Shown here piece after piece: positions 1 to 59,093 of a stretch of 59,093 bases of DNA; positions within the stretch are counted from its first letter, which is position 1, and the number at the start of each line of letters is the position of its first letter. Under the pieces are notes generated by a model. The model saw nothing but the letters and a program-made list of their open reading frames with translations, had not been told where the DNA came from and made no database searches. The translations under genes and the position numbers were made by a program. The stretch comes from Bacilli bacterium (GTDB lineage Bacteria > Bacillota_I > Bacilli_A > RF39 > UBA660): positions 71,267-130,359 of the forward strand of contig JAFWGF010000049.1 in the NCBI GenBank assembly GCA_017512495.1, read 5' to 3'.

Positions 1-52
1 AGCAATTTTAGAATTTAATAAAAGAAATAGAAGATTTGGAGGAATAAAATGA
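1..52 (+). CDS. uppS: 3' end of undecaprenyl diphosphate synthase (partial)
   Basis: Frame from nt 2 reads AILEFNKRNRRFGGIK*, the typical UppS C-terminal RxRRFGG motif; ATGA overlap with cdsA; canonical uppS-cdsA-rseP order. Confidence 0.85.
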   Translation, partial: AILEFNKRNRRFGGIK

Positions 53-849
53 AAAAGAGAATATTTGGAGCTGCTATTTTAATAGCTATCTTTGTACCTT
101 TCTTAATTATTGGTAATTTACCATTTGCTATATTAATGGCTATATTAAGTGTTAGTAGTGTATATGAATTATTAAAAGTAAGAGAATCACAAAAGAAATT
201 TCCTACTAGTTTAAAAGTAATTGCTTATGCTGTTACTTTAGGAGTTTGTTTATGTAATATTCATTCAATTGATTTTCAATTTAATTTTGATTATCGTGTA
301 ATGTCATTATTAATCTTTGTTTTCTTATCACCATTAGTATTTATTAATAATAATAAGAAATATAATTTTGATGATGCTTTATTCTTAATTGGATCAGTAT
401 TATTTTTAGGATTAAGTTTTAATTTAATTATTGTTACACGTAATTATGATATTACTTACAGCATATACTTATTATTGATAACTACTATGACTGATACATT
501 TGCTTTAGTAGTAGGTAGTTTAATAGGAAAGAATAAATTAGCTCCTAAAATAAGTCCTAAAAAGACTGTAGAAGGTTTATTAGGAGGAGTATTTATCGGT
601 ACTTTCGCAGCTAGTGCTTTCTATATAACAGTAATTAATCCACATGCTTCTTTAGTATTAGTAGTAGTATTAACAGCTCTATTATGTTTAGTAGGTCAAT
701 TAGGAGATTTAATTTTCTCTTCAATTAAGAGATATTATGAAATAAAAGATTTTTCTGATTTAATTCCAGGACATGGTGGAATATTAGATAGATTTGATAG
801 TTTGATATTTGTAACACTAACATTTGTCATACTTATAGGAATACTTTAG
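49..849 (+). CDS. cdsA: Phosphatidate cytidylyltransferase
   Basis: Polytopic membrane protein with SPKKTVEG and PGHGGILDRFDS signature motifs. Confidence 0.95.
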   Translation: MKKRIFGAAILIAIFVPFLIIGNLPFAILMAILSVSSVYELLKVRESQKKFPTSLKVIAYAVTLGVCLCNIHSIDFQFNFDYRVMSLLIFVFLSPLVFINNNKKYNFDDALFLIGSVLFLGLSFNLIIVTRNYDITYSIYLLLITTMTDTFALVVGSLIGKNKLAPKISPKKTVEGLLGGVFIGTFAASAFYITVINPHASLVLVVVLTALLCLVGQLGDLIFSSIKRYYEIKDFSDLIPGHGGILDRFDSLIFVTLTFVILIGIL

Positions 850-858
850 GAGGGTGTT

Positions 859-1917
859 ATGTCATTTATAATTAATTTGTTGTTATTTATTATTATTTTA
901 GGAGTAATAGTTTTTGTTCATGAATTTGGGCATTTCATATTTGCTAAAATAACAGGTGTTTATGTGTACGAATTTGCTATTGGAATGGGTCCTAAGATTT
1001 GGGGTAAAAAGGGAAAAGAAACTGAGTATACAATAAGAGCTGTTCCAATTGGAGGTTTTTGTCAGCTAGCAGGAGAAGATTTAGACGATGATGATCTAAA
1101 GAAAGTTCCTAAGAATAGGAGATTACAATCTAAAACAGCTTGGGAAAGATTCTTAATCATGGTCTTTGGGCCAATGAATAACTTTATATTAGCTGTTGTT
1201 CTATTATTCTTTATTTCTTTAATCTGGGGTGGCTCTACAATGAGTCCAATAATTACTGAAATTGAAAAAGATTCAGCTGCTCAAAAAGTAGGAATAGTTC
1301 CAGGAGATAAAGTAATAGAGATTAATAATCATAGAATAGCTACTAGTGATGATATTTCTTTATATTTAGCTATTGCTAATCCAAAAAAGAAGAATACTAT
1401 TAAAGTAGAAACTGAAACTGGAAAGAAGATAGCTTATAAAGTAAAACCAAAAATGATAAAAGTAAAAGGTAAAGAGACTTATAGATACGGAATAGGTATT
1501 CAACAAAAGAAAACAACAGGTCTTGGAAATGCTTTTGTTTATACATTTAAAAAGACTGGGTCTATCTTTAAACAAATGTATATAACTTTAGCTTATCTGT
1601 TTACTGGAGGAATTAGATTAAATCAATTAGCTGGACCAGTCGGAATTTATTCAATAGTTGGAGAACAAAGTAAAGCAGGAATAGCTAATTTACTATATTT
1701 AATGGCATTCTTAAGTATCAATGTTGGAGTAATTAACTTATTACCAATCCCAGCTTTTGATGGAGGACATATTTTATTTATTGTAATAGAGAAGATTAAA
1801 GGTTCTCCAGTAAATCCAGAGCTAGAAAATAAGATACATACAGTATTCTTAATATTATTAATGTTATTAATGGTAGTAATTACTTTTAATGATATATTAA
1901 GATTGTTTGGAAGGTAA
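859..1917 (+). CDS. rseP: RIP intramembrane metalloprotease (M50) with one PDZ domain
   Basis: HEFGH zinc motif, GP-x-x-N motif, PDZ region, NLLPIPAFDGG motif; follows cdsA. Confidence 0.95.
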   Translation: MSFIINLLLFIIILGVIVFVHEFGHFIFAKITGVYVYEFAIGMGPKIWGKKGKETEYTIRAVPIGGFCQLAGEDLDDDDLKKVPKNRRLQSKTAWERFLIMVFGPMNNFILAVVLLFFISLIWGGSTMSPIITEIEKDSAAQKVGIVPGDKVIEINNHRIATSDDISLYLAIANPKKKNTIKVETETGKKIAYKVKPKMIKVKGKETYRYGIGIQQKKTTGLGNAFVYTFKKTGSIFKQMYITLAYLFTGGIRLNQLAGPVGIYSIVGEQSKAGIANLLYLMAFLSINVGVINLLPIPAFDGGHILFIVIEKIKGSPVNPELENKIHTVFLILLMLLMVVITFNDILRLFGR

Positions 1918-1919
1918 TT

Positions 1920-2060
1920 ATGATAAGTATAATTTTATTTATAATTCTTATATTATTTACTGCTAGTATGACTATATTACTATATACAAGACCTAGATAT
2001 AGACATATAGCTATACCAATAAGTGAAGATGAATTGATAGATGATAAAAGAGATGAATAA
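1920..2060 (+). CDS. Small single-pass membrane protein, 46 aa (not in ORF track)
   Basis: ATG at 1920 just after the rseP stop with GGAAGG upstream; MISIILFIILILFTASMTILLYTRPRYRHIAIPISEDELIDDKRDE*; ends inside a terminator. Confidence 0.6.
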   Translation: MISIILFIILILFTASMTILLYTRPRYRHIAIPISEDELIDDKRDE

Positions 2061-2071
2061 TCTCTTTTTTT
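2046..2071 (+). terminator. Intrinsic terminator (copy 1 of a 34-bp direct repeat)
   Basis: AAAAGAGA-TGAATAA-TCTCTTTT followed by a T run. Confidence 0.75.
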
Positions 2072-2132
2072 GTAAATGTCTGGTTTATACAAAAATAAAA
2101 TAAATAGTTATAAAATTAATATAGGTGAGTGT

Positions 2133-3293
2133 ATGAGAATAGATAGAGATAATGTAAAAATCATTTTGTTATTATTAATAGTGGGATTAGGACTAGGATA
2201 TGCTTATATTAATAGTGACTTAAACATTAATGGTACTGCTCAAGTAAAACATGCTAATTGGGATATACATTGGGCAAATGTACAAGTAACTAATGGAAGT
2301 GTAACTGGAAGTAATGTTGTGACACAACCAACTATAAGTAATGGGACTACTGTTAATTATAGTGTAATATTACCTATTCCAGGAGATTACTATGAATTTA
2401 CTGTAGATGCGGTAAATGGTGGACAAATGGATGCGATGATCGATACAATAGATTTCAAGTTAAATGGAGCAACACTTACTGAACTACCAGCATATTTGAA
2501 ATATAGTATTACATATACTAATGATGAACCTTTGCAAGCCAATCAACAGTTATTACATAATACAACAGAAACGTATAAAGTAAGAATTGAATATAGAGAT
2601 GATATAGAATTGAATCAAATACCGGCAACGAATCAAAATTTAAGCTTACAATTCACAGTAACATATAGACAAGCTACTGCTGCAGCTACTGTTGTCGATC
2701 ATTCTATAGCAGTTTATACTACAAATTATTATAGATATGGTGTAGGAGATTATACTATTAGTGTTGGTAGTGCTATTCCAGCTAGTGTGACACAATTTTC
2801 TACTCCAGAAGCCGCAATGGCAAATGCTGGACAAGCAATGAATGATAGTAATCCTATTCCAGTATATTTAAAAAATAAGGTTCTTAATGGAATAGTACAG
2901 GATATCTATGTGGAATTTGTAATTACACCAGAGATTGCTAATATTACTGGAAAAACTGCAGGAACATATAGTTTGAAATGGATAGATACAAAAGATTTTG
3001 ATTCGCCAAGTACGAATTATTGTAAAGCAGAATACTATAATTCAACAAATGACGTGTGTACTAGTCCAGCATATGCAACGTATAAAACACAAATGTTTAA
3101 TGTTTTTGGTAGTAATAAATGCTATAATTTAGAAGGAACTCCAGGCGAATTTATATGTAGTTTCTCTCCTGAAAATGGTTTATCAGTCAATTTAACAGAA
3201 TACGGTACTATAATTGCATCTTATGTAGACTGGAATTGTGGTGTTACACCAGCTGGAGAAGCTTATTGCGGAGAAAGGACAACTTACTGGTAA
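2133..3293 (+). CDS. Secreted TasA/camelysin-like N-terminal domain protein with Cys-containing C-terminal domain
   Basis: Likely start ATG 2133 (AGGTGAG RBS). Hydrophobic signal ending GYAY, then NINGTAQV..ANWDIHW and PGDYYEFTVDAVNGG..DA motifs; paralogous N-terminus with the next gene. Confidence 0.6.
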   Translation: MRIDRDNVKIILLLLIVGLGLGYAYINSDLNINGTAQVKHANWDIHWANVQVTNGSVTGSNVVTQPTISNGTTVNYSVILPIPGDYYEFTVDAVNGGQMDAMIDTIDFKLNGATLTELPAYLKYSITYTNDEPLQANQQLLHNTTETYKVRIEYRDDIELNQIPATNQNLSLQFTVTYRQATAAATVVDHSIAVYTTNYYRYGVGDYTISVGSAIPASVTQFSTPEAAMANAGQAMNDSNPIPVYLKNKVLNGIVQDIYVEFVITPEIANITGKTAGTYSLKWIDTKDFDSPSTNYCKAEYYNSTNDVCTSPAYATYKTQMFNVFGSNKCYNLEGTPGEFICSFSPENGLSVNLTEYGTIIASYVDWNCGVTPAGEAYCGERTTYW

Positions 3294-3296
3294 AAT

Positions 3297-3322
3297 AAAA
3301 GAGATGAATAGTCTCTTTTTTT
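3297..3322 (+). terminator. Intrinsic terminator (copy 2 of the 34-bp direct repeat)
   Basis: AAAAGAGA-TGAATAG-TCTCTTTT followed by a T run; 32/34 identical to 2044-2077. Confidence 0.75.
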
Positions 3323-3423
3323 GTGAATAATTATGTGAAGCAAAATATTGTGAATTAACAAAAAACTTCACATAATGAAATTACTAAATTCTTAAAAAAT
3401 TGTTGTTTACTATATTGAGGTTA

Positions 3424-3452
3424 TTGCAAAAAATTGAAACATCAAGTATACT
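3424..3452 (+). promoter_or_regulatory. sigmaA-type promoter
   Basis: TTGCAA (3424-3429), 17-bp spacer, TATACT (3447-3452), upstream of ATG 3470. Confidence 0.55.
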
Positions 3453-3469
3453 TATAATAGGTGAAGTGT

Positions 3470-5158
3470 ATGAGAATAGATAAACATAATATGAGACTAA
3501 TATTAGTATTGTTAGTATTAGTTATATCAGTTGGTTATGCCATTATACAAAGCGATTTAAATATCAATGGTGTGGCACAAATAAGAGGTGCAAATTGGAA
3601 TATACATTGGGAAAATGTTCAGGTAGCAGAAGGTAGTGTAACAGCGAATACTCCAGTAATAGATACTGCGATGACTACTGTAAGTTATACAGTAACATTA
3701 TCTGAACCCGGAGATTTCTATGAATTTACTGTAGATGCAGCAAATGATGGAACATTAGATGGAATGATAGAATCTATTATATCAAAACTAAATAATACAG
3801 AAATAACCAATATACCGGATTATTTAAATTATAGTGCTACTTATGAAGATGGAACTAATTTAGCAGAAAAACAAATCCTTGCTGCCGGAGATACTGAAAC
3901 GTATAAAATAAGAATAGGATATAGAAGAGATATAACTGCAGAAGAATTACCATCTACTAATCAAACATTAAATCTTACTTTTTCTATAACCTATAGACAA
4001 GCAGATGATACAGCTGTTAGTGTTCCTCACAATAGTTTATATCATATTTTACAGCAAGAAGCAGTATCAGGCGGTTTAGCAAGAGAATATGAAGGGCCTC
4101 ATCAAGACTCGATGGCTGGTAGAGGTTATAATCCAATATATCATTATTACGCAGAAACAGAAGAAGAAGCAACTTCTGTTAAGAATAAGAATAATATAAT
4201 TTTTGGAGGATTTTGTTGGCAAATGTGGAGAACAACTGATACTGGTGGAGTAAAAGTAATTTATAATGGTGTACCATCTGAGGGTAAGTGTAATAACACT
4301 GGAGCAAATACAACAATTGGAAGTAGTGTATTTAATGAAGGGAATACGACAAATCTGTCACAAGGAAAGATGGGATATATGTATAATCCAGATACGTTGG
4401 CTACAATATCAGTCAATGTAACTTCATCGGGTATAAGTAATCACTTGTTTGGAGAAAGCGTAACATATTCAGATGGCTCTTATACTTTAACAAATACACA
4501 AACAGGGTATGATTCTAATCATAAATATGTATGTACAGGTGCCAGTAATAATATTACAACTTGTTCCTCAGTAAGATATTATTTCACACTTAGCGGTAAC
4601 ACTGGTATGGCAATGACACTAAATACTGGAAAAACAATAATAGAAACACTTGAAGATATGTTGAGTGCTGATAATGTGAATCAAACAGATTCGGTTATAA
4701 AGACTATGATTGATACTTGGTACGAAAACAATTTAGAAAGTTATGGTGATAAGTTAGAAGATACAATATTTTGTAATGGAAGAAATTTGAAAAAAACATC
4801 TTTCAATAATGCAGCTAATGGGTTGAGTTGTCCAAATGAAACAGACAAATTTAGCGTAAGCAATCCCAAAGCTCAATTAACATACAAAATTGGGTTAATG
4901 ACTCGTCAGGAAGTAGATTTGTTAAAAACTGATAGTGCAGCAAAATCTGGAGCAGTTTATTGGCTTATTACACCAAGAAATCCGGTAGGTGGTACTAGTG
5001 GATATGTTAGTAATTATTATGTTGCAGCTGGAAGCTTGAATCTAACAGGTGGATCTTATAATACTTCTAGAGGAGTTCGTCCAGCAATTTCATTGAAAAA
5101 TTCAGTTGAGTATACGAGTGGAAATGGTAGTACGGATAGTCCTTATATAGTTGAATAG
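3470..5158 (+). CDS. Secreted TasA/camelysin-like N-terminal domain protein with a DUF6273-like (GVRPAISL...GxGSxxxPY) C-terminal domain
   Basis: Likely start ATG 3470 (AGGTGA RBS). N-terminal ~190 aa aligns with 2133..3293; C-terminus WQMWRTTDTGGVKVIY ... YWLITP ... GVRPAISLKNSVEYTSGNGSTDSPY. Confidence 0.6.
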   Translation: MRIDKHNMRLILVLLVLVISVGYAIIQSDLNINGVAQIRGANWNIHWENVQVAEGSVTANTPVIDTAMTTVSYTVTLSEPGDFYEFTVDAANDGTLDGMIESIISKLNNTEITNIPDYLNYSATYEDGTNLAEKQILAAGDTETYKIRIGYRRDITAEELPSTNQTLNLTFSITYRQADDTAVSVPHNSLYHILQQEAVSGGLAREYEGPHQDSMAGRGYNPIYHYYAETEEEATSVKNKNNIIFGGFCWQMWRTTDTGGVKVIYNGVPSEGKCNNTGANTTIGSSVFNEGNTTNLSQGKMGYMYNPDTLATISVNVTSSGISNHLFGESVTYSDGSYTLTNTQTGYDSNHKYVCTGASNNITTCSSVRYYFTLSGNTGMAMTLNTGKTIIETLEDMLSADNVNQTDSVIKTMIDTWYENNLESYGDKLEDTIFCNGRNLKKTSFNNAANGLSCPNETDKFSVSNPKAQLTYKIGLMTRQEVDLLKTDSAAKSGAVYWLITPRNPVGGTSGYVSNYYVAAGSLNLTGGSYNTSRGVRPAISLKNSVEYTSGNGSTDSPYIVE

Positions 5159-5165
5159 ATGAAAA

Positions 5166-5197
5166 CTTTCAATTGGCTTACAATTGAAAGCTTTTTT
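5166..5197 (+). terminator. Intrinsic terminator
   Basis: CTTTCAATTG-GCTTA-CAATTGAAAG followed by CTTTTTT. Confidence 0.75.
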
Positions 5198-5238
5198 GTG
5201 TCATATTTTGGTATAATATAAATAGTGGAGGTGATACT

Positions 5239-7401
5239 TTGATAGTAGGTGTTTTAGTTGAGATTACTAACCGTAATGTTGATAAGATATTTGACTATAT
5301 TGTACCTAAGAATTTAGAAAATGATATTAAAGTAGGAATCAGAGTATCAGTTCCTTTTGGCAGAATGACTCTTGAAGGTTTTGTTATGGAGATAAAGTCT
5401 TCTAGTGAATTAGATGATTTAAAAGAAATAATAGATATAGTAGATAAAGATGTAGTATTAAATGATGAATTATTAGAATTAGGCAAGATTATTAGAGACA
5501 AGACACTTGCTACTTTAATGAGTTGCTACCAAACTATGTTACCTAAAGCATTAAAGGCTAAAAAGAATAGTACTATTAATATTAGATATGATACTTATTA
5601 TAGTTTGGGTGATGTTACTGGTAAGTTTAATGATAATCAGTTAAAGATAATAGATTTAGTTAAAGAAAAAGGTAAAGTAATAAAAAAAGAACTTGTTGAT
5701 ATATCTCTTAGTAGCTTAAATACTCTTGTTAGAAAAGGAGTACTTGTAGAAGAAAAGGTAGAACATTACCGAGTTGATTATAAAGAAGAAAAAAGAGATA
5801 TTAAGAAGTTAACTCCTGATCAAGAGTCTTGTGTTAATAGTGTTATTAATGGTAGTGATAAAGCTTATTTATTATATGGAGTGACTGGTTCTGGTAAGAC
5901 AGAAGTTTATATGGAAATAATTGATTACTATTTAAGTTTGGGTAAGACTAGTATTGTTTTAGTACCTGAGATTAGTTTAACTCCCCAAATGATTAATCGT
6001 TTTCAAGTACGTTTTGGTAATAAAATAGCCGCTATTCATTCTGCTCTTAGTGATGGAGAAAAGTATGATGAATGGAGAAGAATATATCGTGGAGAAGCAT
6101 CGATTGTTATAGGGGCTAGAAGCGCTATCTTTGCTCCTCTTGATAATCTTGGTGTAATTATAGTTGATGAGGAACATAGTGATTCATATAAACAAAGTGA
6201 TCCTAGTCCTAGATACAGTGCTAAAGAAATAGCTTTAATTAGAGGAGAAACTAACCATGCTCCTGTAGTATTCGGAAGTGCTACTCCATCATTAGAAGCT
6301 ATGGCTAGAGCTAAAAAGGGAGTATTCAAATTACTTGAATTACCAAATAGAATTAATGGTAAAAAATTACCTGAAGTAGAAATAGTAGATATGAATAAGT
6401 CTTTAGGTAAGAGTAGAGGATACTTTTCACCTAGTTTAATTGAATCTATTAGTAATTGTTTAGAAAGAAAAGAACAAGTAATATTACTTCTAAATCGTCG
6501 TGGTTATGCTTCTTTTGTTAGTTGTAAGAACTGTGGTTATACTTTTAAATGTCCTAATTGTGATATTACTCTAACTTATCATAAGAGTAGTAATACACTT
6601 AGATGTCACTATTGTGGATATGGAGGAAAAGTATATAGTAAATGTCCTGAATGTGGAGAAGCTTCTTTAAGTAATTTAGGAGTAGGAACTCAAAAGATAG
6701 AAGAAGAATTAAGTAAGATATTCCCAGATAGTAAAATAGTTAGAATGGACTTTGATACTACTAGTAAGAAAGGTATGCATGAGAAGATAATTGAATCATT
6801 TAAAAATCATGAATATGATATTCTTCTTGGTACTCAAATGGTATCTAAAGGATTAGATTTTGCTGATGTTACTTTAGTAGGAGTAATTAATGCTGATACA
6901 TCGCTTAATATTCCGGATTTTAGAAGTGCTGAGAATACTTTCTCATTACTTGATCAAGTTGCTGGTAGAAGTGGACGTAGTTCTAAAGAAGGCAAAGTAA
7001 TTATACAAACATTTAATCCAGATCATTATGCAATTAACTTAGTTAAAAACCATAATTATTTAGCTTTTTATGAAGAAGAAATGAATATTAGAAGAAAACT
7101 TAAATATCCACCATTCTATTATTTATGTAATATTAGAATTAGTGGTAAAGATACTAATTATTTATTAGTTGAAGCTAATAAAATAAAAAGAAGTTTAGAA
7201 AGAAATTTAACTTCTACAATAATTCTAGGACCTAGTAATGCTAGTATATTTAAGATGAATAATATCTTTAGATATAATATTTTATTAAAATATAAAAGTG
7301 ATGATTATTTAATTCCTTTACTAAATAAAATTCTAGAACATTACAAAACTAATAGTAAAGTAAAGATTGATATTGACTTTAATCCTAGTCAAATACTTTA
7401 A
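5239..7401 (+). CDS. priA: Primosomal protein N' (replication restart helicase)
   Basis: TTG start with GGAGGTG RBS; GVTGSGKT Walker A, DEEH, two CxxC zinc pairs, GTQMVSKGLDF. Confidence 0.97.
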   Translation: MIVGVLVEITNRNVDKIFDYIVPKNLENDIKVGIRVSVPFGRMTLEGFVMEIKSSSELDDLKEIIDIVDKDVVLNDELLELGKIIRDKTLATLMSCYQTMLPKALKAKKNSTINIRYDTYYSLGDVTGKFNDNQLKIIDLVKEKGKVIKKELVDISLSSLNTLVRKGVLVEEKVEHYRVDYKEEKRDIKKLTPDQESCVNSVINGSDKAYLLYGVTGSGKTEVYMEIIDYYLSLGKTSIVLVPEISLTPQMINRFQVRFGNKIAAIHSALSDGEKYDEWRRIYRGEASIVIGARSAIFAPLDNLGVIIVDEEHSDSYKQSDPSPRYSAKEIALIRGETNHAPVVFGSATPSLEAMARAKKGVFKLLELPNRINGKKLPEVEIVDMNKSLGKSRGYFSPSLIESISNCLERKEQVILLLNRRGYASFVSCKNCGYTFKCPNCDITLTYHKSSNTLRCHYCGYGGKVYSKCPECGEASLSNLGVGTQKIEEELSKIFPDSKIVRMDFDTTSKKGMHEKIIESFKNHEYDILLGTQMVSKGLDFADVTLVGVINADTSLNIPDFRSAENTFSLLDQVAGRSGRSSKEGKVIIQTFNPDHYAINLVKNHNYLAFYEEEMNIRRKLKYPPFYYLCNIRISGKDTNYLLVEANKIKRSLERNLTSTIILGPSNASIFKMNNIFRYNILLKYKSDDYLIPLLNKILEHYKTNSKVKIDIDFNPSQIL

Positions 7402-7435
7402 AATATGATATTCTTATAGAAGATAGAGGTGTGTT

Positions 7436-7630
7436 ATGGATAATGAAAATAGAGAAACAGAGGTAAACAAAAAGAACAGAGAAGAATATGAAACCTTAAT
7501 GGAAAAATCTTCTACTCAATTAAATGATTATTACGATAAGAAAAACCCATTTGTAATTTTATTGTTATTGGGTTTAGGAGCAATAATAGTATTAGGTGTA
7601 GTTTACTATGCTATGCTTTATTTTGGGTAA
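7436..7630 (+). CDS. Small hypothetical protein with C-terminal transmembrane helix
   Basis: AGAGGTG RBS; charged N-terminus, hydrophobic C-terminal helix. Confidence 0.7.
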   Translation: MDNENRETEVNKKNREEYETLMEKSSTQLNDYYDKKNPFVILLLLGLGAIIVLGVVYYAMLYFG

Positions 7631-7665
7631 TAAATAGGTATTAATATTAAAAAGGAGGTGATAAA

Positions 7666-8844
7666 GTGTTAGACGAATTATTAAAAAGAAAAGATGTAAA
7701 TGATTTTATCTATGAATTAAAAACTAATGATAGATATTTTTCTAAAGATTTAAAAAGTTTTGAAAATCGTAAGATGACTATTAGTAATGAATTAGCACTT
7801 TATACTTTCTATGAAGCGTTATTTAAATATCAAATAATGTTTGATGATGTTTATCTATTTGAAGAGTATATGGAACAATTAGATAGACTTTATAAAAAGA
7901 TGTATAACTATGATGATATATTAGTTGGTATTAATAAAGTAATTTGTAAATTACTATTGATTAAAATGGATATTAAAGATACTAATAAACCAGAATCAAA
8001 AAAAGAAATTATTAAATATGTATATGATAGATATATAACTAATGGATATTATGTTCATGGATTTAATACTAGTTATACTAAGTATATTGAAGAAAATGGT
8101 TTTGACCCGGAAAATTATGAGAATTATTATGATAGATTCAGTAAATTAAATAAAATATTTTCTAAATATAATGTAATTAATATTATTGAAAAAGATTTTT
8201 CTAAAAAATCAGTAACATTTACTGATGATTTCTTAATGGGGTGTTATTACTCAGTATATAGTCCGAATTACTTTTCAAGTTTCTTAAGAAACGAAGAATA
8301 TTTTGGCAATAGACAGAAACAAGATGGTTATTTGATAGATAACTATAATCTTACGATGCGCCGTTTGAAAAGGTTTATGAGTAATAATTCATTTAGTAAA
8401 GATGATGAAAAATACATATTAGATTTAGTAAAAGAAGAATGGGATTTATTACATAGAGAAGAGAAAAAAGTTAGTTTATTACTTGTAAAAAGAAATCTTT
8501 TTAAAGATAAATATACTGATATAAAAGATTATATTAATAGTAGCGAAGATATTTATGATATAGTTGATAGCTTATTAAGTCCTAAAAAGAATAGAGTTAA
8601 TTGTAAAGATATTATTCCTAAGGAAGAACTTTCTATTATTACTTTAGAAGGTTATTATGATGATCAAAATAGACTTGCCTATGAAGAAGAGTATCAAGAA
8701 GAACTTAATAAACAAAAAAGAGAACAAGAAAATAAAGAATTTATGAATACTTATGGTACTGTTTCAATTCTTTTAATAACTGGAGCATTACTAATTACTT
8801 TAGGGGTTATTATTACAATATTTATGATAATAAGAGGGATATAA
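7666..8844 (+). CDS. Hypothetical tail-anchored protein with ADP-ribosyltransferase-like motifs
   Basis: GTG start with AGGAGGTG RBS; YVHGFN..YIEENGF and VTFTDD..GCYYS motifs; C-terminal hydrophobic helix. The ORF is solid; the ART call is tentative. Confidence 0.5.
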   Translation: MLDELLKRKDVNDFIYELKTNDRYFSKDLKSFENRKMTISNELALYTFYEALFKYQIMFDDVYLFEEYMEQLDRLYKKMYNYDDILVGINKVICKLLLIKMDIKDTNKPESKKEIIKYVYDRYITNGYYVHGFNTSYTKYIEENGFDPENYENYYDRFSKLNKIFSKYNVINIIEKDFSKKSVTFTDDFLMGCYYSVYSPNYFSSFLRNEEYFGNRQKQDGYLIDNYNLTMRRLKRFMSNNSFSKDDEKYILDLVKEEWDLLHREEKKVSLLLVKRNLFKDKYTDIKDYINSSEDIYDIVDSLLSPKKNRVNCKDIIPKEELSIITLEGYYDDQNRLAYEEEYQEELNKQKREQENKEFMNTYGTVSILLITGALLITLGVIITIFMIIRGI

Positions 8845-9771
8845 ATGAAAGTTATTTTTATGGGAACACCAGATTTTGCTGTTCCAGTACTTGAAGGTTT
8901 AATTGAAAATTATGAAGTTATTTTAGTCGTTAGTCAACCAGATAAAAGAGTAGGAAGAAAACAAGAATTAAAAAATACTCCAATTAAGGAAGTAGCTCTT
9001 AAACATAATATTCCTGTATTTCAACCAGTTAAAATAAGAGAAGATTATCAAGAAATAATAGATTTAAATCCAGATATAATAGTGACTTGTGCTTATGGAC
9101 AAATTATTCCTAAAGCTATTTTGGATTGTCCTAAATTGGGCTGTATTAATGTACATGCCTCTCTTTTACCTAAATTAAGAGGAGGAGCTCCTATCCATAA
9201 AGCTATTATTGATGGTTATAAAACTACAGGTATTACTATTATGTATATGGATGTTAAGATGGATGATGGGGATATAATTAGTCAAAAAGAAATAGAAATT
9301 ACCGATGATGATAATCTAGAATCTCTTCATGATAAATTAAGTGTTTTAGGTAAAGAAGTATTACTTGAAACTTTACCTAGTATTATAGATGGTACTAATG
9401 AAAGAATTAAACAAAATGAAGATGAAGTTACTTTTGCTTATAATATCAAAAGAGAAGAAGAACATATTGATTTTAATAAGAACAGTAGAGAAGTATTTAA
9501 TCTAATTAGAGGTTTATCTCCAGTACCTTCTGCAAATGCAATTTTATTTGATGAGGAAATGAAAATATATGAGTCTATTATTAGTGATAAGGGATACAAA
9601 GGTACTTGTGGTGAAATAGTTGATATTAATAAACAAGGTATTGTGGTTAAGACTAATGATGGAGCAATTATTATTACTAAAGTAAAACCATTTGGTAAAA
9701 AGTTAATGGATGCTACTAGTTATGTTAATGGTGTAGGAAAGGATAAATTATTAGGTAAGGTGTTTAATTAA
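8845..9771 (+). CDS. fmt: Methionyl-tRNA formyltransferase
   Basis: MKVIFMGTPDFAV N-terminus; INVHASLLPKLRGGAPI motif. Confidence 0.97.
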   Translation: MKVIFMGTPDFAVPVLEGLIENYEVILVVSQPDKRVGRKQELKNTPIKEVALKHNIPVFQPVKIREDYQEIIDLNPDIIVTCAYGQIIPKAILDCPKLGCINVHASLLPKLRGGAPIHKAIIDGYKTTGITIMYMDVKMDDGDIISQKEIEITDDDNLESLHDKLSVLGKEVLLETLPSIIDGTNERIKQNEDEVTFAYNIKREEEHIDFNKNSREVFNLIRGLSPVPSANAILFDEEMKIYESIISDKGYKGTCGEIVDINKQGIVVKTNDGAIIITKVKPFGKKLMDATSYVNGVGKDKLLGKVFN

Positions 9772-10454
9772 TGAAACAGTTTATTGAATTTATTAAAGAA
9801 GTAAGAAAAACTCCTCGAGGAAAAGCAATTCTTTTCTTTGCTTTTTATTTTATAGTTTTTCTTGTGATAATTATGATCATAAGATTTAATGATAATACTA
9901 GTTATGAAAAAGATTATGAACCAGGAAAGGCTTATTCTTTTGATACTAGTTTACTATCAAAAAATAATTATCACTTTGAATATATAATCACTAAAGATAA
10001 TATTAAATACCAATATATAGGTGATAGAAATGGTAATAAGGAAACATTTACTTTTAATGATAAAAAATATTATTATGACGGAAATAAATACTATTTAGAA
10101 AATAATGAAATAGATAATCCATATTTATATAGTGAATTCATTAATTTGAATAATATTTTATTATTAATAGATAATGCTACTTATGATTCTAAAACTGATT
10201 ATCAAAGTGGTACTACTAAATATAATTTCTTAATATCTAGTAATACTATTAATAGCCTAATTAATAATAAAGAGACAGATATTGATGATTTACCTAATAG
10301 TTTAACTATAAGTAGTGATGAAGATAATAAAGTAGATAGTATTATTTATCATTTAGATAGTTATTGTAAGAGCAATAAAGAATGTGATGATAATTTAGAG
10401 ATAGATTTATCATATGAACAATTTGGAGAAATAAAAGAGATAGTTAATAATTAA
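9771..10454 (+). CDS. Hypothetical protein with N-terminal membrane anchor
   Basis: Overlaps the fmt stop; TM helix at aa ~20-38; Asn/Asp/Tyr-rich extracellular domain. Confidence 0.75.
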   Translation: MKQFIEFIKEVRKTPRGKAILFFAFYFIVFLVIIMIIRFNDNTSYEKDYEPGKAYSFDTSLLSKNNYHFEYIITKDNIKYQYIGDRNGNKETFTFNDKKYYYDGNKYYLENNEIDNPYLYSEFINLNNILLLIDNATYDSKTDYQSGTTKYNFLISSNTINSLINNKETDIDDLPNSLTISSDEDNKVDSIIYHLDSYCKSNKECDDNLEIDLSYEQFGEIKEIVNN

Positions 10455-10504
10455 CTATCTTTTTATTTATTATGATATAATAAAATTACTATGGGTGTGA
10501 TAAT

Positions 10505-11527
10505 ATGACTAGTATTTATAATTTAACTAGAGAAGATTTAGAAAATTATTTTTTAAGTATTAATTCTAAGAAATTTCATGCTGATCAGTTATTTGATTGG
10601 CTGTATGTTAAAAGAATTAAAAGTTTTTCTGAAGTTACTAACATCAAAAGAGATGTTTTAGAAGATATTATGAATAATTATACTTTGAGTGATATAACAA
10701 TAGTTAAAGTAGAAAAAGATGAGGATGTTCATAAGTATCTGTTTGAACTTAGTGATGGAGAACATATTGAAGCAGTATTAATGTTTCATGATTATGGTAA
10801 TAGTGTTTGTATCTCTTCTCAAGTTGGTTGTAATATGGGATGTAAGTTTTGTGAATCTGGTCGCAGAAAAAAAGTACGTAACTTAGAAGTATCAGAGATG
10901 GTCTTGCAAATACTTTTAATTGAAGAAGAATTAGGAAAGAGAATTAGTCATGTTGTAGTTATGGGTATTGGAGAACCATTTGATAATTACGATAATTTAA
11001 TAAAATTCTTTAGAATAATAAATGACCCTAAAGGTATAAGCATAGGAGCTCGCCATATTACTGTTAGTACTTGTGGTATAGTCCCTAAGATATTAGAATT
11101 TAGTGATTTAGATATGCAAGTTAATTTAGCCATTAGTCTTCATGCACCTAATGATGAACTTAGAAATAAGATTATGCCTATTAATAAAGCTTATCCTTTA
11201 AAAGAATTAATGGATTCTTTAAAAGTATATTTGAAAAAAACTAATAGAAGACTTACTTTTGAATATATTTTATTGAAAGATGTTAATGATAGTGAAGAAA
11301 ATGCCTTAGAATTAGCTAAATTAGTTAAAGGTTTAAACTGTTATATAAACCTAATTCCTTATAATGAAACAAATAATATTGATTTTAAGCGAACAAATAC
11401 TATTCAAATTATGAGATTTTATGATATACTTAAAAAGAATAATATTGGTGTAACAATAAGAAGAGAATTTGGTGGCAATATAAGCGCAGCTTGTGGACAA
11501 CTTAGAAGTAAGAAGGAGGAACTATGA
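10505..11527 (+). CDS. rlmN: Dual-specificity 23S rRNA/tRNA m2A methyltransferase (radical SAM)
   Basis: SSQVGCNMGCKFC cluster motif, MGIGEP, ISAACGQL C-terminus. Confidence 0.97.
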   Translation: MTSIYNLTREDLENYFLSINSKKFHADQLFDWLYVKRIKSFSEVTNIKRDVLEDIMNNYTLSDITIVKVEKDEDVHKYLFELSDGEHIEAVLMFHDYGNSVCISSQVGCNMGCKFCESGRRKKVRNLEVSEMVLQILLIEEELGKRISHVVVMGIGEPFDNYDNLIKFFRIINDPKGISIGARHITVSTCGIVPKILEFSDLDMQVNLAISLHAPNDELRNKIMPINKAYPLKELMDSLKVYLKKTNRRLTFEYILLKDVNDSEENALELAKLVKGLNCYINLIPYNETNNIDFKRTNTIQIMRFYDILKKNNIGVTIRREFGGNISAACGQLRSKKEEL

Positions 11528-12270
11528 GATCATTTTATTTAACTGATCCGGGTATGGTTAGAGACCATAACGAAGATAGTGTAATTATAGTTAAGAATGA
11601 TGAGGGTAGTATATTAATGGCAATTGCCGATGGAATGGGTGGTCATTCTGCAGGAGAAGTTGCTTCATCTATAGCCATTAATTATTTAGGAAAACATTTT
11701 AAAGAGTCATTTCGTAATATGACAAAGGTTGATACTGTTAACTGGATTCGTGATTCTGTTGATGAGATTAATACTTTAATATTTCAATATGAGAAGAGTC
11801 ATCCTGAAAGTAAAGGGATGGGTACTACTTTAGTTTCTGCAATATTAACTAAAGATTTTTTGCTGTTTGGTAATGTAGGAGATTCAAGTGGTTTTGTAAT
11901 GAAAGATAATAATCTTCATAAGGTTACATATGATCATACATTAGTTAATTTATTAGTTAGTGCTGGAGAATTAACTAAGGAAGAAGCTAGTGTTCATCCG
12001 AAAAAGAATGTTTTAATGAAAGCTTTAGGTACTTCATCAGAAGTTGATATTGATATATTTGATTGTGACATAGAAGTTACAGAAATACTATTAGCTAGTG
12101 ATGGACTTACTGGGATGTTAGATAGAGAACACATTGAAAAAGTTCTTTTAGGAGAAGGAACTGTTGAAGAGAAAGTTAATAGATTAATTAGTAAAGCAAA
12201 TAATAGGGGTGGAACAGATAATATTTCGGTTGCTTACTTAGTTCGTACAGAAGAAGGTGAAGACAAGTGA
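11524..12270 (+). CDS. stp1: PP2C-family Ser/Thr phosphatase (Stp1/PrpC)
   Basis: RDHNEDS, IADGMGGH, GMGTT, ASDGL, GGTDNIS motifs; directly upstream of the kinase. Confidence 0.95.
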   Translation: MRSFYLTDPGMVRDHNEDSVIIVKNDEGSILMAIADGMGGHSAGEVASSIAINYLGKHFKESFRNMTKVDTVNWIRDSVDEINTLIFQYEKSHPESKGMGTTLVSAILTKDFLLFGNVGDSSGFVMKDNNLHKVTYDHTLVNLLVSAGELTKEEASVHPKKNVLMKALGTSSEVDIDIFDCDIEVTEILLASDGLTGMLDREHIEKVLLGEGTVEEKVNRLISKANNRGGTDNISVAYLVRTEEGEDK

Positions 12271-14108
12271 TAACAAAGGGGCAAAAAATTAATGATCGAT
12301 ATGAAATAGTTAGATCAATTGGCGAAGGTGGTATGGCTAATGTCTATTTAGGATACGATACTATACTAGACCGAAATGTTGCGATAAAAGTACTTCGCGG
12401 AGACTTGTCTAATGATGAAAAATTTGTAAGACGTTTTCAAAGAGAAGCATTATCTGCATCTAGTCTTGCTCATCCTAATATAGTTGAAATGTATGATGTT
12501 GGTGAAGATGATGGTCTTTATTACATCGTTATGGAATATATTGAAGGAAAAACTCTAAAACAATTATTAAAGAAGAGAGGTACACTTACTTTAAGTGAAG
12601 CAATAGATATAATGAGTCAACTTACTGATGGTATGGCTCATGCCCATGATTCATATATTATTCATAGAGATTTAAAACCTCAGAATATTATGATTAAAGA
12701 TGATGGGCAAATTAAAATTACTGATTTTGGTATTGCAATGGCACTTAATTCTACACAACTTACACAAACTAATTCAGTAATGGGAAGTGTTCATTACTTA
12801 CCACCAGAACAAGCTAGTGGAAAAGGATGTACTATTAAAAGTGATATATATTCAATGGGTATTATCTTTTATGAATTACTTAGTGGATCATTACCATTTA
12901 AGGGAGATAATGCAGTAGAAATAGCTCTTAAGCATATGAGAGAGCCTCTACCAAGATTAAGAGACGAAAATGAGGCAATACCTCAAAGTATTGAAAACAT
13001 TGTTAAGAGAGCAACTGCTAAGAATCCTAAAAATAGATATGATAGTGCTCGTAGTATGCATGAAGACTTACTAACTGCACTAGATGATGATAGAATGGAT
13101 GAACCAGAATATCAATATAAATATCCTGAAAATGAAACAGATACTAAGAGAATAAAGAAATTAGAAGAAACTGCTAAATTAGAAACAACTGACGATCCAA
13201 CTGATTTTGTAACTGAAATAACAGGAGATTTAGTAGACGAAGTAGAAGAAGCTGTAGATAAAAACAGTAAGAAACTAATTATTATATTAGCTAGTATCTT
13301 TGGAGCTAGTGCACTATTATTAATTACTTTATTCTTTATAGTTCCAGCTCTTTCACATAAAAAAGCTGTAAAAGTTCCTGACTGTGAAAAATTAAAAGTT
13401 AGTCAGTGTGAAAAGAAATTACAAAAAGCTGGTTTTGAAGTAAAAGAAATAAAGACAACTTTCTCAGCAAAAATTAAGAAAAATAGAGTAGTTAAAACTA
13501 ATCCTGCTAAAGGTAGAAGTGTTAAAAAAGGAACTGCTGTAATCATCTATAAATCTAAGGGAGACGAAACTATAAAATTAGAAGATTATAAAGGTCAAAA
13601 TGCTATTGAAATAAAGACTAGACTAGAAACTAAATATGGTTTAGTAGTAACAATTGAAAAGAAAGAACCTGAAGATAAGAATAAAGAATATAATGATGAT
13701 AATGAAGTAATAGGTCAATCATTAGAAAAAGGAACTAAAGTAAAGAAGGGTGATTCATTAGTATTATATACACCTAATATAGTTGATAAGTTCCCAGATA
13801 TGGCTGGAGAAGGTTGGAGCTTAAGTGACGTTGAGGCTTTCTGCAATAAATATGAATTAGTTCTTGATAAAGTAGAACAAGAGACTAGTGGATATTCTCC
13901 AGGAACAATTATTAGTCAATCTAGAACTGCTGGAACAACGATTATTAAAGGTACAACATTAAGAATCGTTGTAGCTGTTAAACCAAAAGAACAGCCAAAA
14001 CCAACACCTAAACCTGAGGAGAAGAAAGCTAGTGATTATACTACTCAAACAGATTGTGAAAAAGCTGGCTTTAGTTGGGATACAGAAACTGAAAAATGTA
14101 GCGAGTAG
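12267..14108 (+). CDS. prkC: PASTA-domain Ser/Thr protein kinase (PrkC/Stk1)
   Basis: GEGGMANVY, HRDLKPQN, DFG, GSVHYLPPEQ; TM helix; PASTA repeats; Pro-rich linker and small Cys tail. Confidence 0.95.
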   Translation: MITKGQKINDRYEIVRSIGEGGMANVYLGYDTILDRNVAIKVLRGDLSNDEKFVRRFQREALSASSLAHPNIVEMYDVGEDDGLYYIVMEYIEGKTLKQLLKKRGTLTLSEAIDIMSQLTDGMAHAHDSYIIHRDLKPQNIMIKDDGQIKITDFGIAMALNSTQLTQTNSVMGSVHYLPPEQASGKGCTIKSDIYSMGIIFYELLSGSLPFKGDNAVEIALKHMREPLPRLRDENEAIPQSIENIVKRATAKNPKNRYDSARSMHEDLLTALDDDRMDEPEYQYKYPENETDTKRIKKLEETAKLETTDDPTDFVTEITGDLVDEVEEAVDKNSKKLIIILASIFGASALLLITLFFIVPALSHKKAVKVPDCEKLKVSQCEKKLQKAGFEVKEIKTTFSAKIKKNRVVKTNPAKGRSVKKGTAVIIYKSKGDETIKLEDYKGQNAIEIKTRLETKYGLVVTIEKKEPEDKNKEYNDDNEVIGQSLEKGTKVKKGDSLVLYTPNIVDKFPDMAGEGWSLSDVEAFCNKYELVLDKVEQETSGYSPGTIISQSRTAGTTIIKGTTLRIVVAVKPKEQPKPTPKPEEKKASDYTTQTDCEKAGFSWDTETEKCSE

Positions 14109-14116
14109 GGGGATTT

Positions 14117-14956
14117 ATGAAAGGACAAATTATTAAAATTAGTAGTGATTTATATTTTGTAAGTTATGAAAATGAGATTTATCCTTGTAAATGTCGTGGA
14201 ATATTTAGAAAAGAACATATTACTCCTGTAGTAGGGGATTATGTTCTTTTCAGTAAAGAAAAAAAATTAATAGAAGAAATATTAGAAAGAAAAAATGTTT
14301 TTCAGAGACCGAAAGTTAGTAATATAGACCAAGCTTTCTTAATTACTAGTTTGAAGGATCCTGATTTTTCACTTAATTTACTAGATAAATTTATTGTACT
14401 TATGGAAATAAATCATGTAAAACCAATTATTTGTATTACTAAAAGAGATTTGATTTCTGAAGATAATTTAGAAAATTATGATACTATCCTAGATTACTAT
14501 AAGAAGATAGGATACGAAGTGATATTTAATACTGAATTGGATAAATTAAAAGAAATGTTAAGTAATAAGACGAGTGTATTTACTGGACAAACTGGTGCTG
14601 GAAAAAGTACATTATTAAATAAACTTAATCCGGAATGGAATTTAGATACTGGAGAGATATCTCATGCTTTAGGTAGAGGAAAACATACTACTAGAGTAGT
14701 TGAATTATTTGAATTCATGGGAGGTAAAGTTATGGATACTCCAGGATTTTCTTCTTTAGAATTTAATCAATATAGTAAAGAAGAAATAAAGAATGCTTTC
14801 AAAGAATTTAAAAATTTTCCATGTCCTTTTAAAGATTGTACTCATACAAATGAGAAAGAATGTGTCGTGAAAAAAGAAGTTTTAGCGAATAATATATTAG
14901 AAAGTAGATATCTTAATTATTTAAATTTTATAGGAGTTGATAAAAATGAAAGTTAG
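14117..14956 (+). CDS. rsgA: Ribosome small subunit-dependent GTPase A
   Basis: OB fold, TKRD, GQTGAGKST, RGKHTT, DTPG, CPFKDCTH..C zinc site. Confidence 0.95.
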   Translation: MKGQIIKISSDLYFVSYENEIYPCKCRGIFRKEHITPVVGDYVLFSKEKKLIEEILERKNVFQRPKVSNIDQAFLITSLKDPDFSLNLLDKFIVLMEINHVKPIICITKRDLISEDNLENYDTILDYYKKIGYEVIFNTELDKLKEMLSNKTSVFTGQTGAGKSTLLNKLNPEWNLDTGEISHALGRGKHTTRVVELFEFMGGKVMDTPGFSSLEFNQYSKEEIKNAFKEFKNFPCPFKDCTHTNEKECVVKKEVLANNILESRYLNYLNFIGVDKNES

Positions 14957-15572
14957 TGCATCATTTTTAAGTAGTAAGAATATTCCAGAAGATTTAGCCA
15001 AGTTAAATAATACTGATGTAGACTATATTCATGTAGATATTATGGATGGTAAGTTTGTTCCTAATAAAACGATGCCATTTAGAGAAATGCGTCATATTTA
15101 TGAATATACTTCTAAGAGGTTAGATGTTCATTTAATGGTAAAAGAACCATCAAAATATATTCCTTTATATGCAGAATTAAATACTGAATATATTACTTTT
15201 CATGTTGAAGTAGAAGAAGATATTTTAAAGGATTTAGAACTTATTAAAAGTTATTCTATCAAGTGTGGTTTGGCAATTTCTCCAGATACTAAAGTTAATG
15301 CTTTAATACCATATTTACCATATTTAGACTACATTTTAGTTATGAGTGTATATCCTGGAAAGGGTGGACAAGAATTCATTGAGAATACTGAAAGTAAATT
15401 GGAAGAAGTAAAAGCTTTACTTGATTCATATAAAATAAAGGCTGTAGTAAGTGTAGATGGTGGTATTGATAATAAAACTAAAGATAAATGTAATAAGGCA
15501 GATATACTAGTATCGGGAAGTTATATTATTAATAGTGAAAATTTTCAAGAAAAAATATCTAGTTTAAGATAA
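14946..15572 (+). CDS. rpe: Ribulose-phosphate 3-epimerase
   Basis: Likely start ATG 14946; HVDIMDG, DVHLMV, MSVYPGKGGQ, VDGGI motifs. Confidence 0.95.
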   Translation: MKVSASFLSSKNIPEDLAKLNNTDVDYIHVDIMDGKFVPNKTMPFREMRHIYEYTSKRLDVHLMVKEPSKYIPLYAELNTEYITFHVEVEEDILKDLELIKSYSIKCGLAISPDTKVNALIPYLPYLDYILVMSVYPGKGGQEFIENTESKLEEVKALLDSYKIKAVVSVDGGIDNKTKDKCNKADILVSGSYIINSENFQEKISSLR

Positions 15573-15612
15573 ATATGTGTGATATAATCTAATTAGAATA
15601 GGAGTTGATAGT

Positions 15613-16479
15613 GTGAATAACAATGATTTAAATAATACTAATGCTATTCCAGAAATAGGAGAAGAGAAACCAGCTGTAGATAGTTCTATGCTTGTATCTG
15701 ATCCGACAGCTGTAAGTGAAACTCCAACTACGTCAGAAGCTCCTGCAGCACCTATTGCACCAACTGTTCCAACTAGTGAACCAGTTAGCGCTGAACAAAA
15801 CACAAGTTCTGCTCCAGTTACTAATAGAATGGAAGCTCCTGGAGTTATTGGAAATATTGGGCCTAATAAAGAAGATCCAAATGCAATGGTAAATGAAGAT
15901 TTAAATAAAGTGGAAATTAATTATACACCGCCAAGTAAAGGTAAAGTAGTTGCCTTAATACTGTTCTTCTTGTTTTTAATCGCTTTTATAATTTTCTTAC
16001 CACAGATAACTACTATGGTTGATATGTATAAGGCTGGTCAAATTGAACAAGCAAATGAAAAAATAGTAGATGGTAGATTAATTTGTACTTATGATACAAA
16101 TACAACTAATTTAGATAAAGGATATCGTCTAGTCTTTTCGTTTACTGGTAATAAACTAGAAAAATTAGATTATATGGTTACTACTAAAGGAGATCCAACA
16201 TTAGATGCTAGTACAATGGATGATTTAGCAGAGCGTTGTAAGAAATTAAAAGAAACTACTGAAGGTATAAATGGAATAAATGTAAGTTGTGATTATTCTG
16301 AAGGTAAGTTGATTGAAAAACAAGGATTTACTTATGCTGAGATTGATGCTGAACAGCTAGATTCAGCATATTCAGAAGCAGGGGGAACATATCCTCAATA
16401 TACTAATGGTCAAGACATGGACTCAATAGAAACAGGTATGAATGCTTCAGGATATACGTGTAAACGAGAAAGAAATTAA
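15613..16479 (+). CDS. Membrane-anchored hypothetical protein; disordered N-terminus, TM helix, C-terminal DUF1307/YehR-like domain
   Basis: Pro/Ala/Thr-rich N-terminus, TM at aa ~112-132, C-terminal alpha/beta domain ending in GYTC; family call is by resemblance only. Confidence 0.5.
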   Translation: MNNNDLNNTNAIPEIGEEKPAVDSSMLVSDPTAVSETPTTSEAPAAPIAPTVPTSEPVSAEQNTSSAPVTNRMEAPGVIGNIGPNKEDPNAMVNEDLNKVEINYTPPSKGKVVALILFFLFLIAFIIFLPQITTMVDMYKAGQIEQANEKIVDGRLICTYDTNTTNLDKGYRLVFSFTGNKLEKLDYMVTTKGDPTLDASTMDDLAERCKKLKETTEGINGINVSCDYSEGKLIEKQGFTYAEIDAEQLDSAYSEAGGTYPQYTNGQDMDSIETGMNASGYTCKRERN

Positions 16480-16485
16480 TATTGT

Positions 16486-16528
16486 AAACTCCTCGGATTA
16501 ATGATAAAATCATTATACGAGGAGTTTT
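16486..16528 (+). promoter_or_regulatory. Terminator-like hairpin containing the downstream RBS and an extended -10
   Basis: AAACTCCTCG pairs with CGAGGAGTTT; inner TAATGAT/ATCATTA stem; TGaTAAAAT at 16502-16510. Confidence 0.6.
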
Positions 16529-16531
16529 GTT

Positions 16532-17173
16532 ATGAAAAAATTTTATATTACAATTAATATATTTTTAGTAATCGCAATTATGACTTCTTTATTTGTACAA
16601 CCAGAACATAATAATATTTCAACAAAGCATCTTTCTAGAAGCCTTGATACAGCAAGTTTTAAAAAACTTAATTTTAGAAAGACTGAACTACCTGAAGTAG
16701 AAGAAAAGAAAGATGGAGAAAAGGAAATAGATAAAGATAAACCAACTAATAACATTACAGAATCTGTTGCTAAAGTAGAAAACACAGTATCAAATAATGT
16801 TGCAGAAGCAAGTGTTGTTACTGATGTGTTAGAAAGACAAGTAGGACCTATGTCTGCCTACGGCCCTGATTGCGTTGGATGTAGTGGTCATTTAGCAACT
16901 GGTTTTGATGCAAGACAAAGTATTGAATATCAAGATCCAACCTACGGTAGTGTTAGAATAGTTGCAGGAGATAGAAAATATCCTTTTGGAACTATAGTTA
17001 GAATAAGTGGAACTAGACTAGGAACATTTAATGCTATAGTTTTAGATCGTGGTGGAAATATTGGTATTGGAAAAAGGTTTATGTTTGATTTACTTTGCCA
17101 TAATGAAAGCGAAGCTTCAGGGGTAGGAAGTTTTCAAAATGTAACATTTGAAATACTAAGATATGGTTACTAA
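16532..17173 (+). CDS. 3D-domain (MltA-like) cell-wall protein with N-terminal anchor
   Basis: IVAGDRKYPFGT, VLDRGGNI and FDLL give the three conserved Asp of the 3D domain. Confidence 0.8.
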   Translation: MKKFYITINIFLVIAIMTSLFVQPEHNNISTKHLSRSLDTASFKKLNFRKTELPEVEEKKDGEKEIDKDKPTNNITESVAKVENTVSNNVAEASVVTDVLERQVGPMSAYGPDCVGCSGHLATGFDARQSIEYQDPTYGSVRIVAGDRKYPFGTIVRISGTRLGTFNAIVLDRGGNIGIGKRFMFDLLCHNESEASGVGSFQNVTFEILRYGY

Positions 17174-17182
17174 TTTAATGAT

Positions 17183-17215
17183 AAAAAGTAGTGAGAAATA
17201 GCACTACTTTTTTTT
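17183..17215 (+). terminator. Intrinsic terminator
   Basis: AAAAAGTAGTG-AGAAATAG-CACTACTTTTT followed by a T run. Confidence 0.8.
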
Positions 17216-17294
17216 GATTTTTTAAGCATATGCAATTGTAATGAAATACTTTCCGTGATATAATAATTGTTATAATAGGATGTATGGTGATAAT

Positions 17295-20200
17295 ATGAAG
17301 AATAAAAGAAAAGGAAATAAAGGTTTTACATTAATTGAGCTTTTAGCATCAATAGTATTACTAGGAATATTATTTGTTTTTGCCATTCCAACAATAGTTG
17401 GTGTAGTAGAAAGGAATAGAGATAAGATTTATGTAAGTGATGTTAGAAAATTAATGTCACAGGCAGAACATAAGTTGAAGGCATCTAGTACTATTATGGA
17501 AAAACCAGAACCGGGAGATTGTATTGTCATCAGTTTAGTTTATTTGGATAGTGAAGACTTTGACCAAGCTCCAAATGATGGAGAATACATTAAAGAAGCT
17601 TCATTTGTTGTTGTAAAAAATAATGGGGGAAAATTAGAGTACTCAGGAGCTATTGTAGAAAAAACAAAAGCCGGAGGATATAGAGGTATTGAATTAACAA
17701 AGGAAGATTTACTAAAGCAATCAAATGCTGTTAGATTTGTTAAAAATATTTCAGAAAACAATATAATAAAAGTTAACGATCCGCATGTTATAATGTCAAA
17801 TTATATTAATTCAACATTAAAAGAACAAAATGATGGTGTAGACTATGTTAAAACTGTTAGTAATATTTATAACCAGCCAAGTTTAGAGGACCAATCATCA
17901 TCTGGAGAAACACTTCCTCCAGTTATCACTAAAGCAACCTTAACATCAACTTCTGGTAAAAATTATAACTCACTAGATGCTACACTTAACTTAACTGTTA
18001 CTGATAGAGATAATCCAACAAATCAACTTTTAGTAGGTCTTTCAACATCTAGTTATACTGATGCATTGAATGGTGAAAAACTACCATATGGTGAAGAAAA
18101 CACTTTTACTAAAACTTATGAGTTCGATAAAATGGGTTATGGCTATTTAGGTAATAATCAAGTTAATTTATATATTGTAGTAATTGATCCTGAAAAAAAT
18201 AGAGTTCAAACAAACATTAGTTATAAATTGCATAAAAATGAACCTCCTGTAATTGGAGAAGGATCTAAATTAGTAAGAAGAGCAGAAGATCCAGTAAATA
18301 AAGGGACAGCTATACTAAAATTGGATTTATCAGATGATATTGATTCAACTAATGCTTTAAAAGTATGCTATACAGCAAATACTAATGCAAATAGTTGTAA
18401 TAATTATGTATCTTACAGAGACATGGTGCGTGATGATGTTTATATCGAATTTGATACAGCACAATGTAATTTAACCGGTCAAGAATATAAATTGAAAGTC
18501 TTTGTAGCAGATAGTAGTAATGAGATAAGTTCAAAGGTATTAACATATAAAGTTCATAATGATGGTAATCCTTCTTTTGATCCAAATAAAAAACAAGTTG
18601 ATGTTGTTACTGCAGAAACTGGATATAACAGTTTAAATGTTAAAGTGTTTGTAAATGGATCTGATGATGTTACTCCTAATTCTAATTTAAGAGTTAGAAT
18701 AGTTGAAGGTAATACTGATCAAATATATCGATATGATGCAAATGGAATACCGTTTAGATTAAGTGGTCATTATGATGGTCAAAAGAGAACATTAAAAGTT
18801 ACTTTAATTGATGAATGTAATCATTATTCAAATACTGTAACTTATTCAGACTATACTGTTTATAAAAATATTCCACCACAAATAGACAGTATATCTATTA
18901 TGAGTAATGGATATGCTTGTAATAATAGTGATGAATGTCCTATCGTAAATAATAATGGAACTGTTACAAGTGGTGGAAATGCTAAAGCAAGTGTTTATAT
19001 TAATATTTTAGACGATTTAGATAGTGATGATTTATATAATAATATAAAAGTTTGTATTTCAGAAAATAGAGCAAACTGTAATAATGAAGCTAATTTCAAG
19101 CCTTATTCGGAATATGCTACAGGTACTATCTTTACTTTTGATGCGGGCAATGCTACTCCATATAATGGTAGTACTAAAACACTCTATGTTGTTTCAAAGG
19201 ACTCTGAAGGTGCCATTAGCGAAAGTTCAAAAAGATATACACTCTATAAGAATAAAGCTCCAGAAATTACTGGATTTGATGTTCACTCTGAAGATAGGCC
19301 ATTTGTTAGTACCGATAATAATAGTTTGAATCTTACTTTCTTCCTTCAAGCAGATGATGACATTTTAGATTTAAATGATTTACAATATACAATCCAAACT
19401 CAAGGAAGTAGCGAAGTAGTAGAAAAGAAAAGTCTTGCTGAATATGATGAAACTAAAGGATTAAAATATCATGTAGCAGGTACATATGATGGTGGAGAAA
19501 GAACTATTGTCTTAAAAGTTTATGATAATTATTCAGCAGGTTCTGAGCCATCTACTCAAAAATACAAAGTTTATAAAAATAAACCACCAGAGATTTCTTT
19601 GTTAAAGACAGAAATAGATGAACAAACTGGTGAAGAAGTTCAAGTAAGTGTTGAAAATGAAATAGATATAGTCCAAAGTTCTGAATGTTTATCAAGTTAT
19701 AAGTGTCCTTATTTAGCTGAAGATGCTAATGGTAAAGGACAAAAAGTCAGTGTAATATTTGAAGCTACTGATGACATTGATGGAGTAGCAGGTATAGAAG
19801 AAGATGATGGATTAGAACAAGGAGAAATGACAGTATGTGTATCTGAAACTGAAGCAGATTGTACTGCTGCAAATTCTACACATTATGTGCCTTATAAACA
19901 ATTTGTTGAAGAAGAAAGAGAATATATATTTAATAAAGGTATGACTAATCCATATAAGTCTCAATATAAAAATAAAACATTATATGTTTATTTAAGAGAT
20001 TCAGGAGGTTTAACTACACATGTTAGTAAACCATATACGCTATATACAGCAAGTGCTCCTAAATTCATAGATGAGGAAGTTGACGCAGTAACTCAGCACG
20101 TAACAAAATATCCAAATATTACTCCAGTTGGAATAGACCAAGTAGATGAGTCTTCGGGAATTGTTGTTAATGGTAGAACTGCATTATACAATATGCTAGT

Positions 20201-21476
20201 TGTAGATGATTTTGAAGATTCTATAAATTTAGAAACTAGTATTTGTTATAAAAAAGTCGATAGTGAAGATGAATGTAGTTGGAGTGCGTATAAACCATAT
20301 GAAGATACTGTTGAAATAAATTTTGATGATACCAACAGTTACAACGGTGAAGAATATGAAATATATGCTAGGGTTAGAAATTCTTTAGGCATAGTTGCTA
20401 CAACATCTACACCATTGAAATATAAGGTTTATAAAGATGACAAACCAAGAATCTTATCTATAGCAGCCAGTTATGAAAATGCAACTCATGTAGATACAGA
20501 TCCACCAGCTTCTAATAATGGATCTTTATTGGGATCATGGGAAACATATAATAGTGATACCATGTTTAGAATTAGTATTATAGCTGAAGACTTCTTTGAT
20601 TCATATAAGGTATGTGTTAGTAAAGATCCTAACGGAGCAGATTGTACAGATGATAAATATCTAGGAAAACAGGATGGAACTCTTTATAGTGGAACAGATG
20701 TTGATTCAATACTATTCTATTATAATGAACCAGATGGACTAAAGTCTCATACCGATGCAGAGATAGGTTTTGAGGTACTAGTAGATGATTATTATTTATT
20801 TGTAAAAGATTCTCATGGTAATGTTGCAAAATCTAGTGCTTTTTATGCTTCAGAATTCAATGAGTGTGATGAAAAAAGGCCAAAACCTTCAGTAACAACA
20901 TATGAGCATTCAAGTGGTTCAACAATTAGTACAGCAGCTTGTCGTGGACAATGCTACTATTCAGAAACTGCAACAGATACTAGTGAATGTAAAATGCCTG
21001 GTGAATCAACTCCAGAAGGTGAAGAAGAAAAAGAAGAATGTGATTTATCAGAATTTATTGAAAAAACATCAGAAATAGTAGGAAACTATAAAAAGAAACT
21101 TACATATAATGATAGTTTTACCAATGCAGTGTGTACTCCTCCAACAGAAGAAGATTATACAGCAAATTGTTCATTTAAACAGTGTTTTTATAATAAGAGT
21201 ACTCAACCATATAATGTTAAAGCCATTGGTTTAAGGAAAAAAACATTCCCTAGAGGTGCTTCTGAAATGGTTAACGTTATAGTAAGCGGAGAAACTATAT
21301 CAATAAATAGTTATGAATACTATACTGTTTATACAGTTACTTATGATGGTGTCTCTGAATCAGTAGATTTACATCCAACACCTGAATATGTTTTCCCAGA
21401 AGAATATAATTTAAATCCAGATAAATACAAATATAAATCAAGTGATGATGTTCCATACATCAGAGTAATGGATTAA
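17295..21476 (+). CDS. Giant type IV prepilin-like protein (1393 aa) with about 8 Ig/cadherin-like repeats and Cys-rich C-terminus
   Basis: Likely start ATG 17295; class III signal KG|FTLIE with hydrophobic helix; recurring Y[KT][LV][YH]KNxxP linkers and DDxD motifs. Confidence 0.8.
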   Translation: MKNKRKGNKGFTLIELLASIVLLGILFVFAIPTIVGVVERNRDKIYVSDVRKLMSQAEHKLKASSTIMEKPEPGDCIVISLVYLDSEDFDQAPNDGEYIKEASFVVVKNNGGKLEYSGAIVEKTKAGGYRGIELTKEDLLKQSNAVRFVKNISENNIIKVNDPHVIMSNYINSTLKEQNDGVDYVKTVSNIYNQPSLEDQSSSGETLPPVITKATLTSTSGKNYNSLDATLNLTVTDRDNPTNQLLVGLSTSSYTDALNGEKLPYGEENTFTKTYEFDKMGYGYLGNNQVNLYIVVIDPEKNRVQTNISYKLHKNEPPVIGEGSKLVRRAEDPVNKGTAILKLDLSDDIDSTNALKVCYTANTNANSCNNYVSYRDMVRDDVYIEFDTAQCNLTGQEYKLKVFVADSSNEISSKVLTYKVHNDGNPSFDPNKKQVDVVTAETGYNSLNVKVFVNGSDDVTPNSNLRVRIVEGNTDQIYRYDANGIPFRLSGHYDGQKRTLKVTLIDECNHYSNTVTYSDYTVYKNIPPQIDSISIMSNGYACNNSDECPIVNNNGTVTSGGNAKASVYINILDDLDSDDLYNNIKVCISENRANCNNEANFKPYSEYATGTIFTFDAGNATPYNGSTKTLYVVSKDSEGAISESSKRYTLYKNKAPEITGFDVHSEDRPFVSTDNNSLNLTFFLQADDDILDLNDLQYTIQTQGSSEVVEKKSLAEYDETKGLKYHVAGTYDGGERTIVLKVYDNYSAGSEPSTQKYKVYKNKPPEISLLKTEIDEQTGEEVQVSVENEIDIVQSSECLSSYKCPYLAEDANGKGQKVSVIFEATDDIDGVAGIEEDDGLEQGEMTVCVSETEADCTAANSTHYVPYKQFVEEEREYIFNKGMTNPYKSQYKNKTLYVYLRDSGGLTTHVSKPYTLYTASAPKFIDEEVDAVTQHVTKYPNITPVGIDQVDESSGIVVNGRTALYNMLVVDDFEDSINLETSICYKKVDSEDECSWSAYKPYEDTVEINFDDTNSYNGEEYEIYARVRNSLGIVATTSTPLKYKVYKDDKPRILSIAASYENATHVDTDPPASNNGSLLGSWETYNSDTMFRISIIAEDFFDSYKVCVSKDPNGADCTDDKYLGKQDGTLYSGTDVDSILFYYNEPDGLKSHTDAEIGFEVLVDDYYLFVKDSHGNVAKSSAFYASEFNECDEKRPKPSVTTYEHSSGSTISTAACRGQCYYSETATDTSECKMPGESTPEGEEEKEECDLSEFIEKTSEIVGNYKKKLTYNDSFTNAVCTPPTEEDYTANCSFKQCFYNKSTQPYNVKAIGLRKKTFPRGASEMVNVIVSGETISINSYEYYTVYTVTYDGVSESVDLHPTPEYVFPEEYNLNPDKYKYKSSDDVPYIRVMD

Positions 21477-21489
21477 AGTTGGTGAGATA

Positions 21490-21984
21490 ATGAAAAAGAA
21501 GATTTTAGATTTTATAAAGAAAAATATTAAATTAATAATAATTGCTTTAATATTTATTTTGGGTATTGTGATAATAGTATCTGTTATAAGTATTAAATCT
21601 GATAAAGAAAAAGGATATAAGGAAGAAAATAAATATAGAATATCAGATGAGGTTGTAGAAGTTCCCGGAACTAAAATAATAACAAGCGATAGAATAAAAG
21701 AAAGACATTGCTTAAATGATATATGTGTTACTAATATGACTTTTTATACATATGGAAAAGATGGAAGAATCGAATGCACAGTTAAGAACGAAAGTGAAGA
21801 AGAAAAAAGTGGTTATATAAAGATAAAAGTTAACGGAATTAGTTTAATAGCTAATTATGATAATTTAGCTCCGGGAAAGGAATCTAAAACAGTTGCTAGA
21901 TACACAGGTGTGGAATTTACTGATATCGAAGACTACACTTTAGAAGAATTAACAAAAAAAGAAAAGAAAAACATTAGAGGATAG
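21490..21984 (+). CDS. Membrane-anchored small beta-sandwich-like protein in the pilin operon
   Basis: N-terminal TM helix; C-terminal domain CLNDIC...IEC; lies between giant pilins 1 and 2. Confidence 0.7.
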   Translation: MKKKILDFIKKNIKLIIIALIFILGIVIIVSVISIKSDKEKGYKEENKYRISDEVVEVPGTKIITSDRIKERHCLNDICVTNMTFYTYGKDGRIECTVKNESEEEKSGYIKIKVNGISLIANYDNLAPGKESKTVARYTGVEFTDIEDYTLEELTKKEKKNIRG

Positions 21985-21994
21985 GAGGTAAAGT

Positions 21995-24900
21995 ATGAAT
22001 AAAAAAGGATTCACAATGGTAGAACTTCTAGGAGCTATAGTAATATTAGGAATATTAAGTGTAATAGCAATCACAGGAGTAAGTAATTTAATACAAAAGT
22101 CAAAAGATACAGATGAAGAACAATATGAGAAGACATTAAAACAAGCAGCGCAAAGTTATATGCAGTCAAATAGAAATAAATTACCAAAAGCAATAGGAGA
22201 AAAAAGAAAGGTAACCGCAGCTGAATTAAAGGGAAATAATTACCTAAAAGAGGGAGATAAAGGCTGTGTAGAAATATATAAAAAAGATAAGAATAAATAT
22301 GTATATACAGTAAATATGGAATGTGAAGAAACTCATATTCAAGAAATATGTGAAAATTCAGGATTAGTCTTAGAGAAATTCTACTTTACAGATCATACAT
22401 TAAGTGAATTAGAAAGAGTAGATTTAGATAACTTAGAAGAAGCAAGGATGGTTATCTACTTTAAAGGTGGAACAAAAGCCGGAGAAGAATTAGCAATAGA
22501 AAGTTATTCATATTCAATATCAGTACAGACAAAGAATGATCCAAACTTACATGAAGTATATAATTCAGGATCATTAAATGGAAATGGAAATAAAGAGATA
22601 AAAATCATAAAACAAATAAGTGAATATGTACATTTATCAGGAGCAACAAATGTAGTAGTAACACTAAAAGCAAAGAATACAGAAGGATGTTCATTAAAAG
22701 AAAGTAGATCAACCAGTTATGAAGATGATGTCAAACCAATATGTACATTTATAAAAAATCAAGCAACATCAGGAAATGATTGGATAAATAAAAAAGATGG
22801 AGGAGCAACAAGAACAATAACAGCAACATGTGATGATGGATTAGGAAGTGGATGCGTAAGTCAAAATGTTTCAAGGACATGGGAAAATGATTATCAACAT
22901 GATGCAGAGTGGGCATATATTCAAGTAAAAGATAATGCAGGAAATACAAATATAGATGATGAATTTATAAAGGCAAGCCCAACAATATGTGACAAACCAA
23001 TCCAAGCAGATAATACATGTCGAGTAAGAGTAAATGTAGATAAGACACTACCAACAATAAAGGTAGTAGGAGCATATGAGAGAGCAGATGGAGCAACTGC
23101 AGCAATAAAGCAAAATGCTCCAAATATATTAAATATTAATGGATCAGGAACAATAACAATAGATAATAACAGTAATGGTGGGCAAGGAACAGGAAGCATA
23201 GCAGTAGGACAATATAAGAATTTAATAAATGACTGGATGAACTTAGTAAATTATCCATATGGAATAGCATATCAAGTAGAGATATCAGATACATTACATT
23301 TAGCAGGGTGGTCATGGAAGACAAATCAAGCAGGATTAGGACATAGAGATTCAGGATATGGAACATTAGGAAATAATGAAAGTCCAAATGGAGGAAGCTT
23401 TGCTGATCTAACAGACAATGATTGTGGAAAAAGAGATGTAGCAACAATAGTAATAGGATTCCAAAAAGAAGGAAAGAGAAAAGGAGAGTTAAAGGTATGG
23501 GATAAAGCAAACAATATAACTACCTTAACAATCTATGCAAACTTAGATAGAACTCCACCAGAAAAGCCAACAGTAACATACAAAAAGGCAAAATCAAATG
23601 CAAAATATACAGCGGGAACTGCAGTAACAAATTGGTCAACAGAATTAATAAATTCATATGTTACAGCAAAAGTAGAACCAGATATATCAGGATGGGATAG
23701 ATTCGAATATTGGTATAGAAAGCAAAATGCAGTAAATAATACCGAAGCAACAACAGCAGGAAGTTTAGCAGCAGCAATAACAGGCCAAACAAAAATGAAT
23801 AATTATCCAGATAAAATAGAAAATTTAGCTGGATATCAAATAAAAGATGAAGGAAGACACTTGTTCAAATATAATAGTTGTGATAGAGCAAGTAACTGTT
23901 CTGATTATAGTAATGAAGATACAATAAAGATAGATACAAAACCACCTGCATGTAGTAACCAAATCAGTTATCCTCACGGAAAACCAACAGATTATGGATG
24001 GTTAGGAAGACATTATGTTGCGAATGCTACGTACTATACAGAAACTAACGAAGCAAGAGGACAATATAAAGGTCACTATGTAGAAGCTGAGAATAATAGA
24101 GAAACGGCAATAGTAAAACAAGTTTGTACAGAAAATGGAACATATGGAAGTCAGTGTGATCCGGAATCAATATCTCAATTTGAATATAAGGTTCCAATTA
24201 ATACTACGGCAGCAGGAGCAGAAGGAGACGGAAAAGGAGGAACAATAAAAGATAAAGCAGGAAATGAAACAGCGTGTACACCAGATCAAACTGTAAAAAT
24301 AGACTATGCCCTTCCAAAGTGTATTGTAGAAAATGAAGCAGAATATAAAAATGACAAATGGAATTGGGCAAGAAGTAGGACAATTTATCGTAAATGTAAT
24401 GACGTTAAAAGAGATGATCATCCAAACGATACAATAAGCGGATGTCTGCCAGATCTTACTAAGGAGAGAAGTTTTGGTGGAAAAAAATCTGATGTAAACT
24501 TAAATGATAAATTAATGACAACATATACATATCAATCAGGTTATAAAATAACAGATAAAGCAGGAAACAAAAGATTCTGTTTTCCACCAACTGTAAAAGT
24601 ATATGTAGATAGAAGTGCACCAAATTGTAGTTATGACAAATCACATACATATACTACATCAGGAGTAACTATAAAATATTCATGCAATGATAAATATGGA
24701 AGTACAGCTGGTGTAGGAGTTAATACATGCCCAGGTGGAAGAGACCACACAGTAACAGAAAAGAAGAAAACTCAGACACCAAGTATGGATGATAAACTAG
24801 AAAATGATGCGACATGTACTGTTCCAGTACATAGTCAAAAACAATATAAGAAGAAAACATGTAATCAATATAAGAAATGTAAAAATTCTGCTTGTGGAAC

Positions 24901-25192
24901 AACAACAATATATGCATGTGTATGTAAAGGAACTGGTTGTGGTATGTGCCCTAGTGGTTATACTCATTATTCAAGTGTACCTTCTGGATGTGGAACATAT
25001 GGTTGGAGTGGTGGTATGAGTGGAACTAATGCTCATGCTCACAAAGCATGCTCTATTACTAATAGTTGTAGAACAGCAGCTTGTGGTTGTAATAGTTGGA
25101 GTGGATACTCTGGATGGTCAACAGGTAACCATTGTCCAGGATATAGTAATTCAAACTCTTGTAAACAGAAGAGTAGAACAGTTTATTACTAG
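21995..25192 (+). CDS. Giant type IV prepilin-like adhesin A (1065 aa)
   Basis: KKG|FTMVE class III signal; Ig-like repeats with DKAGN/VD-x-T-x-P motifs; 14 Cys in the last ~110 aa. Confidence 0.8.
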   Translation: MNKKGFTMVELLGAIVILGILSVIAITGVSNLIQKSKDTDEEQYEKTLKQAAQSYMQSNRNKLPKAIGEKRKVTAAELKGNNYLKEGDKGCVEIYKKDKNKYVYTVNMECEETHIQEICENSGLVLEKFYFTDHTLSELERVDLDNLEEARMVIYFKGGTKAGEELAIESYSYSISVQTKNDPNLHEVYNSGSLNGNGNKEIKIIKQISEYVHLSGATNVVVTLKAKNTEGCSLKESRSTSYEDDVKPICTFIKNQATSGNDWINKKDGGATRTITATCDDGLGSGCVSQNVSRTWENDYQHDAEWAYIQVKDNAGNTNIDDEFIKASPTICDKPIQADNTCRVRVNVDKTLPTIKVVGAYERADGATAAIKQNAPNILNINGSGTITIDNNSNGGQGTGSIAVGQYKNLINDWMNLVNYPYGIAYQVEISDTLHLAGWSWKTNQAGLGHRDSGYGTLGNNESPNGGSFADLTDNDCGKRDVATIVIGFQKEGKRKGELKVWDKANNITTLTIYANLDRTPPEKPTVTYKKAKSNAKYTAGTAVTNWSTELINSYVTAKVEPDISGWDRFEYWYRKQNAVNNTEATTAGSLAAAITGQTKMNNYPDKIENLAGYQIKDEGRHLFKYNSCDRASNCSDYSNEDTIKIDTKPPACSNQISYPHGKPTDYGWLGRHYVANATYYTETNEARGQYKGHYVEAENNRETAIVKQVCTENGTYGSQCDPESISQFEYKVPINTTAAGAEGDGKGGTIKDKAGNETACTPDQTVKIDYALPKCIVENEAEYKNDKWNWARSRTIYRKCNDVKRDDHPNDTISGCLPDLTKERSFGGKKSDVNLNDKLMTTYTYQSGYKITDKAGNKRFCFPPTVKVYVDRSAPNCSYDKSHTYTTSGVTIKYSCNDKYGSTAGVGVNTCPGGRDHTVTEKKKTQTPSMDDKLENDATCTVPVHSQKQYKKKTCNQYKKCKNSACGTTTIYACVCKGTGCGMCPSGYTHYSSVPSGCGTYGWSGGMSGTNAHAHKACSITNSCRTAACGCNSWSGYSGWSTGNHCPGYSNSNSCKQKSRTVYY

Positions 25193-25225
25193 TGAATGAA
25201 AACGTTGTAAATACTGGATATACTG

Positions 25226-25258
25226 AAAAAAACTTAGTTGTTTTAACTAAGTTTTTTT
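25226..25258 (+). terminator. Intrinsic terminator between adhesins A and B
   Basis: AAAAAAACTTAGTT-GTTTT-AACTAAGTTTTTTT, a perfect 14-bp stem. Confidence 0.85.
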
Positions 25259-25328
25259 ATTGTTAAAGAAGTAAAATAATGATATAATCAGTCTATAATA
25301 GGTATAGTGTCTTATACGGAGGTAAAGT

Positions 25329-28300
25329 ATGAATAAAAAAGGATTTACAATATTAGAACTTCTAGGAGCTATAGTAATATTAGGCATATTAAGTGTAATG
25401 GCAATTGTAGGAGTAAGTAATTTAATACAAAAGTCAAAAATGACAGATGAAGAACAATACGAAAAGACATTAAAACAAGCAGCGCAAAGTTATATGCAGT
25501 CAAATAAAAATAGATTACCAAAAGCCATAGGGGAACAAAGAATGGTAACCGCAACTGAACTGAAAGAAAATAATTATCTAAAAGAAGGAGATAAGGGTTG
25601 TGTAGAAGTATATAAAAAAGATAAGAATAAATATGTATATACAGTAAATATGGAGTGTCAAGAAAAATATATTGAAGAAATATGTAAAAATGTAGGTCCA
25701 AAGATAGAAAAAATGTACTTTACAGATCATACATTAAGTGAATTAGAAACAGTAGATTTAGATAACTTAGAAGAAGCAAGAATGTATATTTACTTTAAAG
25801 GTGGAACAAAAGCCGGAAAAGAATTAGGAATAGAAAGTTACTCATATTCAATATCAGTACAGACAAAGAATGATCCAAACTTACATGAAGTATATAATTC
25901 AGGATCATTAAATGGAAATGGAAATAAAGAGATAAAAATCATAAGAAAGATAAGTGAATATGTACATTTATCAGGGGCAACAAATGTAGTAGTAACACTA
26001 AAAGTCAAGAATACAGAAGGATGTCCATTAAAAAAGAGTATATCAACAAAATATGAAGATGATGTCAAACCAATATGTACATTTATAAAAAATCAAGCAA
26101 CATCAGGAAATGATTGGATAAATAAAAAAGACGGAGGAGCAACAAGAACAATAACAGCGACATGTGATGATGGATTAGGAAGTGGATGTGTAAGTCCAAC
26201 GTTCTCAAGGACATGGGAAAATGATTATCAACATGATGCAGAATGGGCATATATTCAAGTAAAAGATAATGCTGGAAATACAAATATAGATGATGAATTT
26301 ATAAAAGCAACACCAACACTATGTGGTAATTCAGCTCAAGTAGATAATTCATGTCGAGTAAGAGTAAATGTAGATAAGACATTACCGACAATAAAGGTAG
26401 TAGGAGCATATGAGAGAGCAAATGGAATAACAGCAACAATCAAGAAAGGTGCTCCAAATATATTAAATATAAATGGATCAGGAACAATAACAATAGATAA
26501 TAATAGTAATGGTGGACACGGAACTGGAAGCATAGCAGTAGGACAATATAAAAACCTAATAAATGACTGGATGAACTTAAAGAACTATGAATATGGAGTA
26601 GCGTATCAAGTAGAGATATCAGATACATTACATTTAGCAGGATGGTCATGGAAGACAAATCCTGGAGGAGTAAGTCATAGAGATACAGAATATGGAACAT
26701 TAGGAAATAATGAAAGTCCAAGCGGTAAAAATTATGAAGACATCCAAAATAATGATTGTGGAAAATTAAATGACACGATAATAATAGGTTTTAGTCAAGA
26801 AGGAAGAAGAAAAGGAGAGTTAAAGGTTTGGGACAAAGCAAACAATGTAACAACTTTAACAATCTATGCAAACTTAGATAGAACAGCACCAGAAAAACCG
26901 ACAGTAACATATAAAAAGGCAAAATCAAATGCTAATTATACGGCTGGTACTGCAAGAGCAAATTGGTCAACAGAGTTAATAAATTCATATGTTACAGCAA
27001 AAGTAGAACCAGATATATCAGGATGGGATAGATTCGAATATTGGTATAGAAAGCAAAATGCAGTAAATAATACTGAAGCAACAACAGCAGGAAGTTTAGC
27101 AGCAGCAATAACAGGTCAAACGAAAATGAATAATTATCCAGATAAAATAGAAAATTTAGCTGGATATCAAATAAAAGATCAAGGAAGACACTTGTTCAAA
27201 TATAATAGTTGTGATAGAGCAAGTAACTGTTCTGATTATAGTAATGAAGACACAATAAAGATAGATACAAAGCCACCAATTTGTAGTAACGAAATCAGTT
27301 ATCCAAATGGAAATCCAACAAGCTATGGATGGTTAGGAAAGCATTATGCGAACAGTACGACATATACTTCAAGTGGAAAAAATACAGCAATAGTAAAGCA
27401 AGTTTGTACAGAGGATGGAACATATGGAAGTCAATGTGATTTAGACACAATATCCCAATTTGAATATAACGTACCAATTAATACTACAGCAGCAGGAGCA
27501 GAAGGAGATGGAAAGGGAGGAACAATAGCAGACAAAGCAGGAAACGTAAAAAGTTGTACTCCTGACCAAACAGTAAGAATAGATTATCAAGAGCCAAAAT
27601 GTGTAGAAACTAATCAAGCGGAACAAAAAAGTAATGGTGACTGGATTTGGACTCGAAGTAGAACAATTTATCGAAAATGTGAAGATTATAAAGAAAAAAC
27701 TACAGACATGATAAGTGGCTGTGTACCAAAAACGGAATCTATATCTTTCGGTGGAAAAAACGCAGATGTTAATTTAAATGATAAGTTAAAAACTAATCAT
27801 ACTTTCCCAGGATTTGGAATTCAAGATAAAGCCGGAAATAGAAAACTATGTGGTGACAAGGTAGTACATGTTTATGTAGACAGAAGTGCACCAAATTGTG
27901 ATTATAAAAAGACTAATAAATATTCAAAAGAGGGAGTAACAATAGAGTATACATGTGATGATTTATATAAAGGTACTGAAGGTACAGGAGTTAAAACGTG
28001 TCCAGGAGGAAGTGACCATATTGTTACAAAAAGAACTACAACTCAGACACCAAGTATGGATGATAAACTAGAAAATGATGCAACATGTACTGTTCCAGTA
28101 TATAGTCAAAAACAATATAAGAAAAAGACAAGAACATGGAATAGCTGCAAGTATAAAAAAACAGAGTACTATGATTGTATATGGAGAGGTGGAAATAATC
28201 CATCTAATGCTACAGTTTCTACTTGTGTAGGACATGGTTCTTGTACATCAAGTAAAAGAGGAACAGTTTGTGGATCACCAAATGCTACATATGGTTGGAC

Positions 28301-28445
28301 CTGCGTATGTAGTTCTAGAAAAGTGTGTGTAGGTGATTGGAATGATTGGAGTGGCTGGTCATCAAGCTGGTCAACAGATAATCACTGTCCAAACTATAAG
28401 GATTCAAATTCTTGTGATCAAAAGAGTAGAATAGTTTATTATTAG
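25329..28445 (+). CDS. Giant type IV prepilin-like adhesin B (1038 aa), paralog of A
   Basis: KKG|FTILE class III signal; near-identical to A over ~650 aa; different 10-Cys tip; own extended -10 (TGATATAAT, ~25280). Confidence 0.8.
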   Translation: MNKKGFTILELLGAIVILGILSVMAIVGVSNLIQKSKMTDEEQYEKTLKQAAQSYMQSNKNRLPKAIGEQRMVTATELKENNYLKEGDKGCVEVYKKDKNKYVYTVNMECQEKYIEEICKNVGPKIEKMYFTDHTLSELETVDLDNLEEARMYIYFKGGTKAGKELGIESYSYSISVQTKNDPNLHEVYNSGSLNGNGNKEIKIIRKISEYVHLSGATNVVVTLKVKNTEGCPLKKSISTKYEDDVKPICTFIKNQATSGNDWINKKDGGATRTITATCDDGLGSGCVSPTFSRTWENDYQHDAEWAYIQVKDNAGNTNIDDEFIKATPTLCGNSAQVDNSCRVRVNVDKTLPTIKVVGAYERANGITATIKKGAPNILNINGSGTITIDNNSNGGHGTGSIAVGQYKNLINDWMNLKNYEYGVAYQVEISDTLHLAGWSWKTNPGGVSHRDTEYGTLGNNESPSGKNYEDIQNNDCGKLNDTIIIGFSQEGRRKGELKVWDKANNVTTLTIYANLDRTAPEKPTVTYKKAKSNANYTAGTARANWSTELINSYVTAKVEPDISGWDRFEYWYRKQNAVNNTEATTAGSLAAAITGQTKMNNYPDKIENLAGYQIKDQGRHLFKYNSCDRASNCSDYSNEDTIKIDTKPPICSNEISYPNGNPTSYGWLGKHYANSTTYTSSGKNTAIVKQVCTEDGTYGSQCDLDTISQFEYNVPINTTAAGAEGDGKGGTIADKAGNVKSCTPDQTVRIDYQEPKCVETNQAEQKSNGDWIWTRSRTIYRKCEDYKEKTTDMISGCVPKTESISFGGKNADVNLNDKLKTNHTFPGFGIQDKAGNRKLCGDKVVHVYVDRSAPNCDYKKTNKYSKEGVTIEYTCDDLYKGTEGTGVKTCPGGSDHIVTKRTTTQTPSMDDKLENDATCTVPVYSQKQYKKKTRTWNSCKYKKTEYYDCIWRGGNNPSNATVSTCVGHGSCTSSKRGTVCGSPNATYGWTCVCSSRKVCVGDWNDWSGWSSSWSTDNHCPNYKDSNSCDQKSRIVYY

Positions 28446-28448
28446 AAC

Positions 28449-28474
28449 AAAGGATACATTGAATGTATCCTTTT
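28449..28474 (+). terminator. Intrinsic terminator
   Basis: AAAGGATACA-TTGAA-TGTATCCTTT followed by T. Confidence 0.8.
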
Positions 28475-28513
28475 GATTTGATATAATATATTTGCATGAT
28501 GGAGGAATATTTT

Positions 28514-30670
28514 ATGAATGAAATGATTATTAAGGATATAGTAGAAGAATTAAATATTAGTACTAAACAAGTAGAAGCAGTATTAACTCTTTTAAGCGAA
28601 GATAATACTATACCTTTTATTGCTAGATATAGAAAAGAAGCAACTGGAGGATTAGATGAAGAAGCTATTAAAAAGATAGGTGATGTTTATGCCTATCAAG
28701 AGAGTTTATTAAAAAGAAAAGAAGATGTTATTAGACTTATTGATGAAAAAGGACTTCTTACTGATGAATTAAAAGAAGCTATTTTAAAATGTAATAAATT
28801 AGTAGAAGTAGAAGACTTATATAGACCATATAAAGAAAAGAAAAAAACTAAAGCAACAGAAGCTATTAAAGCAGGATTAGAACCATTAGCTAAAATGATA
28901 ATGTCTTTTCCAACTACTGGTAGTATAGAAGATATGGCTAAGAAGTTTTTTAATGAAACAATTAAGAATACTGATGATGCAATTACAGGGGCTAAGTATA
29001 TTATAGCTGAATGGATAAGTGATAATGCTTCGTATAGGAAATATATAAGAAGTTATTTTTATAAGAATGGAACAATTATTTCTAAAGTAAAGAAAGATGC
29101 TAAAGATGAGAATAAGATATACGAAATGTATTATGACTATAATGAAGCGGTTAAACATATTAAGCCTCATCGTATTCTTGCTTTAAATAGAGGAGAAAAT
29201 GAAAAGGTATTAAATGTAAGTATAGATGTTAATAAAGATGAGATAATTGCTTATTTAAAAAGTAGAATTATTAAAAATGATAAAAGTTTTGTAGCTAAAT
29301 ATGTTGTTGAAGCAATAGAAGATTCTTATAAAAGATTAATTGCTCCTTCAGTAGAAAGGGAAGTAAGAAGTGATTTAACAGAAAAAGCAGAAATTGCTGC
29401 TATAGAGAACTTTGGTAAGAATCTAGAAGCATTACTTTTAACTCCACCAATGAAAGAAAAAATAGTACTTGCTTTTGATCCTGGATATGTTAATGGTTGT
29501 AAGTTGGCTATTATTGATAAGACTGGTAAATATTTAGATAGCATTGTAGTTAAACCATTCTTAAAAGGACAAGAAGAAAAGAATATTAAGATGACTAAAG
29601 AAGTAGTAGCTAATTTAGTTAAAAAATATAATGTTGATATTATTGCTATAGGTAATGGTACTGCTTCTCGTGAATCAGAAAAGCTTTGTAGTGAAATGAT
29701 TAATGAATATAATTTAAATTGTAAATATGTAATAGTAAGTGAAGCAGGAGCATCTATCTATTCAGCATCTAAAGTAGCTATTGAAGAATTCCCTGATTTA
29801 GCTGTTGAAAAAAGAAGTGCTGTAAGTATAGGTAGAAGATTACAAGATCCATTAGCAGAATTAGTAAAGATACCACCAGAAGGTATAGGAGTAGGTTTAT
29901 ACCAACACGATGTAGCTGGTAAGAAATTATCTGATTCATTAGACTTTGTAGTAGAAAAATGTGTTAATAGTGTCGGAGTTAATGTTAATACGGCTAGTCC
30001 ATCTCTACTTAGTTATGTTTCTGGTATTACTAAAGCTGCGATAAAGAAGATAATTGACTATCGTGAGAAACTAGGTAGAATTAGTTCTAGAGAAGAAATA
30101 AAGAAAAAGAAATTATTATCAGATAAAGCTTATGAACAAGCAATAGGATTCTTACGTATAACAGAAGGAAGTAATGTCCTAGATTCTACTGCTATTCATC
30201 CAGAAAGCTATGATATAGCACTAAATCTATTAAAAGATTTAAATATGAATATTAGTGATATAGGTACTAAAGACTTAATAGATAAGCTAGATAATTTAAA
30301 AATAGAAGAATATGCATCTAAATTAAATACTGATATTTATACTTTAGAAGATGTAATTAGTAGTTTAAAGAAGCCTAATTTAGATCCAAGAGATGAATAT
30401 CCACAACCTATATTAAAAAGTAATATTTTAGATATTAAAGATCTTCATGTAGGTGATAAACTACAAGGTACAGTTCGTAATGTAGTAGACTTTGGTTTGT
30501 TTATAGATATTGGATTACATGATGATGGACTTGCACATATTTCAAAATTAAGTAATAATTATGTTAAACATCCTAGTGATTTATATAGTGTAGGAGACAT
30601 AGTAGATTGTTGGGTAGATGATATTTCATTAGAAAAAAACAAAGTAAGTTTAAGTTTAATAGAGAGGTAA
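28514..30670 (+). CDS. tex: Tex-family RNA-binding transcription accessory protein
   Basis: Likely start ATG 28514 (GGAGG RBS); TIPFIARYRKEATG, YqgF-like domain (AFDPG, IGNGTASRES), HhH, C-terminal S1 domain. Confidence 0.95.
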   Translation: MNEMIIKDIVEELNISTKQVEAVLTLLSEDNTIPFIARYRKEATGGLDEEAIKKIGDVYAYQESLLKRKEDVIRLIDEKGLLTDELKEAILKCNKLVEVEDLYRPYKEKKKTKATEAIKAGLEPLAKMIMSFPTTGSIEDMAKKFFNETIKNTDDAITGAKYIIAEWISDNASYRKYIRSYFYKNGTIISKVKKDAKDENKIYEMYYDYNEAVKHIKPHRILALNRGENEKVLNVSIDVNKDEIIAYLKSRIIKNDKSFVAKYVVEAIEDSYKRLIAPSVEREVRSDLTEKAEIAAIENFGKNLEALLLTPPMKEKIVLAFDPGYVNGCKLAIIDKTGKYLDSIVVKPFLKGQEEKNIKMTKEVVANLVKKYNVDIIAIGNGTASRESEKLCSEMINEYNLNCKYVIVSEAGASIYSASKVAIEEFPDLAVEKRSAVSIGRRLQDPLAELVKIPPEGIGVGLYQHDVAGKKLSDSLDFVVEKCVNSVGVNVNTASPSLLSYVSGITKAAIKKIIDYREKLGRISSREEIKKKKLLSDKAYEQAIGFLRITEGSNVLDSTAIHPESYDIALNLLKDLNMNISDIGTKDLIDKLDNLKIEEYASKLNTDIYTLEDVISSLKKPNLDPRDEYPQPILKSNILDIKDLHVGDKLQGTVRNVVDFGLFIDIGLHDDGLAHISKLSNNYVKHPSDLYSVGDIVDCWVDDISLEKNKVSLSLIER

Positions 30671-30671
30671 T

Positions 30672-31196
30672 ATGAGAATACTAATTGTTTCAGATATTCA
30701 TGGTAATTTAGATAATATGAAAAAGGTCATTCAAAATGACCCTTCTTTTGATTGTTTATTACTAGTAGGTGATTTACTAGCAGGACCTAATATAGATGGC
30801 TATGATCCTGAAAGATTAGCCGATTTTTTAAATATTTATAGGGATAAAGTTATTTGTGTAAAAGGTAATTGTGATTATGAGTATGATACTAAATTACTAA
30901 ATTTCAGTGTTGATAAATTATATATAACTCTTCCAATGGATAATAAAATATTTTTAATAACACACGGACATTATTACTATAAAAAGAATTTACCGGAAGT
31001 TCCATATGATGTTTTAATAAGTGGTCACACTCATGTACCTGTCCTAGAAAGAGATAAAGGAAAGGTATTTGTTAATCCTGGAAGTATTACATTACCTAGA
31101 AGAGGTAGTACAAAGTGTTATATTATTTACGAAGATCGAGTTTTTTCACTTAAAGAATTGGATAGTAACAAAGTTATTGAAAGAATATATATTTAA
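30672..31196 (+). CDS. YfcE-type metallophosphodiesterase
   Basis: SDIHG, GD, KGNCD, HGH, SGHTH, NPGS motifs. Confidence 0.9.
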   Translation: MRILIVSDIHGNLDNMKKVIQNDPSFDCLLLVGDLLAGPNIDGYDPERLADFLNIYRDKVICVKGNCDYEYDTKLLNFSVDKLYITLPMDNKIFLITHGHYYYKKNLPEVPYDVLISGHTHVPVLERDKGKVFVNPGSITLPRRGSTKCYIIYEDRVFSLKELDSNKVIERIYI

Positions 31197-31261
31197 GAAA
31201 GTTTATACTTTCTTTTTTTTATTACTATGATAAAATTAATATATAAGAATAGGAGGTAATT

Positions 31262-33193
31262 ATGAAGAATAAAACTAAAGTAGTTTATTTAATAATTATT
31301 ATATTGGTAGTATTAATGTGTAGCATTATGACTTCTAGTAATAGTGAAATTAGAAGTGTTAAAAATGAAAAACAATTAAGTAGATTTTATAATAGATATC
31401 AATATAATGAATTTTCTTTTGTAGAAAAACTATTATTATTACCATTTAGTATTATTGTAAATGATTATAGTGTTAGGTATAATGCATGGAATTCTGTTGA
31501 TTATGTAGAAGAAACAAATGGTAGTATGACAAAAGATGCTGATGCTAGTGGTACTAAAGATTTTTCTAAAACTAATATTCAAGTAGAAGGAGTAGATGAA
31601 GCAGATATTATTAAAACAGATGGTGATTATATTTACTCAATTTCAGATAAAAATGTAGTAATTACTAATGTTAAAAAAACTGATAGTATTAAGATAGAAT
31701 CAAGAGTATCTAATGGTATACCTAATGATTTGATTATTTATAAAGATAAATTAGTAGTGATATCCGCAAAAGAAGAAAGATCTTATTATAAAAATAATAC
31801 TATAGTAAGTATTTATGATACTCAAAATAAGAAGAAACCTAAATTATTAAAAAGTTTTGAATTATATGAACCATATTATACTACTAGATGTATTGATGGT
31901 AAGCTATATGTATTTTCTAAAGGATATTTAAGAAAAGAAAATGAAAAAGTACTTAGAATTTACAAAGAAGATAAAGAAACAAAAACTATTAGTTTTAATA
32001 ATATAAAATATTTAAAAAATAATCATAGTAATATTCAAACTTTAATTGCTGAAGTAGATTTAAATAATTTAAATAAAAAATTAGAATTAAACTCTTATTT
32101 AATAGATATATCTAATGCTTATGTATCAAAGAGAAATATTTATTTGTTAGATCAAAAATATAACTATGATGAACCTGAATTAAGGGATTTGTTTGGTATA
32201 AAAGGTGTATTTGGATTATTTGATAGTGAAGATACTGATTATGGTAGAAATACACATATTTATAAATTTAGAATAAATAATGGAGTTATTTATACAGGTA
32301 AAACTAAATTGGAAGGATCAACAATTAATCAATATTCACTAGATGAAAAAGATGATAATTTACGAGTAGCACTTGAAGGTAAGGATGGTACTAGAATAGT
32401 TGTTTTAAATAGTGATTTAGTAGAAATTGGAAAGACTGAAAGTGTAGCAAAAGGTGAAAAAATGTACTCTTCTAGATTTATGGGAGATAAAGCTTATTTA
32501 GTTACTTATCAAAATACCGATCCATTATTTGTAATTGATTTAAGTAAACCTGAAAATCCTAAAGTAATGGGTGAATTAAAAATTCCAGGATATAGTACAT
32601 ATTTACATCCATATGATGATACACATTTGATTGGTATTGGAATGGAAACAGAAGAGAAAACATTTAGAGATGCAATGGGAAGAGTAACTAGTACTACTGC
32701 TGTAGTAACTGGTATGAAAATGAGTTTATTTGATGTTAGTGATATTAAAAATCCAAAACAACTATCTAAGACAAAAATAGGAGATAGTAGAACAGTATCA
32801 GCTATTTTAACTAATCCAAAAGCATTGCTATTCTCAAAAGAGAAAAACTTATTAGCAATCCCAGTTAATAATTATGCTGAAGATTTTACATCAGATATTA
32901 GTGGAGAATATGAGGAAGAAATAAATAATTTCACTAGTAGAAGTGAAAATTATATTTCTGAAGGATACTTTGTTTATAATGTTAATCTGAAAGATGGATT
33001 TAACTTAAAAGGTGTAATTAATCATAATAAGAGTATTAGTGATTATTATTACTATTATTATAATGACTCTAGATTACTCAGAGGATTATATATAGATAAT
33101 AATTTATATACTGTATCAGAAGATGCAGTCAAAGTACATAAATTAGATAATTTAGAACAAGTTACAGAATTAAAATTGAAAGGAGAAGAATAA
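31262..33193 (+). CDS. Secreted beta-propeller domain protein (Beta_propel/PF09826-like)
   Basis: TNIQVEGVDEADIIKTDG, GEKMYSSRFMGD, DPLFVIDLS, GELKIPGYSTYLHPY motifs. Confidence 0.88.
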   Translation: MKNKTKVVYLIIIILVVLMCSIMTSSNSEIRSVKNEKQLSRFYNRYQYNEFSFVEKLLLLPFSIIVNDYSVRYNAWNSVDYVEETNGSMTKDADASGTKDFSKTNIQVEGVDEADIIKTDGDYIYSISDKNVVITNVKKTDSIKIESRVSNGIPNDLIIYKDKLVVISAKEERSYYKNNTIVSIYDTQNKKKPKLLKSFELYEPYYTTRCIDGKLYVFSKGYLRKENEKVLRIYKEDKETKTISFNNIKYLKNNHSNIQTLIAEVDLNNLNKKLELNSYLIDISNAYVSKRNIYLLDQKYNYDEPELRDLFGIKGVFGLFDSEDTDYGRNTHIYKFRINNGVIYTGKTKLEGSTINQYSLDEKDDNLRVALEGKDGTRIVVLNSDLVEIGKTESVAKGEKMYSSRFMGDKAYLVTYQNTDPLFVIDLSKPENPKVMGELKIPGYSTYLHPYDDTHLIGIGMETEEKTFRDAMGRVTSTTAVVTGMKMSLFDVSDIKNPKQLSKTKIGDSRTVSAILTNPKALLFSKEKNLLAIPVNNYAEDFTSDISGEYEEEINNFTSRSENYISEGYFVYNVNLKDGFNLKGVINHNKSISDYYYYYYNDSRLLRGLYIDNNLYTVSEDAVKVHKLDNLEQVTELKLKGEE

Positions 33194-33194
33194 A

Positions 33195-33458
33195 ATGAAA
33201 GATAAAAATGGAAATAGAATGGTAATGCATATAGTATCATTAGTATTAGGAATTATTTCAATTTTAACAGCACTTTTCTGGTATATGTCAATACCTACAG
33301 GAATAGTAGCTACTGTGTTTGGAGTTAAGTCATATAAACAGACAGGAAGCAAACTAGGATTAGCTGGAATGATTACAGGTATTGTTGGATTAGCTTTAAC
33401 AGTATTTATTTACATATTACTTGTAATTATACTTATATTACAAAATGGAGGATTTTAA
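33195..33458 (+). CDS. Small membrane protein (DUF4190-like)
   Basis: SLVLGIISIL ... LAGMITGIVG two-helix pattern. Confidence 0.65.
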   Translation: MKDKNGNRMVMHIVSLVLGIISILTALFWYMSIPTGIVATVFGVKSYKQTGSKLGLAGMITGIVGLALTVFIYILLVIILILQNGGF

Positions 33459-33490
33459 AAAAGTACTTAGTTAACTAAGTACTTTTTTAA
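33455..33490. terminator. Bidirectional terminator, perfect 36-bp palindrome
   Basis: TTAAAAAAGTACTTAGTTAACTAAGTACTTTTTTAA between convergent genes; contains both stop codons. Confidence 0.85.
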
Positions 33491-34822
33491 TGTCTTCTCA
33501 GTTTCTTTTACTTTGTTTTTTTCTTTTAAAAATTCTAGTGCTTTTCTTTGCTCTTCATAAAGACAATTATCTTTTATATTATTCTCATAATCATCAATTA
33601 TATCTTTTATATCAGAATTGTCGTTCTCAAAATCTGAAAAGAACTTCTTATAAATAATTTGTAATTCACCATTTTGGTAAAAACAAATAATATTCATATT
33701 GTCAATATTTATACGAGTGGAAATAATATCAAAATAGTTTCTATATGGTTCTGGTATTTTATCTAGTATATTGTCTAAACCATATTCTATAGTGCATGAT
33801 AAAGATGAATCCAGATGGGATAAAACATCTTTATAATTATCAGTGCTGATTCTTTCGAAATAGTCCTTAATTCGTTCATAATTATAAACTCTTTCAATTT
33901 TACTATCCTTGATAATATATATTTTAGAATTATGATCAGGATAAATTCTTTTTAAATAATTATTATTTCTAAGTATTACACACTTGTCATACATTGTACT
34001 TTCAAATTGTAAAGTATTCATAATTTCATAAAGTAAATCTGAATCTAAATCATAATTAGTTTCTAAATTGCCATATCTAGCTTCAGGAAAAGCGTTATTA
34101 ATATTAGCTATTTCTAATATTTTTAAAAGAGCTTCAAATTTTGGAATTCCTTCATAAAGATTAATATATTTTTCATAGATATTTTCGCAGAAACTATATT
34201 TAAATGGTTCTTCTAAAAAAGTGTCAAAAGAACGTATATTGCTTAAGAAATCATCAATGTCAGATAATATTTCTAATCGTTCATTTTCTACATAATCATC
34301 ACTAAAGAATTCTTCATCTGGAATTTTTCGAAGTTCTTCTGTTATATCATTTAATTCACGTTCAACTGAATCTTTTATTTTTTCATAGTTATCCGCTATT
34401 TGTTTAAGAATTTTGGATATATTATGGCTACTACTACTAATAGTATTTGCTTTTAGAGTTTTAATCAATTCTTTCTTTTTATCATTTTCAATAGATAAAT
34501 TATTTATAGTTTCTTTAGTATTTCCAATTAATAAGTTATATTTTTCTTCTTCATTAAGACTATGAAGAATCGGCCTAATTGGTTCATATTCATCTAGGGT
34601 TTCATAAATAGTATCTAATACTGGAAGTAGCATTCCTTTTAAATAATATTCACAAATTAATCCATGCATTGAAGAATTGAGTATTCTTATATTGTCATAA
34701 TCTTTAAGATTGATACATAAGGCACTTACTGTATCTGTCTCGTGGGGAATATCTGCAAACTTTGAATATAAGTAGTCTGCGCGGTCAAAAAATTCTCTTG
34801 ATTTTTCTTTATAGATATCCAT
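33467..34822 (-). CDS. Hypothetical helical protein, no recognised family
   Basis: Long ORF (~451 aa from ATG 34822) with GGTGA RBS and TGGTATAAT extended -10 upstream. Confidence 0.75.
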   Translation of the reverse strand: MDIYKEKSREFFDRADYLYSKFADIPHETDTVSALCINLKDYDNIRILNSSMHGLICEYYLKGMLLPVLDTIYETLDEYEPIRPILHSLNEEEKYNLLIGNTKETINNLSIENDKKKELIKTLKANTISSSSHNISKILKQIADNYEKIKDSVERELNDITEELRKIPDEEFFSDDYVENERLEILSDIDDFLSNIRSFDTFLEEPFKYSFCENIYEKYINLYEGIPKFEALLKILEIANINNAFPEARYGNLETNYDLDSDLLYEIMNTLQFESTMYDKCVILRNNNYLKRIYPDHNSKIYIIKDSKIERVYNYERIKDYFERISTDNYKDVLSHLDSSLSCTIEYGLDNILDKIPEPYRNYFDIISTRINIDNMNIICFYQNGELQIIYKKFFSDFENDNSDIKDIIDDYENNIKDNCLYEEQRKALEFLKEKNKVKETEKTLKKYLVN

Positions 34823-34859
34823 AGAAATCACCGGTTGTTATTATACCATAATAGTAGTA

Positions 34860-35489
34860 TTAATACAATAAAGTTATCTTTCTACCATTAGTTTTAATAA
34901 AACCCTCTTCTTTTAAATAACCTATTTCTCTAGTCATAGAGCATCTATCTACTGAAAGATAAGCAGCTAATTCAGTAAAGGTAATATTCATAATAAATGT
35001 TTTACTACCCTTGATGGTAGATTGTTGCTTAAAATATCCTAATATTTTGTCTCTAGTAGTTCTTTGAGTAAGTAATTCTATTCTTTGATTACATATGTTT
35101 AATTGATCACTTAATAATCTGATAAGATTTTTTATAAAGATAATGTAAAAGTCACTTTTAATAATCTCATCATTAGTAATTTGATTATATTCAATATAAG
35201 TAATTTTAGTTTCTTCTTTAGTTATGCATGTTATTTCATCAGTATTAAGTGAATAAGTTAAAGAACCAAATATTTCTCCAGTGTTAAGTTCTTCAATAAT
35301 AGTTTTATTACCATCATAATCATTAAATATTATTTGAAGACTGCCACTATCAATAATAGCTATATAATCATCTCTAGTTCTGTTAGATAAGATATTAATA
35401 TTCTTACGATATGTAACAGTATTAGACTTTAATACTTGCATTAATTTTTTTATTTCTTTTTCACGCATATTAGCAAACAGATTAGTCAC
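34860..35489 (-). CDS. Crp/Fnr-family transcriptional regulator
   Basis: cNMP-binding-like barrel (GEIFG), TTRDKIL, C-terminal HTH ELAAYLSVDRCSMTRE; no FNR Cys cluster. Confidence 0.92.
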   Translation of the reverse strand: MTNLFANMREKEIKKLMQVLKSNTVTYRKNINILSNRTRDDYIAIIDSGSLQIIFNDYDGNKTIIEELNTGEIFGSLTYSLNTDEITCITKEETKITYIEYNQITNDEIIKSDFYIIFIKNLIRLLSDQLNICNQRIELLTQRTTRDKILGYFKQQSTIKGSKTFIMNITFTELAAYLSVDRCSMTREIGYLKEEGFIKTNGRKITLLY

Positions 35490-35529
35490 TTTACATCACC
35501 CTAAAATAATTATAGCAAATTATGTAAAG

Positions 35530-35545
35530 TGTTGCAAATGCAACA
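35530..35545. promoter_or_regulatory. Palindromic operator TGTTGC-N4-GCAACA (candidate Crp/Fnr site)
   Basis: TGTTGCAAATGCAACA in the divergent crp/nrdD intergenic region. Confidence 0.6.
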
Positions 35546-35605
35546 ATAATATTTTTAAAACTAAGATATAATAGAATTGTAATTTAAGATAGGGAGAATT
35601 AGATT

Positions 35606-37795
35606 ATGAAAGTAATAAAAAGAGATGGACATATGGTCGATTGGTGTCCAGCTAAGATTGAGGAGGCTATTGGTAAGGCGAATTTAGAAGTAGAAGAAGA
35701 GGAGAGAGCTTCTTCTGTTCAAATTAAAAATATTGTTAAGTATATTGAAAGCTTAGGTAAGAAAAGAATATTGGTCGAAGATATTCAAGATATTATCGAA
35801 ATGAAACTTATGGCAATAGGTAAGTATTCGTTGGCTAAAAAGTATATTACTTATCGCTATACTCGTGAATTAGTTCGTCGTAGTAATACTACTGATCAAT
35901 CTATTAAAGAATTAATCGATGGTGAAAATGAATATTGGAATACAGAAAATTCTAATAAAAATGCTAGAGTAGTTACTACTCAAAGAGATTATTTGGCAGG
36001 AATAACTAGTACAGATATTACTAGAAGATTTTTATTGCCTGAAGATATTGTTCAAGCTCATGACGATGGAATAATTCATTTCCATGATGCTGACTATTTT
36101 GCACAAAATGTATTACATAATTGTGACTTAATAAACTTGGATGATATGTTACAAAATGGTACTAATATGAATGGGGTAATGATTGAAAAACCACATAAGT
36201 TTTTGACTGCTATGACAATTGCGACTCAGTTGATTACTGCAGTTACTTCAAGTCAATATGGAGGAGCTACTATTACTCTTACACATCTAGCACCATTTGT
36301 TAGAGAAAGTAAGAAGAGATTAGAAAAGAAATATAAAGCTAGAAAACTTACTAAAGCACAAACAGAAAAGTTTGTTATGGAAGATTTAAAAAAAGAAATA
36401 GTTGATGGAGTTCAAACATTCCAATATCAAATTAATTCTATGACTAATACTAATGGTCAAGCACCTTTCTTAAGTGTATGTATGTATGTTGGAGAAGATC
36501 CAGAATATAAAGAAGAAGTTGCGATGATCATTGAAGAGTTCTTAAATCAAAGAATAGAGGGAATGAAGAATGAAAAAGGTGTTTATATAACGCCAGCTTT
36601 TCCTAAACTTTTATATGTATTAGAAGAAGAAAATATAAAACCTGATAGTAAGTATTATTACTTAACTAAATTAGCTGCAAAATGTACTGCAAAAAGAATG
36701 GTACCTGATTATATTTCTGAGAAAGTAATGAAAGAATTAAAGAAAAATGAATTTGGAGAAGGAGAATGTTATCCTTGTATGGGATGTAGAAGTTTCTTAA
36801 CTCCTGATAGAAGTATTTCTTTAGGTAATATAGCTAAAGCTAAGAACTATAAAGAAGGTAAAGGTAAATACTATGGTAGATTTAATCAAGGAGTAGTTAC
36901 TATTAACCTTGTTGATGTAGCTTTAACTAGTGATAAAGATTTTGAATTGTTCTGGAAAATAATGGATGAAAGACTAGAACTATGTCATAGAGCATTAAAA
37001 ATACGTCATAAGAGACTTTCTAAAGCTACTTCTGATGTAGCTCCTATTCTATGGCAACATGGAGCACTTGCTCGTTTAGAGAAAGGTGAATCTATTCATG
37101 AATTGTTACATCATGGATATTCAACTATATCTTTAGGATATGCAGGATTATATGAATGTGTTAAATTTATGACTGGTCACTCTCATACTGATAATGGTGC
37201 TGGTAAAGAATTTGGACTACAAGTAATGGAATATTTAAATGATGCTTGTAAAAGATGGAAAGCAGAAGAAGATATAGATTATTCAGTATATGGTACTCCT
37301 ATAGAATCTACTACTTATAAGTTTGCTAAATGTTTAAAAGAAAGATTTGGAGTAATTAAAGGTATTACTGATAGAGATTATATTACTAATAGTTATCATG
37401 TACCTGTATTTGAAGAAATAGATGCATTTACTAAATTAAAATTAGAAAGTGAATTCCAAAGACTTAGTCCAGGAGGAGCTATTTCTTATATTGAAACAGC
37501 TAACCTTCAAGGTAATTTAGATTCAGTAATGGAAGTAATTAAATTTATCTATGATAATATTATGTATGCAGAACTTAATACTAAGTCTGATTATTGCCAA
37601 GAATGTGGTTATGATGGAGAAATATTAATTGATGATGATCTAGAATGGTATTGTCCTAATTGTGGTAATAGAGATCATGCTAAATTAAATGTAGCTAGAA
37701 GAACTTGTGGATATATTGGAGCTAATTTCTGGAATAAGGGAAGAACTCAAGAGATTAAAGAGAGAGTTATTCACTTAGATAATAAGGATCTATAA
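35606..37795 (+). CDS. nrdD: Anaerobic (class III) ribonucleoside-triphosphate reductase
   Basis: ATP cone, MGCRS, RFNQGVVTINL, CQECG/CPNCG zinc site, RRTCGY glycyl-radical loop. Confidence 0.97.
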   Translation: MKVIKRDGHMVDWCPAKIEEAIGKANLEVEEEERASSVQIKNIVKYIESLGKKRILVEDIQDIIEMKLMAIGKYSLAKKYITYRYTRELVRRSNTTDQSIKELIDGENEYWNTENSNKNARVVTTQRDYLAGITSTDITRRFLLPEDIVQAHDDGIIHFHDADYFAQNVLHNCDLINLDDMLQNGTNMNGVMIEKPHKFLTAMTIATQLITAVTSSQYGGATITLTHLAPFVRESKKRLEKKYKARKLTKAQTEKFVMEDLKKEIVDGVQTFQYQINSMTNTNGQAPFLSVCMYVGEDPEYKEEVAMIIEEFLNQRIEGMKNEKGVYITPAFPKLLYVLEEENIKPDSKYYYLTKLAAKCTAKRMVPDYISEKVMKELKKNEFGEGECYPCMGCRSFLTPDRSISLGNIAKAKNYKEGKGKYYGRFNQGVVTINLVDVALTSDKDFELFWKIMDERLELCHRALKIRHKRLSKATSDVAPILWQHGALARLEKGESIHELLHHGYSTISLGYAGLYECVKFMTGHSHTDNGAGKEFGLQVMEYLNDACKRWKAEEDIDYSVYGTPIESTTYKFAKCLKERFGVIKGITDRDYITNSYHVPVFEEIDAFTKLKLESEFQRLSPGGAISYIETANLQGNLDSVMEVIKFIYDNIMYAELNTKSDYCQECGYDGEILIDDDLEWYCPNCGNRDHAKLNVARRTCGYIGANFWNKGRTQEIKERVIHLDNKDL

Positions 37796-38289
37796 TGAGA
37801 TATAATAAGATTCGTAAAATGGATATAGCTAATGGTCCGGGTGTTAGAATATCGATCTTTTTCCAAGGTTGTGCTTTTCACTGTAAGAACTGTTTTAATC
37901 CTGAAACATGGGATTTTGATAGTGGAAAAGAATTTACTGATGAAGAGATTAATACAATTATCGAATTAGCTAAACCAGACCATATAGTTGGATTATCTAT
38001 ATTAGGTGGAGAACCAATGCATCCAAAGAATATTGAAGCTACTACTAAATTAGCTAAAAGATTTAAAGAGGCTTATCCTAATAAAACTATTTGGAGTTGG
38101 AGTGGATTTCTCTTTGATGAATATTTAAAAGATAAAGAAGTAGTTAAATATATTGATGTCTTAATAGATGGACAATACAAAGATGAATTACATGATCCAA
38201 CACTTAAATGGAAAGGATCAGCTAATCAAAGAGTAATTGATGTTCAAGAATCATTAAAAAAAGGAGAAGTAATTTTATATGAAGACTAG
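37795..38289 (+). CDS. nrdG: Class III RNR activating enzyme
   Basis: NGPGVRISIFFQGCAFHCKNC radical-SAM motif, GGEP, GSANQRVID. Confidence 0.97.
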   Translation: MRYNKIRKMDIANGPGVRISIFFQGCAFHCKNCFNPETWDFDSGKEFTDEEINTIIELAKPDHIVGLSILGGEPMHPKNIEATTKLAKRFKEAYPNKTIWSWSGFLFDEYLKDKEVVKYIDVLIDGQYKDELHDPTLKWKGSANQRVIDVQESLKKGEVILYED

Positions 38290-38737
38290 AGGATTTGAAA
38301 TAGCAAAAGGTTTTGAAGATAAAGAGATAAATTTACCAGTAAGAAAAACTAAATATTCAGCAGGATATGACATAGAATGTGCAGAAGATACTGTTGTTCC
38401 TAGTTTTAAGAAAGGAATGAATCCTACTTTAATACCTACAGGATTAAAAGCTTATATGGAAGATGATGAAGTATTATATTTATATAATAGAAGTTCTAAT
38501 CCTAAGAAAAAAGGTCTTATTCTAGCTAACAGTGTTGGTGTAGTAGATAAAGATTATTATGGTAATTCTGATAATGATGGTCATATTATGTTTGCTTTCT
38601 TCAATATTAAAGATGAAGATATAACTATTAAAAAAGGTGAAGCTATTGGACAAGCAATTTTTTCTAAATACTTAATAACAGATGATGATGTAGCTAGTGG
38701 AGAAAGACAAGGTGGATTTGGTTCTACTGATAAATAA
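38279..38737 (+). CDS. dut: dUTP diphosphatase
   Basis: AGYD, RSS, GVVDKDY, RQGGFGST motifs. Confidence 0.95.
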   Translation: MKTRGFEIAKGFEDKEINLPVRKTKYSAGYDIECAEDTVVPSFKKGMNPTLIPTGLKAYMEDDEVLYLYNRSSNPKKKGLILANSVGVVDKDYYGNSDNDGHIMFAFFNIKDEDITIKKGEAIGQAIFSKYLITDDDVASGERQGGFGSTDK

Positions 38738-38773
38738 TTTGTCGAATACTTTTTTTGAGAGGTTTTGTCGAAT
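38738..38773 (+). promoter_or_regulatory. Tandem Spo0A boxes
   Basis: TTTGTCGAAT at 38738-38747 and 38764-38773, each containing the consensus TGNCGAA, upstream of the SigF-like gene. Confidence 0.7.
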
Positions 38774-38831
38774 GACTAGCTTCTCTTTTTTATTTGTTTT
38801 ATAGTTGTTTCAGAAAGGAGGATAGAGACTA

Positions 38832-39449
38832 ATAGAAGAACTCTTAGATTATGATGGATTATTATATAGTATTATTAATAAGTATCCTAAAAGATTTGAT
38901 CATGATGATTTATATCAAGTAGCTATGTTAGGACTAATAGATGCTTATAAGCATTATGATAAGTCACTAAATACTAAATTCTCTACTTATGCATATTACT
39001 ATATAATAGGTGAAGTTAATAAGTATATTAGAGAGAGTAGTAGTCTAAAAGTTAGTAAAAGTTTAATCGATTTAAATAAAAAAATAATTAAGGTAAAAGA
39101 AATGATGACTCAAAAACTAGGAAGAAATCCTAGTAATTTAGAAATATCCTTATATTTAGATGTACCTGAAAATTTAATAGAAGAAGCTATACTTGCCAAT
39201 AATGAAGTAGAATCTATAGAAGATAATTATAATGACAATATGGTTTATGATGATACAAGCCCGACTATTTTAGATTTAAGAAGTGAAATAGAAAAACTTT
39301 CTCCTGAAGAACAAAAACTTTTAAAAATAAGATATTATAATGAATTTACCCAAATGGAAACATCTAATATATTAGGAATGAGTCAAGTACAAGTATCAAG
39401 AAAAGAAAACAAAGTATTACAAAAACTTAAGAGTAGATTAGTCTCTTAA
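38832..39449 (+). CDS. sigF: SigF-like sporulation sigma factor (probable ATA start; ORF track starts at ATG 38925)
   Basis: KFSTYA, LKVSKSL and RYY..TQ.E....LGMSQVQVSR match SigF; upstream in-frame region DLYQVAMLGL is sigma region 2; AGGAGG RBS at 38816-38821. Confidence 0.8.
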   Translation: MEELLDYDGLLYSIINKYPKRFDHDDLYQVAMLGLIDAYKHYDKSLNTKFSTYAYYYIIGEVNKYIRESSSLKVSKSLIDLNKKIIKVKEMMTQKLGRNPSNLEISLYLDVPENLIEEAILANNEVESIEDNYNDNMVYDDTSPTILDLRSEIEKLSPEEQKLLKIRYYNEFTQMETSNILGMSQVQVSRKENKVLQKLKSRLVS

Positions 39450-39457
39450 GTTTTTTT
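39421..39457 (+). terminator. Intrinsic terminator overlapping the sigF 3' end
   Basis: AAAAACTTAAGAG-N9-CTCTTAAGTTTTT followed by TT. Confidence 0.8.
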
Positions 39458-39486
39458 GTATATTTTAATTAAATATTCCCATATTA
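39458..39486 (+). promoter_or_regulatory. sigmaG-type forespore promoter for spoVA
   Basis: GTATA (39458-39462), 17-bp spacer, CATATTA (39480-39486); matches the B. subtilis sigmaG consensus GHATR/CATWHTA. Confidence 0.6.
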
Positions 39487-39500
39487 TAAATGGTGATATA

Positions 39501-39938
39501 ATGCGAAATACTAAATATGAGAGAATAGCTAATGAGCATAAGGCTGATGAGAATAGAATTGGTAATGCCATAATAGCTTTTATTAGTGGAGGAGTAATAG
39601 GAATGCTAGGGGAAATAATTATCGAGGTATTACTAGGTTTTGGAATAAATAGAACTGAAGCTATTCCTATTATGATTGTTATATTTATTTTTATTGCTAG
39701 TTTAGGTACAGCTTTAGGATTCTTTGATAACTTAGTAACTAAATTTAAGTGTGGGTTATTAATACCTATTACAGGATTTGCTCATGCAATGACAAGTAGT
39801 TGTTTAGATTATAAAAACGAAGGACCTATTTATGGATTAGGCTCTAATATGTTTAAATTGACAGGATCGGTTATTTTATATGGAATAGTATCTGCCTATA
39901 TCTTTGGAACTATTAGATATATTATAGGAGGTATGTAA
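39501..39938 (+). CDS. spoVAC: Stage V sporulation protein AC
   Basis: Likely start ATG 39501; AFISGGVIG, GLLIPITGFAHAM, GSNMFKLTGSVILYG motifs. Confidence 0.9.
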   Translation: MRNTKYERIANEHKADENRIGNAIIAFISGGVIGMLGEIIIEVLLGFGINRTEAIPIMIVIFIFIASLGTALGFFDNLVTKFKCGLLIPITGFAHAMTSSCLDYKNEGPIYGLGSNMFKLTGSVILYGIVSAYIFGTIRYIIGGM

Positions 39939-40924
39939 TGACTTTTTATTATAAGAATGTATATTTAGAAGAAACAGCTACTATTACAGGTCCTTATGAA
40001 AAGAATGGACCTTTAAGGAATTATTTTGATAAGACTTATGATGATTTATATATGGGAGAAAAATCATTTGAAAAAGCTGAAATAAAATTAGTTAAAGATT
40101 CACTAATAATGCTTATGAAGAAAAGTGGTATTAATAAAAAAGAAGTAGATTTAGTAGTGGGAGGAGATTTACTAAATCAAATAACTGCTTCTACTTATGG
40201 AAGTTATGGAGTAGGTAATGGTTTTGTTGGTATTTATGGAGCTTGTAGTAGTAGTGTTTTAGGAATGATTATTGCAGCTAATTTTATTGAAAGTAATTTT
40301 ATTAATAATGCAATCTGTTTAGTATCATCACATAATATGACTAGTGAAAAGCAATTTAGATATCCTACTGAGTATGGAGCACCTAGACCTAAAACAGCTA
40401 CTTTTACTGCTACTGGAGCTGCCTGTAGTTATTTAACTAATGAAGAAAGCGATGTTAGAGTAGAATGTGCAACATTGGGTAGAATAATTGATTATGAACA
40501 AAAAGATCCAAATGGCATGGGAAAAGCAATGGCTCCAGCTGCTATTGATACATTACTTAGACACTTTCAAGAAACGGGAAGAACAGCTGATTATTATGAT
40601 TTAATCTTAACAGGAGATTTAGGTATTTATGGAAAAGAAATATTTAAAGATTATTTATCTAAACAATATAAAATTAAGTTAATTAATTATAATGATTGTG
40701 GAGTAATGTTATATGATTTAAAAAAACAAAAAGTATTAGCTGGAGCTAGTGGACCAGTATGTAGTGCATTGGTTACATATTCTTTTATTTTTCATCAGTT
40801 AAAAAAGAAAAAACTAAAACGAGTACTATTACTCGCAACAGGGGCTTTATTTTCCCCAACTATGTTATATCAAAAAGAAAATATTAATTCTATTTGTCAT
40901 GCGATTAGTTTGGAGGTGATTTAA
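39938..40924 (+). CDS. spoVAD: Stage V sporulation protein AD (dipicolinate uptake)
   Basis: GDLLNQ, GIYGACSS, EKQFRYPTEYG, MAPAA, TGDLG, GASGPVCS, ATGALFSP motifs. Confidence 0.95.
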   Translation: MTFYYKNVYLEETATITGPYEKNGPLRNYFDKTYDDLYMGEKSFEKAEIKLVKDSLIMLMKKSGINKKEVDLVVGGDLLNQITASTYGSYGVGNGFVGIYGACSSSVLGMIIAANFIESNFINNAICLVSSHNMTSEKQFRYPTEYGAPRPKTATFTATGAACSYLTNEESDVRVECATLGRIIDYEQKDPNGMGKAMAPAAIDTLLRHFQETGRTADYYDLILTGDLGIYGKEIFKDYLSKQYKIKLINYNDCGVMLYDLKKQKVLAGASGPVCSALVTYSFIFHQLKKKKLKRVLLLATGALFSPTMLYQKENINSICHAISLEVI

Positions 40925-41274
40925 TGCTTTTAATTAATTCATTTCTATTTTGTGGGCTTATTTGTATGTTATCTCAATTAATATTAGATAATACAAAACT
41001 TACTCCCGGACATATTACTTCTATTTTAGTAGTAATAGGAGCTTTTCTAGATACTTTTAGTATCTATGATAGAATTATTGAGGTAGTAGGTGGAGGAGCT
41101 TTACTACCTATAACTAGTTTTGGACATTCCCTAATTCATGGAGCTTTAGCTCAAGCAGAAAAAACAGGAGTATTAGGTATTTTAATGGGAATGTTTGACT
41201 TAACAGCTGCTGGAATAGTCTTTGCTATTATCTTTTCATTTATATTTACTTTGATTTTTAAACCTAGAAATTAA
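40924..41274 (+). CDS. spoVAE: Stage V sporulation protein AE(b)
   Basis: GLIC..SQLILD.TKLTP, GGGALLPITSFGHSL, IFKP C-terminus. Confidence 0.9.
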   Translation: MLLINSFLFCGLICMLSQLILDNTKLTPGHITSILVVIGAFLDTFSIYDRIIEVVGGGALLPITSFGHSLIHGALAQAEKTGVLGILMGMFDLTAAGIVFAIIFSFIFTLIFKPRN

Positions 41275-41302
41275 AATATCCACAAAATTTGTGGATATTT
41301 TT
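41273..41302. terminator. Bidirectional terminator
   Basis: AAAATATCCACA-AAATT-TGTGGATATTTT between convergent genes. Confidence 0.8.
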
Positions 41303-41603
41303 AATCTATTTTAGAAACTTCTATTATTTTGTTCATATCATCGTCTTTGGCAACAATATTTTTATGTTGTTCATGACACTTTTCGCATTGATAAAGTATC
41401 TTATAAGTATCTTTATGTTTTTCAATTCCAATGGGTTTTAATAGACCTAAACAAGTATTCTTTCTATCTCCTGGCATGATATCTACATGTTTAGAATATA
41501 AACAATAAGGACAATGATCACGAGAAGTATATCCTAAAGGACTAACTTCTTTATGACAATGTTCGCAGATAAAACCTTCATCTAATTCATTGAATCTCTT
41601 CAT
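41301..41603 (-). CDS. RNHCP-domain zinc-finger protein
   Basis: Likely start at 41603; FICEHC, RDHCPYCLYSKHVD..PGDR, CEKC motifs. Confidence 0.88.
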   Translation of the reverse strand: MKRFNELDEGFICEHCHKEVSPLGYTSRDHCPYCLYSKHVDIMPGDRKNTCLGLLKPIGIEKHKDTYKILYQCEKCHEQHKNIVAKDDDMNKIIEVSKID

Positions 41604-41688
41604 ATTACCACCAAACCTATTATATAATATTGTTTTTATTTTGACAAAGTAATATGTTATAATATTTATAGAGTTCGGAGTGATGAAC

Positions 41689-42393
41689 ATGGATTTTAAG
41701 ATAAATGATTTTGAAGGTCCATTAGATTTATTATTACACTTAATAAAAGAATCAAAGATGGATATTATGAATATTGAAATAGAAGTAATTACTGATCAAT
41801 ATATGAACTTCTTAAAAGAACAAGAAAAGATGAATCTAGAGATTTCTTCTGAATACTTAGTATTAGCTTCAGAATTACTAGAAATTAAATCAAAATTGTT
41901 AATACCAAATAATAAACTAGAAGAAGTAGATGAAGAAGATCCTAGAGAAGAACTAATTAATCGTTTATTAGAATATCAAGCATATAAAGACATTACTAAA
42001 GTACTTCAAGAAAAGGAATTATTAAGAAAAGATATTTATACTAAGTATCCTGAAAGTATAAGTAATTATATTCCAGAAAGTAAAGAAATACACAGTGATG
42101 TAACATTAGATGATTTAATAAATGCTTTTCAAAAATATTATCAAAGAAAGATTGAGAATAAACCTTTAAATACAAAAGTAACCTTAAAGGAAATAAGTGT
42201 TTCATCACGAAGAAGTGATATTAAAAGATTGTTTAAAAGTAAGAAAAGACTATCATTCAAAGAATTATTTCCGGTAGTATCAAGAGAATATATAGTCGCA
42301 ACTTTCTTAGCTATTTTAGAGATGGCTAAAAATAGGGAATTAACTATTACTCAAAATGATACTAATGATGATATAATATGTGAGGTGGTATAA
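41689..42393 (+). CDS. scpA: Segregation and condensation protein A
   Basis: FEGPLDLLLHLI N-terminus; DPREELINRLLEYQ; VATFLAILEM. Confidence 0.96.
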   Translation: MDFKINDFEGPLDLLLHLIKESKMDIMNIEIEVITDQYMNFLKEQEKMNLEISSEYLVLASELLEIKSKLLIPNNKLEEVDEEDPREELINRLLEYQAYKDITKVLQEKELLRKDIYTKYPESISNYIPESKEIHSDVTLDDLINAFQKYYQRKIENKPLNTKVTLKEISVSSRRSDIKRLFKSKKRLSFKELFPVVSREYIVATFLAILEMAKNRELTITQNDTNDDIICEVV

Positions 42394-42980
42394 TGAAAAA
42401 AGCTATCTTAGAAGGATTATTATTTGTTGTAGGAGAAGACGGATTAACACTAGAACAAATAGAAGATGTCCTTGAAATTGATGAAAATGAATCTAAAGAA
42501 ATAATAATGGAATTAAAGAAAGATTATGAAGATGAGTCAAGAGGTCTTAGAATAGATTTTTTAGGTAATAGATTTAAGATTACTACTAAGTTTGAACATA
42601 AAGAGTATTATCAAAAACTATTAGAAAATCCTGAAACTAATACTTTATCACAAGCTGCTTTAGAAACATTAGCCATAATTGCTTATAATGAACCAATTAC
42701 TAGAGTTCAAGTAGATGCGATTAGAGGAGTAGGTAGTGCTTCTATTATTAGAAAGTTAGTTGCGAAAGGATTTGTTAAAGAAAGTGGTAGAAGTGAATTA
42801 CCGGGAAGACCTATTCTTTATGAAACTACTAATGAATTCTTAGATTATTTTGGATTATCATCTACGGGTGATTTGCCTAATATTGAAGAAATAATTAATG
42901 AAAATGATGAAGAGATAGAAGAAGATAAGGACTTATATAGTTCTAAATATATTGAGGAAGATACTGAAGAAATATTATAA
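42393..42980 (+). CDS. scpB: Segregation and condensation protein B
   Basis: LEGLLFV, LSQAALETLAIIAYNEPITR, GRPILY.TT..FLDYFGL. Confidence 0.96.
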   Translation: MKKAILEGLLFVVGEDGLTLEQIEDVLEIDENESKEIIMELKKDYEDESRGLRIDFLGNRFKITTKFEHKEYYQKLLENPETNTLSQAALETLAIIAYNEPITRVQVDAIRGVGSASIIRKLVAKGFVKESGRSELPGRPILYETTNEFLDYFGLSSTGDLPNIEEIINENDEEIEEDKDLYSSKYIEEDTEEIL

Positions 42981-43037
42981 AGTCATATAAAATATGGCTT
43001 TTTTTATATGATTTTATGTGTTATAATTTAATTGCCT

Positions 43038-43124
43038 GCTTCCATGGCGGAATTGGTAGACGCGGTAGACTCAAAATCTACTTCTAGCAATAGAGTTCCG
43101 GTTCAAGTCCGGATGGGAGCACCA
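43038..43124 (+). tRNA. tRNA-Leu(CAA)
   Basis: GCTTCCA/TGGGAGC acceptor stem, GTAGA-CTCAAAA-TCTAC anticodon arm, long variable arm, GTTCAAG T-loop, encoded CCA; terminator at ~43130-43156. Confidence 0.97.
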
Positions 43125-43218
43125 ATTAAAAATAACGAGGAATACTCGTTTTTTTATTTTGCTTTATTGTTTATATCTGTTTACTATGTTATAATTTGAT
43201 ATGATAGGAGTAGTAATC

Positions 43219-43740
43219 ATGCAAAAAGTTTACATCATATTAACATATACTGGAACTATATTAGCTAAATTAGTTAGAGGATATACTAGAAAAGAATATG
43301 CTCATGTATCATTGGCTTTGGATAAAGACCTAAATGAAATGTATAGTTTTGGTAGATTAAATCCATATAATCCATTCATAGGTGGATTTGTTCATGAATC
43401 TATTGATTATGGTACATTTAAAAGATTCTCTAAGACTAAAACAAAAATATATTCATTAGAAGTTAATGATGAACAGTATAATCAAATGAAAAAAATTATT
43501 GAAGATATTAATAATAATAAGAATAATTATAGGTTTAATGTGTTAGGTATTTTTTTCGCAGCTGTCCATCTAAAATTAAAAAGAGAGAGATGTTTTTATT
43601 GTGCGGAGTTTGTTAAATATGTGTTAGAAAACTCTGATTTAAAAATAGATTTACCAGAAATTGTTAAACCAGATGATTTTAATAAAATTGCTGACTTACA
43701 AGAAATATATACAGGAGTATTAAAATATTATAAGATGTAA
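43219..43740 (+). CDS. Permuted papain-like (YiiX/YebB, NlpC/P60 superfamily) protein
   Basis: Likely start ATG 43219; YAHVS (His) precedes FYCAEFV (Cys), the permuted catalytic order. Confidence 0.75.
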   Translation: MQKVYIILTYTGTILAKLVRGYTRKEYAHVSLALDKDLNEMYSFGRLNPYNPFIGGFVHESIDYGTFKRFSKTKTKIYSLEVNDEQYNQMKKIIEDINNNKNNYRFNVLGIFFAAVHLKLKRERCFYCAEFVKYVLENSDLKIDLPEIVKPDDFNKIADLQEIYTGVLKYYKM

Positions 43741-43754
43741 AAAGAGGGGCTAAG

Positions 43755-44351
43755 ATGAGAAATACCTTAAATAGTAGAATTTTTAAAATTATTTATACTA
43801 TGTTTGGAATAATGTTTGGTATCATACTTATTCTTTATTTAATATTCTCTATTTTAGTAGGTAAAAACTTATTTGGTTATACTCTATATATTGTTCCTGA
43901 TAATTCAATGCATGGCGTATATGAAAAAAAAGATGTTGTAATTACTGAAAAAATAGATAAAATTTTACTAAAAACAGGAAATGATATTGTTTATTATGGA
44001 ACTACTGGTGGATTAGAGGGGAAATTAATAATTCATCGAATAGTGAAAATAGATAATACTGATAAAAAAAATATTCTTTTTACAACTCAAGGAATAAAAT
44101 CATCTATTACTGATCCAGCTATTACTGCAGATGTAATCTTAGGTAAAGTAATAGGAAAAGTACCTGTTTTGACAGAACTAAATCATTTAATAAGAAATCA
44201 AATAGGTTTTTCTCTAATAGTTTTTTTACCATTATTGGCGATTTTAATCATAGAGATTACTAGAACATGTCTTTCTATGAAATTAGAGAAAATAAACCTT
44301 GATATTGAAGATAAAAACAGAGGTCAAAATGAAGAAGAAAACAAAGAATAA
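43755..44351 (+). CDS. SipW/ER-type signal peptidase I-like protein (S26B)
   Basis: N- and C-terminal TM helices; YIVPDNSM (Ser), IIHRIV (His), T.G....DP box; usual GDNN degenerate. Confidence 0.75.
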   Translation: MRNTLNSRIFKIIYTMFGIMFGIILILYLIFSILVGKNLFGYTLYIVPDNSMHGVYEKKDVVITEKIDKILLKTGNDIVYYGTTGGLEGKLIIHRIVKIDNTDKKNILFTTQGIKSSITDPAITADVILGKVIGKVPVLTELNHLIRNQIGFSLIVFLPLLAILIIEITRTCLSMKLEKINLDIEDKNRGQNEEENKE

Positions 44352-44928
44352 ATATATTATTCCTAGTAATGAACGTTGGTATATTACTTATGGAGGATAT
44401 ACTAAAAAAGATTCTCATTCCTATGATATATATGGCCAAAGATGGGCTTATGATTTTGATTATAATGTCAATGATACATATTACCACGATGATGGTAATA
44501 TTAATGAGAATTATTATGGTTATGGGAAACCTATTTTAGCTCCTATAGATGGTTTTATTGTGGATATAGTTGATGGTATTAAAGATAGTAGAGCTTATGC
44601 TGATATGAGAGTTTCACAAGATTTAGAAGATGTTAGAGGAAACTATTTAATAATAAAAGCAGCCTATGGAGAATATTGTACTATTTGTCATATTAAAAAA
44701 GATAGTTTTAAGGTAAAAATAGGGGATATAGTAAAGCAAGGACAAGAGATAGCTTCAGTAGGTAATTCAGGTCGTACTAAAGGTGCTCATATTCATATGC
44801 AGGTAAATAAAGGAATGGATTTTTTTAATTCCGAGCCATTAATTATTGTTTTTAAGAATATTTTAGTTAATAATAAAACTAAATCTTTAATAAAAGTAGG
44901 AGATTTTGTAGAAAATAAAAGTAGGTGA
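44329..44928 (+). CDS. M23-family metallopeptidase
   Basis: Likely start ATG 44329; SHS..QRWAYDF, ILAPIDG, GNYLII, VGNSGRTKGAHIH motifs. Confidence 0.85.
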   Translation: MKKKTKNKYIIPSNERWYITYGGYTKKDSHSYDIYGQRWAYDFDYNVNDTYYHDDGNINENYYGYGKPILAPIDGFIVDIVDGIKDSRAYADMRVSQDLEDVRGNYLIIKAAYGEYCTICHIKKDSFKVKIGDIVKQGQEIASVGNSGRTKGAHIHMQVNKGMDFFNSEPLIIVFKNILVNNKTKSLIKVGDFVENKSR

Positions 44929-44932
44929 TCCT

Positions 44933-45232
44933 ATGGAAGAATTAATTGATCAATATCGTTATCTTGTAGGAGGATATTATGGAGTATATTTAATGGACGA
45001 ATATGCACTAAAAGAATATGTTTTAAAAGATATTGAAGATTATATTAGAAGTTTTGTAAAAGTTAATCCTATTGATAATTTTGATTATGAAAATGAAGCA
45101 AAAGAAGTTAAAGAAAAACTTTCTAATAAGGAAAAATTACAAGATGCTTTATTAGTTCTTAATAGAATAGATGGTCCAATGGATTTAGTGTTTTTAATAA
45201 AGAATAAATTAAAAAAATATAATCATAAATAG
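44933..45232 (+). CDS. Hypothetical protein
   Basis: AGGTGA RBS; 99-aa ORF packed into the operon. Confidence 0.7.
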   Translation: MEELIDQYRYLVGGYYGVYLMDEYALKEYVLKDIEDYIRSFVKVNPIDNFDYENEAKEVKEKLSNKEKLQDALLVLNRIDGPMDLVFLIKNKLKKYNHK

Positions 45233-45249
45233 TTTAAGAGGAGATTAAT

Positions 45250-46083
45250 ATGAAAAGTAAGTTTATAAAAAGTATAATTTTAGTATTTATCATAATAATG
45301 TGTACTGCTTGTAATGGTAGTGTTACTAGAGATATTAGACATGCTGGTTTTAATATTGGTGATAAGTTTATTTGTGATAGTTTTTTTCCAAAAGATAAAG
45401 ATGACACAAGTTATAATAAGGTTAGATATTTTACAGAAGATCATTTAATAGATAAAGATGGTAAAATATATGAATTGTCTTTATCAAAAACATATCAAAG
45501 TGGTCAAAACTGTCGAGCAGCTGATACTAGTATTATTGTAAAATCTATTTTTGATGATGGAATAATCAAAGGTATGGATGATAAGTATTACTACTTAGTA
45601 GGTCAAAATGATGTTTCAAGTTATAGTGAGATACCTAATACTGATAATAATTATGATATATATAATTTATTGCTTAGAGAAGTAGATGTAATAAAAGTAA
45701 TTACTGCTAATAGTAGTACAGGGGAATATTTTATTTTAAAAACAGATGGTAATGTTTATAGCTATATAGTTACTAAGAAGGATTATAGTAGTCCTCCAAC
45801 AGTAACTGCTATTTCTACAGTTTATAATAAGAATGATTATGATTCTAAAATAGTAGATTTTAATTATGCAGGTAATTCTTTAAATACTTTTATTAGAACG
45901 GAAAATAAAACATATCGTATGAGAATTACTAATGGTGAAAAGTGTAATAAATATGCTGATATACCATGTAATTATCAAATGTCAGAAGATCCATTATTTG
46001 AAGAGTATAGAGATAGAATTATAATGTTTAATGGATCTATGTTAATAACAGATTATAAACAAATGTTTACAGTAGCTTCATAA
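45250..46083 (+). CDS. Putative lipoprotein
   Basis: Signal peptide with lipobox-like MCTAC; beta-rich mature domain; palindromic terminator at 46084-46107. Confidence 0.7.
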   Translation: MKSKFIKSIILVFIIIMCTACNGSVTRDIRHAGFNIGDKFICDSFFPKDKDDTSYNKVRYFTEDHLIDKDGKIYELSLSKTYQSGQNCRAADTSIIVKSIFDDGIIKGMDDKYYYLVGQNDVSSYSEIPNTDNNYDIYNLLLREVDVIKVITANSSTGEYFILKTDGNVYSYIVTKKDYSSPPTVTAISTVYNKNDYDSKIVDFNYAGNSLNTFIRTENKTYRMRITNGEKCNKYADIPCNYQMSEDPLFEEYRDRIIMFNGSMLITDYKQMFTVAS

Positions 46084-46146
46084 AGTAAAAGATTTAAATC
46101 TTTTACTTTTTATTATAGTCTGTTAGAATTAAGATAGGTGATTGAT

Positions 46147-46893
46147 ATGTGGATGATAATTATAATTATCTGTATGATAGTTATTCCAATCAGTATTATA
46201 GTTTATAAAATTGCAACAACATATAAAAGTTTTAGTCATGGACAATCACAAATAGATGTTAATCATGTTAATGAAAATTCGTTTCAAAGATTTGCTAAGT
46301 TCTATGGAGAAACATATCCTCATGAAGAAAAATTTGATGCTAAAATAAATCAAATTTATATATTAATTAAAGATCGTGGAGAAAGAGATATTAAAAAAAT
46401 TGCTGAGACATCTTTTTGTAGTATACCAGAATGTGTTATTAAGATTAAATATTTAAAAAATAAAAGACTAATAGAAGGTTTATATATTGATACCAATAAT
46501 CTGAAATTAATACAATGTAGCGATGAAGAACAAGCTTTAATAGATAAATATAAGCCATATATTTACGGTACTCATACACAGATAGAAGAATTTGTTAATT
46601 TACTTCCTAATCCCGAAGGATTAGGGGTTGAAGAACACAAGAGAAAGGTATTAGAAGAAATAAAATATTTGGATCAAAAAGATTTAATTAATGGTATTAA
46701 AATAGATGATATCGATGGAAGAATCATTTATTATACTCTTGAGAAAAGAAAAGCCGTTTATAATAAAGAAACTGTTCATTGCCCTAATTGTGGAGCATTA
46801 AATGATGTTGAGATAGCTGGAAAAACTAGATGTGATTACTGTAAAGGTATAGTTATAGGCAGTGAATTTAAAGAAGCAAATGAAGAAAGCTAG
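46147..46893 (+). CDS. Membrane-anchored protein with C-terminal zinc ribbon
   Basis: N-terminal TM; CPNCG...CDYC at the C-terminus. Confidence 0.7.
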   Translation: MWMIIIIICMIVIPISIIVYKIATTYKSFSHGQSQIDVNHVNENSFQRFAKFYGETYPHEEKFDAKINQIYILIKDRGERDIKKIAETSFCSIPECVIKIKYLKNKRLIEGLYIDTNNLKLIQCSDEEQALIDKYKPYIYGTHTQIEEFVNLLPNPEGLGVEEHKRKVLEEIKYLDQKDLINGIKIDDIDGRIIYYTLEKRKAVYNKETVHCPNCGALNDVEIAGKTRCDYCKGIVIGSEFKEANEES

Positions 46894-46945
46894 GCTTTCT
46901 TTTTTTTATTATTTGAGATATTATATACTTGAAATGGGTGATTAT

Positions 46946-47818
46946 ATGTTACTAGCGGATAATTGGAAAGATTATGAATTATTAGATGCTTCCAAAGGAA
47001 TGAAATTAGAAAGATGGGGAGAGTTAGTTTTATTAAGACCAGATCCTCAAGTTATTTGGAATAATGGAGATTTATTAGAAAAGTACCATGATAGAATTGA
47101 TGCAGTCTATCATCGTAGTAATAAAGGTGGAGGTCATTGGGAAAATTTAAAGAATATTCCTAGTTCATGGACTATTAAATATAAAGATTTAACATTTAAC
47201 ATTAAACAAATGGGATTTAAACATACTGGTTTATTCCCAGAACAAGCTGTTAATTGGGATTTTATGATTAATAAGATTAAAAGTAGCAAAAGAGATATCA
47301 AAGTACTAAATCTATTTGCTTATACAGGAGGAGCTACAGTAGCTTGTTTATCAGCTGGGGCTAGTGTTACTCATGTAGATTCATCTAGGGGGATGGTTGA
47401 TTGGTGTAAGGAAAATGTTAGAAGTAGTGGTTATCAAGATGCTCATATTAGATATTTAGTTGATGATGTAGTAAAATTTGTTGAAAGAGAAATACGTAGA
47501 GGTAATAAATATGATGCTATTATAATGGATCCTCCTAGTTATGGTAGAGGAGCTAATGGAGAAGTTTGGGATATCGAAAAGAATTTAAATTATTTGATTG
47601 AAAAGTGTTCAGAGATTTTATCAGATAAGCCATTGTTCTTTTTGATTAATTCCTATACAACAGGATTATCTTCTACTGTGCTTAGTAACTTATTAGAATT
47701 AAATATAAACAGCAAATATGCTGGTAAAATAACATGCGGAGAAGTAGGTATTCCAATTAAAGAGAATAATTTAGTATTACCATGCGGTATATATGGAAGA
47801 TGGGAAGAAAATGAATAA
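46946..47818 (+). CDS. Class I SAM-dependent methyltransferase (RlmI/YwbD-like)
   Basis: Likely start ATG 46946; HTGLFPEQ, LNLFAYTGG, HVDSS, IMDPPSYG motifs. Confidence 0.88.
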   Translation: MLLADNWKDYELLDASKGMKLERWGELVLLRPDPQVIWNNGDLLEKYHDRIDAVYHRSNKGGGHWENLKNIPSSWTIKYKDLTFNIKQMGFKHTGLFPEQAVNWDFMINKIKSSKRDIKVLNLFAYTGGATVACLSAGASVTHVDSSRGMVDWCKENVRSSGYQDAHIRYLVDDVVKFVEREIRRGNKYDAIIMDPPSYGRGANGEVWDIEKNLNYLIEKCSEILSDKPLFFLINSYTTGLSSTVLSNLLELNINSKYAGKITCGEVGIPIKENNLVLPCGIYGRWEENE

Positions 47819-48467
47819 ATTAGAAGTTTTATATGAAGATAATCATATTATTGTAGTCATTAAACCTTGCAATGTACTTAGTCAAGGAGATAATACTGGT
47901 GATTTTTCTATGGTTGAAATAGTAAAAGAGTATTTAAAAGAAAAGTATAATAAACCGGGAAATGTCTATTTAGGATTAGTTCATAGATTAGATAGGCCAG
48001 TTGGTGGTATTATGGTATTTGCTAAAACTAGTAAAGCTGCTTCAAGACTTAGTAAAAGTTTTTTAGAACATAAAGTAACTAAAAAGTATTTAGCTATTAT
48101 TCATGGAAGAATGGATAAAAAAGGTAAATTAGTTGATTATTTAGAAAGAACTAGTAATGGAAATACAATTGTTTCAAAAAATGGTAAAGAGGCTGTTTTA
48201 ACTTACGAAGAATTAGAATATAACAAAGATAATGATTGTAGCTTAATTTCAGTTGATTTAGAAACAGGTAGACATCATCAAATAAGAGTTCAATTTGCTA
48301 GTCGTGGGCACTATTTATTAGGTGATCAAAGATATGGTGTCGAGGATAAGCAACAAATATGCTTATATTGCTATTATTTAGCTTTTGAACATCCAGTCAC
48401 AAAACAAGTCTTAGAGTTTAAGAAAAACCCTGAAAATAAAGGATATTGGACAATGTTTACATTGTAA
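47811..48467 (+). CDS. RluA-family RNA pseudouridine synthase
   Basis: VHRLDRPVGG catalytic Asp motif; ETGRHHQIRVQ; GDQRYG. Confidence 0.93.
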   Translation: MNKLEVLYEDNHIIVVIKPCNVLSQGDNTGDFSMVEIVKEYLKEKYNKPGNVYLGLVHRLDRPVGGIMVFAKTSKAASRLSKSFLEHKVTKKYLAIIHGRMDKKGKLVDYLERTSNGNTIVSKNGKEAVLTYEELEYNKDNDCSLISVDLETGRHHQIRVQFASRGHYLLGDQRYGVEDKQQICLYCYYLAFEHPVTKQVLEFKKNPENKGYWTMFTL

Positions 48468-48491
48468 AAAAATGTCCATAAAATAAAATGT

Positions 48492-48520
48492 TTGCAATTG
48501 CAAATGTTTTTTGTTATCAT
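48492..48520 (+). promoter_or_regulatory. sigmaA-type promoter with a 14-bp palindrome over the -35
   Basis: TTGCAA, 17-bp spacer, TATCAT; TTTGCAATTGCAAA palindrome at 48491-48504. Confidence 0.5.
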
Positions 48521-48555
48521 AGTAATAGAGTATAGAATAAAGGGAGTAGATAATT

Positions 48556-49593
48556 ATGAAATTTGAACTATCATGGTTTACAACTTTACCGGGACTTTTA
48601 ATAACAGGTGGAGTTGGAGTATTAATTATAGCTTTAGTAATATTAATTATTACAGGAAAAAAATCTAAGAAGGAGAAAAAAGCGAGTGAGGAAACTACTC
48701 CTGCAGATCAAAATGCAACAGCAACAGCTGGAGAAGTAGCTGCACCGGTAGCTGGAGCAGATCCAATTGCCACTCCAGTAGCTGCGGATCCAATTGCTAC
48801 ACCAGTAGCTGAACCAGCAATGGTTGAGCCAACACCAGTAATGGTAGATCCAATGGCAGCACCAGTTGCAGAACCAGCAATGGTTGAACCAACACCAGTG
48901 ATGGTAGATCCAATGGCAGCACCAGTTGTAGAACCAGCAATGCCTGAAGCAGCACCAGTGATGCCAGAACCAATGGCAGCACCAGTTGTAGAACCAGCAA
49001 TGCCTGAAGCAGCACCAGTGATGCCAGAACCAATGGCAGCACCAGTTGTAGAACCAGCAATGCCTGAAGCAACACCGGTGATGCCAGAACCAATGGCAGC
49101 ACCAGTTGTAGAACCAGCTGTACCAGAAGCCGCTCCAATGATGCCTGAGGCAGCACCAGTTGCTCCTGAAGTTGCATCAGAACCAGCACCAGTAATTTAT
49201 GGTGGAGCAAGTCCAGTTGTTGATAATATTAATGTTAATCAAGATACAAATCATCAAATTTATGGTGGTGCGGATCCTTTAGAAAATACACAAACAATGC
49301 CTTCTGTTGCACCAGCTGTACCAGAAGCAGCTCCAGCAATGCCTGAGGCAGCGCCAATGGCACCAGTTGTACCAGAAGCAGCTCCAGCAATGCCTGAAGC
49401 AGCACCAATGGCACCAGCTGTACCAGAAGCCGTTCCAGCAATGCCTGAAGCAGCACCAATGGCACCAGTTGTACCAGAAGCAGCTCCAGCAATGCCTGAG
49501 GCAGCACCAATGGCACCAGCTGTACCAGCAGCTCCAGCAATGCCTGAAGCAGTACCAGTTGCACCAGCTGCGCCAGTAAATCCAGTACAATAA
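48556..49593 (+). CDS. N-terminally anchored Pro/Ala/Met-rich repeat protein
   Basis: TM helix at aa ~12-32; tandem PEAAP(A/V)M repeats; two IYGGA motifs; followed by terminator 49592-49615. Confidence 0.8.
   Translation: MKFELSWFTTLPGLLITGGVGVLIIALVILIITGKKSKKEKKASEETTPADQNATATAGEVAAPVAGADPIATPVAADPIATPVAEPAMVEPTPVMVDPMAAPVAEPAMVEPTPVMVDPMAAPVVEPAMPEAAPVMPEPMAAPVVEPAMPEAAPVMPEPMAAPVVEPAMPEATPVMPEPMAAPVVEPAVPEAAPMMPEAAPVAPEVASEPAPVIYGGASPVVDNINVNQDTNHQIYGGADPLENTQTMPSVAPAVPEAAPAMPEAAPMAPVVPEAAPAMPEAAPMAPAVPEAVPAMPEAAPMAPVVPEAAPAMPEAAPMAPAVPAAPAMPEAVPVAPAAPVNPVQ
48811..49110 (+). repeat. Coding tandem repeat, 5 x 60 bp (20 aa)
   Basis: Unit GAACCAGCAATG...GCAGCACCAGTTG(C/T)A starts at 48811, 48871, 48931, 48991 and 49051. 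Confidence 0.92.
49321..49524 (+). repeat. Coding tandem repeat, 4 x 51 bp (17 aa)
   Basis: Unit CCAGAAGC..CTCCAGCAATGCCTGA.GCAGC.CCAATGGCACCAG.TGTA starts at 49321, 49372, 49423 and 49474. Confidence 0.9.
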
Positions 49594-49665
49594 GCATTCG
49601 AAAGAATGCTTTTTTCTTTGTTTGAAATAGAAACAAAAAATGATATAATACTAGTAGGTGATACC

Positions 49666-50814
49666 ATGAAAAAAATATCTATTTTAGCTTTACATTTAGG
49701 ATATGGTGGAATTGAAAAATGCATAGTAAATTTAGCTAATACTTTATGTAAAAAATATGATGTTGAAATTGCAACTTGCTATAAATTATATGAAAAAAGT
49801 GCTTTTAAATTAAATGATAAAGTCAAAGTTAAATATTTAAATAAAGAATTAAAACCAAATCATGAAACATTAAGAAGTGCTTTAAGAAGTAAAAATATTT
49901 TTAAAATTTGTAAAGAATTAGCTTTTTCTACAAAAGTTTTATATTATCGTAAGAAAACAATGGTTCAATATATTAAGAATTCTGATAGTGATGTAATCAT
50001 TTCTACTAGAGATATATTTAATTATTGGTTAAGTGGATATTGTCCTGATGGAGTTTTAAAAATTGGCTGGGAACATAATCACTTTCATGAAAACTTAAAA
50101 TACGCTACTAAGGTAATTAATAGTGCTAAAAATTTAGATTTCTTAGTTCTAGTATCTTCAGAGTTACAAAAGTTTTATGCATCTCATTTACAGAATACTG
50201 GTTGTATGTGTATCTATATTCCAAATTCAATAGATGAACTTCCTCGTAAAGTAGCCCAACTAAAAGAAAAAAGATTAGTATCAGTAGGTAGATTATCTCC
50301 AGAAAAAGGATATTTAGATTTATTGAAAATTTTTAATAAATTGGTTAAAAATCATCCGGATTGGACATTAGATATTATCGGTGATGGAGCTGAAAAAGAT
50401 AAATTAAAAAAATATATAGAGAAAAATGAATTGAGCAATAAAGTTACTCTTCATGGATTTCAAGGTAAAGAATATATTGATAAAGTACTAGATAATTCAT
50501 CAATTTATTTAATGACATCTTATACTGAATCATTTGGGATAGTTCTAATTGAAGCGATGAGTCATGGTGTACCATGTATTGCTTTTGATTCAGCTGAAGG
50601 AGCAAAAGAAATAATTAATAGTGGAGAAAATGGCTATTTAATAAAGAATAGAAGTTTTGATGCGATGATTATGAAAATAGAAGATTTAATCAAAGATCGT
50701 GATGAACGACTAAGAATTGGTAAACAAGCAAGAGAAAGTGTAAAAAAATATACTAGTAGTATTGTTGGGGAAGAGTGGATTACATTAATAGAAGAGAGTG
50801 ATATTTATGACTAA
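49666..50814 (+). CDS. GT4-family glycosyltransferase
   Basis: Likely start ATG 49666; GGIEK, VGRLSPEKG, TESFGIVLIEAMSHGVPCI motifs. Confidence 0.92.
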   Translation: MKKISILALHLGYGGIEKCIVNLANTLCKKYDVEIATCYKLYEKSAFKLNDKVKVKYLNKELKPNHETLRSALRSKNIFKICKELAFSTKVLYYRKKTMVQYIKNSDSDVIISTRDIFNYWLSGYCPDGVLKIGWEHNHFHENLKYATKVINSAKNLDFLVLVSSELQKFYASHLQNTGCMCIYIPNSIDELPRKVAQLKEKRLVSVGRLSPEKGYLDLLKIFNKLVKNHPDWTLDIIGDGAEKDKLKKYIEKNELSNKVTLHGFQGKEYIDKVLDNSSIYLMTSYTESFGIVLIEAMSHGVPCIAFDSAEGAKEIINSGENGYLIKNRSFDAMIMKIEDLIKDRDERLRIGKQARESVKKYTSSIVGEEWITLIEESDIYD

Positions 50815-51283
50815 AAGAAGAGTAATGTTTATTTCTTCAACAGGAGGACATTTACATGAATTATTACAATTGAAGAAAATGTTTAAAAACTATGAATATT
50901 CTCTTATTACAGAAAAAACAAAATCAAATTTATATTTAAAAGAAGAGTATGGTAAAAGAGTAAAATTTCTAATATATGGAACAAAACATCATATATTAAC
51001 TTATCCTTTCAAGTTATTAGCTAATTGCTTTATTAGTTTATACTACTATTTAAAATTTAGACCTGATTATATTATTACAACCGGTGTTCATACAGCTGGA
51101 CCTATGTGTTGTATTGGAAAAATATTTGGAAGTAAAATTATCTATATTGAAACTTTTGCTAATATGGTTACTAAAACAGCTACAGGAAGATTAGTATATC
51201 CAATTTCTGATAAATTTATAGTTCAATGGGAAAGTATGAAAAATCTATATCCAAAAGCTGATTTTGGGGGGTGGATTTTCTAA
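50807..51283 (+). CDS. PssD/Cps14F (Alg14-like) polysaccharide biosynthesis protein
   Basis: SSTGGHL, PDYIITTG, IYIETFA, VQWE motifs. Confidence 0.9.
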   Translation: MTKRRVMFISSTGGHLHELLQLKKMFKNYEYSLITEKTKSNLYLKEEYGKRVKFLIYGTKHHILTYPFKLLANCFISLYYYLKFRPDYIITTGVHTAGPMCCIGKIFGSKIIYIETFANMVTKTATGRLVYPISDKFIVQWESMKNLYPKADFGGWIF

Positions 51284-51810
51284 TGATATTAGTTATTTTA
51301 GGTACTCAAGATAAAGAATTTCCAAGATTATTAGAAGCTGTAGATAAACAAATAAAAAAAGGTAATATCAAGGATAAAGTAATTGTTCAAGCTGGTCAAA
51401 CAAAATATGAATCAAAGAATATGGAAATTTTTGATTTATTACCAGCTCCAGAATTTGAAAAACTAATGAACAAAGCTAATTTAATTATTACTCATGGTGG
51501 AGTGGGAAGCATTTTATCAGCAATAAAAAAAGGAAAAAAAGTAATTGCTGCAGCTAGATTAGAAAAATATAAGGAACATCATAATGATCATCAGAAACAA
51601 ATAATTGCAGAATTTGCTAAACAAGGTTATTTATTAGAATTAGAAAACTTTGATGATTTAGGTAATTTGATTAAAAAAATGGAAAAGTTTAAACCAAAGA
51701 AATTTGTTAGTAATACAAATAATATGATAAAACTATTAGAAAACTATATCGAAGATACAAATAATACTTCATGGCTTAATAGAATCTTTGGTAGTAAAAA
51801 GAAAAAGTAA
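51283..51810 (+). CDS. PssE/Cps14G (Alg13-like) glycosyltransferase
   Basis: ILVILGTQ..F.RL, IITHGGVGS, EHHNDHQ motifs. Confidence 0.9.
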   Translation: MILVILGTQDKEFPRLLEAVDKQIKKGNIKDKVIVQAGQTKYESKNMEIFDLLPAPEFEKLMNKANLIITHGGVGSILSAIKKGKKVIAAARLEKYKEHHNDHQKQIIAEFAKQGYLLELENFDDLGNLIKKMEKFKPKKFVSNTNNMIKLLENYIEDTNNTSWLNRIFGSKKKK

Positions 51811-51904
51811 ATACAGTGTAAAGAAAAGAGTAAAGTAACTCTTTCTTTTTTTGATTCTGTGTACATTTTACAAGGCGTTTGTTAAAATTATAATAGGTGA
51901 TAAT

Positions 51905-52492
51905 ATGAAAGCAAAATTAGCAGGTTTAGATACTATAAAAATAGCACATATATTAATGACTATTAGTTTTGTAATGATTATTTCTGGAGGAGTATCTTCA
52001 TTTGTTCTAGGCTTAAAAGCAGATAAATTAGAAACTCAAAAAAGAATAAACGTAGTTAATGATGAGTTTGAAATATTAAGTGCTAATACTTCTGTGTTTG
52101 AAACAGTTAGAGATGAATTATATTCTGATACGCTAAGTAATGTATATTACGATACTTTGTATAGTGATGATAAAAAGATAAAAGAAAAGCTTTCTAATTA
52201 TGAAAACCTAGTTGATGAATTACAAAAAACTACAGTTAAATTAGATAAATTATGTAAGGATGTATATTATCCTGATATTGAAGCTAATACTAAATGTAGT
52301 AACTATAAGAGTATTTATGAACAAGTAAATAATTATTTTATTAGCGATATTAATTTATATAATAAAAACATTGATAAGTATAATGAATATCAAAAGAATA
52401 ATAATTTTAATTTAAAAATAGAAAAATACAAATTAAGAAAACAATATATTGATTATGATGGAGATAAAAAATACGACGGTAAAGAGGGATAA
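51905..52492 (+). CDS. Membrane-anchored coiled-coil hypothetical protein
   Basis: Likely start ATG 51905; TM helix then helical domain ending DYDGDKKYDG. Confidence 0.7.
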   Translation: MKAKLAGLDTIKIAHILMTISFVMIISGGVSSFVLGLKADKLETQKRINVVNDEFEILSANTSVFETVRDELYSDTLSNVYYDTLYSDDKKIKEKLSNYENLVDELQKTTVKLDKLCKDVYYPDIEANTKCSNYKSIYEQVNNYFISDINLYNKNIDKYNEYQKNNNFNLKIEKYKLRKQYIDYDGDKKYDGKEG

Positions 52493-52494
52493 TT

Positions 52495-53541
52495 ATGTTT
52501 AAAAAAAAGGATAATAAAGTTAAATATAAATGGCCTTTTGGTAGAAAAGTTATTGCAGGTATATGTATAGTATATATAGTAGGCTTTTCTTCTTTTTTAT
52601 TCCTTTTTTATGGACCATTTAATAAATTTAAAGAATTTTGGATTACTAGTGCAATGACTACTATGAATCATCAATATTTAGCTACATGGATATATAGTGA
52701 TGAGTATATTCAAAAAGTATTAAAAAATAATAGTATTATTGAAGTAAAAGAAATATCTGATCCCAATATGATTAAATTTAGGAAGTATACAACTACTATT
52801 TATAGAAATAAATATGAAAAAGAGATATTAGATAAAACTCCAGGAAATGATTTATATAAAGTAATTGATATTACTGGAAAAGGTTATCAAGGATTTTTAG
52901 TGGCTATATATGATCCTTCTAGAGTATCTGTTGCGACAACTTCAAAAATAGGAGTAGCAGGAGAATCAATACTAACTGTTAGTAAAAGAGAAAAAGCAAT
53001 TATTGCAATGAATGCTGGTGGTTTCTATGATCCTGATTGGAATAGTAATGGGGCCTTACCTCATGGAACTGTAATTTCTAATGGTAAAGTAGTTAGTGAT
53101 TATAAAGATGCTGGTATGAGTGGAGGATTCATTGGTTTTAATGATGAAAATAAGTTAATTCTAGGAAATATGAGTAAAGAAAAAGCTGTTAGTATGGGAT
53201 TACGTGATGCGATTGAATTTGGTCCTTTCCTAATAGTTAATGGTAAAAGAAGCTTCATTCGAGGAAATGGTGGTTGGGGTATTGCTCCAAGAAGTGCCAT
53301 TGGGCAAAGACAAGATGGTATTGTTTTATTCTTAGTCATTAATGGTAGATTAACTACAAGTATTGGTGCCGATATGATAGATTTGTGTGATATTATGGAA
53401 CGTTATGGTGCTTATAATGCTGCTAACTTAGATGGAGGATCTTCTTCAGAATTAGTAATAAATAATGAAATAATTAATACTCCAGTTGCTGGAGGAAAAG
53501 ATGGTCTTCGTGATATGTCTACTTTCTGGGTAGTTAAGTAA
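52495..53541 (+). CDS. Phosphodiester glycosidase (NAGPA-like/EpsL) family protein 1
   Basis: NAGGF, EFGPFLIVNG, APRSAIGQ, AANLDGGSSS motifs; N-terminal TM. Confidence 0.88.
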   Translation: MFKKKDNKVKYKWPFGRKVIAGICIVYIVGFSSFLFLFYGPFNKFKEFWITSAMTTMNHQYLATWIYSDEYIQKVLKNNSIIEVKEISDPNMIKFRKYTTTIYRNKYEKEILDKTPGNDLYKVIDITGKGYQGFLVAIYDPSRVSVATTSKIGVAGESILTVSKREKAIIAMNAGGFYDPDWNSNGALPHGTVISNGKVVSDYKDAGMSGGFIGFNDENKLILGNMSKEKAVSMGLRDAIEFGPFLIVNGKRSFIRGNGGWGIAPRSAIGQRQDGIVLFLVINGRLTTSIGADMIDLCDIMERYGAYNAANLDGGSSSELVINNEIINTPVAGGKDGLRDMSTFWVVK

Positions 53542-53553
53542 TGGAGGTATAGT

Positions 53554-53922
53554 ATGCTTATCTCAACTCAAGCTTGTCAGGATAAAGCTCTAGCAGGAAT
53601 TTTATATACAGTAAAAAATGTCTTATTAATTATTCAATTAGCAGTACCAATTATTTTAATAGTATTTGCTACTTATGGATTATTTAAAATGATGACTGAT
53701 CCTGATGATAAAAAATCTAAGAAAAAAATTATTAATATGTTTATCGCAGCTATTGTAGTATTTTTAATCCCAGCTATGGTTAATGGAACAATGGCAATTA
53801 TTGGAGACAACTCAAAATTTAGTAGTTGTTGGAATAATGCAAAAAAAATAACTGGTAATAGTCAATATATACCAATAGATTACAACGAAAATAGGCAAAA
53901 CATTGTTTCTTCAGATGATTAA
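53554..53922 (+). CDS. TrbC/VirB2-like two-helix pilin
   Basis: Cys, then helix 1 (IIQLAVPIILIV), basic loop, helix 2 (IAAIVVFLIP), then a Cys (CW); resembles the Mbov_0395-type pilin-like family. Confidence 0.55.
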   Translation: MLISTQACQDKALAGILYTVKNVLLIIQLAVPIILIVFATYGLFKMMTDPDDKKSKKKIINMFIAAIVVFLIPAMVNGTMAIIGDNSKFSSCWNNAKKITGNSQYIPIDYNENRQNIVSSDD

Positions 53923-53985
53923 TTTGGCCAAAAATAAGAGGATAAAGCTTGTACTTATCCTTTTTATTTGGTATAATTTTTTAAG

Positions 53986-55347
53986 ATGGAGAATATGAGT
54001 ATGGCAAGAAAAAATAAACGTAGACATCTATATGGTAGAAAAGAATTTCTATTTAACTTCTTTAGTTTAATTATAGTTATAGGGATTGGTATATACTTTG
54101 GTTATAGGAGTCTTTATTACTATAGTAAACAACATATGGTTAAACAAGGGAATAATCAAACTCTATCAGAAGTTATTATAAATAGTAATCGTCTAATTAC
54201 TGATGGAGATGGTTTTCATAAAGATCACGATGGGTATTATTTTAAAGGTAATGTTGTTAATAATTATGTGAGTTTTGCGAATAGAAAATATAGAATTATT
54301 AGAATTAATAATGATGGAAGTATCAAACTAATTACAGATGAAAACGTAGCTTCATTCCTTTGGGGAGATGAGACTTCATATAGTAAATCTAATGTTCATC
54401 ATTGGTTAGAAAAAACAGAAGAAGAGAATTCTGGCACATATTATGAAACAATTCCTAATATCACTAAATTTTTAGTAAAAACAGATTACCAAGAAAATAT
54501 TTTAAAAGATGAAAAAGTCAAAAAATCAGATAAAACATTTAGTGATTATGTTACAACTTTAACAATTGATGATTATGTAACTGCTAACGGCAAAAATAGT
54601 TATTTAAATAATGGTAAAATATTCTATTTATTAGGATTAAATGCCGATAAGAATAATTTATATATTGAAGATGATGGAGCTGTTACTGACGGGGATAATC
54701 TAAGTGGTTATGGAATAAGAGCGGTAATTACTTTAAATAAAAATGTTATTAATGCTTTTGGTGATGGAAGTGTTGATAATCCATATACAGTTCAACAAGG
54801 TAAAGATACTAATTATGTTAATACTGTAGTAAAACTAGGTGAAGATAACTGGAAAGTATATAGAGAAGAAACAGATAAATTAAGACTAGTAAAGATGGAT
54901 TATATAAAAGAAAACGATCAAGAAGTTATTCATCAATTTAGTAAAAAGACTAATACTTTTGATTTAGAAGATAAAACTAATATCGCAGTTTATTTAAATA
55001 ATAATTATTTGAACAGTCTTAGTTATAAAGATTTAATTGTTGATAATACATATTATACTGGAGAAACAAGTACAGATACTGGTTATTCTTATAAAAATAT
55101 TTATAGTAATCAAGTTACTTGTAAAGTAGCTCTATTAAATGTTTTTGACTATAATTCAAATGATTTTAATGATTTCTTTTATATGAACACAATTCAAGGA
55201 GTTCTACAATATGTAGGATTTAGTAGTGGATTATTAGAAGAAGCAGAAATAACTGAAGAAAAACATATTGTTCCAGTTATTTCAATTGATAAAAATATAA
55301 TAAAAGATGGAAAAGGAACTTTAACAGAACCATATACAGTGGGGTGA
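53986..55347 (+). CDS. Membrane-anchored protein with two DUF6273-like domains
   Basis: TM helix; YRIIRINNDGSIKLI...GIRAVITL...GDGSVDNPY and WKVY...IVPVISI...GKGTLTEPY. Confidence 0.55.
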   Translation: MENMSMARKNKRRHLYGRKEFLFNFFSLIIVIGIGIYFGYRSLYYYSKQHMVKQGNNQTLSEVIINSNRLITDGDGFHKDHDGYYFKGNVVNNYVSFANRKYRIIRINNDGSIKLITDENVASFLWGDETSYSKSNVHHWLEKTEEENSGTYYETIPNITKFLVKTDYQENILKDEKVKKSDKTFSDYVTTLTIDDYVTANGKNSYLNNGKIFYLLGLNADKNNLYIEDDGAVTDGDNLSGYGIRAVITLNKNVINAFGDGSVDNPYTVQQGKDTNYVNTVVKLGEDNWKVYREETDKLRLVKMDYIKENDQEVIHQFSKKTNTFDLEDKTNIAVYLNNNYLNSLSYKDLIVDNTYYTGETSTDTGYSYKNIYSNQVTCKVALLNVFDYNSNDFNDFFYMNTIQGVLQYVGFSSGLLEEAEITEEKHIVPVISIDKNIIKDGKGTLTEPYTVG

Positions 55348-55351
55348 ACAC

Positions 55352-56419
55352 ATGAAGAAAAAGAAGAAAGTACGCTTAAAAATTAGTATATTTACACTTC
55401 TTATATGTTGTTTAGATTTATTGGTAATTACAGGTTTACTAGTAATTCATAGTTATAAATTTAAGTCATTTTGGATTCCTACAGCTATGACTACTATGTC
55501 ACATAAGTATTTAGCTTATACTTTATATGATGAAGATGTAGTTAATAAGATAATGAGTGAAAACTATGTTGAAGATACTAATGAGGAAGTCAATTTAGAT
55601 GATATTATAATTGGTGATAGTAGTAAAAAACATTATTCTAATAAATATGAAAAAGAATTATTTACAAAAGACAAAGGAAATGAAGTGTATAAAACTATTA
55701 GAATTATTGAGCCTAAGTTTAAAGGCTGGCTAATTGGTGTCTATGATCCTAGTGATATTGAACTTGCAGTTAGTAATAGACTAGGCAAAGGTGGACAATC
55801 TGTTAATAAATTAGTTACTAGTCATGAAGGATTAGTTGGAATTAATGGTGGAGGTTTTGAAGACTTAGATGGTTGGGGTAATGGTTCTATTCCATATGGA
55901 GCTATTATTCAAAATGGAAAACTTATTTGGACACATCCAGGAGGTTCTGGAGGATTAATAGGTTTTACAAATGATCATAAGATGTATCTAACTGATAAAG
56001 CACCTAAAGATGCTATTGCAGATGGTATGAAAGAAGCTGTTGAATTTGGACCGTTCTTAATTGTTAATGGAAAAACAACTAAAATTCATGGTGATGGAGG
56101 TTGGGGTACTGCACCAAGAAGTGTTATTGCTCAAAGAAAAGATGGAGTAGTACTATTATTAATAATTGAAGGAAGACTTCCAGGATATAGTATTGGAGCA
56201 ACCCTAAATGATGTTATTAATATTTTAGCTAGGTATAAAGCTTATAATGCAGCTAACTTAGATGGAGGAGCATCATCTACAATGAGTATTGAAGGTAAAT
56301 TATGGAATAGACCTTCAGCGGGTGGAGAATACGGAGGTAGAACTGTATCTAATGCTTGGATAGTTACTAATAAAAACAATAAACCTGCACAAGCTCCTGA
56401 TAAGAAAAATTACAAGTAG
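55352..56419 (+). CDS. Phosphodiester glycosidase (NAGPA-like/EpsL) family protein 2
   Basis: INGGGF, EFGPFLIVNG, APRSVIAQ, AANLDGGASS; paralog of 52495..53541. Confidence 0.88.
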   Translation: MKKKKKVRLKISIFTLLICCLDLLVITGLLVIHSYKFKSFWIPTAMTTMSHKYLAYTLYDEDVVNKIMSENYVEDTNEEVNLDDIIIGDSSKKHYSNKYEKELFTKDKGNEVYKTIRIIEPKFKGWLIGVYDPSDIELAVSNRLGKGGQSVNKLVTSHEGLVGINGGGFEDLDGWGNGSIPYGAIIQNGKLIWTHPGGSGGLIGFTNDHKMYLTDKAPKDAIADGMKEAVEFGPFLIVNGKTTKIHGDGGWGTAPRSVIAQRKDGVVLLLIIEGRLPGYSIGATLNDVINILARYKAYNAANLDGGASSTMSIEGKLWNRPSAGGEYGGRTVSNAWIVTNKNNKPAQAPDKKNYK

Positions 56420-56460
56420 AGATTTCTCTACTTTTTTGTTATAATAAAAATGGTGATTAT

Positions 56461-57306
56461 ATGGGATTATTTAGTAAAGACAGAAGAGATGGAAAATATA
56501 TTAAACCTCAAGGATCAATCGCAGTATTATTTCCATTTATATTTGATAGAAGAACAGATGCGGAAGTATCAACAACTATTGATTTTGATTTAGAAGAATT
56601 ATGCAGATGGGTAGATAAACAAAATAAAGATGGTAATTTAGAATATAAAATGACTTATTTCCAAGCAATACTTGCTTGCTTTGGGAAAGTATTCTTTAAT
56701 CGTAATAGACTAAATCGTTTTATTCAGAATAAAAGATTATATGAAAGAGATAAAATTACTTTTGCTTTTATAGCTAAAGATAAATTTACTGATAATGCAG
56801 ATGAAAAGATTATTTGTTTAGAATTAGATCCTAAAGATACCGGACTAGATATGACTCATAAAATGGCCATTGATGTTTTTAAGACTAAGAGTGAAGGTAA
56901 GAATGATTTTGATGATACTTTAAAAATATTTACTAGTTTACCTAAATGGTTATTGGGTTTAATAGTTAGATTTGTTAAATTTTTAGATAAACATGGTTGG
57001 AATCCTAAAGCTCTTACTGAAGGAGATACTAATTATTCAACTGTTATTTTTAGTAATTTAGGTAGTATTAAATCTAATTCTTGTTATCATCATTTGAATG
57101 AATATGGTACTAATTCAATAGTAATTACTATTGGTACTATTAAAGAAGTAAAAGGTAGAAGAATGGTAGATATGACTTTTACTTTAGATGAAAGAATAGC
57201 TGATGGTTTTTACTTTGCTAAGAGTGTTAATATGGCTCAAGAGATTGCTAATAAACCAGAATTATTAGAAGAAAAAATAAGTGCTAAATATGAATATAAA
57301 GACTAG
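56461..57306 (+). CDS. Stand-alone 2-oxoacid dehydrogenase E2-like (CAT-fold) acyltransferase domain
   Basis: FSNLGSI, ITIGTI and DERIADG (canonical DHRxxDG); no lipoyl or binding domains. Confidence 0.8.
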   Translation: MGLFSKDRRDGKYIKPQGSIAVLFPFIFDRRTDAEVSTTIDFDLEELCRWVDKQNKDGNLEYKMTYFQAILACFGKVFFNRNRLNRFIQNKRLYERDKITFAFIAKDKFTDNADEKIICLELDPKDTGLDMTHKMAIDVFKTKSEGKNDFDDTLKIFTSLPKWLLGLIVRFVKFLDKHGWNPKALTEGDTNYSTVIFSNLGSIKSNSCYHHLNEYGTNSIVITIGTIKEVKGRRMVDMTFTLDERIADGFYFAKSVNMAQEIANKPELLEEKISAKYEYKD

Positions 57307-57352
57307 ACAATAGTCTTTATTTGTTATAAAATGTTATTCCTTTGGAGGAATT

Positions 57353-59093: not shown

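Follow-up and report, generated by a model that had tools for sequence, protein, structure and literature searches.

Three genes within 11 kb of the small genome of an uncultured gut bacterium (Bacilli) each begin like a type IV prepilin gene, and they encode proteins of 1393, 1065 and 1038 amino acids (p1, p3 and p4). What are these proteins, and what would they do at the cell surface? We analysed the locus in a window of 59,093 nucleotides, which is the whole stretch of DNA studied here. The ORF listing shows three large intact ORFs and a small one (p2), all on the plus strand, together with the following elements.

17183 to 17222, plus strand: intrinsic terminator of the 213-aa gene upstream (consensus scan, 11-bp stem followed by a T-run; fold -11.0 kcal/mol)
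17236 to 17264, plus strand: promoter-like site of p1, TTGTAA-17-TG-TATAAT (10 of 12 positions, extended -10; consensus match only)
17295 to 21476, plus strand: p1, predicted giant modular type IV pilin, 1393 aa (ORF list, family matches, homologues, alignment, model, leader analysis)
21490 to 21984, plus strand: p2, predicted bitopic membrane protein, 164 aa, between p1 and p3
21995 to 25192, plus strand: p3, predicted giant modular type IV pilin, 1065 aa (ORF list, family matches, homologues, model, Foldseek, PDB sequence search)
25226 to 25258, plus strand: A+T-rich hairpin with a T-run, downstream of p3 (sequence reading; fold -11.7 kcal/mol)
25260 to 25288, plus strand: p4-specific promoter-like site, TTGTTA-17-TG-TATAAT (consensus scan)
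25329 to 28445, plus strand: p4, tandem paralogue of p3, 1038 aa (75% protein identity)
28449 to 28479, plus strand: terminator-like hairpin after p4 and before the tex promoter (fold -11.1 kcal/mol)
28459 to 28487: tex promoter-like site (consensus scan)

The terminator of the upstream gene probably marks the 5′ limit of the pilin transcription unit. The p1 ORF may start at 17280 or 17295; a GGTGA ribosome-binding site precedes the ATG at 17295, and the close homologues are 1393 aa long. The p2 gene begins 13 bp downstream of p1 and ends 10 bp upstream of p3. The p3 and p4 genes have an identical ribosome-binding site (GGAGGTAAAGT-ATG). The hairpin between them, which a G+C-based terminator scan did not flag, is a possible terminator or attenuator.

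Prepilin signals of the three giants

Performing HMM searches, we find that the class III signals claimed for the three giants in the earlier note score above the cut-offs of both models. PF07963 (N_methyl) matches p1, p3 and p4 at 28.1, 26.1 and 24.2 bits (cut-off 21.2), and TIGR02532 does so at 26.5, 23.1 and 19.8 bits (cut-off 16.3). Read directly, the leader and first mature residue are MKNKRKGNKG↓F in p1 (10-aa leader; mature p1 of 1383 aa) and MNKKG↓F in p3 and p4 (5-aa leader). All three carry Glu+5 and Gly+14, and p1 also has Pro+22. The prepilin motif is rare in the genome: of 2366 ORFs, 8 match it strictly and another 3 in a looser form. When compared with the PDB, the p1- and p3-family profiles matched only the α1 helix of solved type IV pilins. 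Other than N_methyl, Pfam found no domain in the three proteins, a recognisable ligand-binding domain included; the Pfam and NCBIfam searches detected no catalytic domain in them. A separate search with the generic N-terminal motif KGFTLIE, taken from the p1 alignment, returned mostly unrelated pilins, the nearest records being gut MAGs named 'uncultured Bacilli'.

Other assignments were tried and rejected. Sortase-anchored Ig-stalk adhesins would carry an LPXTG signal, and the C-termini of p1 (...PYIRVMD), p3 (...KSRTVYY) and p4 (...KSRIVYY) have neither this motif nor a hydrophobic tail. The NCBI name of a homologue, 'type II secretion system protein', suggests a T2SS pseudopilin; TIGR01710, whose cut-off is 88.85, gave only 19.6-22.9 bits, and the host is a monoderm, counted as such since its genome encodes six sortases. 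The pilins of the genome scored 13-33 bits with the ComG pilin models, whose cut-offs are 49-80.

Heads, stalks and distal ends

The earlier note had described each giant as a pilin head, an Ig-like stalk and a Cys-rich end. Two AF2 models, one of p1 with its head left out and one of p3, bear out this architecture together with Foldseek. The domain limits in p1 and p3 below were drawn only from motifs, secondary structure and dips in pLDDT.

17325 to 17879, plus strand: p1 pilin module, residues 11-195 (F1, E5, G14 and P22 in mature numbering)
17919 to 20816, plus strand: p1 stalk, 8 homologous β-sandwich (Ig/cadherin-like) domains, about residues 209-1174 (AF2, Foldseek, BLAST)
20823 to 21473, plus strand: p1 C-terminal domain, residues 1177-1393, β-rich, 8 Cys (pLDDT ~80-93)
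21995 to 22330, plus strand: p3 leader and small pilin module, residues 1-112 (AF2, family profile)
22367 to 24862, plus strand: p3 stalk, about 7 β-sandwich domains, residues 125-956 (D-x-[TS]-x-P motifs between domains)
24863 to 25114, plus strand: p3 hypervariable Cys-rich segment, residues 957-1040, 12 Cys (pLDDT <50)
28134 to 28367, plus strand: p4 hypervariable Cys-rich segment, about residues 936-1013 (sequence comparison with p3, no Pfam match)

The p1 head is homologous to a standalone pilin of 193 aa from its own genome (38% identity over the 148 residues 13-160, E 2e-23). In relatives, its best matches are standalone pilins of 170-210 aa from 30 other genomes of the order (33-50% identity). 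The pilin module is also the best conserved part of the p1 family (54-63% identity); G10, F11, E15 and P32 (precursor numbering) are invariant in the alignment, and the α1N segment matches solved pilin structures in the profile search against the PDB. The p3 head is different, p1 being unrelated to p3 and p4 outside α1N. The AF2 model of p3 shows a 50-residue α1 helix (8-58) and a small sheet (strands 70-74, 91-96 and 102-107), with an overall pLDDT of ~80 but only 47-60 in the first 40 residues. The p3-family profile covers the whole α1 of solved pilins (Geopilin, 3.6e-11; S. sanguinis PilE1, 7e-9). The head is again the best conserved region of the family, and C110 in it is invariant. In both families, E5 is invariant and G14 nearly so, while P22 is invariant in the p1 family. 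These three residues are important in filament packing. The p1 and p3 heads look built for a filament lattice, beyond membrane anchoring, because the whole p1 head and not the helix alone is homologous to a standalone pilin, and because the heads are the best conserved parts of both families.

With a head like that of a major pilin, p1 could instead be a shaft subunit that co-polymerises with the 193-aa pilin or replaces it, giving bottle-brush fibres with lateral Ig stalks. The closeness of the p1 head to the standalone pilin of its lineage, the retained E5, G14 and P22, and a Ser/Pro-rich linker after the head (about residues 196-210) fit this arrangement; a place in the filament body is left open for the case of a flexible linker (PMC8179133). 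However, an appendage of 1200 residues on many subunits would crowd the shaft sterically, and each one must pass the wall. The same evidence suits a tip subunit that directly contacts the major pilin. We consider a p1 shaft very improbable, and we know of no precedent for a shaft of pilins with giant lateral stalks.

Beyond the head, the p1 model is all-β (pLDDT 83.7), and its Foldseek matches are the GhpA neck, contactin, protocadherins and the Sap S-layer protein. Default self-BLAST of p1 detected no internal repeats. Segment-wise sensitive BLAST revealed their homology (R4-R6, E 3e-16; R3-R5, E 5e-12). The eight domains fall into subtype A (R1, R3, R5) and subtype B with a Cys pair (R2, R4, R6-R8), and their ends carry a boundary motif, Y-x-[LV]-Y-K-N-x-x-P-x-I. 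The p3 stalk is modelled mostly at pLDDT 80-95, and Foldseek matches it to strings of Ig-like domains (GhpA neck, MpIBP, α2-macroglobulins, S-layers).

The distal ends differ between the families. The p1 C-terminal domain (~215 aa) is an orphan in a confident model: Pfam gave no match even at E<=10, and a search of 1.84 billion representative proteins gave 16 matches, nearly all at the C-terminus of proteins of 1000-1720 aa. The Cys-rich segments of p3 and p4 share only 20-30% identity, against 75% for the proteins overall, and family-wide identity in this segment is ~10%; in p3, a conserved last strand (1056-1064) follows it. By eye, a Trp-rich frame is visible in the p3 and p4 tails. A thrombospondin type 1 repeat (PF00090/PF19028) in these tails was rejected, as the last 119-125 residues have no Pfam match at E<=10.

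The syntenic locus of a relative (L006) has a single p3-like gene, and p4, with its own promoter-like site, is on gene order a lineage-specific tandem duplicate. By their alignment, p3 and p4 appear to be diverging tandem copies in which the distal Cys-rich segment changes fastest, as expected of a surface that faces a ligand or the host. In a strain variant, P0001, the first 241 aa agree with p4 at 33 of 33 diagnostic sites and the remainder with p3. We did not use it as proof of gene conversion, because the first 2,267 nt of its contig perfectly repeat an internal stretch, and an assembly loop is then indistinguishable from a true triplication by unequal crossing-over.

Assembly machinery, partners and genomic context

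The contig of the window has no match to T2SSE, T2SSF or Peptidase_A24, and the earlier note had placed the assembly machinery elsewhere. We indeed find it on two other contigs. The genome encodes a single prepilin peptidase (Peptidase_A24, C12:3437-4204), a single PilC/GspF-type platform (a 492-aa protein with two T2SSF domains, C12:4219-5697) and a single PilB-type ATPase (T2SSE, 385.8 bits, C47:11431-13449). The ATPase scores higher as GspE (452 bits) or PilB (436 bits) than as ComGA (265 bits). A competence pilus was rejected on scores below the cut-offs (ComGA, 265 bits against 300; ComGB, 152 against 240). A second T2SSE match is followed by genes that we read by eye as TadB/C-like membrane proteins (no Pfam match). 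In this assembly, which is 86% complete, PilM, PilN and PilT were not found (no PF11104 or PF05137 match), and a classical type IVa machine of PilM/PilN/PilO plus PilT was not recognised. Neither of the two findings by which the earlier note would have stood refuted was obtained: the genome has assembly machinery, and the N-terminus of p3 models as a pilin α1 helix with a small sheet.

At least eight further pilin-like genes are present. Two small pilins adjoin the ATPase gene, and those of 193 and 220 aa lie on contig C39. Contig C47 carries pilins of 257 and 222 aa and C21 one of 146 aa, and a 631-aa protein on C14 lacks E5. Three others are modular: a 722-aa p3 paralogue encoded 3.4 kb from pilC-pilD, a TSP1-repeat pilin on contig C26 (72.7 and 54.8 bits with TSP1 models), and a pilin with a glycine-rich (ALK) domain and a ricin lectin.

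The earlier note had also pointed to a small membrane protein within the operon. This is p2, which has a single N-terminal TM helix (about residues 13-35) and an outside domain of ~125 aa; Pfam and NCBIfam gave no family match for it. A p2 homologue lies 3′ of the p1-family gene in all five loci inspected, and P59, T61, H73, C74, C79 and G92 are invariant among the homologues. From this gene order, p1 and p2 appear to be a conserved two-gene module. Most likely, p2 acts on p1 in the membrane ahead of assembly, by holding, chaperoning or docking it.

With these components, the giants may be assembled as follows. Each prepilin would be inserted in the membrane by its hydrophobic α1N, and the single prepilin peptidase would cut it after the leader Gly. 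The PilB/GspE-type ATPase and the PilC/GspF-type platform would then build the pilin module into a filament whose shaft consists of small pilins, for example the 193-aa and 220-aa proteins. Subunits that enter first would end up distal, because the filament grows from its base. The 7-8 Ig-like domains would form a thin stalk of ~25-40 nm, at whose end the C-terminal domain would stand clear of the cell and serve as an adhesive, ligand-binding tip.

In our judgement, p1, p3 and p4 are likely to be giant modular pilins of the type IV kind, displayed on the pilus as adhesins. By analogy, we count for the adhesive role the modular pilins elsewhere in the genome, which carry recognisable binding modules (TSP1, and ricin lectin with the ALK glycine-rich domain). 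There is a precedent in S. sanguinis, whose adhesive modular pilins PilB and PilC have been placed by modelling at the tip of the pilus (PMC8179133, PMC9934059). Against this reading, we count the missing PilM, PilN and PilT, the lack of a recognisable ligand-binding domain in p1, p3 and p4, and the position of the giant genes, which lie outside any pilus operon both here and at four related loci. Moreover, the few tip positions would be contested by six or more modular pilin-like proteins, and none of the three giants is marked as an obligatory top subunit, as all of them keep Glu5.

The giants could also be stalk adhesins that stay in the membrane unpolymerised, with the class III signal serving for export, cleavage and anchoring by α1N and the 25-40-nm stalk crossing the wall. 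Sugar-binding proteins of the archaeal bindosome carry class III signals in this manner. The genes sit among housekeeping or glycosyltransferase genes rather than in pil operons, the machinery for assembly is minimal and a retraction ATPase was not found, p2 is a conserved membrane partner, and the modelled stalk would in principle be long enough for a Gram-positive wall. Yet the whole globular head is conserved and homologous to a standalone pilin, and E5, G14 and P22 are kept (nearly) invariant, although an anchor can dispense with them. For wall anchoring, the genome already encodes six sortases. We regard such unpolymerised adhesins as unlikely.

The neighbouring genes suggest one more function. 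Distant p1-p2 pairs lie directly 3′ of GT4-Alg14-Alg13 glycosyltransferase genes and 5′ of NAGPA-domain genes, and at one locus a p3-family gene adjoins GT2 and Wzy genes. These neighbours would suit a role other than adhesion, structural or enzymatic, in which pilin-anchored proteins of the envelope act for instance as a spacer or coat tied to wall-glycan synthesis. The architecture, however, is that of a fibrous adhesin, p3 and p4 have a hypervariable distal end, and the giants have no detected catalytic domain; a role in the envelope is highly improbable.

A survey of related genomes, which the earlier note had proposed, found giant pilins in only ~3-5% of the 201 genomes of the order. Relatives of the giants are up to 1822 aa long. 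The prepilin peptidase is present in 199 of the 201. These are reduced-genome gut Bacilli of 0.6-1.6 Mb. Improbable, on our reckoning, is a wider arrangement in which the type IV filament is a general display scaffold in the order: p1 would stand along the shaft, and not at the tip alone, with the help of p2, as a bottle-brush with 40-nm lateral stalks, and the tips would be taken by a set of exchangeable giants (p3 and p4, the 722-aa paralogue, the TSP1 and lectin pilins) through which the cell would bind to host cells or partner cells.

Relation to known pilins and adhesins

The modular-pilin design itself has been described: a modular pilin has an N-terminal pilin module and at least one module not specific to pilus biology (PMC8179133). 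As modelled, p1, p3 and p4 are modular pilins in this sense of Raynaud et al. 2021. The earlier note put the system forward as a candidate undescribed one; this stands for the family and its scale, and falls for the design. The closest likeness is to S. sanguinis PilB (vWA) and PilC (lectin), which share the monoderm host, the class III signal, the small N-terminal pilin module with C-terminal non-pilin modules, the presence of several modular pilins per genome, and the predicted tip display and adhesive role (PMC8179133, PMC9934059). PilB and PilC are ~50-55 kDa, have one or two recognisable extra domains and are encoded inside the pil locus, whereas the giants have 1038-1393 aa, 7-8 Ig-like domains plus a tip, and genes outside the pil locus; p1 also has a dedicated small membrane partner, p2. 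CofB of ETEC CFA/III and TcpB-type proteins likewise have a pilin module, a linker and β-rich extra domains, and a large minor pilin of this type starts assembly and is located at the tip (PMC8179133). In contrast, CofB has just two extra domains, forms a trimer and is encoded in the pilus operon of a diderm type IVb system, and the p1- and p3-family profiles detected no sequence similarity to it in the PDB.

In the 2021 InterPro survey, the 'most extreme case' was a Candidatus Falkowbacteria pilin of 860 residues with 12 IPR013211 repeats (PMC8179133). It is multi-repeat and modular like the giants, which are 20-60% longer. As their domains have no database signature, the giants are invisible to such surveys. 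PilY1/PilC of diderm type IVa pili is similar as a very large effector at the pilus tip, a position that we infer for the giants; unlike them, PilY1 is not a pilin, having no class III signal and docking on minor pilins by a β-propeller, and it is absent from monoderms (PMC9934059). In Foldseek comparisons, the giants share with fibrous Ig-repeat adhesins (MpIBP, 4p99/5irb; GhpA neck, 9flp; sortase-anchored Gram-positive proteins) a beads-on-a-string β-sandwich stalk and a distal binding region, predicted in the giants. Those adhesins rely for their anchoring on T1SS plugs, outer-membrane parts or LPXTG/sortase, whereas the sole anchor of the giants is the pilin head.

What is new here is a family and a scale, extreme within the modular pilin design, and not a new machine. 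Type IV minor pilins are usually thought to be limited to one or two extra domains. The present families, together with the many similar giants that are appearing in metagenomes, show that a pilin module can bear a fibrous stalk of over 1,000 residues. At present, proteins of these families go without a name or under a wrong one, 'type II secretion system protein'. Their size raises the mechanistic question of how such a subunit is extracted from the membrane, passes a Gram-positive wall and is accommodated in the filament. For experiments, the p1-p2 pair and the orphan tip domain offer defined handles. Six pilin-headed surface proteins take up ~1.2% of the assembled DNA, a share that points to attachment to the host, mucus or partner microbes as central to the lifestyle of such small-genome gut Bacilli.

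Gene organization of the giant pilin locus

Performing Pfam and NCBIfam searches, we find that the products of p1, p3 and p4, the three giant prepilin-like genes, each score above the curated cut-offs of N_methyl (PF07963) and TIGR02532, with no other match in either database. The p1 leader is MKNKRKGNKG↓FTLIE, and those of p3 and p4 are MNKKG↓FT(M/I)(V/L)E. All three carry Glu5 and Gly14, and p1 also Pro22 (mature numbering). The prepilin motif is rare genome-wide (8 strict and 3 looser matches among 2366 ORFs), so three within 11 kb are not a matter of chance. The earlier note had read class III signals on these genes and a small transmembrane protein inside the operon (p2, between p1 and p3), and both readings hold. 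The four ORFs are co-directional in a window of 28% G+C. In ORFs of at least 300 aa of this genome, CGG is almost absent, with 14 of 282,260 codons (0.05 per thousand), and AGA stands at 22.9 per thousand; the giant genes need no special reading of CGG to be intact.

Features of the locus (window coordinates)
17183-17222, +, terminator of the gene upstream of p1, ending that gene's unit
17236-17264, +, promoter-like site 5′ of p1, extended -10 (consensus match)
17280/17295-21476, +, p1 ORF, preferred start 17295
21490-21984, +, p2 ORF, 164 aa
21995-25192, +, p3 ORF, 1065 aa
25226-25258, +, A+T-rich hairpin 3′ of p3
25260-25288, +, second promoter-like site, between p3 and p4 (consensus match)
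25329-28445, +, p4 ORF, 1038 aa
28449-28479, +, hairpin 3′ of p4

A GGTGA ribosome-binding site precedes the preferred p1 start, and the resulting length of 1393 aa is also that of close homologues. p2 begins 13 bp after p1 and ends 10 bp before p3, and the p4 ribosome-binding site is identical to that of p3. Judged by consensus matches only, p1, p2 and p3 appear to form one operon, and p4 appears to be a copy with a separate promoter. Just 5′ of the operon lie the genes of a 288-aa membrane protein (15613-16479, +; DUF1307 match near threshold) and a 213-aa exported protein (16532-17173, +; weak 3D (MltA-like) domain match, E 0.06), both syntenic in a relative. The latter could act in local wall remodelling, though its gene ends in its own terminator.

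The order in the syntenic relative is prkC-rsgA-rpe-294aa-214aa-p1-p2-p3-tex; its single p3-like gene marks p4 as a recent tandem duplicate. Identity between p3 and p4 is 75% overall and highly uneven: 97-100% at residues 561-640, 55-68% at 761-920, 20-30% at 960-1040 and 74% in the last 27 residues. Synonymous differences are likewise uneven, by several-fold from one part of the gene to another, a pattern indicative of a mosaic history. In another assembly of a near-identical strain (L108:1-5601), the contig opens with 2,267 nt that recur at 100% identity at 3335-5601, giving an apparent third, chimeric copy with a p4-type 5′ end and a p3-type body. Either the p3/p4 array was triplicated by unequal crossover or the contig contains an assembly loop.

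Domain anatomy of the giant pilins and p2

We checked the architecture with AF2 models and profile searches; domain boundaries in p1, p3 and p4 are approximate. The p1 head, its N-terminal pilin module (residues 13-160), shares 38% identity (E 2e-23) with a standalone pilin of 193 aa encoded on contig C39. In 30 further genomes of the order, the top match of p1 is a pilin of 170-210 aa, with 31-50% identity over the head. In an alignment of 40 p1-family sequences, G(-1), F1, T2, L3, E5, P22 and many Cys are invariant, and G14 is nearly so. p1 shows no relation to p3 beyond alpha1N. The p3 model, built from 33 homologues (mean pLDDT 80.1), begins with a small pilin module (helix 8-58 and a three-stranded sheet at 70-107), followed by a short helix. 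Against the PDB, the p3 family profile matches only the full alpha1 of solved type IV pilins (Geopilin 3.6e-11, S. sanguinis PilE1 7e-9).

The best-supported reading of these sequences is that p1, p3 and p4 would be giant modular type IV pilins displayed on a filament. That they are non-polymerised membrane anchors appears unlikely: conservation, and homology to a standalone pilin, extend beyond the hydrophobic helix to the entire globular head, and the assembly-relevant E5, G14 and P22 are kept.

Beyond the head, p1 residues 200-1393 (mean pLDDT 83.7) are all-beta, with eight beta-sandwich domains (R1-R8) followed by a confident 215-residue C-terminal domain; Foldseek returned Ig, FN3 and cadherin strings. 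The eight stalk domains are mutually homologous (R4-R6 E 3e-16, R3-R5 E 5e-12) and fall into two subtypes, one with a conserved Cys pair. The C-terminal domain, which has no Pfam match, found 16 matches at E<=1e-3 among 1.84 billion representative proteins, nearly all C-terminal in proteins of 1000-1720 aa; it is an orphan, family-specific domain. The p3 stalk has about seven beta-sandwich domains ending at residue 956. Its Cys-rich stretch (957-1040) is unmodelled (pLDDT <50) and its last strand (1056-1064) is confident. Foldseek against the PDB found Ig-like domain strings only, among them the GhpA neck, the MpIBP adhesin, alpha2-macroglobulins and S-layers. Across the p3 family, conservation is highest in the head (47-56% identity) and lowest in the Cys-rich stretch (~10%). 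The pilin heads, the Ig-like stalks of p1 and p3 and the Cys-rich end of p3, all proposed from the bare sequence, were borne out. Assuming ~4 nm per Ig-like domain, we estimate stalks of ~25-40 nm.

In p2, a single N-terminal transmembrane helix precedes an outside domain of ~125 residues; neither Pfam nor NCBIfam yields a family match. In each of the five loci inspected, where p1 identities range from ~30% to 100%, a p2 homologue lies directly 3′ of the gene of the p1 family, so p1-p2 is a conserved two-gene module, with p2 as the putative partner of p1. P59, T61, H73, C74, C79 and G92 are invariant in p2.

Filament machinery and sister pilins

The source assembly is 86% complete (1.37 Mb in 51 contigs) and encodes the prepilin peptidase, ATPase and platform outside the window, where the earlier note had expected them.

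Machinery genes
C12:3437-4204, -, prepilin peptidase, the sole one
C12:4219-5697, -, PilC/GspF-type platform, the sole one, adjoining the peptidase
C47:11431-13449, -, PilB/GspE-type ATPase, the sole one

All three score below equivalog cut-offs, and better against GspE/PilB than against ComGA/ComGB. Two small pilin-like genes adjoin the ATPase gene in divergent orientation. PilM, PilN and a second PilB/PilT-type ATPase were not found in this 86% complete assembly. The ATPase has a C-terminal tail of ~260 residues in which Gln, Thr, Pro and Val abound, and the platform an N-terminal extension of ~90 residues enriched in Gln, Asn and Ala; low-complexity appendages of this kind are unusual for core assembly proteins. 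Another locus (C19:7156-15462, +) encodes a 475-aa T2SSE-family ATPase, then two membrane proteins that are TadB/TadC-like by eye, one of which was scanned against Pfam with no match; 5′ of the ATPase gene lie those of a sortase and of a Cys-rich secreted protein of 999 aa. It looks like a system separate from the type IV filament and may be a Tad-type or sortase pilus locus.

Type IV filament genes are dispersed through this genome, with housekeeping genes in between. Besides the window genes there are small pilins of 146, 193 and 220 aa. In the region C12:3437-11256 (-), a p3 paralogue of 722 aa (41% identity over the first 318 residues) is encoded 3.4 kb away from pilC-pilD, with queA, tgt and the gene of a 244-aa exported protein between. 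A 720-aa pilin (C26:4934-7096, -; N_methyl 29.8 bits) joins p1-type Ig repeats to three or four thrombospondin type 1 repeats (PF19028 72.7 bits, PF00090 54.8 bits). Fusion of a pilin to this domain, known chiefly from TSP1 proteins of animals, is unusual, and our full-text literature search for pilin with thrombospondin found no description. A 631-aa pilin-like protein (C14:9888-11783, +; leader ...NNKG↓FAIST) scores 65.2 bits for an ALK/LTK glycine-rich domain and 24.5 bits, against a cut-off of 25.6, for a ricin-type lectin domain. It has no Glu5, and absence of this residue is the hallmark, in other systems, of the subunit at the very top of the tip (PMC9934059). In sum, six pilin-headed proteins exceed 600 aa, and their 5569 residues take up 1.2% of the assembly.

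Position, role and distribution

Three features suggest an adhesive role of the giants: their fibrous stalks of Ig-like domains, the hypervariable distal part of p3/p4 and the overt binding modules on sister pilins. A non-adhesive role in the envelope appears very improbable. Type IV filaments grow from the base. Taken with the PilABC model of S. sanguinis, which has two modular pilins capping the filament (PMC8179133, PMC9934059), this growth would place the giants at the tip. Incorporation of p1 along the shaft is a reading to which we give little weight.

A 2021 survey of modular pilins listed >1,200 proteins in 264 architectures, the most extreme of 860 residues, and cautioned that pilins whose modules lack database signatures were missed (PMC8179133). 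p1, p3 and p4 share that design and are the signature-less sort that it would miss. They are 1.2-2 times larger than its extreme, have Ig-like domains without a database signature, occur several per small genome outside pil loci and, for p1, are paired with a dedicated membrane protein.

The p1 and p3 families hold unnamed metagenomic proteins only (620-1822 aa), with one exception, a 'type II secretion system protein [Bacilli bacterium]'. Among 201 sampled genomes of the order, six carry p1-type heads on ORFs >900 aa and ten (5 of 98 genera) p3-family proteins; one congener has one p1-like and three p3-like proteins of ~1570-1660 aa. None of the p1/p3 loci inspected is a pilus operon. In two distant relatives (L109:7485-21003, L110:7847-19013), p1-p2 directly follow GT4, Alg14-like and Alg13-like glycosyltransferase genes and precede two NAGPA-domain (phosphodiester glycosidase) genes, a context that may link them to pilin glycosylation or wall-glycan synthesis.

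The source genome has six sortases, so pilin-based display is no substitute for a missing sortase pathway. The prepilin peptidase is present in 199 of the 201 genomes (0.6 to 1.6 Mb), which makes the type IV filament a core feature of this reduced-genome lineage.

Follow-up and report, generated by a model that had tools for sequence, protein, structure and literature searches.

Organization of the Locus

The window, i.e., the whole stretch of 59,093 bp that was analyzed, was found to contain two adjacent paralogous genes predicted to encode modular type IV pilins, gene A (21995–25192; 1065 amino acids) and gene B (25329–28445; 1038 amino acids). Both genes, as well as their segments and the signals of the pair described below, are located on the plus strand. 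A promoter-like site (TTGTAA-17-TATAAT with TG; 17236–17264, plus strand; consensus scan only), preceded by a terminator-like hairpin (17183–17212), heads a three-gene unit on the same strand that consists of a first giant gene (17280–21476; 1398 amino acids), whose product is type IV pilin-like and carries a prepilin N-methylation motif, orf164 (21490–21984) and gene A. The likeness of the 1398-aa pilin to A and B was confined to the N-terminus. The small protein encoded by orf164 contains an N-terminal hydrophobic segment and showed no family match in the profile search; the gene is kept beside an A/B-type gene in sister lineages.

Gene A is followed by a terminator-like hairpin with a 13-bp A/T-rich stem and then a T run (25226–25258; −12.8 kcal/mol), and by a promoter-like site for gene B (TTGTTA-17-TATAAT with TG; 25260–25288), which was likewise obtained by consensus scan only. 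Another terminator-like hairpin (28449–28475) was found after B, ahead of the promoter-like site of the Tex gene. Both A and B are complete genes, each with an RBS, and B has a promoter-like site and a terminator-like hairpin of its own. Gene A would share a transcript with orf164 and the gene for the 1398-aa pilin, and B would be transcribed from its own promoter; with such separate transcription, a cell could display both tip specificities on stalks of one type.

Pilin Identity and Predicted Architecture

Both proteins carry the N-methylation motif of a class III signal peptide, i.e., a short basic leader and then a hydrophobic stretch of about 20 residues, with predicted cleavage after Gly5 (Gly-1, Phe+1, Glu+5). 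The leader of A reads MNKKG followed by FTMVELLGAIVILGIL (also written MNKKG/FTMVE), and that of B reads MNKKG/FTILELL (MNKKG/FTILE in short form). Profile PF07963 matched A at 26.1 bits and B at 24.2 bits (cut-off 21.2), and TIGR02532 matched them at 23.1 and 19.8 bits, respectively (cut-off 16.3). No Pfam or NCBIfam signature was matched in the profile searches by the extra, non-pilin part, which comprises about 950 residues. A and B combine a pilin module with non-T4P modules, as in modular pilins sensu Raynaud et al. (2021).

The architecture of both proteins comprises, in order, the leader, an alpha-1 helix, a pilin head, an Ig-like beta-sandwich stalk and a Cys-rich tip, which spans about 85 residues and is flanked by conserved frames. 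In the AlphaFold model (mean pLDDT 79.7), the alpha-1 helix spans residues 8–58, the strands of the pilin head residues 70–107, and a chain of beta-sandwich domains extends from about residue 125 to 955. Over the N-terminal 40 residues pLDDT was low, which is expected where a helix stands alone. In Foldseek, the model matched chains of Ig-like domains, among them the GhpA neck, alpha-2-macroglobulin MG domains and RTX adhesin extenders.

Genes for pilus assembly were found scattered among housekeeping genes in the genome. They included a prepilin peptidase (PF01478; C12:3566–3889), a PilB-type ATPase (PF00437; C47:12211–13356, with a second copy on C19) and a PilC-type platform protein (PF00482 twice in a 492-aa frame; C12:4249–5226). 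Open frames in relatives from the genus reach up to 1671 aa. A location of A and B at the pilus tip, and a role in adhesion, are suggested by their architecture only; a module of about 110 kDa would fit only at the tip of a pilus.

Comparison of Genes A and B

Overall, A and B showed 83% DNA identity, and 805 of 1036 protein residues were identical in a global alignment (77.7%). The homology was correctly predicted to start at the common RBS, since GGAGGTAAAGTATG was found both at the RBS and start of A (21984–21997) and in front of B (25318), and the sequence further upstream is unrelated; it stops at the stop codons. Recounting on the window also reproduced the alternation of near-identical and divergent segments in the original prediction, with every number given there confirmed: 22508–22610 was identical to 25842–25944 at 103 of 103 positions, 5 of 296 positions differed between 23645–23940 and 26976–27271, and 2 of 83 positions differed in an 83-bp island (24770–24852 in A; 28041–28123 in B). 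The indel of about 17 aa noticed in the distal stalk corresponds in the protein alignment to an A-specific insert of 16–17 residues at about residues 676–696, which forms a low-confidence loop in the AlphaFold model.

The homogenized constant part of A (21995–24226), which includes the 103-bp and 296-bp blocks, showed 81–95% DNA identity to its partner in B, which ends at 27506 (span 25329–27506). The divergent distal stalk, D4b–D6a (24227–24766), showed about 69% DNA identity to its partner (27507–28037). After the island follow the variable Cys-rich tip (24854–25114), which was not modelled by AlphaFold, and, directly after it, the conserved C-terminal frame (25115–25189). The variable Cys-rich tip of B is located at 28125–28367. 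The tips had been described as completely different, which was not borne out: they align at 42–43% identity (tblastn E 1e-10 to 1e-15) and share a frame, SQKQYKKKT ... WS..WST.NHC..Y..SNSC.QKSR.VYY, around a central part of approximately 85 residues with only 29% protein identity.

Synonymous Divergence Along the Pair

A simple duplication followed by selection on the protein predicts uniform synonymous divergence. At the 783 codons where A and B encode the same degenerate amino acid, the divergence was found not to be uniform (chi-square over 20 bins, p = 1.2e-7). The best single breakpoint was at position 24227 in A, with 12% versus 35% of the conserved codons changed. By domain, dS was in order 0.27, 0.16, 0.38, 0.18, 0.48, 1.26, 0.82, 0.13 (island), 1.31 (tip) and 0.56. 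It was given as 0.16–0.38 over the first 2.2 kb (0.16–0.48 across the constant part, 21995–24226) and 0.8–1.3 in the distal stalk and tip (0.8–1.3 across D4b–D6a; about 1.3 in D4b–D5 and the tip), and it was lowest, about 0.13–0.18, in D1, D3 and the island. The island showed 2 synonymous differences in 26 such codons compared to 40% in the remaining distal region (binomial p = 2.4e-4, post hoc). Taken by itself, the proximal 2.2 kb showed only marginal heterogeneity at synonymous sites (p = 0.04), and run tests on these sites, including the longest-run test, were not significant; the fine alternation of blocks in this part could therefore partly reflect protein constraint.

These data bear on the explanation that the pair arose by duplication without any recombination, the stalk being under purifying selection and the distal part and tip evolving fast under positive selection. 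dN peaked in the tip (dN 0.79; dN/dS 0.60) and was also high in surface-loop patches, as such selection would give. However, protein-level selection cannot account for synonymous divergence that varies eight- to ten-fold at codons with an unchanged amino acid, and given the synonymous-site tests this explanation is disfavoured; we consider it extremely improbable.

Comparison with Sister Lineages

Three sister lineages, in which the Tex gene is 91–92% identical, were found to contain a single gene between orf164 and Tex. In the sister species (P0003, P0004, and G001c7), the peptide encoded by the island shows no conservation, which argues that the identity of the island in A and B results from recent exchange between the two genes and not from protein constraint; here too, duplication without recombination offers no explanation.

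Informative sites in quartets of A, B, P0003, and P0004, counted in the order AB, AP3.BP4, and AP4.BP3, were 137/12/10 in the stalk, 10/12/8 in D5, 13/0/3 in the island and 13/16/4 in the tip. Support for A+B thus falls in D5 and the tip and comes back in the island (Fisher p = 8e-9, 8e-8, and 2e-3), a shift that is equally unexplained if recombination did not occur. P0004 was matched by the tip of B at 69 sites versus 29 by that of A (p = 7e-5), and the B tip is of the P0004 type (DNA identity 0.62–0.67 versus 0.44–0.46 to A). In D5, P0003 was matched by A at 48 sites versus 20 by B (p = 9e-4), and A is closer there to P0003 than to B. Faster change in one copy could partly account for these two asymmetries. 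In favor of a history without recombination, an AU test on the tip alone, where the alignment is uncertain and saturated, did not reject A+B monophyly (p = 0.18). In the N-terminal tree, A and B formed a tight pair (path 0.14) on a stem of 0.47–0.49. Across the family, tips were found to be hypervariable between conserved frames, and tip types appear to be common to other species of the genus.

The non-uniform dS, the shifting quartet support and the closer similarity of the B tip to the tip of a sister than to that of A together show that recombination shaped the pair. The recombination mosaic proposed for A and B was thus supported, with dS ranging from about 0.13–0.18 to about 1.3 and quartet support for A+B lost in D5 and the tip and regained in the island.

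The contrast between stalk and tip might also have been caused by a recent tandem duplication within the species, followed by import of divergent distal or tip segments from related strains or species through homologous recombination with foreign DNA, and not by A-to-B conversion. The single copy at the syntenic site in three sister lineages indicates that the pair is lineage-specific, the B tip is of the P0004 type and D5 of A is nearest to P0003; besides, homology from RBS to stop only and the presence of a separate promoter and terminator at B speak more for insertion or replacement of a cassette than for duplication alone. However, the nearest "donors" show only 58–65% protein identity, so that no recent donor emerged, the low-dS island (0.13) amid divergent sequence still requires exchange between A and B, and dS in the stalk itself ranges from 0.16 to 0.48. 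We regard import as the cause as unlikely, and note that it and conversion between A and B are not mutually exclusive.

Search for Silent Cassettes and Switching Signals

A, B, the island and both tips were compared to the 1.37-Mb assembly, a MAG that is 86% complete (blastn with word size 9, and tblastn). Only A and B were found, together with an old 722-aa paralog on C12 that aligned to the N-terminal half alone; the additional silent tip cassettes that had been anticipated were not detected, as neither the island nor either of the tips recurs elsewhere in this assembly. No G4 motif was found in 16001–29500 or elsewhere in the genome, and 16001–29500 contained no A/T run of at least 9 and no G/C run of at least 6 that could serve as a phase-variation tract. 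The analogy to pilE/pilS or Mycoplasma adhesin variation in the original prediction was therefore not supported, as silent or partial cassettes were not found in the 86% complete assembly, no G4 motif or long homopolymer tract turned up in the sequence scanned, and both genes have expression signals. The process acting on A and B is probably gene conversion between tandem copies and not a proven antigenic-variation switch.

Apparent Chimeric Alleles in Other Assemblies

In the independent k141 assembly L131, A was identical at all 648 A/B-informative sites, which shows that the block pattern and phasing of the window are not peculiar to one assembly. Other assemblies contained apparent chimeras. 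L042 carries a single A-head::B-tip gene with a breakpoint between A positions 24768 and 24811, inside the 42-bp exact stretch of the island (24769–24810); it is one metagenome contig of the same clone, with 6-kb flanks 100% identical to the window. L038 shows a reciprocal-type layout: A-distal, intergenic region, B-head::A-rest, intergenic region and B. Its contig begins inside a repeat, as loop mis-traversal would give. All 73 sites that vary among the A "alleles" carry the base of the paralog, and L116, a fragment of a more divergent strain (97.8%), showed a run of 8 B-type sites.

The assemblies with "chimeric alleles" all belong to one clone (0–1 mismatches in 5–6 kb of flank). In the "scaffold" series, A and B were always mutually identical over 22508–22797 and 23645–23919, in the states a/a, b/b or SNP mixtures that switched only between sites 58 bp apart, whereas both k141 assemblies keep a/b. 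Collapse of assembly bubbles at k about 55 would be expected to give short a/a and b/b swaps of this kind, and L115, from the same series, is an outright inter-genome chimera. The chimera expected to have its breakpoint in 24770–24852 is present in one public assembly, L042. With one clone behind all of the assemblies and short swaps that are artefact-like, the "alleles" are weak evidence for natural recombinants.

Programmed variation of antigen or tip as in pilE/pilS or the Mycoplasma MgPa repeats, with frequent recombination through the island as a joint, would agree with the location of the L042 junction between identical flanks, the layout of L038, the paralog's base at all 73 sites, the B-type run in L116 and the hypervariable tips between conserved frames across the family. 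Against this stand the results of the cassette and motif searches, the two complete genes with expression signals, and the signs of artefact in the "scaffold" series, L038 and L115, all within one clone. We consider such programmed variation highly improbable, and the exchange process looks episodic and RecA-type, not like a programmed high-frequency switch.

It is also conceivable, but in our view quite unlikely, that the pilus-tip adhesins of this gut Bacilli genus form a cassette system in which tandem genes, and also different lineages, exchange a hypervariable Cys-rich tip module lying between two conserved recombination frames, and in which unequal crossing-over at the island makes and destroys copies in living populations; the L042 fusion and the three-copy layout of L038 would then be real, and the single copy of the sisters would be a product of such fusions. 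The two frames would be the island/SQKQYKK motif and the WS..WST.NHC...VYY end.

Proposed Origin and Significance

Taken together, A and B are probably tandem giant modular type IV pilins, most likely adhesins at the pilus tip, that were shaped by gene conversion. The second copy could have originated by duplication, as an acquired gene, or as part of an old pair lost in the sister lineages. Ectopic gene conversion between the copies has probably homogenized the first 2.2 kb repeatedly and, separately, the 83-bp island before the tip. The distal stalk and the tips would have much older and differing ancestries; the pair would thus combine a constant stalk with tip cassettes of two kinds. Homology on both sides of the tip would be available in the island and in the conserved C-terminal frame, and unequal crossing-over in the island would yield a single A-head::B-tip gene as seen in L042.

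It has been proposed that modular type IV pilins serve bacteria as a general means of adding functions to pili (PMC8179133). With A and B, this idea is extended to pilins longer than 1,000 residues that bear an Ig-like stalk and a Cys-rich tip of unclassified type and come from a little-known, uncultured lineage of small-genome gut Bacilli. The pair suggests how such adhesins may diversify, with recombination keeping the stalk uniform and different tips being retained. Should the fusion allele be genuine, even one clone in the ruminant gut would undergo changes in its tip repertoire and in the number of gene copies, which would have a bearing on attachment to host or substrate and on phage or immune pressure. 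The results also call for caution with public metagenome assemblies, in which bubble collapse and loop mis-traversal can create apparent "gene-conversion alleles" of tandem paralogs.

Comparison with Known Systems

The closest known proteins are the modular type IV pilins of monoderms, such as Streptococcus sanguinis PilB with a vWA module and PilC with a lectin module (PMC8179133; PMC9934059). Modular pilins have been proposed to sit at the pilus tip as adhesins, with more than one per pilus system (Raynaud et al., 2021, PMC8179133; PMC9934059), and the largest extra part in the InterPro survey of Raynaud et al. was 860 residues (PMC8179133). Like PilB and PilC of S. sanguinis, A and B have a class III signal peptide, a small pilin module and a bulky module on the C-terminal side. 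They differ in that the extra part is about 950 residues long and consists of an Ig-like chain and a Cys-rich tip without a known domain signature, in the sizes at this locus (1038–1398 aa), in the scattered pilus genes, and in that tip location and binding are predicted only.

Neisseria PilC1/PilC2 and Pseudomonas PilY1 are large modular pilus-tip adhesins (PMC8179133; bioRxiv 10.64898/2026.09.18.752573). A and B resemble them in having a "carrier" part and a variable "effector" part, and Neisseria likewise has two paralogous copies; however, PilC and PilY1 are not pilins themselves and dock onto a complex of minor pilins, whereas A and B are pilins with a class III leader.

With regard to the evolutionary process, concerted evolution of duplicated genes is known from tufA/tufB, and paralogous adhesin genes that undergo gene conversion and form chimeras are known from babA/babB of Helicobacter pylori. 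In such systems, two full-length, expressed paralogs exchange segments by homologous recombination, which gives homogenized blocks, divergent ligand-binding parts and occasional chimeric genes; A and B would follow the same pattern. A difference is that A and B are adjacent and in direct orientation, so that a copy can also be lost or gained by unequal crossing-over. Neisseria pilE/pilS and Mycoplasma genitalium mgpB/mgpC with the MgPar repeats are antigenic variation systems. They share with A and B a surface filament or adhesin with constant and variable regions and short conserved stretches flanking the variable parts, but promoterless silent cassettes were not found in the 86% complete assembly, and neither was a G4 initiator. 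Moreover, the variable part of A and B is the whole C-terminal module of a minor-type giant pilin, whereas that of pilE is the hypervariable loop of a major pilin.

Organization of the locus and the encoded pilins

The tandem giant pilin genes A (21995–25192, 1065 aa) and B (25329–28445, 1038 aa) were found behind two genes encoding a 1398-aa protein with a prepilin motif (17280–21476) and a 164-aa protein, orf164 (21490–21984), all on the + strand. The first three genes are predicted to form one unit, with B a separately transcribed fourth gene, and there is a terminator-like hairpin after A (25226–25258, + strand) and a promoter-like site before B (25260–25288, + strand). Downstream of B, another hairpin precedes the Tex gene; the housekeeping neighbours are priA, fmt, rlmN, a PP2C/PknB pair, rsgA, rpe and Tex. 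The MAG containing the window comprises 1.37 Mb in 51 contigs (~29% GC, 86% complete), and related records suggest uncultured Bacilli from the gut of ruminants and other animals. For orf164, the only Pfam/NCBIfam matches scored 13–15 bits against cut-offs of 165–750 and were regarded as chance. In another assembly of the locus (L132:2795–6987, XIEF21-1_SAMN15830039 scaffold_4556) the 1398-aa pilin gene was called as two pieces of 681 and 716 aa, the result of a frameshift or of misassembly.

The 1398-aa protein, A and B all showed an N-terminal prepilin N-methylation motif above the curated cut-offs (PF07963; TIGR02532), and the leader of A, MNKKG/FTMVELL, places Gly at −1, Phe at +1 and Glu at +5. 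Tandem giant-pilin pairs also occur in four congeneric species, and in each pair one protein carries Ala rather than Gly at −1 (L137–L140 from genomes G017, G016, G004 and G010; e.g., KAFTLVELL). For A, an AlphaFold2 model based on 29 aligned sequences (mean pLDDT 79.7) showed an alpha-1 helix (residues 8–58) and a small pilin head, followed by successive beta-sandwich domains to about residue 955; an A-specific insert (676–694) and the tip (957–1030) were not modelled with confidence. Foldseek against the PDB matched only generic strings of Ig-like domains, namely the GhpA grappling-hook neck, MG domains of alpha-2-macroglobulin and RTX-adhesin extenders, and Pfam and NCBIfam searches of stalk and tips returned only the N-methyl motif. 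Because of the prepilin motif and the Ig-like domain architecture, A and B are predicted to be modular type IV pilins sensu Raynaud et al. (2021; PMC8179133). From this architecture we infer that they may be located at the pilus tip and act in adhesion.

Core type IV pilus machinery is encoded in the same MAG: a PilB-type ATPase on contig C47, a second T2SSE-family gene on C19, an adjacent PilC-type platform protein and prepilin peptidase on C12, and further small pilins on C39, C21 and C19. These genes are dispersed among housekeeping genes (G000 contigs C12, C47, C19 and C39; loci L118, L119 and L159). The lone PilB-type ATPase adjoins tmk and lepA, the PilC and peptidase genes lie near tgt/queA, ruvAB and a third pilin paralog of 722 aa, and C39 carries two small pilins. 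About 2 kb from the third paralog, C12 also encodes a protein of 757 aa whose C-terminus carries a MucBP domain (PF06458; L119:13525–15798, − strand), another candidate adhesin in this small genome.

Mosaic divergence between A and B

The coordinates and counts originally given for the A/B mosaic were all exact on direct check, and homology does start at the shared RBS; it ends at the stop codons. Overall, A and B showed 77.7% protein and 83% DNA identity. The analysis was restricted to the 783 codons at which A and B encode an identical degenerate amino acid, 136 of which differed synonymously. A uniform distribution of these changes, which would have argued against recombination, was not observed (chi-square, 20 bins, p = 1.2e-7). 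A one-breakpoint split fitted best at A 24227; the share of conserved codons that had changed synonymously was 12% upstream of this point and 35% downstream. Proximally, dS was 0.27 in the pilin module, 0.16 in D1, 0.38 in D2, 0.18 in D3 and 0.48 in D4a; distally it was 1.26 in D4b–D5, 0.82 in D6a, 0.13 in the island, 1.31 in the variable tip and 0.56 in the C-terminal frame.

The island, an 83-bp near-identical block just before the tips (A 24770–24852, B 28041–28123), differed synonymously at 2 of 26 conserved codons compared to 40% in the rest of the distal part (p = 2.4e-4, post hoc). The three nearest lineages do not conserve its peptide TQTPSMDDKLENDATCTVPV, and therefore protein constraint cannot explain the identity. 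Finer alternation of blocks within the proximal 2.2 kb was marginal at synonymous sites (p = 0.04). A longest-run (Sawyer-type) permutation on synonymous sites was weak for the whole gene (p = 0.037) and not significant in the proximal (p = 0.23) or distal part (p = 0.16).

The tips, originally described as completely different, were shown to be related (42–43% identity, E 1e-10 to 1e-15) and to share a common frame on either side of a ~85-residue centre with 29% identity. The last ~125 residues mostly contain 7–22 cysteines (window 24854–25114 and 28125–28367; homologous proteins P0003–P0033), and many family members end in W..W...C...R.(V/L)Y(Y/K). Between the frames the sequence is hypervariable, and the five closest lineages show no fewer than four types: B is of the P0004 type, P0003 and G001 contig 7 share a second, A represents a third and P0005 a fourth. 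The tip region matched no Pfam or NCBIfam model, and AlphaFold gave no fold.

Conflicting phylogenetic signal in stalk and tip

In each of the three closest lineages, G001 contig 7 (whose protein matches P0006 wherever the two align), L157 (P0004) and L158 (P0003), Tex is 91–92% identical to that of the window and only one A/B-type gene lies between it and orf164, so that the tandem pair is confined to the species of the window. In L158 (609–3740; ERZ27256838 k141_641102) this gene is broken by a stop after codon 67 (MTKKGFTMIELL...LPKRI*) and called as 67 aa plus 966 aa, which reflects either pseudogenization or an error in the sequence. N-terminal trees (first 540 residues; residues 1–650) placed A and B close together (path 0.14) at the end of a long stem.

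Informative sites in the quartet A, B, P0003 and P0004 were counted as uniting A with B, A with P0003 and B with P0004, or A with P0004 and B with P0003. The counts were 137/12/10 in the stalk, 10/12/8 in D5, 13/0/3 in the island and 13/16/4 in the variable tip (Fisher: stalk vs. D5, p = 8e-9; stalk vs. tip, p = 8e-8; island vs. D5 plus tip, p = 2e-3). Within the tip, P0004 sided with B to the exclusion of A at 69 sites and with A to the exclusion of B at 29 (p = 7e-5); within D5, P0003 sided with A at 48 sites and with B at 20 (p = 9e-4). An AU test on the short tip alignment did not reject an A+B clade (p = 0.18), so it is the site counts, rather than a resolved tree, that carry the incongruence.

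Taken together, these comparisons point to a recent common A/B ancestry of stalk and island and to older, different ancestries of distal stalk and tips, a conflict that requires recombination. The shifts in dS and in the quartet thus support the prediction that A and B are recombination mosaics combining a constant stalk with different tips. Two models would account for this: A-to-B gene conversion may have homogenised the stalk of two older genes, or divergent distal segments may have been imported into a young duplicate. Under both alike, the island requires exchange between A and B.

A genus-wide pattern of homogenised pairs was considered and rejected: the other tandem pairs (G004/G010, G008, G016 and G017) are old, with long branches or orthologous copies, and none showed recent homogenisation. 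Those of G004 and G010 are orthologous, so their duplication predates the split of these genomes.

Other assemblies of the locus

Nine further assemblies of the locus were obtained from protein clusters and exact look-ups. The 90% protein clusters (7 and 6 members) contained only near-identical clones or tiny fragments, and a scan of genome and metagenome contigs with A for more alleles returned only proteins of ≤56% identity. Flanks showed 0–1 mismatches in 5–6 kb, so these assemblies represent one clone, not independent lineages. All 73 varying sites among the apparent A alleles carry the base of the paralog. In every "XIEF21-1 ... scaffold" assembly A equals B over 22508–22797 and 23645–23919, as A-type in both genes (a/a), B-type in both (b/b) or a SNP mixture, and within the mixtures every switch falls between sites 58 bp apart and none between sites separated by ≤48 bp; the two k141 assemblies (window and L131) keep a/b. 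Bubble collapse at k ~55 would produce this pattern, and the short swaps are probably artefacts. One scaffold of this series, L115 (ERZ28653876, XIEF21-1_SAMN15830039 scaffold_23893), initially resembled a B variant but was rejected, since it opens with 920 bp of unrelated GC-rich sequence of a different organism, fused to the distal part of B at window position 27802. This inter-genome chimera is a warning on the series.

The k141 contig L042 (ERZ27256851) contains one 1059-aa gene, A-type at 468/468 informative sites up to 24768 and B-type at 180/180 from 24811, which places the junction inside the 42-bp exact stretch of the island; its 6-kb flanks match the window at 100%. This candidate fusion allele is harder to dismiss because the junction is a 42-bp identity and not one of the longer blocks, and because, for a unitig assembler to span it, there must be chimeric reads or gaps in paired coverage. 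We consider it about an even chance, or somewhat less, that this allele is real. An argument from the protein clusters that its sample contains no separate A-tip/B-head contig was rejected: the clusters also lack known partial genes (L132, 430-aa B; L135, 218-aa A), and absence from them is therefore uninformative. A candidate reciprocal-type product, L038, has the order A-distal, spacer, B-head (803 bp) joined to the rest of A, spacer, B; its contig starts inside one of the A/B repeats, as would be expected of loop mis-traversal. L116, a low-coverage fragment of a truly different strain (97.8% identity to A), contains a run of 8 B-type sites and is a suggestive candidate.

Comparison with known systems

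The island had been proposed as a crossover joint for tip swapping analogous to pilE/pilS. The data support it as a recent exchange tract, located at the break of one candidate fusion allele; programmed antigenic variation is not supported. Neither additional island or tip copies, including silent tip cassettes with the 83-bp block, nor a G4 motif were found in the 86% complete MAG, where the only other paralog is the old 722-aa gene on C12, and the locus contains no homopolymer tract. The A/B pair thus differs from pilE/pilS in that both genes are complete with predicted expression signals, without silent copies or a G4 motif. The age of the other tandem pairs in the genus, and their lack of homogenisation, likewise speak against such a system.

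More novel is the family to which these genes belong, that of giant modular pilins combining an Ig-like stalk with a hypervariable Cys-rich tip; relatives in the genus have open frames of up to 1671 aa. Compared to the modular pilins of Raynaud et al. (2021), with 860 residues in the most extreme case, A and B would belong to the same class but are much larger.

Follow-up and report, generated by a model that had tools for sequence, protein, structure and literature searches.

That modular type IV pilins can serve as adhesins at the filament tip is an established concept (PMC8179133). The described examples, such as PilB (vWA module) and PilC (lectin module) of Streptococcus sanguinis and CofB of ETEC, have a class III signal peptide and a pilin module, with functional modules grafted on after them (Raynaud et al. 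2021, PMC8179133). The largest multi-domain pilin cited in the survey of these proteins has 860 aa (PMC8179133). The grafted modules are thought to be located at the filament tip and to mediate adhesion. Another closely comparable system is pilE/pilS of Neisseria, in which gene conversion gives rise to antigenic variation of the pilin. There, homologous recombination between conserved flanks exchanges a part of the type IV pilin that is variable and exposed at the surface, namely a loop of the major pilin, by programmed high-frequency switching that involves a silent cassette archive.

The two pilin genes described here, A and B, come from an uncultured gut bacterium. They lie in a stretch of 59,093 nucleotides, referred to as the window, of a Bacilli bacterium assembly (GCA_017512495.1, contig JAFWGF010000049.1, positions 71,267 to 130,359), and all coordinates are counted from its first letter. 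The genes and intergenic signals of the cluster are the following:

17280..21476, + strand: third giant prepilin of the cluster, 1398 aa, with a C-terminus unlike that of A and B; kept in syntenic loci
21490..21984, + strand: protein of 164 aa with a single transmembrane helix at its N-terminus, which in every syntenic locus separates the 1398-aa pilin from gene A
21995..25192, + strand: gene A, a modular type IV pilin of 1065 aa, whose translation comprises a prepilin N-terminus, an Ig-like stalk and a Cys/Trp-rich tip
25226..25258, + strand: AT-rich 15-bp hairpin with a T run, terminator-like, between A and B (-12.8 kcal/mol, z=-4.9)
25260..25288, + strand: promoter-like TTGTTA-17-TATAAT with a TG extension, 5' of B (consensus match only, 10/12)
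25329..28445, + strand: gene B, by its translation a modular type IV pilin of 1038 aa and a paralogue of A

The hairpin was not called by a consensus terminator scan, because its stem contains too few G-C pairs.

The prepilin signal is directly evident in both proteins, with N_methyl (PF07963) and TIGR02532 matching at residues 2-26. About 900 aa of Ig-like domains, and then the tip, follow C-terminal to this pilin module. The stalk gives weak Big_3_2 matches in A and B and weak HYR matches in their relatives, and VDxxxPxC domain boundaries are repeated in it (V/I-D-x3-P-x-C along the gene A protein). The genome assembly, which is 1.37 Mb in size and 86% complete, encodes eight prepilins together with the assembly genes, that is, a prepilin peptidase (Peptidase_A24) on contig C12, adjoining the platform protein (T2SSF), and the assembly ATPase (T2SSE) on contig C47. 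With peptidase, ATPase and platform genes in the genome and additional modules at their C-termini, A and B are modular type IV pilins, and they are probably incorporated into filaments. The host, like those of the known modular pilins, is monoderm and has only a minimal set of type IV pilus genes. Several differences set the locus apart: the pilins of this cluster (1038-1398 aa) are far larger than the modular pilins of the survey and carry a long Ig-like stalk; the terminal module of A and B has no match in Pfam, NCBIfam, the PDB or Foldseek; and this module combines a frame with a cassette, a design subject to exchange by recombination.

The design is directly visible in the translations. 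Both proteins end in SQKQYKKKT-[insert]-WSG(Y/W)S..WST.NHCP.Y..SNSC.QKSR.VYY, in which a conserved frame encloses an insert of a different kind in each protein:

24833..24859, + strand: N-side frame of A, SQKQYKKKT, the first strand of the tip (AF2 strand E77-89, block-mean pLDDT ~89-98)
24860..25096, + strand: insert of A, class A, 79 aa with 12 Cys (central part pLDDT 42-58)
24878-24898 and 25067-25087, + strand: two C-x4-C-G hairpin turns in the insert of A
25097..25189, + strand: C-side frame of A, WSGYSGWSTGNHCPGYSNSNSCKQKSRTVYY, followed by the stop codon (pLDDT 82-98)
28104..28130, + strand: N-side frame of B, SQKQYKKKT (AF2 strand E12-20)
28131..28346, + strand: insert of B, class B, 72 aa with 8 Cys; a class shared with the related protein P0010
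28347..28442, + strand: C-side frame of B, WSGWSSSWSTDNHCPNYKDSNSCDQKSRIVYY, followed by the stop codon (pLDDT 82-94)

Since the C-side frame contributes two cysteines to each tip, the totals are 14 in A and 10 in B, as the initial annotation had counted. The tip starts that it gave, 24853 for A and 28124 for B, lie within the N-side frames. Bodies of A and B are 82% identical and C-side frames 74%. By contrast, the two inserts align no better than shuffled sequences do (local score 43 vs 37.2 +/- 6.8, z=0.8; 112/500 shuffles were as good). The DNA follows the same division, with identities of 82-87% in the N-side frame, 40-48% in the insert and 74% in the C-side frame. The description of the inserts as entirely different thus holds in the statistical sense, but both contain TYGW and their compositions are alike. 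In the last 80 residues of every open reading frame of the 1.37-Mb assembly, the pattern of the W-strand motif occurs in A and B only. Beyond this genome the frame is kept across more than 30 relatives; W171, C186 and Y194 (numbering of the A model) are invariant and R191 is nearly so. In some relatives the tip is longer on both sides, where 13-aa repeats (C-x4-C-G-V-x2-Y) flank a central variable part in a mirrored arrangement.

AF2 models were obtained for the tip of A with its neighboring Ig domain and for the tip of B by itself. Both predict a long beta-hairpin finger with C-x4-C-G turns, in which confidence is high for the frame strands and low for the apex (pLDDT 42-58 in A). The W segment is confident in both models yet not regular beta, and the final strand of the A model spans E186-194. 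The tip has no counterpart among described domain families. Scanned with Pfam (E<=10) and NCBIfam, the two tips gave no match, the N-terminal pilin motif apart; a profile of the C-side frame found no PDB chain at E<=10; and Foldseek found nothing significant for either model against the PDB or for B against BFVD, the best, non-significant matches of the B tip being long beta-hairpin stems. A word-based search of 5.8 billion proteins with the A tip retrieved only its own 90% cluster. The C-side frame profile gave 11 matches among 1.84 billion representatives, a small number that reflects the little power of a 40-position profile. In the whole-protein search for related loci, matches fell mostly on the N-terminal pilin region.

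The cassette classes become apparent when the corresponding locus is compared among relatives. In related species, the rpe-tex locus is syntenic and holds a single pilin gene with the same frame; Tex is 91-97% identical between these species and the pilins only ~50%. At least four insert classes occur there, and the class does not track the similarity of the bodies. For example, P0011 and P0012 have bodies that are 79% identical and inserts that are 30% identical, whereas B and P0010, which belong to different species, have bodies of 53% and inserts of 58% identity (z=28.6). Inserts of classes B and C are each found in more than one species. Within a class the insert is conserved, as seen also for the A tip in four metagenomes, where 0-9 differences were found per ~570-855 nt (~98.4-100% identity). 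Both tips occur in gut metagenomes, bovine and sheep ones among them, and metatranscriptome contigs cover both at low depth.

Evidence of recombination comes from a natural chimera with an A body and a B tip, which was found on one short-read metagenome contig from another sample. Its gene (P0110, locus L045) agrees with A at 468/468 informative sites up to 24768 and with B at 229/229 from 24811. The comparison places the crossover within one short segment:

24769..24810, + strand: 42-nt stretch identical in A and B, which holds the crossover of the chimera

Other strains show reciprocal conversion patches between A and B. Recombination at conserved flanks replaces the variable part of pilins of this type, as it does in Neisseria, although the exchange here takes the form of unequal crossover and patchy conversion between strains, and what varies is a complete terminal domain, in a modular pilin of the minor type. 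A silent archive like that of Neisseria was considered and rejected, as just two frame-bearing genes, both full-length and of expressed type, were found in the 86%-complete assembly, and one copy in related species.

It may be asked whether the apparent swapping could arise from metagenome assembly across paralogous repeats, with A and B being old paralogs that diverged at their ends. All of the sequences derive from metagenomes, as MAGs or contigs; long near-identical stretches are common to A and B; and Logan contigs (k=31) break at the 42-nt island. Against this, the crossover lies in an exact repeat of just 42 nt on a contig named k141, a name that suggests that the reads contained 141-mers spanning A- and B-specific sites. 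Moreover, insert class and body are also incongruent between single-copy orthologous loci from four independent samples, where the collapse of paralogs is impossible, and the recurrence of class B and class C inserts in different species points the same way. We therefore reject assembly artefact as the sole source of the mosaicism and regard this account as hardly credible. The earlier proposal that the tips are interchangeable is well supported by the incongruence of class and body and by the chimera. The further proposal of a scaffold at the distal end of a pilin, displaying a disulfide-rich insert that can be exchanged, gains support from the prepilin N-termini, the assembly genes and the same two observations. 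The term hypervariable, in contrast, does not fit the inserts, which are discrete cassettes conserved within each class.

The initial annotation also described the frame as a scaffold resembling the thrombospondin type-1 repeat (TSR; PF00090, as in thrombospondin-1, TRAP and properdin). The frame and the TSR share a WxxWxxW-type strand, after which come a Cys and a strand in which basic residues alternate; like the TSR, the A/B tip is small, Cys-rich and extracellular. The motif is indeed present (W-S-G-Y-S-G-W in A; W-N-D-W-S-G-W-S-S-S-W in B). On the strongest form of this idea, the frame is a real TSR that has diverged and undergone circular permutation and is scaffolded by a Trp/Arg-Lys ladder; the WxxWxxW and K-x-K-x-R strands would correspond to TSR strands A and B and the upstream QYKKKT to the third strand. 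The order W-S-G-(Y/W)-S-..-W-S, then C, then K-Q-K-S-R in the frame, the invariance of the W, Cys and Tyr positions noted above, and the irregular conformation of the W segment, which is like that of TSR strand A, are in its favor. Among the 11 matches of the C-side frame profile, one 19-repeat protein is TSP_1 by Pfam (E=2.7e-38), but its match to the profile adds up 19 weak hits on a low-complexity motif; another has WTEWS-type repeats with a weak, sub-threshold TSP1_2 match. With hhalign, the frame pairs with the TSR repeats of these proteins at P=1.9e-4; the alignment is confined to the 15-column WSxWSxWS..C motif, has 47% probability and stops before the Arg strand. Genuine TSP1 repeats follow straight after the last Ig domain in the distant relatives P0066 and P0042, at the same position as the A/B tip, but the repeat of P0066 is a separate module without a flanking frame of this kind.

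The family searches speak against a TSR. Neither tip matched the Pfam TSP families (PF00090 and related) at E<=10, while the positive controls scored 19.8 bits (P0066), 18.6 bits (P0042) and 130 bits (P0122), the cut-off being 21.6. No PDB chain was found at E<=10 with the frame profile, although the PDB contains many TSRs. The check by structure prediction and Foldseek returned 34 and 8 PDB matches at E<=10 for the two models, none of them a TSR, for a small domain with a low-confidence apex and a method that is weak on irregular strands. The CSxxCG and six-Cys pattern of the TSR is absent from the frame, the C-side part of which holds two Cys only; the third strand would have to be supplied by a segment 70-80 residues upstream, on the other side of a large insert; and the A and B proteins end directly after the basic strand. 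TSR similarity is therefore not established, and a true permuted repeat appears unlikely.

The cysteines, which make up 9-12% of tip residues, presumably form disulfide bonds. Their number is even in 26/28 delimited tips, which are related sequences and hence not independent, and an even count is a published signature of disulfide pairing (PMC2823432), so the counts favor disulfides. An oxidative folding route, as anticipated by the initial annotation, is an apt subject here: the 86%-complete assembly contains no DsbA, DsbB, VKOR, DsbD or Thioredoxin_4, and the sole candidate is a membrane-anchored thioredoxin-like CxxC protein on contig C20 that resembles TrbB, PedC and TraF. Alternatively, the cysteines may bind metal (Zn or Fe-S-like clusters) in a metal-stabilized knuckle domain suited to the anoxic gut. 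CxxC and C-x4-C spacings are common, the A tip has 5 His, and the host is an anaerobe, with an anaerobic ribonucleotide reductase encoded within the window, that lacks these Dsb-type proteins. However, the even counts are mostly not multiples of four (10, 14, 22, 26), the Ig-domain residues C42 and C71 (alignment positions) are both Tyr in P0009, which looks like the loss of a bonded pair, and the contig C20 protein is itself an argument against metal binding, which we consider quite improbable. Distinctly doubtful, too, is a more far-reaching proposal, that the frame is a bacterial, circularly permuted TSR-like chassis with a Trp/Arg ladder for unrelated disulfide-rich heads, derived from or convergent on the animal repeat and folded oxidatively by the TrbB/PedC-like membrane thioredoxin in a Dsb-less anaerobe.

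We consider it probable that A and B encode giant modular type IV pilins with exchangeable Cys/Trp-rich adhesin tips that are swapped by recombination. In the proposed model, the N-terminal pilin module would insert into the type IV filament, and a stalk of about eight Ig-like domains would carry the tip at its distal end. The tip would be an elongated beta-hairpin finger, probably stapled by disulfides, whose base is formed by the SQKQYKKKT strand, the C-terminal W-strand and the KSRxVYY strand, with the C-x4-C-G turns as rungs and the insert as the apex, furthest from the cell. The apex may be the ligand-binding head of an adhesin; as it is poorly predicted, its position and variability are what suggest this role. 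Since conservation of the frame extends to the DNA, homologous recombination inside it would move whole heads between genes and strains, and the outcome would be separate cassettes of specificity or antigenicity that can replace one another.

Type IV pili have recently been recognized to gain new binding functions through modular pilins, and this locus is an extreme form of that route, with stalked pilins of 1000 aa, a fixed frame, exchangeable heads and a terminal domain of no described family. It also draws attention to related lineages in which bacterial pilins bear genuine TSP1 repeats, and it poses a biochemical puzzle, in that tips so rich in cysteine, with even counts, are exported by an anaerobic Firmicute without the classical Dsb machinery. 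Natural recombinants in metagenomes show that exchange is under way, and the locus provides a tractable system in which to see how surface specificity diversifies in uncultured gut Bacilli with reduced genomes.

The A and B genes belong to a cluster that separates two housekeeping genes, rpe and tex. Its products are, in order, a membrane protein (288 aa), a 213-aa protein, a prepilin of 1398 aa, a protein of 164 aa with a single TM segment, A and B:

21995-25192, ORF A, 1065 aa; the feature under study is its C-terminal ~113 codons (the tip)
25329-28445, ORF B, 1038 aa; its 3' end corresponds to the tip of A

Both proteins begin with MNKKGFT(M/I)(V/L)ELLGAIVILGILS, a match to the prepilin N-terminal methylation motif (PF07963, TIGR02532), and the sole annotations among their homologues are prepilin-type or type II secretion proteins from uncultured 'Bacilli bacterium' MAGs. 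Because the genome (1.37 Mb, 51 contigs, 27% GC, 86% complete) carries genes for an ATPase of the T2SSE type, for a prepilin peptidase adjoining a T2SSF platform protein, and for eight prepilin-like proteins, a type IV filament able to carry the A and B proteins is plausible from gene content. Two other contigs of the assembly encode a 720-aa prepilin with 15 Cys in its final ~115 aa and a different ending, ...CPDCIWW (C26:4934-7096, minus strand), and a 722-aa prepilin with an N-terminus common to A and a Cys-poor end (C12); thus, the genome holds several large pilins with different tips.

The C-terminus of A consists of SQKQYKKKT, an insert of 79 aa with 12 Cys, and WSGYSGWSTGNHCPGYSNSNSCKQKSRTVYY (14 Cys in total), and that of B of SQKQYKKKT, an insert of 72 aa with 8 Cys, and WSGWSSSWSTDNHCPNYKDSNSCDQKSRIVYY (10 Cys in total). 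The translated ends confirm what the initial annotation had described, a shared frame around differing inserts with 14 and 10 Cys, and its placement of frame and insert at the end of a pilin is supported. The bodies are 82% identical in protein sequence and the C-side frames 74%; the alignment score of the inserts lies at the shuffled level (z=0.8; 112 of 500 shuffles as good). At the DNA level, identity is 90-99% over the first 2 kb, 57-76% in the distal stalk, 82-87% in the N-side frame, 40-48% in the insert and 74% in the C-side frame. The sole large indel outside the tip is a 17-aa stalk insertion in A (23975-24065). Cys makes up 9-12% of the tips vs a proteome average of 1.0% (proteome Trp, 0.6%).

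More than 30 relatives carry the N-side strand C-(T/K)-V-x-V-x-S-x-x-Q-(Y/S)-(K/R)-x-(K/R)-(T/S) and the C-terminal motif C-G-x-x-x-W-(S/G)-x-(W/Y)-(S/G)-x-W-(S/G)...C...C..(S)R.(L/V)Y(Y/K), with a C-x4-C-G element in many. Six-frame searches placed the C-side frame profile in 9 of 47 congeneric species genomes, where the insert differs from species to species, and in 0 of 34 that represent other genera in the class. The 40-position profile matches only 11 proteins among 1.84 billion representatives, at the extreme C-terminus in most.

AF2 models of A residues 871-1065 (mean pLDDT 77.7) and of the B tip (mean pLDDT 71.5) both place the frame strands at pLDDT 82-98 and the insert centre at 42-58. 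The A model contains two hairpins, with turns K-C-K-N-S-A-C-G and S-C-R-T-A-A-C-G, and then CKQKSRTVY as the last strand. In relatives such as P0044 and P0118, the tip is extended on either side of a central variable part by a mirror-image array of a 13-aa repeat, C-x4-C-G-V-x2-Y-x2, for which Pfam and NCBIfam have no matching family. These arrays, together with weak Foldseek matches to long beta-hairpin stems, suggest that the tip is a hairpin-like finger, in which the frame would form the base, the C-x4-C-G units the rungs and the insert the apex. Symmetric arrays of this repeat also occur in the C-terminal regions of P0047 and P0040, and P0118 has about 11-12 or more units per side.

The frame had also been read as thrombospondin repeat (TSR)-like, and the resemblance holds at the level of motifs: the pattern WSxWSxWS..C..K-x-K-x-R is present, the W segment is confident yet not regular beta in both models, hhalign aligns the frame with TSR repeats over 15 columns (P=1.9e-4, 47% probability), and one of the 11 proteins matched by the frame profile is a Pfam-confirmed multi-TSR protein. 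However, the tips match no Pfam TSP family at E<=10, the frame profile has no PDB match, the Foldseek matches of the predicted tip structures include no TSR, and the CSxxCG motif and six-Cys pattern are absent. It is unlikely that the frame is a true TSR homologue or forms a Trp/Arg ladder like that of TSRs, and the interpretation is an unverified resemblance of sequence motifs. Genuine TSP1 repeats do occur immediately after the last Ig domain in two distantly related modular pilins from uncultured Bacilli:

P0066, residues ~486-538, TSP1 repeat
P0042, residues ~631-677, two TSP1 repeats in tandem

The P0066 fragment matches thrombospondin-1 in the PDB at E=9.5e-7 and 26 further chains, nearly all TSR-containing; its TSR is a separate module, not an A/B-type frame. 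TSR is therefore one tip module in the wider family, and TSP1 domains on bacterial pilins have apparently not been reported in the literature searched.

Four related metagenome contigs have the same rpe ... tex locus with one ~1000-aa pilin each, and between these organisms the identity of Tex is 91-97%, vs only about 50-79% for the pilins. Pairwise comparisons indicate that insert classes run across body similarity.

Identity of bodies and inserts in pairs of A/B-type pilins
B vs P0010: body 53%, insert 58%, insert z 28.6
P0009 vs P0012: body 49%, insert 54%, insert z 16.1
P0011 vs P0012: body 79%, insert 30%, insert z -0.3

In the species of the window, several recombinant forms are present among the 90%-cluster members. 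Copies of A with residues 8-241 or 206-241 converted to B sequence were found, as were reciprocal copies of B, a pattern read as patchy gene conversion of the pilin module and first stalk domain. The converted blocks are 22016-22717 and 22610-22717 of the window plus the matching part of B; P0007, P0108, P0114 and P0116 show A/B block exchange in both directions in other strains. P0110 combines an A body, identical through residue 945, with a complete B tip, and is encoded immediately 5' of tex on an 84.9-kb contig from another sample, named k141:

L045:9001-12180, single hybrid gene in place of the A and B tandem

This gene follows A at 468/468 informative positions as far as 24768 and B at 229/229 from 24811, so the crossover falls within 42 nt (24769-24810) over which A and B do not differ. 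The chimera is probably real, since a 42-nt repeat should not give a false join in a k=141 assembly, and it is consistent with an unequal crossover deleting ~3.3 kb made up of the A tip, the terminator and promoter between the two genes, and the B body. Logan contigs from three runs (X10, X13, X16) join B-like sequence to 27544 with A from 24300, with 35 other letters between, which suggests strains with a B-like segment in the A gene upstream of 24300.

The crossing insert classes and the hybrid support the proposal that the tips are interchangeable modules. Four gut metagenomes, bovine and sheep ones among them, have contigs with both tips, and the A tip shows only 0-9 differing positions per ~570-855 nt there. 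The tips thus form discrete classes of conserved cassettes rather than the hypervariable loops first proposed. Metatranscriptome contigs cover both at low depth.

An even number of Cys, a published indicator of disulfide pairing (PMC2823432), was found in 26 of 28 delimited tips (range 10 to 28; related, non-independent sequences); metal binding by these Cys is a minority alternative. In P0009, two Ig-domain Cys are both changed to Tyr. No DsbA, DsbB, VKOR, Thioredoxin_4 or DsbD was found in the 86% complete genome. Three small thioredoxin ORFs (95-105 aa) are presumably cytoplasmic, and the sole candidate extracytoplasmic thiol oxidase found is:

C20:7991-8545, membrane-anchored thioredoxin-like protein with a CKYC motif

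It passes Pfam TraF (26.8 bits vs a cut-off of 23) and weakly resembles TrbB, of F-pilin assembly, and the PedC/BrcD disulfide isomerases.

The 1398-aa pilin (17280-21476) is 48-55% identical to its orthologues at three related loci (L039, L041, L042), whose Tex proteins are 91-97% identical. Fast evolution is a property of the whole cluster, not of the tips alone. Among known kinds, modular type IV pilins (PMC8179133) come closest to A and B, which differ from them in size, in their Ig-like stalk, in an undescribed tip domain family and in the exchange of tip cassettes by recombination.

Follow-up and report, generated by a model that had tools for sequence, protein, structure and literature searches.

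The question raised by this locus is how a bacterium might run an endospore program when the switch that normally governs its first sporulation sigma factor is missing. Release of sigma F by SpoIIAA, SpoIIAB and SpoIIE is the textbook first step of cell-type-specific expression in endospore formation, and this switch is the standard model of how one bacterial division yields two cells with different gene expression. To our knowledge, every studied spore-former uses the SpoIIAB/SpoIIE switch to activate sigma F in the right cell. The window analyzed here, a stretch of 59,093 nucleotides from a Bacilli bacterium of the order RF39, carries a sigF-like gene just before spoVAC, spoVAD and spoVAE. 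An earlier note on this DNA had described dut, two 0A boxes, the sigma gene, a hairpin, a promoter and the three spoVA genes, and all of these were found where it placed them. It had also pointed out that neither spoIIAA nor spoIIAB adjoins the sigma gene, which holds at the locus.

All genes of the segment lie on the forward strand. The dut gene (38279-38737; dUTP diphosphatase, NF010561, 191.5 bits) fills the slot that is held by spoIIAA-spoIIAB in canonical relatives and is followed by an 88-nucleotide gap that contains a promoter only. Downstream of the sigma gene, the core of the SpoVA dipicolinic acid (DPA) channel is encoded by three adjacent genes that match family models: spoVAC (39501-39938; TIGR02838 129.3 bits, below its cut-off of 164, and PF03862 95.8 bits, above 25), spoVAD (39938-40924; NF006160 406.2 bits, above its cut-off of 402, and PF07451 403 bits) and spoVAE of the SpoVAEB type (40924-41274; TIGR02839 140.7 bits, above its cut-off of 131.1). 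A bidirectional terminator with a 13-pair stem, found by a terminator scan, separates spoVAE from a convergent RNHCP gene (41273-41301). The note had compared this order with the clostridial one, and a match to the clostridial and erysipelotrichial spoIIA-spoVA cluster is borne out by class-level relatives.

The sigma gene is the sigF ortholog, encoding a short protein of 205 amino acids (38832-39449, within an open frame at 38826-39449). Regions 2, 3 and 4 of a group 3 sigma-70 factor are present (PF04542 43.7, PF04539 31.1 and PF04545 41.0 bits, all exceeding the gathering scores), and the best match in the PDB is sigma F itself (1L0O_C, E = 4.5e-30). Among families, SigB/F/G (150.9 bits) ranks first, followed by SigF (143.8 bits), with neither reaching its curated cut-off; the sporulation sigma F model TIGR02885 is the best equivalog model, yet the score falls well short of its cut-off of 321.45. 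The SigB and FliA models match as well, and in relatives NCBI names the protein only as sigma-70 family. These scores, together with an assembly that is 86% complete, leave room for a reading in which the gene encodes a general-stress (SigB-like) or flagellar (FliA-like) factor or in which the switch genes were simply missed, but we consider this highly improbable. Phylogenetically, the short sigmas group into a single clade (support 100/98) that is sister to the canonical SigF of genome G030 (95/91), away from SigB and apart from the SigG clade, which includes the SigG of this genome. Tree support for this placement is moderate because SigF sequences do not form one group overall, owing to long branches. 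Synteny points the same way: the gene has kept its ancestral place immediately ahead of spoVAC-D-E, three canonical class-level relatives have the order spoIIAA-spoIIAB-sigF-spoVAC-D, and the sister family has STAS-sigF-spoVAC-D-E. In addition, no RsbV or RsbW is encoded in the genome.

The 5' end of the gene is unusual. The N-terminus of the short sigma is about 30-50 residues shorter than that of canonical sigma F, and no ATG, GTG or TTG is present at its true start, where the aligned codon is ATA (38832). The frame is closed upstream by an in-frame TAG at 38823-38825. In this species, seven nucleotides are inserted between the ribosome-binding site and the start; both the insertion and the ATA are reproduced in contigs of four independent metagenome runs. 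The ATA start is common to this species and one relative, whereas an ordinary ATG is found in close relatives (84-89% identity).

The missing partner switch is neither a rearrangement nor an assembly gap. Genome-wide searches for spoIIAA, spoIIAB and spoIIE returned none of them in this genome (about 1.4-1.6 Mb), nor was any other STAS protein found in it. The possibility that spoIIAA and spoIIAB are intact elsewhere, which the note had named as refuting its reading, does not hold. SpoIIAB is absent from the slot, the genome and the genus, and none of the 151 order genomes sampled (this genome and 150 relatives), of which 150 are at least 90% complete, encodes SpoIIAB or SpoIIE. The incompleteness of the present assembly therefore does not account for the result. 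Weak HATPase matches were considered as SpoIIAB candidates and rejected; all fall in frames of 227-765 amino acids, the four inspected are histidine or hybrid kinases, and no small GHKL protein was seen among the HATPase matches of this genome. Likewise, a spoIIAA or spoIIAB hidden in the dut-sigma gap of relatives was rejected. In many genus members dut lies directly upstream of the sigma gene; in others the two are separated by unrelated cargo, namely glyA-thyA-folA, Bro-N or ORF6N-like genes, an ABC transporter or, in some, a protein of 217-222 amino acids without a family match.

What remains of the switch elsewhere in the order is informative. In most genera, sigF is immediately preceded by a STAS gene that derives from spoIIAA, and in several of the loci checked the stop codon of the STAS gene overlaps the start of sigF. 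Such STAS-sigF pairs without spoIIAB, seen in sister genera as well as the sister family, represent evolutionary intermediates. The phospho-serine is missing from 20 of 21 aligned STAS proteins, which are otherwise well conserved; this combination suggests a new, phosphorylation-independent function. A small tail-anchored coiled-coil open reading frame precedes the STAS gene in several loci. The present genus has lost the sigF-linked STAS gene, and only three of its members carry a STAS gene at all, beside an unrelated PP2C module.

These observations bear on the view that SpoIIAB was replaced by a non-homologous anti-sigma factor, with sigma F held until septation by a protein invisible to current family models; the retained STAS could take part in sister genera, and something else in this genus. 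In B. subtilis lacking SpoIIAB, sigma F activity is uncontrolled and harmful, and a replacement inhibitor is therefore plausible. The STAS genes that adjoin sigF in many genera without SpoIIAB, the conservation of their products despite the lost phospho-serine and the coiled-coil frame also speak for it. Against it, this genome has neither a STAS gene nor a small GHKL protein, its dut-sigma gap offers nothing besides a promoter, and no candidate was found; we regard such a replacement as rather unlikely. A fusion of PP2C and HATPase_c_2 domains, carried by three genus species (G013, G001, G008) with a STAS gene on the same contig and belonging, like RsbV-RsbW-RsbU of sigma B, to the other STAS/RsbW/PP2C partner switches, was rejected as a replacement. 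This accessory module has no homolog in the present genome and occurs in an asporogenous species (G001), and at L023, the single locus examined for this, no sigma gene adjoins it. This module does not represent the absent sigma F switch.

Two exact matches to the Spo0A box stand together in the pre-sigma gap on the forward strand, a distal one (TGTCGAA, 38740-38746) that is kept in some relatives only and a proximal one (TTTTGTCGAA, 38766-38772) that is conserved. The motif TGTCGAA occurs twice in the 59-kb window, both times inside this gap; with 1.8 occurrences expected, the total is not above chance. In 19 of 23 orthologous loci the proximal box keeps a fixed distance to the start codon, -58 to -60 or, at three loci, -66/-67. 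The core promoter is predicted at 38777-38805 on the forward strand, with a weak -35-like TAGCTT, a 17-nucleotide spacer and a TATAGT -10 element, or alternatively an extended -10 element TGtTTTATA; a TAGA...TTTTTTATTTGTTTTAT block is conserved in alignments of this upstream region. The 0A boxes near the -35 region and a genome that encodes Spo0A (279.7 bits against a cut-off of 200) are together what would be expected of a Spo0A-activated promoter, which we infer to be read by sigma A plus Spo0A~P. The ribosome-binding site read from the sequence (GAAAGGAGG, 38813-38821, forward strand) is conserved in all relatives.

A second set of signals separates sigF from spoVA. An intrinsic-terminator-like hairpin with a T-run (39421-39457, hairpin 39421-39455, forward strand) overlaps the sigma stop codon; it has a folding energy of -12.9 kcal/mol (z = -3.9), recurs in relatives and was missed by the generic terminator scan because its stem is A+T-rich. 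It is followed on the same strand by a forespore-type (sigma F/G) promoter at 39458-39486, composed of GTATA (39458-39462), a 17-nucleotide spacer and CATATTA (39480-39486), which most orthologous loci carry at the same place, the -10 element being either CATAWTA or GGnTAnATTA. The claim that spoVA is driven by sigma G was not supported, since the motif is of the forespore type but does not discriminate between sigma G and sigma F; at this site, a GG-containing -10 element that looks sigma-F-like is present in most relatives. The same motif is found in this genome upstream of sigG (GTATG-N18-CATAATC), spoIVB (GTATA-N17-CATAATA) and sspI. Its genome-wide count (19 matches against 22.6 expected) is uninformative by itself, the five matches in promoter position being the only informative ones; a promoter consensus scan gave no signal above shuffled sequence, and no sigma-F-type promoter was recognized upstream of spoIIR in this genome. 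By their promoter motifs, sigG and spoIVB are putative forespore targets of sigma F; promoter-to-sigma assignments throughout are based on consensus sequences from the literature.

The remainder of the sporulation gene set shows that the locus is not the minimal module that had been proposed. The search for sigG, sigE, sigK and spo0A found all four, and the presence of a separate SigG (362.6 bits), of SigE with SpoIIGA and of SigK refutes the suggestion of a single sigma for the F and G roles. Of the proposed streamlined or rewired circuit in a reduced genome, what stands is the missing switch and the small genome, not the merged sigma. Pro-SigE with SpoIIGA, SpoIIR, SpoIID/M/P, SpoIVA, SpoIVB, GPR and SASPs are also encoded elsewhere, and more than 25 sporulation genes are intact. 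The genome thereby carries the genomic signature of an endospore-former: Spo0A, four sporulation sigmas, engulfment genes, SpoIVA, SASPs and GPR. Some components are less certain. Probes for SpoIIID, SpoVT, CsfB and Fin gave no match or noise only, a weak negative from which absence does not follow; SpoIVFB was matched by a single phmmer probe, and the trimmed sequence matched no NCBIfam model.

An alternative is that the sporulation program is decaying, this being a former spore-former whose sigma and spoVA genes are leftovers, maybe reused for stress or dormancy. The ATA start, which might mark the onset of gene decay, and the seven-nucleotide insertion after the ribosome-binding site would fit, as would the scores of many sporulation proteins below curated cut-offs and the small genomes of this host-associated lineage. 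Five genus species lack SigF, SigG and SpoIIP, and about 20-29 of the 151 order genomes lack SigF and SigG altogether; since those five species lost the whole gene set, the trait is dispensable. Retention is nevertheless the rule, with about 122 of 151 order genomes (about 80%) keeping SigG plus a short SigF. Moreover, the tested genes are kept or lost as a set rather than piecemeal: SigF, SigG and SpoIIP behave together across 25 genus genomes apart from small gaps (G016 without SpoIIP, G022 and G011 without SigG).

Selection also argues against decay. The dN/dS of the sigma gene ranges from 0.09 to 0.22, indicating purifying selection similar to that on spoVAD and spoVAE; the highest value (0.22), which by itself would rather fit incipient decay, belongs to the pair formed by the window and locus L006, compared with 0.09 for an ATG-start pair (L074-L077), and purifying selection holds between the two ATA-start species (dS 0.45). 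The frame is open in every locus inspected, with one internal stop in each of two order-level SigF-like matches (G158, G100). Promoters, ribosome-binding site and terminator are conserved, close relatives retain the normal ATG, and variants of RF39 sequences have been reported to pass via egg surfaces along with known spore-formers (PMC7028958). On this evidence, decay appears quite improbable. All members of this lineage are uncultured. As for RNA evidence, an overlap of about 3% of sampled words was seen with two metatranscriptomes only.

Comparison with known systems places the locus within an established program. It shares with the spoIIA operon of B. subtilis and clostridia an orthologous sigma and upstream Spo0A boxes, with the cluster of Clostridia and Erysipelotrichales the downstream spoVAC-D-E, and with these systems generally the downstream logic of SpoIIR, SpoIIGA/pro-SigE, SigG and SigK. 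It differs in lacking SpoIIAB (anti-sigma factor and kinase), SpoIIE (phosphatase) and, in this genus, SpoIIAA, as well as in its shorter sigma and in a Spo0A-box promoter that abuts sigF directly. Cultured Erysipelotrichia ([Clostridium] innocuum, Erysipelatoclostridium ramosum, Turicibacter sanguinis) are class-level neighbors with similarly reduced sporulation sets, in which spoIIID, most of spoIIIA and spoVT are missing and spores are still formed; in contrast to this lineage, they keep spoIIAA, spoIIAB and spoIIE. A 2024 gene-content survey in Microbial Genomics reported that spoIIAB and spoIIE are reduced or absent in the order RF39 while spoIIGA, spoIIM, spoIIP and spoVG are present, and predicted sporulation “with markedly different regulation” (PMC10868615). 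The genes of this genome conform to that picture, and the finding is therefore partly anticipated. The survey scored KEGG orthologues by family, and the sigF locus itself lay outside its scope (PMC10868615). New beyond it are the sigF retained at its ancestral site, the non-phosphorylatable STAS remnant and its complete loss in this genus, along with the selection on the sigma, the promoters and the ATA start.

The reading that we prefer, and to which we give about an even chance, is that sigF-spoVA here belongs to a genuine endospore program that has been rewired, with sigma F operating without a partner switch. Spo0A~P would activate a weak sigma-A-type promoter, leading to synthesis of sigma F. 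No kinase/phosphatase partner switch would keep the protein inactive, so that its activity would be set mainly by the amount made, as determined by Spo0A~P-dependent transcription and, in this species, also by very weak initiation at ATA. Sigma F would then act on forespore-type promoters (GTATR-N17/18-CATAWTA) at sigG, spoIVB, spoVA and presumably spoIIR. Cell-type specificity may be imposed later, through the SpoIIR-SpoIIGA-SigE step and control of SigG, or through an unrecognized factor. A broader proposal, which we consider less likely than not, is that forespore-specific release by SpoIIAA/SpoIIAB/SpoIIE is dispensable: the whole order would run sigma F, E, G and K without kinase or phosphatase, the leftover SpoIIAA serving in most genera as a phosphorylation-independent partner of sigma F and this genus relying on synthesis only.

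A large natural clade keeps sigma F and most tested core sporulation genes under selection without the switch. It provides a natural experiment on which parts of the circuit are essential and how else sigma F can be restrained, and the STAS-sigF pairs of the sister genera supply a specific candidate for a sigma regulator of a new type. In addition, predictors of spore formation in metagenomes that require spoIIAB or spoIIE may misclassify this abundant lineage of the gut and rumen.

The locus lies in a window of about 27% G+C, drawn from an assembly of 1.37 Mb in 51 contigs that is 86% complete. Here nrdD and nrdG are followed by dut (38279-38737), and 88 nt separate dut from the open frame of the sigma gene (38826-39449). 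This gap holds the only two copies of the Spo0A box (0A box, TGTCGAA) in the 59 kb. A hairpin with a T-run (-12.9 kcal/mol, z = -3.9) covers the sigma stop codon, and the motif GTATA-N17-CATATTA lies 3' of it, 14 nt ahead of the start of spoVAC (39501-39938); spoVAD (39938-40924) and spoVAE (40924-41274) follow. A bidirectional terminator with a 13-bp stem (41273-41301) is common to spoVAE and a convergent RNHCP-domain gene, beyond which lie scpA and scpB. Since all its elements from dut to spoVAE were found in the window, the layout described in the earlier note is confirmed. The RNHCP gene (PF12647; 41301-41690, minus strand) encodes a cysteine-rich protein and is kept at this position across the genus, though not in the sister family.

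On sequence evidence, the sigma is SigF. Regions 2, 3 and 4 are all present. The protein scores highest against the SigB/F/G subfamily (150.9 bits against a cut-off of 234), followed by the SigF equivalog (143.8 bits against 321), and the nearest solved structure is sigma F in complex with SpoIIAB (1L0O chain C, E = 4.5e-30). The first sigma F residue in this alignment is number 40, so the window sigma lacks about 30 residues at its N-terminus. The short sigmas form one clade in a maximum-likelihood tree (support 100/98), whose sister is the canonical SigF from one SpoIIAB-bearing relative (95/91) and which stands apart from the SigG clade holding this genome's own SigG. The three class-level relatives with SpoIIAB share the order spoIIAA-spoIIAB-sigF-spoVAC-spoVAD; the window therefore retains the downstream half of this cluster.

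Run on every open frame of the genome, phmmer found five sigma factors. Besides the window sigma, NCBIfam assigned SigA, SigG (362.6 bits on NF006071), SigE (302 bits, with a pro-sequence at its N-terminus and SpoIIGA encoded upstream) and SigK (296 bits). The genome-wide check for sigG, sigE and sigK thus recovered all three. The separate SigG and the grouping of the window sigma with SigF refute the suggestion that one sigma might act as both F and G. There is also a weak SigH-like sigma (contig C2:8475-9077; 52 bits, far under the cut-off) and a second SigA-like paralog of 460 aa (C27:2327-3706). Some relatives carry sigma-like domains within frames of 600-800 aa.

The absence of spoIIAA and spoIIAB proposed earlier holds both in their usual slot and in the genome. 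Models for SpoIIAA and SpoIIE gave no match in this genome, and the SpoIIAB model matched only frames of 227-765 aa, all four examined being histidine kinases. The same models detected all three proteins in four class-level genomes. SpoIIAB and SpoIIE were found in none of the genus's 24 other species, many with assemblies 94-98% complete, and in 0/151 genomes of an order-wide sample (86 genera; 150 genomes at least 90% complete), of which about 122 keep SigG and a short SigF-like gene. Three species of the genus, one of them asporogenous, encode an accessory fusion protein (locus L023:469-2541 in genome G013; also G001 and G008) that combines a membrane sensor with a PP2C phosphatase (PF07228) and a HATPase_c_2 kinase domain (PF13581), with a STAS gene on the same contig; the fusion is not in this genome.

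Intermediate stages are seen elsewhere in the order. Of the 151 genomes, 91 retain a single weak SpoIIAA-like STAS gene, with scores of 22-62 bits that never reach the cut-off (114.75). In at least 16 checked cases it immediately precedes the short sigF, with no gene between and an overlap in several; the sister family has the order dacF, STAS, sigF, spoVAC-D-E. Such SpoIIAA-derived genes of about 110-120 aa stand at loci L085-L104 (sister genera) and L061:2137-3136, in genomes without SpoIIAB and SpoIIE. Every canonical SpoIIAA carries DSSG, which holds the phospho-serine; the serines are substituted in 20 of 21 aligned STAS proteins, consistent with loss of both kinase and phosphatase. This protein is a possible new partner of sigma F that would act independently of phosphorylation. 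The STAS gene is gone from the window's genus as well, and a profile made from STAS proteins of the order gave no match in this genome. That a replacement inhibitor of sigma F operates, not yet recognised, we consider rather unlikely. In several genera the STAS-sigF pair is closely preceded, on its own strand, by an ORF of 74-95 aa (L085:20-307, L086:1216-1443, L087:1199-1432, L088:1202-1441, L091:10-234, L102:1662-1898), divergent in sequence but constant in architecture: the N-terminus is polar and coiled-coil-like, and a membrane anchor lies at the C-terminus.

The predicted sporulation gene set is broad. Curated models recovered Spo0A, sought genome-wide as the earlier note advised (279.7 bits, cut-off 200), SpoIIR (141.7), SpoIIGA (103), SpoIVB (275), YunB (88.1), YlmC/YmxH (63.1, cut-off 44.2), SpoIIP (168.7, cut-off 123), GPR (221, cut-off 120), SpoIID (113.8), SpoIIM (47.5), YabG (202.6) and SspI (58.7, cut-off 58.35). 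Searches with single probe sequences matched SpoIVA (E = 1.5e-192), an alpha/beta-type SASP, SpoVS, SpoVG and a SpoIVFB-like protein. GTATR-N17/18-CATAWTA stands in promoter position ahead of spoVAC, sigG, spoIVB and sspI, and is a candidate forespore regulon signature of the lineage; sites outside the window are C10:5694(-), C4:23790(-), C23:10263(-) and C47:15825(+), the last ahead of one other gene. A reverse 0A box (TTCGACA) upstream of spo0A (C16, ~31250-31300) is consistent with autoregulation. A soluble orphan histidine kinase of 218 aa with HisKA and HATPase domains only (C13:23769-24449, minus strand) is a candidate direct kinase of Spo0A.

Several features speak for a functional locus. 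Conservation covers the gene order, dut-(variable cargo)-sigF-spoVACDE-RNHCP-scpAB, as well as the proximal 0A box, RBS, terminator and forespore promoter. The sigma has dN/dS of 0.09-0.22, like spoVAD and spoVAE. SigF, SigG and SpoIIP are co-present in about 20 species of the genus and all absent in five (G001, G004, G010, G012, G019). The dut-sigF junction is itself an insertion hot spot, with cargo by species of glyA-thyA-folA, a Bro-N gene, an ORF6N-like gene with a 217-222-aa protein without family match, or an ABC transporter with membrane proteins (L006:1643-4257, L074:296-2910, L077:2415-2915, L007:2109-3654, L009:1421-5898).

The start codon region (38813-38834) is atypical. The sigma of relatives begins with ATG or GTG at M-E-E-L-L, where the window has ATA (38832), with no ATG, GTG or TTG at the aligned start and a 7-nt insertion 3' of the RBS. 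Both features recur in a second species (L006); relatives that are 84-89% identical carry ATG and lack the insertion. At this site the window's version was recovered, free of indels and base differences, in contigs of four independent metagenome runs. The ATA would mean that initiation is very weak or that the gene is in early decay. Although ATA and insertion can be read in the latter way, the dN/dS of 0.22 (dS = 0.45) for the pair of species with ATA speaks against a gene long dead, and a decaying relic is improbable.

With the parts identified and the partner switch absent, sigma F may be controlled through its synthesis only, a reading we give slightly short of an even chance. A weak promoter, its -35 region abutting the proximal 0A box, would be activated by Spo0A~P; sigma F would be active once made and would drive the forespore-type promoters. 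Compartment specificity would be conferred by steps downstream or by an inhibitor not yet recognised.

Cultured Erysipelotrichia have lost many sporulation genes, but retain spoIIAA, spoIIAB and spoIIE. Few taxa reached chicks via the egg surface; they included RF39 sequence variants alongside spore-formers (PMC7028958). The finding is real and unusual, and was partly anticipated at the level of gene content: a 2024 survey described the uncultured order RF39 as having spoIIGA, spoIIM, spoIIP and spoVG without spoIIAB and spoIIE (PMC10868615). The profile of this genome fits that description, which would place it in RF39, and does not fit ML615J-28 or RFN20, described as without spoIID, yabG, spoIVFB or spoVAD. 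RF39 is predicted to sporulate under different regulation (PMC10868615).
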